A DNA stretch of 61,531 nucleotides, filler included, from Sluysia triapertura (lineage: Eukaryota), in NCBI GenBank assembly GCA_046118255.1. It is 5 parts of 5 records of this genome, joined end to end, with 100 filler letters (N's around TTAATTAATTAA, not from the genome) between each part and the next. Parts side by side here need not be neighbours in the genome. Positions count along the whole stretch, not along the records: positions 1 to 13,538 come from JBJNIA010033822.1; 4 more parts are not named here. The stretch is one strand, 5' to 3'. The translations under genes and the position numbers were made by a program. How positions within the stretch are numbered: position 1 is the first letter of the stretch; every line of letters begins with the position of its first letter. Shown here piece after piece: positions 1-61,531 of the stretch. Below the pieces are notes generated by a model. That model did no database searches, was not told where the DNA came from, and worked only from the letters and a program-made list of their open reading frames with translations.

Positions 1-1685
1 TCGTAATAATAATAGCGATAGTTCATGATAATTAGATGTGATGGTCATGTTTGTTTTTGAATGAGTTTAGTAGTTTGATTAATAGTCTGTGTATATGTGG
101 AGTGTTTTTATATGATGAAATGTGATGGATTTTATGTGATGAATTCCCTACATAAGCCCCTTTTTGAGACGCGGAGCGTAAAGGCGTAGTGAAAGAGACC
201 TTTTTAACGTTATCGATTGTTCTTACCGGTTCTCTTTTATTGAATAATTGAATAGTAGCTCCGGTATCAAAAGTGACTGATTTAATTACTTTCTTAGATC
301 ATTTGTTTTGTTATCGATTAAAATTGTCGCTGGTTTGACTTTGCACCAATTGACTGTTCGATAGCGGTTTGGTTCTCTTTGTTTATCCTTATCACTTTGT
401 ACGGGACGGTATATCGTGGCTGCAATGAGTGAGGATTTTCTACAATCAACCAGACATATTCGCTACCGGTGATACTTTGCGGTATGTATACACGCGATGC
501 ATTATTATGTACTGGTGATTTGTTTAATTCATTGAAATATTCTCTCAGATGTTTAGAGAGAGAGTATTCTTTTGGCGATGTAGTATCGAATAATTCGTGT
601 GGTAATCTTGTACTTGTACCAAACACGATTTGAGCTGGGGAATATCCGGTAGATGAATGTGGGATATTTCTCCAACCAAGTAGTATGATGGGCAGTGCGC
701 TGACCAATTATGTTTAATTGAAAGTGCTGGCAAAGAACTTTTAAGTGTGCGATGAAAACGCTTTATCATTCCATTTCATTGCGGATGACAGGCTGTTGTT
801 CTTAATCTGGAGCTTCCTAGATGTTTTAATAGACTATTGAAAAGCTCGGATTCAAATTGTTTACCTTGATCGGTAATTATTCTTTTAGGCACACCAAACC
901 TAGCGATCCAATGCGTTAAAAGAATATTTGATATAGTTTCAGTAGATATTGAGCTCATCGGAAACGCCTCCGGCCAGCGACTGTGTTGGTCTATGATTGT
1001 TAAAATGTAAGTATATCCCCTTGAATTTGGGAGTGGACCGACGATGTCCATGTGAATTGTCTCAAAAAGTTGACCGGTTGGAAAATGGAGAATTTCCGGT
1101 TTGGTATGTTTGGTTGTTTTTACCGCCTGGCAGGTGAGGCATGCTTTGGTCCAGTTTTTGACGTCTTTCCGCATAAAAGGCCAAATCACTTTTGATTTCA
1201 AAACTTCGTATGTAGATTTGGCACTTGAGTTCGTTGTGTTGTGGATAAATTCAAACGCTTTGATCCTCAGGTTTGGACCAAGGACTAGCCGTGAAATTCC
1301 TGATAATTGGTGATCGAAATACTCTCCCTCTCGTAAAGTTGGTATGGAAGAAAACTTCGATAGATCTTCTGATGAAGGAGGATCACCTTTTAGATCTTCA
1401 ATAGAAAACATCGACTGAAATTCGGTGCAACTGATGCCAACTCATGACAAGGCATCAGCGACCATATTTTCTTGCTCAGGGATATGTTGTATATCGAAAT
1501 TAAACTAGAACAAGTAGCTGATATGCCTTTGTTGCCTTGGGGAAGGATTTTTCATAAAAAAGATAAATAGCAAAGGCTTGTGGTCGGTCCGAAGCGTAAA
1601 TTTCACTGGCATTAGTAAGTATTCGAAATGTTTCACTTCCAGGTAAATTGCCAAAAGTTTACGATCAAAATCAGAATATCGTGTT
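1..1685 (-). mobile_element. Ty3/gypsy LTR retrotransposon 3' part: RNase H, integrase, polypurine tract and start of the 3' LTR (decayed)
   Basis: Minus strand reads RYSDFDRKLLAIYLEVKHFEYLL...RTDHKPL...NMVADALS (RNase H, ~1685-1440). Integrase follows in ORFs 776..1411, 545..769 and 318..707: C-x2-C (CLTC), IHMDIVGPLP, TDQGKQFES, and a GPY/F-like LQPRYTVPYKV. PPT AAAAAGGGG at 165-157 is followed by TG at 152 (LTR start). Stops and frameshifts are present. Confidence 0.93.
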
Positions 1686-1934
1686 TATGGTCAAATTTAC
1701 AATTATGATAATATTGATCGTCATGATCCTACTCAACAATAATATTATCAACATTACCATAATCGATCTCAAGTTCGAGAAATATTGTCACATTCACTTC
1801 GAGCCACTGGTAAATTGGGTGAAAACGAAAAGCAGGAAGTACCAGACAATGAATGGAAGTTCGCAGCTAGAGCAATGGACTGATTTTGTATTGCTATTAT
1901 TATCATTTCTTCGGTAACTATTAGAACTAAATAA
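1683..1934 (+). pseudogene. Orphan C-terminal remnant (MA helix and M4) of a nicotinic acetylcholine receptor-like subunit
   Basis: The frame not shown in the ORF track reads ...QVREILSHSLRATGKLGENEKQEVPDNEWKFAARAMD*FCIAIIIISSVTIRTK*. This matches the nAChR M4 signature EWKFAAxxxDRxC. In-frame stops at 1740 and 1881. It directly abuts the truncated gypsy RNase H. Confidence 0.75.
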
Positions 1935-3059
1935 AAGCTTTGAAAATAAATTTAATAATAATAATAATTGTAATAAATTATTATCAATGTTATAAACGTA
2001 ATTATTCTTGTGATCTTTTTAATATACTTTTAATTTAATGGTTGATATTTAATTATAATCTTGGTATTTTCAATCTTTAAATATAATAGGTCGTTAACTA
2101 GCAATAAAATAACTAAGTTCATAATTAAAAATTAATGTTAATAAAATTTAATCAATGGCTCAATGTATGATACTTTGAAAAATTGCGTTAAAGTAGCTAC
2201 GGTAATTGTAATATTTTATTATATGTATGAAAAAATGTATGGTTAACCACATAATGTTTAAGATATGCTGCGCATGAATTTGAAAAAATTATACCGGATA
2301 CTTCAGATTTTATCAATGAATGTTACGATACACATTCCGATTATTGTCAATCTTATGTAAATTTTAGTCTTCCGGATCGTGCAGAAATATCGCAATATGA
2401 ACATTTTATTCTTCCTAACAATTATTCGTCTTATGCAGCTAACAATACCTCAAGACTTTAAAATAATTGTTTTATTTCAACGTTGGTATTATTTATTATG
2501 TTACTTTTTTGTTATTAAAAATTTTCTTATTAAAATTGGTTAAATTAATTTTGTTAAAATACCTCACTTTTAAGCCTAATGTTTTTGTTAACGCAGTTCT
2601 AGCAAATTATAAAATTTTAAAGAATAAAATGGTTAAAATAAATAGAATTCTTATTCACTTTGTTACAAACTTTACATTTTTGAAACTTATTTACAAACTT
2701 ACATTCCTAAGAGCAAGTAAGCCCTCCAACAGTCACAATCTTAATTCTTCAATAATACTTAATTTATTCTTGAACCATAAGTTATATGCCTTATATCTTT
2801 TTCGTCTTTAACCAAACCCAAGACAATAATTATTATTAATTATATTTCATTTACTTTTTACTTTAGTTTCCTTAAATTTTTCAAATGAACAAATATCGCA
2901 GTTGCAACTTCGAAATACATTTGAAATTATATAAATTTATCTGATTATTATAAACGTCCCATTTAACATAGAACTTATATCCGCTTTTTTATGATAACTG
3001 TACAAAATATGTATTTTATATTTATTATCTGAAATAATCGATGACTTTTTATACTTAAG

Positions 3060-6000
3060 GTATGGTATAAACCAGAATTTAGTTGGGAAAATATACATAA
3101 TAACATTTCAGTCAATTCTATTCGCATAGAAAGTAAAAATATTTGGATACCAGATACTTATGTATTTAATAAGTAAAATTATTATGAAAATATTAGAATT
3201 ATTTTTATTCAGTGCAGCTGATAAAGATTCTGGTTTTCTTAATGGTGACTATCTTATTATTCATAGAAATGGTAAAATTCACTTTCCTCTTAGAAGAAAA
3301 TTAAAGACATTTTGTCCAATGGATATAAGCATGTTTCCTTTTGATACTCAAGCTTGTACAATAAAATTAGGTTCATGGGTTTCTACTGGCATTAACTACA
3401 CATATCCCAAGTAAGTTAAATTCAATTTTTCAATATTTATCATAAAATGTGAGCAACTGGAAAATTTTATTGGTTTGATTGGATAAATTACTGAAATAAT
3501 ACTTAGTATATTAAAGAAATGCAATCCTTAACTCATCCAAGTTAAGTCACTGTATTTATATTCAACGGTAAGATTATTTCAACATTTGCTATTGATACTG
3601 AAAAATTTGAAAATTATACTTTGTGGTGATAGTTTATGTTATGTTTGATTTAATCTTACATCTTAATTCTTAGTAGACTTTTGACTTTAATTCTTAAAAA
3701 CTGTTCCTGTTCTGATAATGTTAAATGTGAAAACAGTCAAATTATATTCCTTAATATAAAATTTTCAACTTGCGCTTAACGTAAAAACTAATAACTTTAC
3801 CTTAAGCATTTACATTATATTTATGAATTACTTCGAATATTAATATCTATAATTCTTTACTGACTTAGAATTAAAATCTTAATTATTAGTCCATTGATTC
3901 TAAATTAAATTAATCTTTAATTTAAATTTTTATAATTTTATAAATTTTCTTTGTAACTTTAGCTTAAATGTACTACTTATCGTTTACTTTATTTAAGATC
4001 TTATTTATGAATTTAACTTTCGGAGATGGAGTTCAATATTCGTCTCTCTTAAGGATGGAAGTGCTAATCAAATTTTTATAACCTTTGGCTTTTTAATCGG
4101 ATTCTGTTTTTCAATTCCCCGAACCAGAAATCAACAGGATATTAAGCTTTCATAAAATTTTAGTAGTTGTTGAATTACAATAATAACTGGGTACACAATT
4201 ATTCTAATTTAAATTTACAAAAATCAACAGAGTTTAAGTCTTAACAAAGTTTATCAATATCACACAAAAAAAGTTATAATTGAATTACAATAAGTATTGA
4301 ACATACACAGTTATTTTAATTTAAATTTATTTTTATCTCAAGTTTTAATTTTATAATTGCTAAAATAAACACAATGTACTTTAAGTAATAGTTAATAGTA
4401 TAAACTATAACTATCAAAAGTTATTATTCAATCAGTAATCAATATTTGACCAGTCAACCACGAAATAAGTCAAACCAAAATAAATCAATGCTCCTAAATC
4501 TATAATATTCACTTATATAATTTAATAATTAATTTTAACATATGGTATATAATGTTCTTTCAGCAAATATACCATCATATAGTTTAATATTAACGTATTA
4601 TTTCAGATATACGTTATTGGTATAACTTAATAATTCAATTTCAACATATTGTATATCATGTTTTTTCAGTAAACACGATTAATTTTTCCATAATTTTATA
4701 TACAACATTACAACAACTTACATTCTTAAATTTACGATACATTAAAGATGAATCGGTGCATTATAAATGCATTTTATTTAATTACATTCTCTTTCATTGT
4801 CAAGGAGTCTTTCTCTCCAACGCTAATCTTACTATAATTCAGAAAAGCAGATGTAGAATTCAGTTGTAAATTTATTTCAATTTTTTACTTTTTTATGAAT
4901 GGATTAACGTCAACCGAATTTTTTGAGTGGACTCCAATAATTTGTTTTCTTTGGGAAGATAGAGCAGGTGAAAGGTTTAGTGGTTGAGGAATATGTTTAT
5001 TTAATTGATATTTTGGGGTCTGGTAAGATGTAGTATAGTTGCATCATATATAAGTTTCAAGCTGATAATAGGATTGGTGACTGCATTATTTAATGTGCGA
5101 ATTGTATCAAACCCAATAATAATCTAATAATCCATAATATCGGTTTAATTTGTCATTACACCAACTATAGGTAGGTCATGACCCTTAAATTCGATCAGCT
5201 GTCAAGAATTTGATCGAATTAATATCATTTCATGTACCTGCAGTGATTCAAAACACCTTATTCGAATATATGCATGAATTGGATTACAGTTGATTCTTAC
5301 ATCTTTCCAAACGTAGAATTTATCAATGTTAGTATTGCCTAATCTTAGTAATGGCATCGTGTTGCTCCCAGTTGAGCTTTTTTCATGTCTCACACAGACT
5401 TTTTGATTTCGACCATCGGTAAATCGAAACGATAATTGAAATTACAGTCCAACTGAATTCACCTACTATAGTTTTTATTCTATTAATCCTTGTGTATTAA
5501 TTTCAAAATGAAGTTATTTTTAACTATAGTTTATGTGTATATATTACAATGCAAGAAAATTTATATTCGAACATACAATTATATAAAGATGAAATTCAGT
5601 GTTAGCAATAACATATTATATCAAATCACAAAGTAAACAGTTAAATTAAAACAATCAAGTGATTTGAGTGCTAATATCTTATCGTCACACCAACAACCAG
5701 GGTTGACAGAACTAGTATTAATTTCCCAAAATAAATTCTAATATCTCCTTAGAAATAAATTGAGCAGGGAGTTTCCTCAAAAAATCATAAAAATAATTCT
5801 GATTTAAATGTATCTAAATGGTAATAAATTAATAATTTACCAACTTTTAAAATCCCTTTAAAAATGTACAAGGAATCTCCAAAAAATTAATTTTAATTAA
5901 ATAGATGGGTAATTCCTTAAAAATACTTATTTAAAAGAATATGGGGATTCCTTTTGCAATGATGAGTAAATAGTTAATTATTTTTACTTATAATTTTAAT

Positions 6001-9000
6001 TTATTATTATAAACAAAATTATATTTTATATTAAAAATATTATAAATCATAAATTTTACCATATCTTGGAATCAGCACTGGGCCTCTCCTTGGTAATACG
6101 GTTGACTTTCACGTACTTCTTTTATACTTTTTCACTCTTCAATCACTCTTAAGCTTTTCAATCAAACATTCTCTCAGATAAATCATTACAACATTCTGTG
6201 AGAGAATTAAACCGACAATATAACTTTGACAGTTAAATTGTACGGTCTGTCAAACTGTACCAGATACAGAACGCAATAAATTGATTTATGAATATCTATT
6301 ATTTTCCTTTACTCTACTCAACCTACTTTTACTTTTCACACTAAATTAACAATCACCAATATTGTTAACATGCATAAAAATAATGAATTTAATTTTAGTT
6401 TTTGAATTCAATTGATTTTTGATTTTTCACACCCAATTTTCTTCTAAAAAACGTTTAAGGTCATTATCCTTAAACAAACCATTCTTCAGATATTTCGCAC
6501 TCATTTCTAGGTTCTCCTCTTTCATAGCAATCATTTATATTCAAAATTCATTATATTTTCATCATTCTAAGTATAAAAAATTCAGTATTCAATAATTAAA
6601 AATTAATTAAAATTTAACTTTACTCAATACTAAGGCTTTCCTTTCATGAACTCGATCGAACAACCTTTATAGAAAGGTTTTTTAAAAAATTGTGTACGCA
6701 GTTTCAATTTTGACACAGCGTTCAAACTTTATTCACAAAAATGTACTTTTTCTTTATTAAGTTAATTAAGAATTTAATTATTTAATTTATTTTTAGACTT
6801 AATCTTATTTTATGTTTAAATGTTTTATTAAGGTTATCTATTTCTTTTATTTGATACATTGCATACCAATCATCGTCATCCATTCCGGCAAAATCTTGAA
6901 CCGGTTCACTTTCATCATTTTTCATAAGATAAATGTGATTTTTTTGATCCAATGAAAAATGTGATGAATATTATGGACGGGTTATTTCGTAATGACCATA
7001 TTTCTTACAATGGTTACTATATATTCTTCCTCTAATGTCAACTTTATTTCTTTCCATATAAAATTTATTTTCATTATCATTTTTAAATCTAATTCTGTTT
7101 GGAAATCTCTTTGGTTGTCCATATCTGTAATCATATCTTCTTGACGAATTGTTTCGACAATCTCCTCTAGAAAATTGTGTCTATTGTCCTAATGGCGTAA
7201 CTGTCCATGAATCTTGCCTTATCAAAGTCCAATACTTCCTTAAGGACATCCGTTCCCATAATCATATCTTCGGGTTATTTTCACATGACGCTTAATTTAA
7301 CATCGAATTTTGGCCTAATCCACAATAGGATTTCATTATACCGACTATATGTATTGCATCTCCCGTAATTCATGCTAAATGTGGCAAATGGTCGGTGAGT
7401 CCTTTTAATTCAATATCAGTAAGAAACTTTTCATTTATTAGTGATGTCGCCGCTATAATTATTCTTCCATTTATTCTTGTTAACCACGGATCATATTGCT
7501 CCGCTATGATTATTATTAGCACAAATCGTATAAATTACGTTTTGTGGAGATGACGTTGAGGAACTGGATAAACTCGTTATTTCATTTCTTCTTTTTAATC
7601 CATTATGTCTTTGATTCCATTTGATTTTATTGCTTGTAATTCTATGCTTTGCCTTTTCTTTTTTAATGCATTTATATGTGATTTTGCATGGTGATATAAC
7701 AAATATTTGTCAGGAACAGAAAACAACCGATTATCAATTTCCAAGTAAATCCTGAGATTTTATATATTCATACAATTAAAATACTTGTAATATTATCAAT
7801 ACTTTAATTATTATGTAAATATCTATTAATCCCGAAAATACTTGGAAAAATTAGGAAACTACCCCAAATGATCTAGGCCTAAAATGATCTACTAAAATTT
7901 TGTCTACTATATCTCTTAACACTTTTGCCTTTAGAGGGAATAAAATTTCTTCCCACGCAGCTTTTATGGTCTTCTTTGGTGTAGATACCTTAATGTTTTA
8001 ATTTGCCTTTAATTTAACTTTAATTTGCCTTTCAATTCTGTTAAACCTATCACTTTAGATGTTTTAAACTGTGAAGAAGTGATGTCCACATACTGTTGTC
8101 AATTTTGTATTCTGAAGCTATTGCACTTGAACAATACATGAGTTTTGGTTTTATTTTATTACTCGGAAATAATATTCTAGTTACTGGTTCTAAATATGTT
8201 TCAATTGTATTTTCACCTTCTTACAAAACCTACCGAGTACTCCTTCTTCTAGTGGTAACAATAGTGCTACTAAGTCTGGATTAGTAATTGCCATTGCCAG
8301 ATTTGTTCGTAATATTTCTTTATTTTATTGGCAATTTCTTGCTACCGTAATTTGATATATTTTCTCCAGAGTCATTAATCCTAGAAGGTAGTAAAATGTC
8401 TTTTTTATTAAAGTACATATTCAATTTCACGTTTATGGGTCAATTTCCTTTTTTAGTATTCTTTGTTCTGATGTATAAATACCTCTATAATTCGTCTCCA
8501 TAATTTCCTTATCGCACCATAATTCGTCTACTTTTGGTATGGAAATCCAGAAACTAAATTAAACTTAACTTGTTTCAAAAATATTAAAGGACATTGAAAC
8601 TTATTTAACCATGTTACAACTGGTTCTATCGGCCCTGCAGTATGGTCATGACATCATGGTCCTTTTTCGAAAGCAAACTTTCGTTAAATGACTTTAAATT
8701 TATCACATAAGTTTCTTGGGCTATTGCATTATGATAAAGTTTCCTTATTCAATTTATCTATGTATACATTTCCCGCTGTTCTAATATTATAAATTATTTT
8801 TTCATTGTTACTTATTCTTAACTTATCTCCCTTGTTTAACTTAACTGGTTTAACTTAACTTAATTTAACTAGTTTCGAAAGGTTTTAATATGCTTGATAA
8901 CTCCATTATTGAAGAGTTGCTATGGTGCCCACAATGCCACAATGTACTTTTTTTTACTAAGGTTGTAAACGAATTTTCTTCTTGATAGACATTTAGAATT

Positions 9001-11604
9001 TTTGTTCCTCTTATTTGGACTCTGTTAGGTTTTCTTCGTGTACTTCTTCATCATTTTCATCTGATACATTTAACTTGTTTTTGGTTGATGTCAGATTAAT
9101 TTTATTTTCCTGTTTATCCCATCCTCGCAAAATGTCTTTAACTTTCATTCTTTCTTTTTCTATTGCTTCTATATCTTCTTTTCTTTCCATATCTTATTTA
9201 ATTATTTTATTTTAATTATGTTATTTTATTCAAAAGATTCAAAATATGTCCATAGCTTATAAAAGGTTTCATTTTCACTTTCTTGCGTTATTCTTGATAT
9301 AGCTTTTTTCTTAGTCGTTATCATAGTATAATTTTATTCTTGTAATACTCTTGCTTCTTCTTCCGTTAAATTATTTCGATTTTTCTGTATTCATTTTCTT
9401 CATAGTCTTCATCATAACTATCGTAATCTTCATGTTTTCTGTTTTTTTGTATGTCATAATTACAATTTATCTGTCCTTTACTATTTTTGTCATCTTTCTT
9501 GTCGAAATTTACTTTTCTTACAAGGCCTTGTATTCTTAATGGTTGGTAATCGTGTTACCTTACTTAAATTTTTGCTCTGGGTACTAAACTTTTATTGCAA
9601 AAGCAAATTCGTATAGAGTTTCTAATTTTTCTGTTTTCTAATTTTTATATAATATTTTGTTTTTTGAATTATTTATCTCCTTGAATGTTTGAATCGCTAC
9701 GTCTGTTAAATAATTTTGAATTATTTAATTTTGTTTCTACCTCCGTCTAGCCGTTGGCTTTTGCTAAGATGCCATACTCAAACAAAAAATCACAAAGTTC
9801 ATTTTCATTTCCGTTAAACTTAGACACATATGGCAAAATCACTGTAGGTTTAATATTATTTGAGATTTGCGACATATATTCCTTAAATTAGTTCATGGGT
9901 AAATTCATTTTTATATTCTCCAAAGAAGTGCGTCTATCGTTTTCAGATTCCTACTGTTTTTTAATCTCTATGACTGTACCTTATAGATTAAGGTATACTC
10001 TTTAATCTTACTTAAATTACATAACGCAGTCTTATACTTAATTTTAATTTGTCTTAAAGACGTATAATTGGATACTTTTACTTATATCAATGATTAATGG
10101 TACCAATTCGGGCGCCAAATGTTGCTGCTTTTCACTAAATTGAACTTACCTAAACAAAATCTACCTTAATGGTTATGAGTTCACCCAAGTTTGCGGTTTG
10201 CTTTTACTTAGATTAAGAGGCACCTTTCGGATTTTTAGCTAGAGTTTTATAAACCTTACTTAATTATTTACCATTCTATCTTGTATGATGAATTCAATAG
10301 TTTATTCAAACCCTTTTTCTTTTTAATATCAAGAACTTAGTTTTACGTAAGGGACTAATTATTATCCATGTAGTTAATCTGACTCTTATTCTTAGATTAT
10401 TGATAAATATTTGTGTCTAATAGTTTCTTGCTAGCTTTTACCTTTTTAATGTGAGCACAGATTAAATATTAATAACAAACGAACAACTTAATACCAATTT
10501 TTATTATATCACAAAACTAAGTAATAAAAATACTATATATATGCTAAAGTGTACACTTTCGATAAAAATGAAGCAAGTAATAAAAGAATAATGTTTATTG
10601 CTCTAAATTTCTTTAATTAATATTTTAAAAAATGACCTTGTCACTGAACTTATGCGAGCATAAAAATATAAATATTTTAAAGTGAGATTTTATGCCTTAC
10701 GTAAACTTATGGATTCTAATTCATAAAAAATTTCCAAAATCTAAATGTTTTCAGGATCGACAATAATATCAGAATATAAATTATCAAAGATCCAATGGTG
10801 ACACTGCTTGAAGGATGTCGATGCTAATTGATGTGTAGGTTGGAAAGATTGAGAATATTGATAAGTCTTGTTAAATATTTTTATGTGGAGTTTATGTGAA
10901 AATAGTTGTCTTTTTATACTTGAAAATTGAGCATATTTATAATTCTAAATTAATTTATTTACAAATATTAACATATTTATAAATCCAAATTGTTAATTTA
11001 TAGAAACGTTTATCTTAAGTCAAATATTAATCAATCTATTTGATAAAAATATTTCAGTTATTTCAAATTTAACATTATCAGTATAAAAATATTTATAATT
11101 TCTCACCAATTATCTGTTTCATAACTTTTTTCTTTATTGATATAATAATAATAATTATTATTATTGTAAGTAAATAATAACTGAATTTTAAATTGATATT
11201 TAGAAATATTAATGGCACTAAACTTATAAATTTGGATAGTTACACAGATAACAGTGATTGGATTCTTTCTGAAGCACGGATTCATCATCAACATACCACC
11301 GATATTATTAAAGATATACATTATCCAGTGAAGAATTTTGACAAGTCCATCAATTTAATCTCAGAACAGAGCTATAAATTAATTATTATCGTACTGATTC
11401 TAAATAGACGTAGTTTTTTCTACATTTGGATTTTAATTGTTCCATTTGCAATGTTAACCTTATTATCGATTTTGACATTTTGTATGCCTAGTACATCTAA
11501 TGAAAAACTAACAATAAGTTTATCGATTTTTATGGCATTCTCAATGTTTATGATCATGATTTCAGAAAGAATTCCTCCATCAACACAGAATGTTCCTTTA
11601 ATTG
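3060..11604 (+). CDS. Cys-loop ligand-gated ion channel, nAChR-like non-alpha subunit (partial; exons 3060-3172, 3213-3410, 11204-11604)
   Basis: Exon 1: VWYKPEFSW...IRIESKNIWIPDTYVFN. Exon 2: Cys-loop CPMDISMFPFDTQAC and loop B GSW. Exon 3: M1 (RRSFFYIWILIVP), M2 (NEKLTISLSIFMAFSMFM) and IPPSTQNVPLIG. GT..AG introns of 40 nt and 7793 nt have matching phase 2. N-terminal exons, intact M3 and M4 were not found; a possible MX remnant MSPKWCCGIIF lies at ~11750, so the gene may be decayed. Confidence 0.88.
5060..5400 (-). mobile_element. Degenerate retropepsin-like (gypsy protease) remnant
   Basis: Minus strand VRINCNPIHAYI... followed by IIIGFDTIRTLN, resembling the V.ING....A.IDTG and ILGMD motifs. 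The catalytic DTG is lost. Confidence 0.35.
5680..6400 (+). repeat. Dispersed LTR-like repeat, homologous to 60540-61531
   Basis: Shared blocks: caacaaccagg(g/t)ttgac, taaattg..agggagtt.c subrepeats, caata(t)aactttgaca, tttcctttactctactca. Confidence 0.7.
6850..10762 (-). mobile_element. Ty3/gypsy element copy A: 5' LTR, PBS, gag, chuvirus-like glycoprotein, protease (pol deleted); lies in the nAChR intron
   Basis: LTR end CA at 10121-10120 is followed by PBS TGGCGCCCGAA. Gag reads MSQISNNIKPTVILPYVSKFNGNENELCDFLFEYGILAKANG (from 9875). Env motifs: NVYQEENSFTTL..LWHCGHHSNSSI (~9000-8905), LRTNLAMAITNPDLVA, ETYLEPVTRILFP..CSSAIASEYKID, TM region ~7870-7720. Protease: RINGRIII..AATSLINEKFL and DMIMGTDVL (~7490-7240). 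The LTR start at 10762 (TGTCGA) is tentative. Confidence 0.85.
10107..10117 (-). promoter_or_regulatory. Primer-binding site complementary to the 3' end of tRNA-Lys(UUU)
   Basis: Minus strand ...GCAACA tt TGGCGCCCGAA, matching the first 11 nt of the tRNA-Lys3-type PBS, 2 nt after an LTR-terminal CA. Confidence 0.85.
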
Positions 11605-13466
11605 GTTTGTTAATAACTTATTTTATTAATAGTTTACACCTAAAATAAGTTCTCTTGTCTTTATAATATGATTTCTCAAGTATGAGCTCTATATATTTCC
11701 TATTTAGAATAAATATAATTCTAAATAAATTTTTTCAAAGGTCGTATCATGTCACCAAAATGGTGCTGTGGAATTATTTTTTGAAAAATGAATTCCAACT
11801 AATCAGAAAAAGTATAACAATAACTATTAAAAAATTATCTTTTATAAAGTTGGGATAAAATACAGATAGTAGATAGTGATAGTGTCAAAATTTTGGTCGA
11901 CTCGTGAAGTACACTTTTTTCAACACTAAAATAATAAAAGTTCCTCCAAATTGATTTAAATTTTATTGAATGCACATACAATATGACCAAAAAACATAAT
12001 GTTTATTCATATAAACATAGTATTATATTTCTATTACTTGTAAAATTATAAATGGCCTTTATTTTTCACCCACAAAATTAAGTAAAGTTCAAATTATTTC
12101 GTATAAAGATTTTAATATCAGATAAAATTTAATAGCTAAAAATTAATAGCTAAAAAAAGTGATTTCTTAAAAAATATAACTTTCCATTTCTTTTACATTC
12201 TGAAAGCTTAATTCAACATAAAGATTACCATGTTTCTCTAGATTCGTAAGCAAAAATTTGTTTGTATTATTTGCTTTAAAAGTTTTAGTTACAATTCATT
12301 AGTTTTGCATGTGTACACCTTGTCGTTATTAAATTTCAGTGTCATTAAAAAGATGAACTGACTTATGTTGATACCGTTAAAAGTAGGTAAGTGTTTTAAA
12401 AGAGGTTCAATTATTTTAAAATAGCTTTCGAATAACTGATTATTTCAGAAGAAATTTTATTCCACAAAATGGATCTTGTATATATAATTGTACATATTGT
12501 TGAATTTCTTCTTGTTTATGCATTTATGAACACACTATATTTAAAGGATATTAAATTCTTGCTTTGTTTTTAGGATAAATAAAAATTGATTATGCAGACT
12601 ACTTAATAAATAATGCCGCTCTTCTAACTGTATAGGAATTTCCTTGCGCATTAAAGAGCTTGGTCGCAAGAGCAAAGTTCCTGAGGATATAAAGGAAAAG
12701 CCTCTAATAGATAAATTCAAAAGTGGATTTGCGTAAGTTCAATAGATAACAAATCCTTTAAGTAAGTAGTTAGGAAATTAAGAGATGTTGAAAGTTCCCT
12801 AGCTGAAGAAAAAGATAAAATAAGTTAAATAATTGAAGAAGTTACATACAATCAATTCCTTTGTTGGAACAAAAGTGACACTCATTACTCAAACCAAATT
12901 AGATTAAATCCGACAAGTCTTGTCAAATCTTCAATCTTCCAAAAAAGTAAATTTGACTTTACATTATACTTTTCTACTTCTTTATAATTTTAAATAATTA
13001 AATTTCTCTTTAAAATGACATTTTTGTAACATTATAATCACAAACCTAAATTTAAATATGATTTTTTTCTAATTTTAACAACTTCATTCACATGAAAATT
13101 ACTTTTCAATGCTCCATAGATCAACGCACCTTTTCTGATTTAATAAATATCAGTTTCGGAAATGTTTCTTCACAAAGATTCATTATATATGTTTCTTGTA
13201 CATCCGATTATTCACGATACGTAATTCCTTTTTAACACTTAAAATTGGGCATTAAAGTTAAAAATGTGAGTTAAACTTGAAACTTTTTTAAATGTATGAA
13301 TCCAAAATTGTATGTAGATGTTTTTGTTTTTTTCACTGATTAGTTAAACAAATAATTTAATATTTTATTGAAAATAATAATTATTATATTATATTATTTT
13401 TATCTGAAATTGTTATTAATATTAATATTTTATTATTATTTACATTTATCATTATTATTATTTACA

Positions 13467-13538
<72 letters not shown>

Positions 13539-13638
13539 NNNNNNNNNNNNNNNNNNNNNNNNNNNNNNNNNNNNNNNNNNNNTTAATTAATTAANNNNNN
13601 NNNNNNNNNNNNNNNNNNNNNNNNNNNNNNNNNNNNNN
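13539..13638. other. Artificial contig spacer (also at 24912-25011, 36207-36306, 47850-47949)
   Basis: Identical 100-nt N44-TTAATTAATTAA-N44 linker with stop codons in all six frames, present four times. Confidence 0.97.
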
Positions 13639-13972
13639 TTAGTTTTTAATTGATTTTGATATTCATAAAATTCAATCATAAAATTCAATTTGGCGCCAGA
13701 AAAGTTACTTTGAGTCTTATATTTAGGCATTAAAATTCCATTCAGACCTACAAACTGAAAATCACGATATTTGGAATTACTTATTTAATAGAAAAAATTG
13801 TAATTTGAAAAAATGATAAAAAAATTAACTATGATTAAATACGCAAAATAATCATTAGATCAAAACCACATCTTGACACTGTTAGCTGAATTAATAAAAC
13901 AGATTCATACATTCTACGTTGGGTATAGCATTAAATGCTTGCGTAACTGTTAAATTAAATGTTTAGGAAAAT

Positions 13973-14031
<59 letters not shown>

Positions 14032-14032
14032 C

Positions 14033-15390
14033 CTTCAAAAACAATTAAAAATTCATCTGTCGAAAGTTGGATACAACATAAAGGTTCAAAATTAATATCC
14101 CTTAAATAATGCAAATGTGAATCTAAATTAGCCATATTTTTTTGTAATAAAATTAATGTTTGAGGTTTTGGATTATTTACATTTTGTACATCCCATATTT
14201 TGTAAAGGGCTACACAATCTTGCATACCAACAAGAATCATTGTTTCATTAGCAACTGAATTTGGTGCATTAAGATTATTATTATTATTGAAAGTATTTAG
14301 AAATTCTATTGAAAATATATTATTTTGACAAGATATTTCTTTAATTTTTTTATGGCGACCTTGTTCTAAAGTCAATTGATACAATATAAGCGTTGAACGA
14401 AACGCTGCACAAAGTATCCAACAAGTGTGAGATGATTCCATTGAAAATGAACGTGATAAATGGTAAGATGCCAAATTTATAGATGATTGATTGGAAATAT
14501 TGCTTGTGTGAGTCCAACATTGAGCTACTCGAAAACATGAGCAAGGAATACGAGTTGAAGCACCAGCATCAACAACAATGGGATCAAATTCCAACAGTGG
14601 AGTTCTCAGTCTAGATTCTGTGAAAATACCCGAGAGTATTAAACGCAGCTGTCGTTGTTTACCTAAATGGAAATACAACTTTTTCTGAATTATAAAAATC
14701 AAATTAGTAATTTGTAAAGATAAGAGCCAATAAAAATTAAATTCAATAAAACTTTTATATTTATGATCTTAATATAAACATCTTATAATATATAAGATCT
14801 AATAATATGTCTTACGATCTTAAGTTTTCAGTTTTACTAGATGATCTACTTTCACATAAATGTATATGTCTTTAAATTATTTCTTAATAATACATAATAT
14901 TTGTCTAAACCATGGTTTCTCAACCATTGGGTCAAAAATTTGGCAGCAAAACAATCTGAAAAAATTTTATTGAATAGCGTGATAAAAATGTTAAGAAACG
15001 CTGGTCTAAACTATCGCAGATACATTTAAAGTCTGCTCTTCACAATGTCACATTAAGATACATAATGCACAAGAGTATTGTTTTTATGTAAACGATCCTA
15101 TTTAATAAAAATTAAGATTCGTATAATATATTAAAATTCTAGCGGTTTCATAATATATACAAATCCATATCTATTAAGTGTGTATAGAGTTAATTATTAT
15201 CATCAAATTTTAATGTATTATCAAATAATATTAAATTGATTAATCCAAAATTAGTTAAATCAAATTCTAAATTTAATTCTTGGATATAAAACAAAAACCT
15301 AACCTTGAACAGCAACAATCAATTGTAAGTCATCTTGATTCAAACATTCAATAATAAATGTTGGTTTTTTATCACCGACTCTAAATGATC
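14033..15390 (-). CDS. MRCK/Citron-family kinase, CNH domain (exons 15390-15304 and 14662-14033)
   Basis: Spliced reading SFRVGDKKPTFIIECLNQDDLQLIVAVQG|KQRQLRLI...FEPLCCIQLSTDEFLIVFE resembles the MRCK CNH domain (RVGDxKK..., SGRNRHVRL, EYLLxF). GT..AG boundaries with matching phase 1. Confidence 0.75.
14911..15003. mobile_element. 93-bp hAT (Buster/Charlie-type) MITE in the CNH-gene intron
   Basis: Perfect 8-bp TSD GTCTAAAC (14903-14910 and 15004-15011). Imperfect TIRs CATGGTTTCTCAAC / GTTAAGAAACGCTG. Confidence 0.85.
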
Positions 15391-17419
15391 CTAAATTCAA
15401 TAGAAATAAAAAATAATGCACATAGGTGTTTAAATCATAGAAAAAATTACTAAGGGATTTAAATATTGTATATAAGAAAATTGAAAAGTTCAAAAATTTA
15501 TTTATATTTTGAAGTTTAAAATAGGTTTTCAATGATTAATCTTATTAATGTTAACAAAATACAATCAAATATTCATTACAATCCACCGATTTTATTATGT
15601 GCTGGAAGCCAGGCTAATTTGTAGAACAAAATGGGTATGAAACACAATTGTGATGAATGCATGTTAATGGAATATGTGGTACTGGTTCTTTGTAATACAA
15701 CAAATTTAGTCTTATAAGTGTATTGTGTGATATCATTTATTTGAGAGATTATATGAAATATATGTGAGAAAAGCCATTAAAAAGCTGGCGCCACTTGTGT
15801 TAGTGTTAATTTAAAAATTATTAAAAAATGTATAATTTTTCATGAATTTTCAATAAAATAGCATAAGAAGTGAAAATATAGTGTAATATAATGTGGAATG
15901 TTGTAAAGCAATCTGCCATCTTCTAACAAAAGTAATAATAACTTTATACTTTATAATATTTTAACTTATTTTATTTGATTCAAATATTTTTCTCACAAAA
16001 TGGTGGTATATTATTGAAATAACTTTGTGCATGTACTGTAAAAGCAGAAACGTTGTCTAAAACAACATGTAATATGACCTGCTTAAGCCTAAGAAACTTG
16101 CAGAAATACGAGTGGGACCAAGTGGTCCCAGCGGCGGCAAAATGGCTAAATTAGTTTGAAATCTCAATATATTTTCGATAATAAGAGTAAATATACAAAT
16201 TACTACTTATTTTTTAATCACTACAAACCCTCAATATTCTCAGTTATAAATTAATGTCTATAAATAACTTCGTATTTTCCTTCATTTCTATTTTAATTTG
16301 AATATCCTTAAAAGTATCTATTTAACAAATATATTTCATAATAGTGATTTGTTTTATTCTTATATTACAACCTACAGCACTCATTTCTAGTTCTATCTTT
16401 GACTAAACCTAACAATGTCTATTACATATTCTATTCATCAGATTAATTTTATAGTTCTTATTTCAACAGTGTACTCCAGTAAATTTTTCTTATTGGTTGA
16501 TTTTTGTGATAAAATTAAATTTAGATAAATATTGGATCATAAAATATTACACAATTTAACTAAGAATAAATATAAAAATCATTTAGTCATCAATAGTCTC
16601 ATTAATCCCTTGAGCGATTTTATAACCATAAATAAATGAGTCTCGCATAAGTAACTTGTATTTATAAAGTGTATATAGTCAAAGATGGTTAAATAAACTA
16701 GATTAAAAGCCAATTGCAGAGCAATGCAAACTCATAGATGAAACTTAATCTAAAGAAAATAAAATTTGATTACCATTATAGTAATTTGTTTAGTTGAAAA
16801 ATAAATTATAATATTTGATAATGACAATAGATGGATAAGTAATAATTCATAATTATAATTCTCTAAAGATAGGTATTTTATAATTCTCTAAATAATATTT
16901 AATATTTTATTTTTGTGAGAGATTAATAATATGTTCAGGAATAAAATGAAATAAAATTTTGATCGTAAAAAATGTATTAATACCATTATTTATTTTAATC
17001 CATTAATTATTATTTTTATTTTATTTTATTTGTATTATTTGTAAATACCATTAATAATTATCTTTTTTATTTTTATTTGTAAATATTTTTTATTCTAGAA
17101 AATAAAATATTGTAAAGATTATAATTAATTAAATTTAAATATTAGTTAAGAAATATTTAAACAATTTGTTTAAACTAATAAAATATTTAATTTGTTTAAA
17201 CGAAATAAATTTTTGTTAATAAAAATGGCGGTTATAGAAACACTATAAAAATACAAGAATTTTTATAATTTTTGGGACACAAATTTTCTGGAACAGAATT
17301 CAAATTTTGGAATAAGGAAGACAAATTGTCCATGATACAAACTATTCCTTATTGATAGAATTTACACATTACCTTGCATAGGAAAGTTTAATTTTCGACT
17401 TAAATTATATAACAAATTT

Positions 17420-18001
17420 GCAAGACCATAAAAGGGCTTGCTTAAATTAATTTTAAAAATAATTACTGAATTACTAAGACAAAGGAATTATCTTAAGTAA
17501 TTTACTAAAATCATCATTAATATATAGTTTATTTCAACTTTTTTATTGTATAAAAGATTTGCTTGTGCGATTATTAATAAATTTTCAGAGTGTACAAGGA
17601 GTTATTATATTTGTTATAGTTGTAATTAAGATCAGTTAAAGGATTTACTAGACTTTACTAAGGCTAGTTTAACGTTTAAACTATATAAAATCTTTTATTG
17701 GATACGCTAGACCATATCAGGCTAGCTTAATTGCTTATACGACTAGACCATAATTTGGCTAGTTTAACGATAATTTGAATTAAGTCTAACTGAGTAATAT
17801 AACTCACTAAGGTGTGAATTTACGAGAATACTATAACATATTACTTGTTAAGATAAGAGTAGGATTATGTTCTTAGTTTAGTTCTTCAAGCATATTAAAA
17901 ATCCTAATAGACCGCCTTCGATCAGATATAAGTCGTATCTATTAGGTGGACTCGTCACCAGATTCATATTTGCGTGTCATAAGATAGCTAAAATCTTCGC
18001 A
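17420..18001 (+). repeat. Structured LTR-like end, copy 1: four bulged hairpins, a conserved stem-loop, ends in GCA
   Basis: Hairpins at 17420-17441, 17647-17668, 17706-17726 and 17742-17763. Stem CCTAATAGA/TCTATTAGG at 17903-17946. Confidence 0.7.
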
Positions 18002-18611
18002 TGTTTATACTTTTAATTAAATTAGATTTTACATAGTGTGATGGTCACAGTAAATCCCCAAAGTTTTTTTGAATTGATTTTTTTGCTTTGCAATTATTAA
18101 AATTGTTTTTTATTTTTTTGGAGATAATTATTAATAAAATATATCAGAAAATAAAAATGTAATTACAAACTAAGGCGGGATCAGTTATAGACAAGTAGTT
18201 TTTGTTCGAAGGCGTTTTAAAAGGATTTGATAATAAATTATCGTGTTTGATAAAATTAATAATAATAATAATGTTAAAGAATCTTTAGAATATGTAGAAA
18301 TCCTACATAAAGATGTTAATCTTGTTGAAAGAATTGCTATCAATCGGAAAATCGATTGTGAAAGTGCTATTTTTGATTTTAAATTCAGTTACCACAAGTT
18401 GATAAATAAATTAATTGAAAAAAATCGTATACCAAAGCCACGAAGAAGATCAAGTATGAGTTCAAGTGAAGTTCCAGATGCCTTTAGCGAAGAAGATTAT
18501 ACCATATAATTTGATACAAATGATCCAGACTAAGAACAGATGAGAAAGATGGGCAAGAGAAATTGTAAATGATATTACAACCAATCCCAAGAAATGTTAG
18601 ACTTCGTAAAA

Positions 18612-18682
18612 TGGACTGACCGGAGATCGAATCGGGACCTCTAGTTGTGCAGTTCGATGCTCTACCACTGAGCTATCAACAC
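18612..18682 (-). pseudogene. tRNA-Cys(GCA)-derived pseudogene or SINE head
   Basis: GTGTTGATAGCTCAGTGGTAGAGCATCGAACTGCACAACTAGAGGTCCCGATTCGATCTCCGGTCAGTCCA: intact A box and D arm, CT-GCA anticodon loop, TTCGA T loop. Mismatches in the acceptor, anticodon and T stems. Confidence 0.75.
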
Positions 18683-19380
18683 AATCCAACATTTTTTATT
18701 TTATTATTGTCAATTTTGCCAAATGGCACCTTAGGCCTTTTTACCCCAACAGAAGTATCCTGAAGACGATAATGATTTTGATGAAGAGCATAGATTTGGA
18801 GCACCACATTCTATATTACCTACTAATGCCGATTCTAAGTTTCCGTTATCATTGATGTTAGTTTCTCCAAATTCTTTTTGATATGTCGCTCGTAATACAA
18901 GGGAGGTATGTGGTGTTGCGATATCCGTTATAACTTCGTTACCCTTAACTTTCATAAAATTTCACATTCAACCTTTTCCTTTCATTGTTACCCTTCCACA
19001 TTTTGCATAAACAATAAATAATATCCTATAAACTCTAAATATCACGCCAAAATAATTTATATTAATATTGTAACTTCAGAAAGAACTTTCCATTTCAAAA
19101 TCATAGTCTCCTTCCCTCTTATTATCATTAACATCATCATCATCACTATTATCATTATTTCTATTAATTTATTATTTTTATTATTCTATTATTTTTATCA
19201 TTTTATTATCTTTATTATCTTTATTATTTTTATTAATTTATTATTTTTACTATCTTTATTATTTTTATTGCTTTATTATTTTTATTATTATTTTATGTTA
19301 TTGTTTCAATATTCTACATAAAAAATACATTTTTAAATTGAAAAGGCTAATTCCTACTTTTTAATTCTTATTAATCATTT

Positions 19381-20066
19381 ATGCCTTCGAAAGCTGCTTC
19401 CTTTTCTGATCATGAAGTTTATTATGTTATCGGAGATAGTATATATGTGGTTGGCAGATAAGGAGTAGATATAAAAGTCAATGATAAGTCAGTATCGAAA
19501 ATGAAATCAATCACTTATACGGAGTATGGAACCTACATAGACCAAACATATGTAAATAAAAATGAGAAATTATGTTTCGATCTAATTCAATTCGCTTGTG
19601 AGCCTGGAGTTTATTTTAGATTCTGCAGAACAAGGTTAAACATTATAATGGTAGATTTCAACCAATGTGTTTCTGAAAATTTAAATACTTATATTAATGA
19701 TTTTAGAGTTATTAGTGAAATTAAATTTCACAAATCATTGTAATATTTAAAAATAGTCCTATTGTTACGACTAAAATTATACAGTTTTCATTGAAATTTT
19801 ACTATTTTATGTTTTCAAATATTATAGCAGTTAAAAATTTGTCACCTTCGGGTAACGTTAATGTTTTGATCGAATTAATGAAATGTTCTATAAAAATTAA
19901 AAAAATTAAAGTTATTGTACCCAGCATTACTAAAAGTCATTTAACTGTTGTTGAACTTGATGAGTTCACTGGTTCATCGGCTATTCAAAGATTTAATAAT
20001 ACTCTACATGATCAATCAACAATTAGATTAGATTATTGCCCTAAAGTTTCGATAGACGATTTATAG
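19381..20066 (+). pseudogene. Decayed gene ending in an RRM-like domain
   Basis: IIAVKNLSPSGNVNVLIELMKCSIKIKKIKVI...LTVVELDEFTGSSAIQRFNNTLHDQSTIRLDY fits the RRM beta-alpha-beta-beta-alpha-beta pattern. Upstream coding-like frame from ATG 19381 contains stops. Confidence 0.5.
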
Positions 20067-20663
20067 TTGCTTTATATCTAATGTTTTATAATTGTGTTAC
20101 ATTTTTTACTCTGAGGCAATAAATAAAATAGGCTTTTATGTTTTAATTTTTTGTTTATCTAAAGATTCAACCTTAGGCCTTAAGTCTATTTTTTACTTTC
20201 AATTAAAATTTTCATAACGGACCATAAGTCCCATTTTAGAAAATTAATTTTAATAGACTTAAATAATTTCTTTTTATTTGGAATTATATTTGTATCCACC
20301 TTTCAATTATTAAAGCCCCGGCCATCACACACATATAATTTTATCAATGTGGATGACGATAACAATTTTATTAACGAATTTAATATTAAAGATTAATCTA
20401 ATAATAACAATACAACGTCATCCACAATAACTTAATTAAAAAAGGTAAGGCGTGAATTTCTCTTATTAAACAAAATTGCACTTCCATCTCTTACATCAGA
20501 GGCAAGTGAACAGTAACCTCAAGTTTTAATTATAAGTGTTAGAAATTAACCATCTCAAGCTTAAGTTGCATTATTGGTACACATAATTCAAGTGGAATAT
20601 CCTAAGTCTTAAGTTATTAGGAAAGATACATGCAAACAATAAGTTAACAACAACAACAACAAC

Positions 20664-20711
<48 letters not shown>

Positions 20712-23700
20712 GTAAGCTAAAACAATGGAAACTATACCTGAAAATTTATAACGAATGTTATATATGCAAGACAGAAAGTGTAGTAAAGATACAATTTATG
20801 AAGAAAGAATTGGATATTAAATTGGAATTAACTATGGAAAAGTTATTATAGAATAAGCTATTGGCCAGAACCTAATAGTACATACGGTTTGCATGATTGG
20901 GAATTCTTGGTCAAACATATTTCGATTTTTGTGATTGTGAATTTGAATGAACACGTATATAAATATTTGGCTTTAAATATGTTTGTATTTTGGATATCTT
21001 GATATAATTATACTCAAAGTTTTGTTTTAAATGTTTTGAAAGTTAAAATTATCAATTTTCTCAAAACAATATAGCGTCTAAATTAGAATTACTAGAATTG
21101 CGACTACTGACAAATTGAATTTTGTGAAATAAAATTGTGAAATACTGACTGAAATGAATAAGTATTTATAGTAACTCTTATCCAATAAGTATTTCGTTCG
21201 TATTCCAGTTAGTTGATATTTAAATATATATAAAATTAATACCTATTATTTACTTATGTAAATGATTTTTATTAAAGTTAAAAATTATTAATTTTTAAAT
21301 TTAATATTCATTTAATTTTTTACAAAAGAGTAAGACTTAAATTTATATTATTTATTCATTGTTATTATTATTCATTATTATCACTATTATTATTCCTCAA
21401 GGTAGGATGCGAACGCTATCTCACAAGGAAATAATTGTCCTCAAATTTAAAGAAATAAAATATATAATATTATTATTATAATAATAATTATAATAATTAT
21501 TATAATAATATTATAATAATGATTATTGAATTACACATTATCATAACTGTGAACTTTAAAAAAATTATTATAATAAACCACAATTATCATAGGCACTAGT
21601 CGTCATCAGTGTCTGTGCTGGGTGAGTACTATATTGATTTAGTGATGGAGAAACCGAGTGAAAATTGTCATGATGATGAAGGTTTACAAAAAATCGTAAA
21701 TATTTATCGATGTGGCCATTGTGAAACTGAGGTCGAATGTACATTATAGACAAAAAATCAAATACAAAAAAGGAAAAAATTAGTAAGTTTACCATAATTA
21801 CATATTATTTATAAGAGTATACGAGTTTTAGAAAAGGATTCCGAAGTTTTTATACAGGTATGAGCCATAAAAGTTTCATTCTCATTTCTGCCCATTGCAT
21901 TTTTGCGATAAAATCAAGCCGGAGATATTTGCAACCAGTGAACCCAAAGAAGTTCGTTTGTGTTGTATTTACACAATATTTAAGGCAGATGGCGCATGTA
22001 ATATAGCTAATGATCTTAATAAAATAAGCTAACGAAATGATAAGTCCAACAAACTCTAAAAAGATGAATAATATAACTGAAAACGTTATGTAAATTGTGT
22101 AACTAACTAAAAGTACAGAATTTTCTTGAATTTATAAGACCAGGCGTGAAAGTAAACCATCCTTAAGGGTCGGTTACTAAAACGAGGGTTATCTCAGAAT
22201 CAGAGAGGCTGTAGAGGGTGTATTTGTCGAAATATAATGAAATAATTATTTACAAAATTATTTAATAAAGGAATTAAATTTAATAATAACTACTTACAAA
22301 ATTATTTAATAAGTAGTTTTAATAATGAGAAATTAGCATATTTTATTTGACAAATGAACATGTGATAATCATTCTTAATTATTTTTGCTTAAAAATATTA
22401 TTAATATCGTAATAAATTTAATTATTTGTTAATAAATTTAAATAATGATTTGTCTAAAACCATGTGTAAAAAAATTAATTCATTTATAAGAACATTTATA
22501 AGAATTAAAGAATAATAAAAAAACGATAAGTAAAAAAGGTTAATCAAGAGTAATTTGTATAGTAGTTCTGTGTCATTCTTGGTAGAACTTTGTAAGAAAC
22601 CTATTCTAATGGTCAATTATTATTTCTTTTCTAATAATTTTTTTATCGAATTTTGTGATAATCCAAGTGACAATAATTTATTTTTAGATATTAACTAAAT
22701 AATAATTTTTTCTTATATATTATTTTATTTCTCAGCTTTTCAGTAACGAAAAGTACCCAATCAGATAATTATTTTTCTTATTATTATTTTATATTTATTT
22801 TAGATTTTCAGGTTGGTGTTTTATTATTTTTATTTTATTTATAGGGAATGATTAAATAGTTCTATCAAACAGTTTAATTAATTTTAACAAAATGAAGAAT
22901 TTGAAAAATTATTCTTATTAATTACAATAGCCAGAAACAATTAAATTCAATTGGTCAGACTGTTTTAGTGAATTTATTGATATATCCGACATTATTTTAA
23001 GAGTTGACATAAAATGAAGTAATATGTTATTAAATAACATGCTATCCTTAATCCTAATTTTAATTAGGTTTAATTAGGTTTTGGCTCGGAACTGTCTTCA
23101 CTATCTAATAATGAAAATCTTCTGACTGTTGCTTTCTGAACAATCAAATATTTTTGTTTATTTTGTTTCATTTATTCTATAGCCTTTTACCTTAGGTGGT
23201 AGCTTCTTATACTTATCAATTTTATCAAATTTGTCGGATAACAATGCATAAATTAAACTTTTTGTATTTTTTATTTTTGATTTTGTCATATTTATAGCAT
23301 TTCTAAAAATTGATTAGGAACTGTCACTTTATTATTTTCTTGGCTCATCAGACTTTTTCTCAATAGTATTAATTTTTTATTTAGTGTTTTTGTATTTGTA
23401 TCTATCGTTTGGTCTAGTTTCTCATTAATATTATCATTATCATTAATGTTTAATTTCATTCTTACCATTATCTAACAGGAATAAGAATTACTTAAACCAA
23501 TGTTATCAACAATCTCAATGTGAATCAGCAGACTTACGATGAGCCACATTATTAACAAGCTTACTCTGAATAACTATAATCATTTAAATTTCATCAGATG
23601 ACAAATTTATATAGTGAAAATATAATTTAATATCTATCATAGACAGAGCATGTAACTTAATTTAATAATCTTTTCAACTATAACATTAATCGATCCATTA

Positions 23701-25299
23701 ATTATATTCTTAACATTCATTGTGACTCTTTCTAGTTGGCCAATTTTTCACAATACTTAATATAACTAAATTAGATTTAACATCATATCTATTTCTTATA
23801 CTTAAATTTGAATTGAATAAATTATCTAAATTCTTATCAATGTTTGTTGCTTTTGCGTTACTATGATTTAAATCTAAATGAAATGCTTTAATTTCTTCAA
23901 TTGTAATTGATTTTGGAATATCAACTTCATCACTTATGTTTGCGTTTCTTTCGTCAATAGAAATTGAGTTTACATCATTATTTTCGTTTGTTTTTGATTC
24001 CGTTTCAGTTATATTGTCCTCATTTAAGTTCAACATTGTTATTATTTTATTTATCTGTTATTGATATAGTCTCTTCGTACTTAATTTCTTTATTTCTTAG
24101 CTCTTCCTTTCTATTTAGAAATCTAAAAAATTACTAATACATATAATTTACGAATGTTTCATAAACTTCACCTATTTTATTGTGCAATAATTCCAATATT
24201 AAACTTACTAATGATAATGATGAGAAAGTAAAATCTGACATGTTGAAACATGTCACTTTAACTTTTGAACAGCGCAAACTTTACCGAAATCTTGAATTAG
24301 CTAAAATAAACCTAAAACCAGATTCTTTACCCAGAACCCTTACACATTACAAATGTTAAACTATTTTGCGTTTAATAAAACATTGTGTAATTTGAGTGAT
24401 TTTATGTCATTTCACTTAGTACAATTTAGAGGTCAAATAATTGTTATCCTAGTGAAAATAAAAGTGTGCTTGTACATATTAATGTATCAAAATAAATTAT
24501 TGCTGTGTATCTATAAGTTAGTTTAAGAAGTGGCTAAACTTTAGTCACAACTATAAAACTTTTTCGTAACATGCTAGAGTTATAATAAAACGCTGAATGA
24601 TTTAGAAACTATCATTAAAAAAACAATGACACTATAACAGTTATCTTTTAAACTATAATAGTCACACAATAACTATAAATTTAATTACCTAAGCATAAAA
24701 TTAGTCTACATAACCCTGTATTAAATTAAAAATTAAAAAATTATTTGGCTCAAAAAATTAATTAAAAATCTTTTTTTTAAATTGTCGACAAAAATTAAAA
24801 TCGTCAACGAAAAAATTCATAGAAATTATATGAAGGTTTTGTAATAATACAGAGCTTAATGAAAAATAAATTAAAGACGTCGTCAGTCCTATCAAATTAA
24901 GTTGTAACAATNNNNNNNNNNNNNNNNNNNNNNNNNNNNNNNNNNNNNNNNNNNNTTAATTAATTAANNNNNNNNNNNNNNNNNNNNNNNNNNNNNNNNN
25001 NNNNNNNNNNNCTGGTTATTTTTATCAAATTTTTATCTATATGTTTATTATGTTATTGTTCAAATATTATTCTTTTCCTGTTCACAAACTTTGTCAATTT
25101 ATTAAATTTAATAATTACGTTTTTGTTTCCAATTGTTTCAGGCCTTAAGCCCATGTTTATAAATACAAATATAATGTTTTTAAATTGTTCTAATTCAATC
25201 CTAATTTATTCATTAAAAATAATTTTTAAAGTAAAGAAAATTAAAAGTAATTCAAAACCAATTAAATTGAATTATGCATTGCCCTCCACACATTGACTA

Positions 25300-25680
25300 T
25301 ATACGTGGCGGTGGTGCGAGGCGTCGTAAGAGTTACCTTAGCGTTACAATTGCGTGTTGAAGGACCATCGACCCTTTATTTTCTACCCTGACCAAAAAAT
25401 GTACAATATCTATCGAGAACCTGGAGTATTCGTCTTCGGTCGCCATTCTTTTTGTTCTTCCTCCAGAGCCTCTTCCCTTCTAACCCTTTTGCTGATGACG
25501 TCGCTAATTTGGCCACTGGAACAAAAGACAAAGATCGACTCGTTTTTGTAACATATCAATATGACCTCGATTGTTTCAACAAACCCCACCTCTCTGGCCT
25601 GGCCTATACACCACAAAGCAGGCACGAATAAAACCTCGTTGCCGGATTCAAAACCTTTTACGCACCATTAAAGTGTAGGG
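25300..25680 (+). mobile_element. Possible highly decayed gypsy RNase H/integrase remnant
   Basis: GC-rich island; LKDHRPFIFYPDQK resembles LEGRPFxxYTDHK. Confidence 0.3.
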
Positions 25681-26214
25681 CATAATGATGTATGAAAAAT
25701 GGGCAGTAATCAGTACAGTTTTCTTCTGTCTGACAGGCTGCCCAATTCTAATACTGTCATTTAAAATATAAATATTCGTTGTTAGGATTTTTGCATATAT
25801 AACATAATTTTTAAGTTTTTAATATATTTTAAACAGTTATAATTTATAATTAACTTTAATATTATTGTTTTATTTCTTTTTATTTATTTTATTAATTGTA
25901 TAAATTTATAATTTAATAATTTTATATTTTAATTTAATAATTGACTAACAAATTTTTTTGTTTTGTTGAAAATTTTGACTTTCACAAAACAATATAAATA
26001 GCACATACAAATTGACTACACTAAAAAAATTTCTTAAAAATACTTTTATACAACATCAATTTGTAATTCGTAAAAAATTTTGGAGTTAATCTATACACAC
26101 CACGAAACAATTTTTATTTGTAATTAATACGATTTTAGATTTTTTTAACTCCAACTTTATGCGTCGATATACGATTATGTAAAAATGCTTTAACAATGCT
26201 TTAAACATCCTGTA

Positions 26215-26640
26215 TTGATGAAATCAAAGACTCAAAGTGTTACAGATTGTGAAACATGCAGTAAATTCTTCAGAATATTCGAGTATATTGATTCTAAAGA
26301 TAGTGTCACCTTTGTTTTGCTGAAAATATCTATGGTTTGCCAGTCATATAGAGTTGAAACTCGTAATAGGTGTCTGAATCATATCAAAAACTTACACAAA
26401 ATTAATATGGTTTTCAATTCAGATAATATTATTATTATTGTCTTGCATCTTTCGTTTAAATAAAGTAAAGAATTAAATGATTATTAATCTAATCAAAAGT
26501 TCAATATGCGATAACGTATCCACAAATCTATAAGACATAGCACATATAAGCTCTTGGAAAATCAAACTAAAATTATTGTGTATAATATCGGGAAGTAATT
26601 ATGGCCATTATATAAATGTGATCATTAGTAAAAAACAATC
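26215..26640 (+). pseudogene. Possible ubiquitin-specific protease (peptidase C19) remnant
   Basis: Ordered motifs SVTDCETC, CQSY..IKNL, IIIIVLHLSF (cf. ILxxHLKRF), YKLL..IIVY, and after a frameshift SGSNYGHYINV (His box). Confidence 0.4.
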
Positions 26641-27024
26641 ACCAACTTTTAATTAATAAGTACATTTGTTAATTAAAATCGCATAATTTTACAACTTTTT
26701 ACATATGCATAAAATGTACAAAATTGATAGAAATTGTAAATACTATTTACATGACCATATTAAATGTTCTCTAAACTTCATGTTTATGTATTTTTATTCT
26801 TTTTCTGATGAAATATAGGTTCTCAGACGTGCGTATAATCATACTGCAGCAACGCACAAAGATCAAACTTGAATGATCGAGATTTAGTTTTATTTGATTT
26901 TTTCTTAGTTATTAAAGAGGGATAATAGTAAACAGATAAACACAACACGTTCATTATATAATTTGTTTCATATAATTTTGAATATTAATATACTTTAATG
27001 AATAGATAAATTCATTGTTTTCCT

Positions 27025-27326
27025 GCTAGACCATAAAAGGCTAGCTTAAATTCTGATTTTTCTCATTATATGTTAGACCTTAAAAAGGCTAACTTAAAAT
27101 ATCATTCTAAATTGACTATATTTCTTATAAAGATTACGTGACAGGTTTATTAAAAAGTTTCATAAATCGCTACTTGACTATTCTTAAGCATAAATTACTA
27201 CGTGACTAAATTTAAAATCCTAATAGACCACTTTCGTTCAGATTTAAGTCGCATCTATTAGGCGAGCTGACCTCTAGAATACTTTTTGCAAGCATAAGTT
27301 AAGCTTCCTTAGATAAAATTCTTGCA
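27025..27326 (+). repeat. Structured LTR-like end, copy 2
   Basis: Hairpins at 27025-27045 and 27072-27093. Stem CCTAATAGA/TCTATTAGG at 27219-27262. Ends CTTGCA, abutting a Tc1-like TIR. Confidence 0.7.
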
Positions 27327-27418
27327 CACTTTTGATTAATAGTCTCATAGTATCCTTGAAAAATGTTGAATTTTATCACAAAAATGGTCTTTAATCTATA
27401 AATTTGGCCACCACTGTA
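27327..27418 (-). mobile_element. Tc1/mariner-type terminal inverted repeat (second copy at 56203-56290, + strand)
   Basis: Minus strand TA-CAGTGGTGGCCAAATTTATAGATTAAAGACCATTTTTGTGATAAAATT..., near-identical to 56203 onward. TA target site and CAGTG terminus. Confidence 0.7.
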
Positions 27419-28452
27419 TATTATATTTTTACAATATTAAAAATTACAACATAATTCACTAAATCCACTTACTTTAACACGTTTAGAAACGATCAATTAA
27501 TTCCATTCCTACATCAGACATTCAAACAAATACCAAATAACGGATTTACCTATTCTACTCTATTACCATAAATTCCATGATCGTAAATTTAATTTTTCTA
27601 AGTTCCGATAGTTTCATTTAAGATGATTCGAATAATCTTCAACAATTACGGGAAAGTAAAATTTGTACGTGTTTAAATTTTTACAATTTAAAGCAAGAAA
27701 ATTACAAGAATTTTACGAAAAGTTAAAGAACGCAAAAAATCTGTACTTAGGTTGAAATAATTTTTTTATTAGTTTGAACTTCACTATTTAAACGAACAAA
27801 GAGCGATTATTGTTACGATTTTGATGATCGTAGTGAAAAATATATTACTGAGAATTATCGTTACGCCTTTAGTGATTTTAGTAAAGAAGACATTACTGCG
27901 ATTCTATTATTCGGAACTTGCTGATTATATTTTTTAATCTATAAACGTAAGTTTTTTCATTTTAAGTTACAAAATATACGCAGAATCTTTAAACTGTACG
28001 ATTGTTTTTCGACATTCGATATTAAAATGATACTCTCTAATATCTTAATATTTTTACGTTATATTATATTAATTACCAATGGTTAACAAATAATGTTTAT
28101 TCGACATAAATCACTAATAGAATTTAAACAAACCCTCAAATTCGATTTGTCGGAAATCGAATGTAAATCATAGATTGTAAACGAACTCATAAGGATCTAC
28201 ATTATTTTGCTTAGGTAGGAAATAAAAGAAAAAAACAGCATTAAAAAGAAAGAGCTCACTAAGTTTCCAATTCCAATTATAAATTTAATTACATTTTCGA
28301 GCTACATAATGCAGCTTTTCGTGGATTTAATCAAAGCCACTCGAGATAATAATTTTAACAATGGAATTTTTCGTTTTTTCTAGCATTATCACTTCAGAAT
28401 GCTAACAGAATTAGTTAAGTTTGCTCCGAGTCATCATTAATGTAATTAATCA

Positions 28453-28776
<324 letters not shown>

Positions 28777-29674
28777 TCAAACGAAACTCAATTATAAATA
28801 ACTAAAAACACAATTTTATCTAGAAATGTCTGTCCTAGTAACAATTTTTTGATATTTTAAAAATGATTTTATATCCAGCCTAAACCAGACGTAACTTATC
28901 TCTTAAAAGAAATAAAACCCTACCACAATTAACTTACAAATAATTATTGTTCTGGACACAAGAAAAATCGTATTGATATCTGATTGATTTTATAAAAATG
29001 ATTACACCAATAGAACAATGAGTTACAGTGGACACTCGAATACTCGAATACAATAATTAATTACCACAAAATTCGCAGTTTTAAATTGTAATTTAAGTAA
29101 AAAATTGTAGTCTATAACAGTTAAAATAATAATTACAAAAATAACAGTTAAAATAATAATAAGTTCTCTTTAAAATTTCGCTCTTTTTATAATTTTCAAA
29201 CAAATTCCCAGCTAGATTTTTAAACTTTTAAAAATAGCTAAGATAAATTAACTAGCAACTTGGTTTTTATATATGTACTTGTTCGTTATTTAATTCGATT
29301 GGTAATTTTCGATTAATTAATTATTAATTTTTTTAGCAAATTATAAAAATGAATTATTATTATCATAATTGGAAACAATGGCGATTTGTTATTTATTTTA
29401 ATAAAAAATTAATTATTATTGTTTTAGATAATAATATTATTAATTATTAATGTTAATATTATTAATTTTCTTTTAGGTATCTTTGATTCTACTCTGACAA
29501 ATACTTTCCTGTACCAGAAGATTTGTCCACAAATCGAAAAGAAAAAATTCGTGCAGTTTTTTTCAAATAAAACACACCAATTTCTTGTTTTAACTGATTT
29601 GAGTTATATTCATTCAGCTGAATTATCTATTTAAATCATTTTAGACTAACTTTCACTTTCATTACCCTCATTAA

Positions 29675-29870
29675 AACGGAGTGTCAGAGAGATAAAAATG
29701 AACATTTAAAACGCTGCATAAGCCACCAGAATTATTTGTTGCGTCTATGGAGAAAAAGCAGTCAGTGAACGAACAGCACAAAAGTGGTTTTCAAAATTTC
29801 GAAGTTCTTCCCCATCCCACGTATTCGTCTAACCTAACCCCAACAGATTTTCATCTTTTCCGCTCCATCG
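29675..29870 (+). mobile_element. Internally deleted mariner transposase
   Basis: ECQRDKNEH, ATRIICCVYGEKAVSERTAQKWFSKFR (HTH), then EVLPHPTYSSNLTPTDFHLFRS (YSPDLAPSDxHLF motif). Confidence 0.85.
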
Positions 29871-30800
29871 GTTTTGTGAGATTTTATATTAATTCTAGAG
29901 AACTTAATGAAATAACGAGAAAAGATGAATATCCTTTACCACATATAAACGACGTGTTAAATAAACTTGGAAATTCTAAATACTTTACAAAATAGGATTT
30001 ACAAAGTGGTTATAGCAAACTAACATCTGAAGAGGACTATTGAATGTGAAAAAATGCCTTTGGAGCACCAGCTCCATTTAAACGATGCATGAATTTCGTA
30101 CCAGAAGGGTGTCAACATACAATGGTACATATAGATGTTATTATTATGTATCCATTGGATTTTGAAAGGTATTTAAAGGATATCGAGGAAGTTTTCATTC
30201 GATCAAAAAATGCGAAAATAAAAATAAAACCAACAAAGTTTGAATGGACAAAAGAGAAGGTTGTATCTTTAGGACACATACAGTTACAACATGCATAAAA
30301 AAGATAGAAAAGGTTACTAACTTTACTAAGCAAGTAGAAGTATAAGCTTTACTTGGTTTAGCAAATTATTATAGAAAATTTGTAAAAAACATTTCAGCAA
30401 TAGCAAAGATGTTGCACTTATTCTTATAACAAGTGCAAGTGATTTTGCAACTGAAATGGTTTTAGCACAAAAAAATAGTGATTAAAAAGAATGCATAATC
30501 ACTTATCAAAGCTCTAGATTAAACACCTTGAAACAGTTCAGACAATATGTACTAGGTCACAAAAAATATATTTATAAATAGATCATAAAGACACTATTAG
30601 AAACGTGACTGGAGTTTAGCAAAATAGCAGAATATGATATTAGCATAACTGATAGAAAAGGAATGTATTGATTTTGTCAAAACTTGAAAAAGTAGAAATA
30701 CGAAACGAAAAAGGAGAAATATGAGCAATGGTAGTTAACATTAGGAAGAAAGACAAGAGCAAAGAGAAGATCCAGAATTAAAGCTCATAATCCATCTCAT
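29871..30800 (+). mobile_element. Decayed Ty3/gypsy RT-RNase H
   Basis: RELNEITRKDEYPLPHINDVLNKLGNSKYFTK*DLQSGY, MVHIDVIIM (YxDD box decayed), LLGLANYYRKFV, FRQYVLG. Resembles the RT of the 37-38 kb element. Confidence 0.85.
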
Positions 30801-32939
30801 TATAAAGAAATAACAGATTAATTAGCTATTAAATGGAAACTAGAGAATATTTAATTAAAATACGTAATAAAAGAAGAACTATGAACAGTAATACTTCTAA
30901 TTTGTCGTCTCTTTTAAATGCTTAAGTTAAAAAATTAATTTAAATTATTAAATTTAGTATTCCTCATATAATAAAAATGCTAAAAATTTACATATTGTAA
31001 CATAATATTTATTAAATTCTAAGGTAATGCGAATCCAAGTTAAAATAAAAAATCGTTTTAAAGTAAAATTAAAATTATTTTCATTCAGATTATAATGCTT
31101 TTCATCAATTTAAAATGAGATTTAATAGAGTTAATATAAATTCAAAATTTAACAGCAAAAAACACTTAATTTTAGATTAAAATAAAATAAATAATAATTT
31201 TAAAGCGAGATTTTATAATCAAAAATTAAATTAACCTTAAAATTGAAATTTAATATAAATAGTATTCAATAGAACATAGAAGGCAATGAATATCATTTAT
31301 TAGTATTATTATTATTGTATTATTATTATACTGTACTATTATTTATTAAGAACACAAAAATATAAAAGACAATGAATTATGTTTACTCACTATGACTACT
31401 ATTATATGCACATTATTGAATATTTACTACTATATTATCAAAGAATTATTCATTTAAATAATATTTATTGTATTGAAAATAATTATTATTGAAAATAATT
31501 ATTATTGAAAATAATTATCGTTTTTATTATTGGAAATAATTCAGATAATATTGAAAATAATTTGAATATTAAAAATTCATCGTACAAAATAGTATAAAAA
31601 GGAAATAATAATTAAAAAAACACACAACAGCAACAACACTCAGCACAACATACGCGAGAGTCGCATGAGTTAAAAGTTTATTTTGAGAACTACTTAACCA
31701 ATATTCCGAAATTTTTGATTTACCAAACTTACAAAGCGATTCAAATTACTGATCCAGCTAGGCGATTCAATCTGACAATTCAGCAAACAAATACACCGAG
31801 ACTTCAGATTATTCATCGTGAGTAAGTGATTTTTATTGCCTTTCTTTGTTTATAAACATTGATATTAAAGTTACAATTGTACATTTTATAAAATTTTGTA
31901 CCTATGTGTTTATTTTTTGTTGATTTATAAATAAACTATTCGATTCGATTTTGTTGTAGTGCCCTAAAAGAAGATAAAAGAGAAACATATACAAGATAAA
32001 ATATGCACGCTTCGAATTGAAGATAAAAAATTAATTGAGGAAAAATATTTTGAGTAAATTTCAATATTTAATTGCGTTTCCATTCCCTGTCATCGGAACG
32101 AGTATTCGAACTCAGATCTCTAAATAGGTTAAGTAAATATTAGTTTTGCGACACAGCGACATAGAAAACTATTAGCGAATACGATTACTTAAGAACTTTG
32201 TTAAGTTTCAATTAATAAATTATAAGTTTATCAATTTTCAAAAAACATAAATCTAACAATATTATAAAATTAATAGGTTATCTCTATTTTTACAAATACA
32301 TAATGTTATCAATTCACAAATATATAATGTTATCATCAAAGATTATCTTTTACATATTAAACTAAGCAAATAAGGTGGTGAAAAATAAATAAGCATTATT
32401 TATCGGTTTTAAGTTAAGAACTATTAAACAATAAAAGATTCATTTTCGAAATCAAATACTAGAAAAGAAATTGCTTACAAATTTAAATGGCACAACAAGC
32501 GATAAATATTACTAAGATGTGTTTACTGCCAAATTATGCCAAATTTCTCGAAATCTAACAAAAACAGCAAGTAAATTAATAACTACTTATAGAATTGTAT
32601 TGAAAAAGTATGATATTTATGCAATTATAAAAGATACTGTAACTAAACTAATGTGATGTTACAATTATTGAAACGAATTTCATGATTTTGTCATTAAAAC
32701 ATTTAAATATTCGTTGAAAGATTGGATTGATGCATCGAAAATCGTTCTTTAGTGATCAATTCATTCTCTCTAGACTACGAGATATTAAACGTAATAAAAA
32801 GTAATAATCACTTTTTGAATGAACACTTAAAATATGTTGATGTTTTACGTATTTTGATTAAAATGAGTTAATTTAAAATGTTTCCGGTGTTATTATCAAT
32901 CAAATATTACAGATTTCAAAACCTCTTTCAATTATATTT

Positions 32940-33200
32940 CAGAGTCGTGTCTTATGAAGTAATTAATATAAAATTTATGAATAATTGTAAAGGCATTTCC
33001 AGTAATCATGTAACATCCTCAAAGAGTCTTTCTATTATCAACATCTAAACGGTAATCACTAAAATAAGCTAATTAAGCATTGTGATGTTCTTTATGTTAT
33101 ATTTTGGCACTAGAAACTCTGTGAAACATTCATCAATTTTAACATTACCAACAATATTGTGACAGTTTGTGAAACCTCTTCTAAATGTCTTCTCAACTGA
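32940..33200 (-). pseudogene. Possible insulin/EGF-receptor L-domain remnant
   Basis: FTNCHNIVGNVKI (L-domain start pattern) followed closely by DVDNRKTL*GCYMITGN (cf. InsR L2 ELRGCTVINGS). Contains stops. Confidence 0.35.
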
Positions 33201-35333
33201 CTGTAATAAATATCGTAACGTATTACTTTATTAAATTATGATAATGCAACGTTGACATTGACTTCTCTATTCACCTTACGAATGTTAAACTTGCCCACCT
33301 TTTACAAAAACATGAATAACTTTTAATTAGACTTACCTATGACTTTTGAGGTATTTTTTCAAGAATATTTTATTTTATAACTATTTTTTAATATTTAATA
33401 AATATATTAGAGTATATAGCCGAACTCTAACTATACTTATCGAATTCCTGCTTGCTATTCCATGAAAATATTTCATTATTTCACATTAATTTTTTATTGT
33501 TGCAGACTTCCTTTGTATTAACGTAGAAAACAATACAGATAAAATAAATCTTGAATAATTAATAATTAAAACATTTACAAATACACAAACGCGATAAAAC
33601 GAATTAAAATAAATCGCCATATATTCCGAGGTAATTAAGCTACAATCATAAAAATCAGATTAGTGAGTTCTCATGTGATCCCAGACTTACAAACTTAATG
33701 ACATTGGTTAAATAATTTTGTTATAGAAATATTACGCAGGTCAACTTATATCTACACAAAATTCAAGAAAGTTTCTGAATATTAACTTATAATTGAATTA
33801 ATTGGCTTGAGTCAAAGCAAGACTGAAAAATCTAAGTTTATGAACCTTTTTAAACTGATTCTGCGAAATAAATATCAGCGGATTTTGTGGAATTATATCT
33901 GTATAATTTATCAAGCATCCTGAATTTTTCTCTTTTTTGAAACAGGAAGGATGCTGTTATAATAAAATTTTGGGTGGATATCACAACTTAGTTAAAACAA
34001 ATTCAATAAGAATTTTATTCGAAATAAGAGAAGGTACATAATTTCAATTATGATACATTTTATGAATGATTTTATATTACAAAGAAATATTACAAAATAT
34101 TCTGCATTTTGTGAATGTTTCAAACTCTGGTAAACCTATGTAGTTAAAAACTTACGTGAAATTAATTTTTACATAAATGAATCCGCGCGAACTTAGAATT
34201 TATCACAGCAGAAATTGAACTTATTTTAATTTAATAACATGAATACATCTTTTGTTGTTACATTAGTTGTTCACTGGCTGTATAAAAATGCTTGTTCTGA
34301 GACATTTTCAATTTTACTTTCCACATTAAAACTACACAAACTTGAATTAAGTTTTTTAAATAATAAATATATAATTGTAATTATTTTTAAAACTGATATA
34401 TTTGAAACATACGTTGTATAGATTTTTGTAAAAGCAATCTAATTAAAAATTGAATTGTGCTTTTTAAATTTACAAAGAATTTACTTATACATAAACTTAA
34501 AATCAAAAGGTATTATTACTCTTTTTCTCAATATTATTCTTTAAAGGCTTCTAGACTTCTACACTTATCTGTATATTATTATTATAATTTCCATCTTTCA
34601 CATCTTGACATAATTTTGTGGACACTACTCGTCATATATTAGGAGAAAATATCGACCGACAAGTTTATGGAAAAGAGTAAACTAACTTAATGGAAGACTC
34701 TTTCAGGTGTCAAATTCATCCGGACCAGCAATTACAGACTTTTGTATTAATATTAATTAATAAGTTACTAAATTCATAAGTTTTCTACTTGTTTAAACAA
34801 GTAATCAATTTATAATCTTTTTTTTTGAAAATATAGATTTTATATAATCATATATCAAAATTTGAACGTCAATAAATACTCAATATATATTAGAAAATTA
34901 ATTTTATTATAATTTCTATCGATTTAATTTTTAATTAATTTAAAATATTAATTAAGTCTGAGTTTTAATTATTTTCACTATTCATTGATAGTCACAAGGC
35001 AGCACAATCATAGAAAACATACAGAAAGCCACATATAGAAACAAATAGTATTACTCCGAAATAAAATAAGTGACTCTCGAACTAAAGATCTTTTTTACAG
35101 AACAATATAAATCTAACAGAAGAGTCGACTAGAAGTTATAAGACTCTAACTTCTCTTTTGCGACTTTTTGATTTGATATTAAATTTTGAATGATTAATCT
35201 AATTTTAGATGAAATTAAACTTATTGAAAATTCTATTATTGTTAGATGCTAACATTTAAAATTTTATACAATTTACAATCTTACACTAAATGCCAATATT
35301 GCGGACATTACTGGGAAGCTAAGTTTAAGTTAC

Positions 35334-36132
35334 CGAATGTACCAAAGATAATGATAAGACTTCATTTTGAACTTGCACAAAGTATTAATGCTTATACTTC
35401 CGATTAATAAATCCATACTTAACCTGTGAGGGTTGATTGCCGTTTCAGTTTGTTGTTGGATATGTTTTTCTGGAAAATTATTATTCGACGTTAAAGAAAC
35501 ATTTCCCGGAACGTCTTTCTTTACGAGTAATTGAATAAATTCTTCGATTTGTCGCATTTCTTCCATATCGGTTTCGTCCATGACATGGCCTTTGTTGACA
35601 TTGTGCAAATAAGACAATGTTCTGTCTAATTTTTGCCTGAAATATGAATTATTGAAATCGTTGATTCTATAATCTGATTCAGAATCTTCTGTCATATGGT
35701 TTTTGAAGTGATTCTGAAATTAGAAAATAACTAATAATTTCATTTTTAATAAGCTAATTATTGTGTGTATTACAGTATTAGTCCTTTCAATGTTAAAATA
35801 TGGTAAAGTGTAGTGCGTATTTTAAAACTCTTTATAATTTTTACGTTTTTTTTAATATTATATTTTTTTTCTTTTAAAATTTTAAAAACAATTAAACGAA
35901 AATAACTATTCGGTTTAACTTTTAACAAAAAGGGCTTAAGGCCCGAATTAACTAATAATAAAAACTTTAAAAACGAATTATGAATAACACGATATATTAA
36001 TTTATAATATAGTAAAGAATACAGTATTAACACAAAATAAATAAATAAATAGTAATGTACCTTGTTAGGTAAAATTAGATTCGTTTGTTGAACAGCAAGG
36101 AAAACATTCCGAATATCACATGAGTTATTAAA
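35334..36132 (-). CDS. Exons of an unidentified spliced gene (36132-36061 and 35713-35334)
   Basis: Open frames bounded by AG/GT with matching phase 0 (…ILPNK|NHFKNHMTEDSESDY…YLWYIR). Higher GC than the flanks. No recognisable domain. Confidence 0.55.
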
Positions 36133-36306
36133 CTTATAATAAGGATGTTTGAATTGATATAATTTCACCACGAAACTCACCAAGAGTAAAAGACACAAAC
36201 TAGCAANNNNNNNNNNNNNNNNNNNNNNNNNNNNNNNNNNNNNNNNNNNNTTAATTAATTAANNNNNNNNNNNNNNNNNNNNNNNNNNNNNNNNNNNNNN
36301 NNNNNN

Positions 36307-36809
36307 CAATTAATTGATTTGAGAAATAACAAATATTATCAATCAATATTCAATCATATGAACTTAGATGAGTTTTGGCTCAATGTGAAAAAATCTTTTC
36401 CATTAATTAGCCTGAAAGCAATCAAAATTTTATTACCATTTTCGTCTTCATGGTTTTATGAAATTGGCTTTTCAGCATTAACTGAAATCAAATCTAAAAA
36501 GCGAGAAAGACTTCTTAAAATTGATGATGAAATGCGAGTTTGTTTGTCGTCCTTGGACCTTCGATGGAGTCTAATTAGTTCTCAGAAGCAAGCTCATTTG
36601 TCGCACTAAATAAAATTTTATGATTGTTTTTGCTTGTTGCCCCAGTTTCTGGTTGTTGCTTTAATCTTAAAGTTTAATGGAATACAACAATTATGTTAAT
36701 TATATGATTTTATTTAATAGTCTTTTTAAAATATTTGCTTGGTGGTGTGTCGCAGAATTTTTCTAAAATAAAAAGTGTGCCGCGGCTTAAAAAAGTTTGG
36801 GAACCACTG
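36307..36809 (+). mobile_element. hAT (Buster/ZBED8-like) transposon 3' end: dimerisation domain and TIR
   Basis: FWLNVKKSFPLISLKAIKILLPFSSSWFYEIGFSAL..KSKKRERL..MRVCLS...KQAHLSH. Terminal GGGAACCACTG followed by ctctag. Confidence 0.9.
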
Positions 36810-39800
36810 CTCTAGGTATTTACATATTTCTATATATCTAAATATTTACACAAGAATTTTGTATTTTATTTTAATGTACGTATTACGCACAACTGTAAAT
36901 ATGTATTTTATTTTATTGATTTTACATCACTATGGCACTGGTGTTGCGAAATTGTATGCATTACAGCTATTATCCTTACAATTTCACTAATATGTCTTTT
37001 GTGTGGTGTATCTATGTTGTGTGATGTAGAATAAGAATTAATGTTATTGTTAGAAGAAGAGTTAAAACAAGGTTAATTAAAGTTGTCAGAATGTGATGTC
37101 TCTGGGACAAATCGAGATGGAAACATCGACAGTTACTAGTTGTTGTACAAGTTGTAGCCACTAAAATTGTAAATTGAATTATAACAATTTTGATTCGCTT
37201 AAACTTAATTAAAAAATTCACAATTTTAAGTTATAATAAAAGTGTTAAAAAGTACCACAATATTAATAAGTGAAAAAAAATTAATTTTTCGTTATTAATC
37301 AAAAGATCCGTATAGTATACAATGACAGAAATTTTACCATATCTCCTGACATCGTCCCTATGATTATATAGATATGTTAGCGGTTTGTGATCAGTGTATA
37401 AATAAACTTTCTGTCCTAATAAGTAATGTCTGAATAGTTTACATTCGTGTAAAATAGCCAGACATTCTCTTTCAATTGTAGAATAGTTCATCTCGGCCTA
37501 ATTTAGTCGTCGACTAGCGTATGCAATTACTGCTTCCGAATTATTTTTGTCTTTCTATCCGATGATTGCACCAATAGCTTAATTACTGACATCAGTAGTT
37601 AGTATAAATGGTTTATTAATATCCGGTTTTTTAATTAGTCGTTCTTTTAATTCCTTAAATTCCTTAGTCTGTTCGTCTGTCCACTTAAATTCGACATTTT
37701 TCCTTGTTAACTTTCTGAGTGGTTGTGCTATATTAGCAAAATTCTTAACAAATCTTATAATAATTAGCTTCATAGGAAACTTTGAATCTCTTTTTCATTG
37801 TCAGGTTGTGGAAATTTTACCAATTTTCTATATTTCTCGGATTGGGCTTTATTCCATCTTTTGACACTGTGTCCTAAAAACTTTTTCCTCGGCCCAAACG
37901 CATTTGGTTTGTTTAATTTTCAATCTATCTATTTTTAGTCTATTTAAAATATTGTCAATATCTTTTATATGTTTGTCGAAATCTTTAGAAAATATTATTA
38001 TGTCATCATAACATTTTTGCATCCTGATAGTACAAAATTCATGCACCTCTGGAACGTTGTAGGTGCACCAGTTAATCCGAATAGCATCTTTTCACATTCA
38101 TATAGTTCGTCGCCACGAGTAAATGCTTATGTTTTTCGTTTTCAGCGATATCGATTTGCCAATAACCGCTCTGTAAATCAAGAGTTGTAAAGTATGTGGC
38201 ATTTTCTAATTTATCCTGCATTTCATCTATCCGCGGTAAAGGGAAAACGTCTTTCCTTGTTATCATATTTAGTTCCCTAAAATCTCATCGTACCATCTTT
38301 TTTCTTGACTAATAAAACTGGAGATGAGAAAGGTGAGAAAATTGCCTTTTTCTTGATATCTATTTGTTCTTGCATAACCTTTTTGATTATTTATCGGTAT
38401 TCTGTATGGATTTTATCGGATTACTTTATCTATTATTAATGGTTTCTCCAATTTCTTGCAATTTCTCTTGGGTAACGATAAATAACACTGAACTATTGAT
38501 CTATTTGTTTCTTAGTCAAATTTTTATTAGTAATTTCTATTTCGCTATAATCTTCGTCTTGTATTTCATGTTGTAACTTTATATTACTTTTTACCTTACT
38601 TTCATTTTTATTTTCCGAAATTATGTTAATGTGTTCTGTATAGAGCCATTTATGTAATTTATTGCATACTGCATAGCTATTCCTATGTTTAACTTTTCTT
38701 GATTAACCTCTTATGCGATAAATATGATATTTCCGGTTAACAAACTGTTTGTCTTGACTGGCATTATATATTCATTTCTTTTTACTAACCACATTAGTTC
38801 GTAAACATATACATCGTCATCATCAGTGGCTCTATTTGATGGACTATATATATATATTGGTTAAAATCTAATGTTATTCCTTTAAATTGAAATAATATCT
38901 CCATTCCCATTATCATTTCTTACGGACTTTTTTTCATAACTCTTAATTTAATTTCTAACTTATTTTGTCCTAATTCCCGTATAGCTTTCATTACTCCGGT
39001 TATGTTAATTGCATTGCATGTGACTTCTGATAGATGAGAGGTATGATTAACTAAATTTTTTAATTCATCTTTATTTAAGAAACTTTCATTGATTAAGGAG
39101 GCTACTGATCTTGTATCACTTAGTGCTATTACTACTCTACCGTTTATCCTAGCATTTACTATGATTTACTATGAATCATTATAATTGTTGTTAGCGCATA
39201 TCATATATACCACACGCGGTGGTGGCGTTGAAGTAATAGGATAGTCCTTTTTTCTGATTTTCTTTAGTTGTTTCTATAGCTTTCTAAATTTCAATGTATT
39301 TTTGATTTTTTTATTATTTCTTCATTTTAACTGTTTTGTAACGTCTGTAATTGTTGTATTTATTCCGTGTATTGCCTTTCTTTTCTTAATGCATTTGCAT
39401 GGTGGTGCAAGAGGTATTTGCCAAAAACTAGAAACATCCAATTATTAATTTCCACGTAAACTCTGAGATTTTATAAATTCCGACTACTGAAAATGCTTCT
39501 GAAATTATTAACGCTATTACTTTAATTATCATATATATTAATTATCATATATATATCATAATTATTCCTATTAGTCCAGAAAACGCTTGCCCTAATATTA
39601 AAAATTTTTTCCATATTTGTTTTAATGTATCTTGTGCAGCTCTTTTAAAATGATTGCGCCCTCCATAGTAATTCGAAATTTACCTGTCCATTCTTTTCTA
39701 CTGTTGCTTTATTTACGATTTCAGTTAATATATTTCCCGCCAAGCTGCGTGAATATCATCATTCGTATAAATGCCAGAATTTTGTATATTTTTGTAGCTA

Positions 39801-40701
39801 AAATTTTTAGTTTTCCCTTTAACTCGGTTAGTCCTATTATTTCTGGAGTTTTCACCTGGCTCCTATGCGGTAATAATATCCATAAATTATCATCAATTCT
39901 ATATTCCGGCGCCATGACATTAGATCAGTGCATTAATTTTGGTTTGACTTTGTTATTTGGAAAGATTACTCTGGTTACTGGTTCGAGGTATGTTTCTGTT
40001 TTACCGTATAATATAAGTAATTCATTCGGTGGTTGACCTTAATTGCACTTCTACCTTTATACATTTGTACGTTTATAATACCTCTCTCATTACCAGACCA
40101 AAAACTCCTTATTCTAGTATTAGTAATGGGGCGACTAAGTCCGGGTTTTTAATAGCTATTGCCAATTTTGTGCGTAGAATTTCTTTTTTCATTTGACATT
40201 ACCGAGTAACCATAATTTGATAAATTTTTTCTAGAGACATCAGACCTAAATGATAGTAGAAATCGATTTTATTGTTAAAATAGGTATTCAATTTTATATT
40301 TTTCGTGTCGATGCCTTAGCTTGTTTGATTATTTTTTCTGAAAGATAAATTCCTTGATAGTTAGTTTCCGTTATTTTCTTTCCACAACGAATTACTGTTC
40401 ATTGTACCTTTTTCCATATCAAAACTCTCATTAAATGATTGTAAACTTATTCGTATGTCTTATGTGCGACAACATTATGATAGATTTTTCCTTCATATTC
40501 TATCGTTCCTTGTTCGCACGTCCCATCTATTAATACATTTCCGGCGGTTCTTGTATTATAAATTATCTTTTCATTGTTTCCCATTTTTAATTTATCTCCT
40601 TTTATTAAACTTATATAACCGGTTTAAAATGCATCTCTGCATTGCTTAGGTAATATCTTAAATGGTTTGAGTACATTTGATAATTATATTATTGATGAAT
40701 G

Positions 40702-54630: not shown

Positions 54631-55076
54631 TATTATTTATTTCGTTGATTAATAGTAGTATTTCGTGGAATAGGAATGGGACAATAAATTAGAAATTATA
54701 ATTATTATATTATTATTATTAATCCTTGTACTAAATATTTTAGAAAAATTATTTTATAGAGAAAATTAGAAATTATAATTATTATATTATTATTATTAAT
54801 TCTTGTTATAGAGAAAATTAGAAATTAGAACAGAATCTATAACTTGTAATGTACTTTTATTTTTAAAAGAAAAAATGTGATGTTAAAAATTTATACTGTA
54901 TAAATTTAATTTATTAATTATTATATCTGTGTATAAAATATTATAGAATATTATTATGTACTAAAATTTATTTTAAATATATCTAGTGTATAAAATTTAC
55001 CCAATTAAAATTTGTATAATTTTTAATTTATATTTTGTATAATATAAAATAATATAAAAGAAGAAGAAATATTAAT

Positions 55077-55200
55077 TAGACATTAATCGTTATTACACTT
55101 GGAATCGTTGTAGACATTAATCGTTATTACACTTGGAATCGTTGTAGACATTAATCGTTGTAAACATTAATCGTTGTAAAACTATTATATTTGGAATCGA
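55077..55200. repeat. Minisatellite with a 33-bp unit and shorter derivatives
   Basis: tagacattaatcgttattacacttggaatcgttg twice, then acattaatcgttgta variants. Confidence 0.8.
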
Positions 55201-57299
55201 ACAACAATAATCATATCTGTGAGTAACTATTTATTATTCTGTTTTCCACGATTTTTAATAGAATTAAACTATTTAATCAACTATTAATAAATAATTTTTC
55301 TTTATTATTATTTTGTTTTGTTTTTGCATAAATTAAATTTAAATTTTGAAAAATATTTATATAAATTTAAATTAAACAATTAATGAAGTTTTTAATAGAT
55401 TAAATTTCTTTTTTAAGAGTGTAACCACATAAAGAGATAAAACTATTAAAGATATTAATTACTAAGCACTTCCATCCTAAACATTTAGGACGAGTATTAT
55501 AAGCTCACGCCTCTAATTAAGTTTAATATTAAGTGATAACCTTAGGAGTATAAAACAATCGTAAATTTTATAAAGTAATTTGAATTGATAACGTATAGTG
55601 AGGATTTTAATAATATAAAATAATATTTGAATATTTTGGCAATCGATAAGTTAAATCTAAAATTCTTAAGGAAAAAAGCGTAAAGTAATCGAATTAAAAG
55701 ACAGTGAGGAAACGAACATTTAAGAAAGAAATTTATTACACTTTGCAAAGTTATTTATTACAGTTGTATATTGTAGTAAAACAATTAAGAACTAATTTCT
55801 AATAATTTCAAGTAGTATATGCTTTGTTCCAGATCAGATCTCATCATTTTAATTATTTCTCTTTCTACTTACTAATCTCATCTTTTCATTTCTATATTTA
55901 ATAAAATCATTGACTTCTGCATTATTCTCATGCTATTCTCTATAAATTGTATTTAAAAAACTTACATTTTCGATTTATTATTATTAGTTAATATTTATCT
56001 ATTAACTATTGTGAATATATAAATATTAAATAATAATTGTCTTAATATTAAAAATTCTATTTATGTTATTATTTTATTACTATTAATATTATTATTTTTA
56101 CTACTATTATTATTACTATTAATGTAAGCATAGTTACGGTTACTATTTAATAATAAATTTTTAATGATTTGGATTTACACAAAAAAAATCAGTGTTGACA
56201 ATCAGTGGTGTTCCAAATTATTAGACTAAAGACCATTTTTGTGATAAAATTTAACATTTTTCAAGGATACTATGAAACTATTAATTAAAAGCGTATAAAT
56301 ACGTGCAATTTACCGACAGTTGTCACGGAAAATGGAAAATAACTTCTCCCAGAAAAAACTGTCGAAAGTAAAATACTAATAAATTTTAAAAACAAATTAT
56401 GATCGCAGGTTTTTGCATAGAGAACCACATCACTTTATTTACAAATTCATTTACTTTTTCACCTAATCTTGTGTGGTGATTTAGGTTCCTCTCACACGAT
56501 AATCATAACAAAATTCATTATTATCATAGTTATCATTATTTACACCATCAGCCTTACCATCATCATTATTATTATTATTTTTATTTTGATTATTTTTGTT
56601 AATTTTTTGTATTACTATTTTTAATTATTTAATATTATTATTATTTTCAGAATAGTACATTTTATGTACGTTTTATGTAAATTTGCAGATATGTTTTGGT
56701 TTTGTGTAAATATTAAAATTTTTAAAAATTTTAAATTATTATTTTTATTATAATAAATATTAAAAATATAAATATTAAAAAAACAATAAATATTAAAAAT
56801 GTAAATATTAAAAATTATTAGGTAAAAAATTTGTTTTTGTTTAAAATTATTAATTTATTTAAAATTATAAAGAAAATTTGTTAAATTATTTAGGTTAATT
56901 AGTAAACAAAGAAGAAATTAAATTAGGAAAATAATAAATAAATGGTTAAAAATTTTTAGAGAAAAACAGAAAAATCGGAGACATAATATAAAGTCATTTT
57001 CAGAGAAGATTATTACCGAAGAAAGAAAATCAATGCTTATCGAGTAATTTTTTATTGGTAGGTTTCATCATATTCACCGTAATTTCGCGAATATTAAAAT
57101 CAACTTAAAATCTCGTAACATTTTGTATTAACACCTTAAAGAGGATTTGGTATTCTAAATTTAAACTCTATCATAATCAATTTGTCAATTGAATTATTAA
57201 AATTTTATCATTATTGTAGTCGTGCATTTATTAGTCGCACATTTTTGCTTGTTATTAGTTTAATACATCGAGTAAGATTTTAACTTACTTAATCCTTTT

Positions 57300-57564
57300 A
57301 AATAACAAATTCGATTTCTAAGAAACACCTTAATAAAAGGGTTATGTAATTTGTATACTCGAATCAAATTAATTTATTAAAAGTAACGTTAACCGTTTGT
57401 TGTAAGATATAGCAAAGGCTTATTAAGTGAAGTTATAAGTTATAAAAAGTCCTAATAATACACCTTCAACAGTGGTATAAATTGTATGTATTAGGCGGAC
57501 CGACTTCTTAGATATTTAGCAGGTAAGATTAAGATTTTTAAGTTTCAATAGAAATACCCTTGCA
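57300..57564 (+). repeat. Structured LTR-like end, copy 3 (hairpins degenerate)
   Basis: CCTAATAATAC...GTATGTATTAGG stem at 57451-57495, then GGCGGACCGAC; ends CTTGCA. Confidence 0.6.
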
Positions 57565-57784
57565 TTGTTATTATGGTTTTGTTTAATTAAATTTGTTTTT
57601 TTGCTGCATTGTCAAAAATTCTAAAATGTTATTATCATGTAGTGGAGATGGAAATCATGTAGTTACATATACTAATATTTTCAAGATGATATTAGCAAAT
57701 CAGAAGATAATATGGTATTACTTTCTCCAAAACATGAAGATTTGTGTGGATGATGCATGTTTATTTATGGTTTAAGTAATTACG

Positions 57785-58345
57785 TTGCTGATTCAAATAA
57801 ATCCATTATTATTCCTTTCAAAATGGTCTTTGATTCGAATAAATCCAACCGAGTTAAGAAACTCAACTTTAAATTCAAATGATCTGATTACAGAACATAT
57901 AAATCAGAAAAGGAATAATTTAAATTTATTCGTAGAACAATATATTAAGAGTAAGCTGGTCGGTTCGATTAGTGGAACCTTTATAATATTTTGTACTCAG
58001 CAGATGTCATCAAAATTTCGAAGCAATTTAAAGGAAGGAAAAGGCCTAAAAGATATAAATAATGTAAAACTCGTAGATCTAGTTAAAGTAATACAATTAA
58101 ATGCTTTTAAGTACAAATGTTTGAATGTTGTAGATATAATTTATACATGTGTAAATGCTGAAGATATAATTGATGTAAAAGATATGCATACTCTTATGTA
58201 TGAATGCTTAAACATTGTAGATACAAACTATTTGAAAGATTTTTACGTAATAATTTATAAATACTCTAATTTTGTAGCTCTAAAAGATCTTTACGTAATA
58301 AAATACAGATTTATTGTTAGTGTAAATATAAAAGATGTTACATAA
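57785..58345 (+). other. 186-codon open frame with loose internal repeats, unknown function
   Basis: Long ORF for this AT content with repeats (YKCLNVVD / YECLNIVD / KDxYV). Lies between two structured LTR-like ends. No recognised domain. Confidence 0.3.
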
Positions 58346-58969
58346 TCTATGTTTCTAATGTAATTGTAAGACTTTCGTGCAACTATTTATAATTGTCAGA
58401 ATTAACATCGTATGAAACTTTTGTATATTTGTATTTTATTTATTTATTATTATTATTATATTTCTGTATATTTGTTATTATTATATTTTAGAAAAATTTT
58501 AAATATTATTATTATATTTTGAAAAAATTATATTTTAGAAAAACCTTAAATACTATATTTTAATAAAATAAAAATGATTAAAATAAAATATTTTAATTAA
58601 AAAATAAAATAAAAATAATCAAAATAAAATAAAATTAATAATTTTATTGTTTTATTAAATTAAAATTACTTTAACAAAGAAAATTGTTTTATCAAATTAA
58701 ATTATTTATTTATTAAAGAAAATTCAAGATGGAGAAACAAAATTAATATATAAGTAAGCAAAATTTCATTTAAAAAACACAATTTAGAATTAGATTTCAA
58801 GTATTAAGAGTCTAAAAGTTGAAGAAGTAATTAACTTGGAAAACAATTTTGCAGAAGATTATCAAGAAATTCACTGTCGATTTTAATTAACAAGTAATTT
58901 TAATTATTGTAAGGTCGATTCACCATTCGGGAATCCTAAAATTTACTGAAAATCTATTTTTTATTTCGA

Positions 58970-59545
58970 GCAACACCATACAAAGGGTTGCGTAACGTTT
59001 ATTTTAAAATACGAAAGTACCAACTCCGGTTGAGTAACTTGAATTAAATTGTTATTTTTATTATACATATACATATATACATACGTGTTAATAAGTTTTA
59101 GTTTTTTAAGTATACGTTTAATAGATATTTGCATTACATGTAGAGTTTTTAATTAATTTAAAAGAATATTTTCAACAAGCAACACCATAAAAAGAGTTGC
59201 GTAAATTCTAAATTCATAAAAACAGTTATCATAAGCAACACCATAAAAAGCGTTGCGTAAGTATAAAATCATAAAGACATTTTAAAGCAACTCCATAAAA
59301 AGGGTTGCGAAATCATTAATTATTCTAACAAAAGCAACACCATAAAAAGGGTTGCGTAATATATATAAAATTCGAATTAATTTAATTAATAAACTGATTA
59401 TCTGTAAGTTAAAGTGTTAGATAAGCACTAAGTATAAGAAATTATAATAAATCCTAATAATACGTCTCCAATTTTGGTATAAAGCGTATATATTAGGCTA
59501 ACCGACTCTTCAGATAATTTGCTTAAGTATAAGAAAATACTAGCA
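58970..59545 (+). repeat. Structured LTR-like end, copy 4: five GCAAC-type bulged hairpins plus the conserved stem-loop
   Basis: GCAACACCATAAAAAGGGTTGC variants at 58970, 59179, 59235, 59287 and 59334. Stem at 59453-59497. Ends TAGCA. Confidence 0.75.
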
Positions 59546-60539
59546 ATTATAAACATTCGAAACACATTTACAAACGAGGTTCTTATCAACATCCGTTACT
59601 TGTTTATTAACAAAACTCTTATCTAAGTAAAGCGATGTTTTACTTACAATTTTGATACACAAAACAAATGAGTCTATATTCATTACGTAATTAAAGATTT
59701 TGAAAACAACATTATCAAAATAAAGTTATAAAAAAAGACGATGTATCTTTATTTACGAAAGAGATTAAATCACTCTTATCTTCATGCTTGTTATTAAAAG
59801 AGAATGTATTGTTAACTCGACTTAAATTATAATATATTGAGATGGTTTCATCGAAAGTTATGTATTCGGCTAATGTTACATCTTTAACCTTATGTTGTGT
59901 CTTTTATACTTTTTATTTTACAAATTATTAATCAAAGCCCAATAATTAAACAACTTCAGAATCTCGATATATTCTATAAATAATCAAAAATCACAATTTA
60001 AAAGATAAAAATTATTCTCTATGACAACGACAATATAAAGTACTCTTTATAAAAAAATACAAATTATTCTTTATAACAATATTGCAAATTACTCTCTATA
60101 ACAACGCAAATTACTCTTCCAAACAAATAAAAAACAGGGATGACGCAACTTAAATGTTTGTATCCGTATTAATGCAAAAATATAATCAATACAAAATAAA
60201 TCACTGACCCTTTGTCTTCTAACCTTAAATATTTATATTGACCAATTTGTTGCGTCTTTAAAAATTGTTAAATATTAAATCTTAATATTATTGTCTTGAT
60301 TTCAATAGTTAGTATATCAAGTATAATTTTACCGTAATCTTCTTTTACAGCTATGTCAATAACTTTAATATCAACTTTAAATTTCTTGACTATCAAATCA
60401 AAACTAAAACAATAATGTACTATTAAATAAAAACCAAAATAGAATTTATTATTAATATGAGTCTTTTCAAAATGAAACTAAAATGGCAAAAGTAAAAATA
60501 GCGTTTATAATAATAACGAAAATATTACAATTTCTCTAC

Positions 60540-61531
60540 AATAGCAACAACCAGGTTTGACGCAACAGACACTAACAATATCTAGAAAATTAATGGTAAT
60601 TATGTTATTTAAATATTTTAGGTCAACGTAACAAAATGTGACCACGATTACAATAAAATCTATTGGTAACAATAACTTTAAAGAAAAACTTAACAGTAAT
60701 TTCTAAAGATAAAACACTTAGTATTTTGATAAATTAAATTGCGTAGGGAGTTCCTATTCAATTCACCTTAAAATAGCTGAAAATTCAAATGTAATTTAAA
60801 TAAAATCTTCAACAAAATTACGTAAATTGTTTCTCAATTAATTACCTTAAAAATAACTAAACATCAAATATAATCTTAATAAAAAAACTGTGTAGGGATT
60901 TTCTTCTAAAAGTATCTTAAAAATATCTAAAAATTAAATATTATCGTTAACAAAAATTGCGTAGGGAGTTGCTTACAAAATTACCTTAATATGTCTAAAA
61001 TTAAATATTCACAAAAATTACTTGGAGTGTTTCCCATAAAACTATTTTAGTAATAACAAAAAATCAAATTTTAAAAATTTACAAAAATTGCGTGGGTTAT
61101 TTCTCACAAGACTATTTTAATAGTAACAAAAAATGAATCAAATTAATAGCTTATATAATCTATTATATATAATATAATATATAATCTATTACTTATCTTA
61201 TTTTACTATAATAAAATAAAAAAAATAAATGAAAACTTTACCCTATACATGGGTCTTCATACCATTGTGTCATTGTACCATTGTGTCATCATTGTTATTG
61301 TGTTGTAAAAATTTTGAAATCTTTATGTTATACTCTCTCATCATCCAATCACTTCACAGTCTCACAACCAAACACTCTCTCACATAAATCATCCAAACCT
61401 CTTTGAGAATCAAACCGGCAATAACAACTTTGACAATTACATCGTATTGTCTGGCAAACTTTATTAGGTACAAAACATAGAAATCTGATTTATTATCAAC
61501 CATCATTTCCTTTTACTCTACTCAGTCTATT
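60540..61531 (+). repeat. Dispersed LTR-like repeat with internal subrepeats, homologous to 5680-6400
   Basis: aaattgcgtagggagtt.. units at ~60736, 60890, 60955 and 61085. The 3' part aligns by eye with 6150-6330. Confidence 0.7.

Follow-up and report, generated by a model that had tools for sequence, protein, structure and literature searches.

Retroelements in which env precedes the protease have been described before, both for the planarian element Burro (PMC6431247) and for errantiviruses of flatworms, bryozoans, and nematodes (PMC13524379). In Burro/GYPSM1, gag and protease flank an in-frame env related to mononegavirus fusion proteins; CCHC knuckles are present, and an additional segment (dUTPase-like in Burro) separates the protease from the reverse transcriptase (RT); decaying Burro fragments are reported from Dugesia japonica (PMC6431247). 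The errantiviruses with the order GAG-ENV-POL and an env of the HSV/gB type (Platyhelminthes, Bryozoa, Nematoda) carry a Ty3/gypsy pol (PMC13524379). An RNA-virus type fusogen on an LTR retroelement is also found in BEL/Pao elements with a chuvirus-like glycoprotein (cited in PMC13524379) and in the hookworm Atlas virus, which encodes one polyprotein (10.1101/2021.11.23.469668); these are belpaoviruses, and Atlas virus has the order gag-pol-env and a class II fusogen.

The window analyzed here (61,531 nucleotides of joined contigs from the Sluysia triapertura assembly GCA_046118255.1) contains two copies of a related element, A (10121-6893, minus strand) and B (43975-37354, minus strand). Both very probably represent broken insertions of an LTR retrotransposon of the Ty3/gypsy group, with a gB-type fusion gene between gag and protease, and the host group of the family is likely planarian flatworms. 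The env-before-protease layout is real, inherited, and already published; the gain is modest and consists of a decayed family with a Lys-type primer binding site (PBS) that is added to the gag-env-pol elements of flatworms.

Domain order in copies A and B and in intact relatives

The features of both copies are collected in Table 1. Neither copy is whole, because both lack an LTR pair and an integrase.

Table 1. Positions of element features in copies A and B within the window
Feature	Position	Strand	Evidence or remark
A, CA dinucleotide, putative 3' end of 5' LTR	10120..10121	minus	2 nt before PBS; upstream LTR extent undefined
A, PBS, tRNA-Lys(UUU) type	10107..10117	minus	single match in window
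A, decayed gag capsid	9567..9860	minus	33% over 97 residues to L001 residues 50-169; 0/100 shuffles
A, unassigned link from capsid to env	9040..9500	minus	without zinc knuckle or signal anchor
A, broken gB-type env, membrane anchor, tail start	7628..9029	minus	PF24664, E 0.0032 (single frame)
A, junction peptide and broken aspartic protease	7200..7550	minus	L001 protease 2; catalytic motif missing
A, gag nucleocapsid-like stretch, decayed zinc knuckles	6893..7162	minus	misplaced behind protease; 35% over 75 residues to L001 residues 369-447
B, env signal anchor and N-terminus, unbroken	43715..43975	minus	36% over 87 residues to L001 residues 1212-1299
B, foreign insert in env, 3,009 bp	40702..43710	minus	CATT either side, hairpin
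B, remaining broken gB-type env, anchor, tail	39319..40698	minus	PF24664, E 1.9e-16 and 2.8e-7
B, junction peptide and aspartic protease	38830..39222	minus	Pfam Asp_protease, E 0.0036; altered catalytic motif
B, segment from protease to RT	38466..38815	minus	same segment of L001, 26% over 116 residues; 0/100 shuffles
B, broken RT and RNase H, Ty3/gypsy type	37354..38442	minus	PF17917, E 1.2e-29; stops before integrase

The original prediction had combined both copies into an order PBS-gag-env-pro-RT-RH. It is instead a metagenome relative, L001, that documents the full order, in one intact frame of 3,703 amino acids that encodes capsid, two zinc knuckles, spacer, signal anchor, env, protease, RT, RNase H, and integrase. 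Pfam places zf-CCHC at residue 356, the fusion protein at 1469-1877 (E 1.3e-83), the protease at 2137-2232, RT at 2448, RNase H at 2694, and integrase at 2908-3080; the available part of L001 contains no second LTR. L001 is collinear with copy B from the env N-terminus to RNase H and with copy A over env and protease. Env lies directly upstream of the protease in A, B, L001, P0002/P0005, and P0008, and both are encoded in one protein in L001, P0002/P0005, and P0008. A gag upstream of env and a single open frame spanning the whole domain order are seen in L001; copy A has a capsid upstream, in an apparently scrambled locus.

The env genes of A, B, and L001 match the Pfam family Monjiviricetes_fusion (PF24664; gB/class III type), and that of copy B is 47% identical to L001. 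The first Atlas match for env belongs to the same family (score 0.92), and all 39 Foldseek matches listed are class III fusogens (herpesvirus gB, GP64, thogotovirus GP), with a poor underlying fold model (mean pLDDT 42, TM-scores 0.11-0.20). Sequence comparison of env with the PDB gave no match, word-based protein searches with the broken frames of copy B recovered none of 880 and none of 799 candidates, and a viral-contig scan was negative for all 8 stretches. The pol of copy B matches PF17917/PF17919, and its RT/RNase H is 55% identical to L001; the best of its 7 solved matches is Ty3 (E 1.6e-14). Identity of pol to L001 and P0005, which have the order PR-RT-RH-IN, is 55-58%, and a BEL/Pao-type pol was found neither in copy B nor in L001; the family differs from the belpaoviruses in its Ty3-closest RT/RNase H.

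The five env and junction peptides predicted for copy A are all present on the minus strand (8942-8907, 8312-8265, 8202-8164, 7767-7720, and 7550-7509) but occupy two different frames and are separated by numerous stops and frame changes; relative to L001, the env of copy A has 15 frame changes, 6 stops, and 10 deletions of at least 5 residues. The junction peptide had been considered the same in both copies. Its counterpart in copy B, PPRVVYMICANNN (39222-39184), is similar but not identical, and 13 of 28 mismatches fall on third positions, which supports the frame. A reading of the peptide as a zinc knuckle was rejected because the alignment places it in the stretch leading into the protease. 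The protease of copy A is 37% identical to L001 protease 2 over 86 residues (0/100 shuffles), and for that of copy B no shuffle among 100 matched either L001 protease as well.

Compared by description with Burro, whose proteins comprise 4,873-5,140 amino acids and include BIR, MATH, and ankyrin domains (PMC6431247), L001 is shorter, and Pfam matches to these three domains are absent from L001, A, and B; the protease-RT segment of L001 has no dUTPase match. L001 also departs from the published description by having a second protease domain and, behind the integrase, a signal-plus-anchor module, whereas A and B have one protease. The ubiquitin-like and Bcl-2-like domains that precede env in Burro/GYPSM1 have weak traces in the spacers of L001 (E 0.018) and P0001 (E 0.00096), both under the Pfam cut-off, whereas the respective profiles gave nothing above reversed decoys on A and B. 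Such domains had been noticed by eye upstream of copy B, but profile and shuffle tests gave no support. Gag homology in the same region was likewise not detected (41/100 shuffles as good against gag of copy A, 8/30 against the L001 spacer). The errantiviruses of PMC13524379 are intact, whereas A and B are dead. The env domain I motifs of Smed_errantivirus_1-6 (six Schmidtea rows) match A and B by eye, and the motif VYQE of both copies occurs five times in supplement 2 of that publication, each time in a Schmidtea element.

Selection on env and independent decay

As predicted, copy A lies on a different contig from copy B and is clearly diverged from it (72% identity). Over 258 codons in 13 gap-free blocks, dN/dS of env between the copies is 0.11 (bootstrap 0.04-0.17) at a dS of about 1.5. 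None of 1,000 neutral permutations reached a value as low, and the third-position share of changes (0.56) exceeds the null maximum of 0.47. Env was thus kept under purifying selection while the lineages of A and B diverged, which shows that the env of this family was maintained over a deep divergence. Selection on the protease region was weaker than on env (dN/dS 0.25; 14/1000 permutations).

The order of env and protease was proposed to be an inherited family architecture and not chance nesting, a claim that holds because of the low dN/dS, the private stops, and the intact relatives with env and protease in one frame. If A and B were instead duplicates of one already dead chimeric locus, their inactivating mutations should be shared, and one frame change and one same-codon stop are indeed common to both. 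This origin is nevertheless extremely improbable, because dN/dS is far from neutral at this dS, 15 of the 16 stop positions are private (6 in A, 9 in B), the single shared position has different stop codons in each copy, the flanking DNA is unrelated, and intact relatives carry the same order. Deletions also differ between A and B. After insertion, the copies would have decayed independently: in A, spacer and signal anchor would have disappeared, and rearrangement or fusion with a second nested copy would have placed a nucleocapsid behind the protease, whereas B would have gained the 3-kb insert and lost both ends.

Contigs of the one sequencing run that contains copy A, probably its source, repeat copy A without substitutions (one contig of 693 bases contains 14 gap letters), and one of them spans the env-protease junction (7039-8607). 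The summed depth of the env, gag, and PBS bins (1e4-8e4, versus 12-24 for the locus's own contigs) is not a copy number but points to many relatives; the protease itself is covered at just 145-245, too little to be informative. No RNA run is listed as containing copy A.

The upstream part of copy A

The LTR end predicted for copy A is represented by the CA next to the PBS, but no second LTR is present in the window to confirm a paired repeat. The combination CA-TT-PBS (10121-10107) is the sole match in the window and was not found in any of 100 shuffles. The tRNA-Lys PBS is borne out by agreement in 10 of 12 bases with the 3' end of tRNA-Lys(UUU) given in supplement 1 of PMC13524379; the window contains no tRNA genes. 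Of the nine flatworm rows in the available part of that publication, eight list no PBS and one lists another type.

The predicted gag capsid motifs of copy A are also present: the homology to L001 appears weak but real, with no Pfam match in this region. The claim that gag runs natively into env, however, did not hold. Between capsid and env, copy A lacks the knuckles, about 750 spacer residues, and the signal anchor; in the link (9040..9500), 80/100 shuffles score as well for a nucleocapsid, and there is no hydrophobic window. A nucleocapsid-like stretch, which has no Pfam match but is more similar to L001 than any of 100 and any of 300 shuffles, lies downstream of the protease. Because of this arrangement, the gag-env junction of copy A is probably not native, and the locus appears internally scrambled. 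Positions 9172-9095 faintly resemble the Bcl-2-like region of P0001 (3/100 shuffles as good).

The LTR end, PBS, and gag of copy A might also stem from a different gypsy element, with the env-protease block inserted into its gag, in which case copy A would be uninformative on what precedes env. The capsid before and the nucleocapsid after the block, whose summed distance resembles that of one gag gene, and the missing signal anchor at the left join would fit such an insertion. It is very unlikely, because similarity to the gag of the env-bearing L001 extends to both capsid (33%) and nucleocapsid (35%), which makes the same family the simpler source of this gag, and because a target-site repeat at the joins gives no signal beyond chance (the longest shared word, 6, was reached in 947/1000 shuffles). 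The family order would be unaffected, since it is shown by L001.

Two other assignments were rejected. The DNA behind the protease of copy A is not a homolog of that in copy B (40/200 shuffles, 12/58 control windows), and an RNase H-integrase piece at about 300-1700 (39-41% GC, just 33-45% identity to L001 and B) is not the end of copy A, since 5.5 kb and a host exon separate the two.

Frame use in the family and an insert in copy B

Past the env anchor, the reading frame changes at one and the same codon in A (about 7706) and B (about 39417), corresponding to L001 residue 1821, and both copies reach the protease in equal net phase; an ancestor with a single frame would account for this only through parallel slips. 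Env and pol of the A/B sub-lineage would lie in different frames, and the enzymes would be dosed relative to gag-env, if the frame change shortly after the anchor were programmed or if pol had its own start. In both copies, aligned stops close the anchor frame about ten codons beyond the change; in copy A, the protease frame extends upstream through the tail for 72 open codons; and PMC13524379 mentions three ORFs for such elements. This alternative is quite unlikely, however, because all five relatives with a matching motif (L001, P0002, P0003, P0005, and P0008; 3 independent lineages) are in frame, and because chance produced a same-codon coincidence in 16% of trials, and one within one codon in 40%, when 10 and 6 frame changes were placed in 356 shared codons. 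Moreover, a reading of the sequence revealed no canonical slippery heptamer common to A and B, and it is the tail frame, rather than that of the protease, in which L001 homology extends to residue 1848. There is accordingly little probability that the sub-lineage recoded its relatives' single gag-env-pol frame to make mostly gag-env products and some with enzymes. If it did, retrovirus-style ratio control would have moved from the gag-pol to the env-pol boundary; a programmed change would be a new way of dosing enzymes in gag-env-pol elements.

With the single frame of the relatives as the preferred reading, a live element would produce one long protein. According to hydropathy alone, a hydrophobic stretch before env (L001 residues 1208-1226) would direct env into the ER lumen, and the anchor (residues 1774-1792) would return the chain, so that capsid and enzymes stay cytosolic and env remains in the membrane. 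Cleavage by signal peptidase and by the protease of the element would release the parts, and the resulting particles are predicted to bud and to fuse with other cells, with reverse transcription probably primed by tRNA-Lys. L001 offers a compact, intact natural example for studying the predicted membrane threading and cutting.

The insert in the env of copy B holds fragments of a DEAD-box helicase and CCCH fingers. It may matter more for the genome than the element itself, because both ends of a gene-capturing cassette are visible.

Inheritance of the env-before-protease order

The placement of env before the protease is a real, inherited, and already published architecture, and copies A and B, two broken retroelements, are dead copies of a further family that possesses it. 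As predicted, they lie on different contigs and are diverged, with 72% identity over an alignment of 1,517 bases that extends from domain I of env through to the protease end and an additional aligned block at the env N-terminus; their flanks are unrelated. The five peptides quoted for copy A are all present, though spread over two reading frames.

Selection was estimated from 18 gap-free A/B blocks of at least 24 bases (shorter blocks were left out), each read in the frame of best identity, with the identical rule applied to 1,000 neutral permutations. In env (13 blocks, 258 codons), mismatches by codon position numbered 55, 40, and 121, and the resulting dN/dS of 0.11 (dS 1.53, dN 0.17; bootstrap 0.04–0.17), as low as in none of the 1,000 permutations, indicates past purifying selection. 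The protease (4 blocks) has a dN/dS of 0.25, with 14 of the 1,000 permutations as low. Six stops are private to copy A and nine to copy B (two of the latter from a single block with a doubtful frame), and the one codon common to both carries different stop codons. The low dN/dS of env and the mostly private stops indicate that the lineages parted while alive and died separately. Together with the unrelated flanks, they argue against the duplication of a dead chimeric locus and, with the presence of the same order in relatives, bear out the original prediction of an inherited arrangement.

Env contains 15 frame changes in copy A and 7 in the aligned part of copy B. One of them falls on the same codon in both, just behind the anchor, and both copies reach the protease in equal net phase, which could reflect programmed recoding. 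However, the matching motif is in frame in all five relatives that hold it, and some same-codon coincidence arises by chance in 16% of trials, so that recoding is very improbable and parallel slips are the likelier cause of the shared frame change.

Elements with a GAG-ENV-POL order and a gB-type env occur in Nematoda, Bryozoa, and Platyhelminthes (Schmidtea, n = 6), according to PMC13524379; the A/B family fits these errantiviruses on every feature with a clear result. It also works like the planarian Burro elements (PMC6431247) but does not match their giant ORF.

Relatives and the env polyprotein

Single frames of copy B match Pfam PF24664 Monjiviricetes_fusion (E 1.9e-16 and 2.8e-7), as does a single frame of copy A (E 0.0032), and the first Atlas match is likewise this family. 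The fold model of env is poor (pLDDT 42); all 39 listed structure matches are class III fusogens. When a two-sequence alignment was used as query against metagenome contigs, 1 of 331 stretches was confirmed, the relative L001. Its single 3,703-aa frame comprises, in this order, two CCHC knuckles, the fusion protein (E 1.3e-83), two proteases, RT, RNase H, and integrase; it is this frame, not copies A and B taken together, that documents the full order. The L001 env search found 3 of 3,594 candidates, and env and protease are joined also in the cluster members P0005 and P0008. Env identity to the four relatives tried is 37–41% for copy A and 40–48% for copy B, whose RT-RNase H is 55–58% identical to those of L001 and P0005.

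Domain order and selection are established for the A/B family, and a single frame for its relatives. Judging from hydropathy and general knowledge of viral polyproteins, the hydrophobic stretch at L001 residues 1208–1226 would start translocation, env would fold in the lumen, and the anchor (residues 1774–1792) would return the chain, with signal peptidase and the element protease releasing the parts. This scheme would yield capsid, env, and enzymes one to one, and budding and cell-to-cell spread are predicted.

Tandem aspartic proteases follow env in L001 (residues 1976 and 2154) and in P0005; copies A and B have one. Behind the integrase, in the same frame, L001 residues 3305–3609 and the C-terminus of P0005 hold a hydrophobic signal, approximately 270 residues, and a second anchor; this region (no Pfam match) is a putative second membrane protein in the polyprotein. 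By eye, the second ORF behind the polyprotein, which has no Pfam match, resembles a DEDD-type exonuclease.

The gag-env joint

Copy A carries a CA-TT-PBS at 10121–10107, the sole match in the window (0/100 shuffles), and 10 of 12 PBS bases agree with the listed end of tRNA-Lys(UUU), as proposed. Because no second LTR was found in the window, the proposed LTR end is represented by its last two bases, the CA located 2 nt before the PBS. The claimed gag likewise stands in part: the capsid is supported against L001 (0/100 shuffles), but knuckles are missing before env (80/100 shuffles as good in the nucleocapsid comparison with L001), and the spacer and signal anchor sought between capsid and env are absent. 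A nucleocapsid-like stretch at 7162–6893 (0/100 and 0/300 shuffles; no Pfam match) lies behind the protease, in the place that the segment before RT takes in copy B and L001. This misplacement and the missing elements show that copy A has undergone a rearrangement or a fusion to a nested copy and that its gag-env joint is not native, contrary to the original prediction.

Copy B has retained the env signal anchor; no gag-like sequence was found upstream of its env. Decayed acidic and basic coding sequence of approximately 500 codons at 44000–45640 (minus), upstream of env and with no significant match, is probably the spacer of the A/B family.

Insert and genomic setting

Features of the copies, their surroundings, and L001
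Feature	Position	Strand	Remarks
Copy A (contig 1)	10121–6893	minus	between ion channel exons
Copy B (contig 4)	43975–37354	minus	
Insert splitting copy B env	40702–43710	minus	3,009 bp; CATT on both sides
Ligand-gated ion channel exons	3230–3400 and 11181–11648	plus	Pfam Neur_chan_LBD (E 1.8e-11), Neur_chan_memb (E 9.8e-9)
Two ORFs behind L001 polyprotein	11375–12043 and 12085–12870 (L001)		

Both ends of the insert in copy B (TTGTGG... and ...CAACACA) are defined because copy A is uninterrupted at the matching env site. It contains a hairpin at approximately 42737–42803 (-23 kcal/mol, without shuffle control) and fragments of a DEAD-box helicase and a CCCH finger as cargo. The insert may be a gene-capturing cassette; searching with its sequence returned nothing similar. 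With both ends visible, it is a better lead for the S. triapertura genome than the env order.

The exons on either side suggest that copy A sits within an intron of the ion channel gene, in antisense orientation. The five joined contigs are animal DNA (GC approximately 25%), and the env motifs point to a flatworm as host of both copies. The region around 1790–1920 resembles the final membrane helix of another channel gene. Host exons encode CNH and MOZ/SAS acetyltransferase domains (13950–14768 and 28450–28776, minus). A 200-bp repeat (73% identity) occurs at 6122–6320 and 61328–61524, and summed contig depth is very high over 6200–6870. Two other gypsy elements are present as fragments, RNase H-integrase at 300–1700 (minus) and RT at 29870–30417 (plus).

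Follow-up and report, generated by a model that had tools for sequence, protein, structure and literature searches.

Arrays of operator-like hairpins are known in nature from RNA viruses, and also exist as engineered tags. Retroviral and Ty3/gypsy psi leaders contain several stem-loops within a long 5' leader, and to our knowledge these loops are not repeats of one bulged-A shape. The operator of phage MS2 has a spacing of 5 bp, an unpaired A and 2 bp. Binding in the MS2 system is described as requiring an ANCA-type tetraloop (PMC4403262), while Q-beta, a relative of MS2 like PP7, has an operator with a 3-nt loop and a 4-bp upper stem (PMC11724954). [quoted passage not shown] We found no operator-like hairpin arrays described for animal transposons, either in Rfam or in a search of the text of papers, and we found nothing on such motifs in a planarian genome paper (bioRxiv 10.1101/2023.12.22.572568). 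The feature described here is probably a variation on this known kind of RNA signal, in an unclassified animal repeat.

The window, meaning the whole stretch of DNA that was analysed, is 61,531 nucleotides long (Sluysia triapertura, GCA_046118255.1) and consists of 5 pieces separated by N-linkers that carry a six-frame stop word. Its G+C content is about 25 %. The exons in it belong to a ligand-gated ion channel, a CNH protein and a MYST acetyltransferase, and it also contains gypsy integrase and a viral-type fusion protein fragment; we therefore regard it as animal DNA with many dead retroelements. A homologue search with the CNH exon gave no match. On the - strand lie two broken gypsy elements (6900-10660 and 37400-40700) that are related, with a likeness of 68-80 % in patches; the former has a clear LTR end and a PBS at 10117. 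A fragment at 43688-43987 resembles a chuviral fusion glycoprotein, and 36307-36809 is the 3' end of a hAT transposase-like frame, presumably of the Buster/Charlie type, with a terminal inverted repeat at 36809. ARAGORN called no tRNA, Rfam gave 0 matches at gathering score over the whole window (sub-threshold matches only, E 1.8-6.3), and five loose hammerhead ribozyme core matches were obtained, 0 of them inside the hairpin units. A bacterial promoter scan stayed at chance level and is irrelevant here.

The original prediction described eleven hairpins at three loci. All eleven were found again with the same coordinates and arms; with three missed copies and two decayed ones added, they fall into four units instead of three loci. 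Every copy has the same orientation, on the + strand, and the length of the stem is constant. Unit 4 has six hairpins, beginning with a missed copy with GATTC/GAATC arms and a 4-nt loop (58917-58935). The remaining five share GCAAC/GTTGC arms: one is the second member of an upstream pair (58970-58991) and four form a cluster at 59179-59200 (upper stem CC/GA), 59235-59256 (upper stem CC/GC), 59287-59308 (T replaces the unpaired A) and 59334-59355. Unit 1 contains a missed copy with 4/5 pairs (ACATT/AAAGT, 17366-17387), followed by GCAAG/CTTGC (17420-17441), ACTAG/CTAGT with a U-G pair in the upper stem (17647-17668), GCTAG/CTAGC (17706-17726) and a second ACTAG/CTAGT (17742-17763). The two hairpins of unit 2 are GCTAG/CTAGC (27025-27045) and GTTAG/CTAAC (27072-27093). 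Unit 3 is decayed; its missed copy, TATTC/GAATA (57071-57093), is the counterpart of 58917 with the first pair compensated, and its two decayed hairpins (57128-57149 and 57322-57345) are the counterparts of 58970 and 59334. A lone hairpin of the same shape with a reversed upper stem (GG/CC) lies on the - strand at 20878-20858, possibly by chance.

Such hairpins are far more frequent than in shuffled sequence. The strict shape (5 Watson-Crick pairs, a 1-nt 5' bulge, CC/GG and a loop of 6-7) occurs 8 times in the window; 60 block-wise dinucleotide shuffles gave 0.12 on average and at most 2. A wider shape (A, CC, loop 3-10) gives 11, whereas 100 shuffles averaged 1.28 and never exceeded 4. To avoid selecting hairpins by their pairing, we also used a pairing-blind motif consisting of A, CC, a loop beginning WTA, GG, five free letters and KTAA. 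It matches seven times (mean of 0.04 matches in 100 shuffles), and all seven matches have 5/5 Watson-Crick pairs. A model built from the 14 copies recovers all 14; the next hit is a decayed one (57318-57353, E 0.12) and nothing further scores below E 1.

The unpaired A is found in 13 of the 14 copies, and one C and one G are invariant in all 14. RNAalifold pairs this C with this G, and the A faces G (11 copies), C (2) or A (1). Since the opposite base is never U, some copies could equally have a 1x1 mismatch in place of a bulge. The unpaired A of the original prediction is borne out; its single 5'-side bulge is a predicted geometry. Loops measure 4-9 nt across the enlarged set and 4-8 nt in intact copies, and are poorly conserved; thirteen of 14 are 6-8 nt long and the single 4-nt loop ends in C, without a final A. 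The spacers had been described as unconserved. They are not wholly free, for a KTAA flank follows the stem on its 3' side in 12/14 copies, and two spacers of the array at 59 kb have 21/29 letters in common. A Watson-Crick pair just below the stem is present in only 1/14 copies.

Compared with the described systems, the predicted likeness to the MS2 operator holds for the variable stem and for the constant place of the unpaired A (5 bp + A + 2 bp) and fails for the loop, where the ANCA-type tetraloop is absent. We conclude from these wrong loops that the hairpins are not MS2 operators. The Q-beta operator differs in its 3-nt loop and 4-bp upper stem, against 4-8 nt loops in the intact copies here. 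Judged by this comparison, the yeast L-A encapsidation hairpin is the best analogue: the 5'-side A and the C and G near the loop are all present here, again in several copies. The L-A signal, however, belongs to the RNA of a cytoplasmic dsRNA virus, in which one or two per molecule are placed close to the 3' end, whereas here up to six hairpins per unit are found in nuclear DNA repeats, in a predicted 5' leader and with a KUAA flank. No totivirus-type Gag-Pol gene was found near the units. Two hairpin patterns searched against viral contigs and one against metagenomes gave 0 matches and a phage collection gave none; the pattern of a terminal stem-loop, described below, gave one chance match in a bacterial efflux operon with no hairpin nearby. 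Going by sequence and predicted fold, the hairpins resemble bulged-A coat or capsid-binding hairpins yet belong to no such family.

Where intact, the units have a common layout: a TATA-like site, a hairpin pair, a gap, a cluster of 2-4 hairpins and a conserved 45-nt stem-loop. The TATA-like site and predicted leader span 17244-17988 in unit 1, 56988-57536 in unit 3 and 58747-59538 in unit 4, while the upstream part of unit 2 is broken by high-depth repeats and has a loose YY1/TATA-like pair at 26584-26615. The upstream hairpin pair of units 1, 3 and 4 is spaced by 53-57 nt. Its positions relative to the stem-loop match between unit 1 (-537/-483) and unit 4 (-536/-483), yet these two units align only at motifs. 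Unit 3 is about 69 % identical to unit 4 across the last 200 nt. The terminal stem-loops (17903-17946, 27219-27262, 57451-57495 and 59453-59497, all +) begin 119-161 nt downstream of the start of the last hairpin and have an invariant 7-bp closing stem in all four units (CCTAATA/TATTAGG in unit 4). They end about 40 nt before the end of homology, which stops about 85 nt past the stem-loop start, the flanks thereafter differing in each unit. Short stems that share the closing words of the terminal stem-loop, CCTAA/TTAGG, also occur at 55468-55481, 56461-56486 and 23053-23078. We rejected a protein-coding role of the terminal stem-loop, as it differs by one base between units 1/2 and 3/4 and contains stops.

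A YY1-like word followed by a TATA-like word occurs three times in the window, in each case on the + strand and at the head of a unit (1, 2 and 4), compared to 0.24 per shuffle; this pattern was drawn up after inspection of units 1, 3 and 4, and unit 3 has only a looser version. In unit 4 the words lie at 58726 and 58747. The YY1-type word of unit 1, at 17222, is exact and fits the consensus as given in PMC1904287.

The repeat has many other copies in the genome. We mapped contigs of one public sequencing run, possibly the source data of the assembly, onto unit 2 only. The unique flanks of unit 2 have a depth of 24, a summed depth that does not equal copy number, and coverage at the listed variant positions is 28 and 56 contigs for the hairpin region and 105-112 for the stem-loop. 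In 11 of the 15 joints shown (20 are listed), the hairpin block is joined to the block that precedes the stem-loop, at close to single-copy depth in each case; the other copies thus retain both blocks with a different spacer between them. None of the 40 substitutions shown, out of 135, affects a hairpin stem or the outer stem of the stem-loop. At 27055-27111, around the second hairpin of unit 2, depth rises to about 36-54x that of adjacent bins, mostly with G as the first base of the loop; the excess hints that a very abundant family carries this hairpin. A 91-bp repeat with a hAT-like CAGTGG end and very high depth is present in inverted copies at 27326-27416 and 56203-56294 (90 % identical), and a possible decayed copy lies after unit 1, near 18005-18045. 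We considered unit 2 as a hAT-MITE and rejected this, because the 91-bp segment has its own loose ends and a far higher depth.

The lower stem was predicted to change while staying paired, and the enlarged set agrees: compensated changes are seen at all five lower pairs, with 69/70 cells Watson-Crick. Over the 14 copies, 95.9 % of 98 cells are paired compared to 69.1 % after shuffling, and the covariation score is 0.673 compared to 0.183 (slid controls at most 0.132), while a count of five pairs changing on both sides was reached by 54/500 shuffles. These measures overstate the number of events, since the copies are kin and the five arm types first described are joined by four single steps, to which the upstream-most hairpins add few more. 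Five of the eleven originally described copies are recent tandem duplicates and hence not independent. One could imagine a neutral by-product, in which tandem duplication and arm-to-arm template switching keep the stems matched without selection. Tandem gains of hairpins in two contigs of the run and the five near-identical copies in unit 4 are in line with such a process. Correction between the arms would erase the unpaired A as well, yet 13/14 copies retain it. Hairpin positions with respect to the stem-loop persist even between units that have ceased to align, and the loss of ATG described below would be left unexplained. We consider a neutral origin very improbable.

The strand on which the hairpins act is not fixed by wobble pairs, of which about three favour + and one favours -, or by folding energies. 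The avoidance of upstream ATG is a mark of a scanned 5' leader. Counting from the TATA-like site to the end of homology (in unit 2 just the 357 nt that lie beyond the inserted repeats), we found 8 ATG on the + strand in the 2353 nt of the four units, compared to 43.4 expected from mononucleotides and 27.3 from dinucleotide shuffles. The - strand has 46 compared to 40.7 expected, a normal number. Unit 1 has 2 ATG in 715 nt (14.1 expected), unit 3 has 3 in 519 nt (9.8 expected) and unit 4 has 1 in 762 nt (13.8 expected). With hairpins masked and borders set from the first hairpin, without any TATA guess, the counts are 3 compared to 29.0 on the + strand and 28 compared to 27.4 on the - strand.

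ATG is the most depleted of the 64 triplets on the + strand of the units. G follows AT in only 5/235 cases, while it follows TT in 39/281 and GT in 13/100, both as window-wide; it is somewhat low after CT (7/93), and TTG and GTG show no depletion. Taken singly, units 2 and 3 have an ATG loss that is not significant against dinucleotide shuffles (P 0.14 and 0.12). Likewise, a blind sliding scan of the window flagged 8 ATG-poor regions including units 1 and 4 and left units 2 and 3 unflagged. ATG reappears directly after the stem-loop of unit 3, where a frame of about 240 codons starts. A second promoter within the terminal stem-loop is disfavoured, as the ATG loss starts about 600 nt upstream. 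Taken together, these results suggest that the + strand of the units is likely a long, scanned 5' leader, and the one-strand loss leads us to infer that it is as + strand RNA, with the A on the 5' side, that the hairpins act.

Further ATG-poor stretches may be long leaders as well: 55001-55600 (+), 31701-32300 (+), 4531-3932 (-) and 29631-28682 (-), the last running into a MYST exon. The - strand from 61231 to 59932 is strongly ATG-poor and could likewise hold a long leader, one that faces unit 4. Six ~70-nt units make up a second hairpin array, different from the first, next to a conserved block (60729-61122 and 5733-6325); 60931-61529 is 63 % identical to 5733-6325. The stems of this second array have G-U pairs on the + strand and A-C on the - strand, which conflicts with a leader on the - strand.

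Alternatively, the hairpins may act at the level of DNA, where a rolling-circle or replication protein would recognise them as single strands or cruciforms, or where they would be palindromic enhancer sites. Folding as DNA is favourable too (-3.1 to -6.3 kcal/mol), the terminal stem-loop contains a TATA-like word with YYAGA 33-34 nt later in 4/4 units, and two copies (17420 and 27025) hold a CC-W6-GG box, which we take to be a CArG motif. There is also a precedent in baculoviruses, whose homologous regions are arrays of imperfect palindromes described as serving as origins and enhancers (PMC6669502). DNA action, however, predicts no one-strand loss of ATG through the array. The arms vary within one array yet stay paired, which a double-strand site does not need, the flank is one-sided, and the inner and outer centres of symmetry differ. 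We regard DNA action as improbable. Covariation, the pairing-blind motif, the ATG loss and the one-sided flank support the selection on RNA structure that the original prediction proposed, and also the + strand and a protein-binding role at the level of RNA.

The hairpins had also been placed in an LTR, as sites for Gag binding, and the units accordingly could be old solo LTRs with the hairpins in the R-U5 of a decayed gypsy-type element, where they would serve reverse transcription, 3'-end formation or a psi function. The sliding scan found the LTR part of the gypsy element upstream of the PBS at 10117 to be ATG-poor as well. The stop of homology shortly after the stem-loop, with differing flanks, points the same way. 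Gypsy elements, furthermore, are reported to dominate the LTR content of planarians (bioRxiv 10.64898/2025.12.11.693146), which bears on this genome if it is a planarian's. The LTR placement nevertheless was not confirmed. We found 12 TG..CA/TSD candidates, at unrelated positions across the units (no null was computed and the copies are old), no PBS-like site at unit ends and no PPT at unit starts, and no gag match. The recognisable gypsy elements of the window contain no such hairpin, and a sense frame of about 240 codons directly after unit 3 is at odds with a solo LTR. This explanation has, in our judgement, a low probability.

The likeness to psi leaders consists of several stem-loops in a long 5' leader, here with no PBS, LTR pair or gag found. 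A giant gypsy-type element is a possible carrier of the units by analogy with planarians, in which such elements are described as having accessory frames and as decayed in one Dugesia species (PMC6431247). DINE-1/HINE Helentrons are likewise non-coding dispersed repeats with conserved inverted repeats; in the units, the 45-nt stem-loop lies near the end of homology. Helentrons of this kind are described with inverted repeats in subterminal position at either end, a TT insertion site and a single short palindrome that lies 8-35 nt from the 3' end; internal arrays and an ATG-free strand are not among the features given in that account (PMC4067079). Here the bulged hairpins are internal, 119-537 nt upstream of the stem-loop.

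The units are followed by different sequences. After unit 3, an intronless + strand frame of about 240 codons with one internal stop (57626-58345) starts 175 nt after the stem-loop start. It belongs to no known family: a search of 1.84 billion representatives gave no true homologue and only two weak, repeat-driven matches. A single-sequence structure model of the downstream frame was unusable (pLDDT 34). A weak period of about 19 residues is visible in the last third of 57776-58345. Unit 1 is followed by a decayed + strand frame (18157-18509) with stops, a frameshift and no family match, which ends at a tRNA-like or SINE-like stretch (18610-18680, - strand) that ARAGORN did not call. No sense frame was found after units 2 and 4. 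The frames do not resemble each other and match no Pfam family, gag or homologue in searches that a fast-evolving Gag can escape. LTR-mediated chimeric retrocopies, in which an element-derived front end is fused to differing intronless frames (as described in PMC5131818), share with the units the common front end before different frames; here neither a parent gene nor a flanking LTR pair was found.

The hairpins, the compensated stems, the common layout, the one-strand loss of ATG and the other genomic copies are observed. That the hairpins are sites for a protein in an RNA leader is, in our view, highly probable. Given such sites, a role in packaging has about an even chance, and we tentatively propose, at somewhat less than even confidence, that the hairpins are docking sites in a + strand RNA leader for a protein that singles out this RNA to be packaged and copied. 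Transcription of the + strand RNA would start from a Pol II promoter at the YY1-like/TATA-like site, and ribosomes would scan its 430-680-nt 5' leader, in which the hairpins would lie. What the protein reads is probably the unpaired A together with the C-G pair that borders the loop and a single-stranded KUAA 3' of the stem; the 5-bp lower stem would act as a scaffold of fixed length and free sequence. Each hairpin may bind one protein subunit or dimer, giving multivalent binding with up to six sites over 400 nt, and the bound protein would select the leader RNA for packaging and copying. Least certain is the partner, which might be a capsid or nucleocapsid-type protein encoded by an element, in cis or in trans. 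As the leader is present in many copies and its blocks outlast the spacers, the simplest selective reason would be that binding aids the packaging and copying of its own RNA.

The main rival of packaging is translational control. The same RNA leader would then hold sites through which a host or element RNA-binding protein controls translation or localisation, with no role in packaging, comparable to the phage operator or the iron-responsive element. The ATG loss shows a leader kept open for scanning, different frames stand behind the same leader, and the search for a capsid gene was negative, all of which suit such control. Steric repressors usually act near the cap, however, while the hairpins lie 50-560 nt from the predicted start, and their folding is weak (-4.8 to -9.3 kcal/mol as RNA), so docking would suit them better than structural blocking. 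The many genomic copies of the leader are also easier to explain if it aids its own copying. We regard translational control as rather unlikely.

The packaging proposal has its own difficulties. Nothing linked to the units was recognised as a partner protein, gag or reverse transcriptase, nor did we find a PBS, a PPT or consistent termini for them. The gypsy elements of the window are without the hairpin, and no sense frame was found behind units 2 and 4. The kinship that inflates the covariation measures (with the 54/500 shuffles), the P values of units 2 and 3 alone, the post hoc YY1/TATA pattern, the wobble pairs that leave the strand unfixed and the possible identity of the mapped run with the source data set count against it as well.

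We further speculate, as a broader idea that is itself unlikely, that an undescribed class of animal mobile cassettes carries a virus-style operator array, made of the unpaired A, the C-G pair, a KUAA foot and a stem of free sequence, in a long start-codon-free leader as a portable address label. A capsid-like protein encoded by the element would package and copy any RNA bearing the label and so spread the leader before unrelated frames. The ATG-depletion test can be reused to determine the strand and transcript status of other hairpin repeats in the genome. If the packaging proposal is true, the array would provide bait for the partner protein and possibly a new RNA-tag pair, and would represent a compact and testable recognition code by which a mobile element marks its own RNA.
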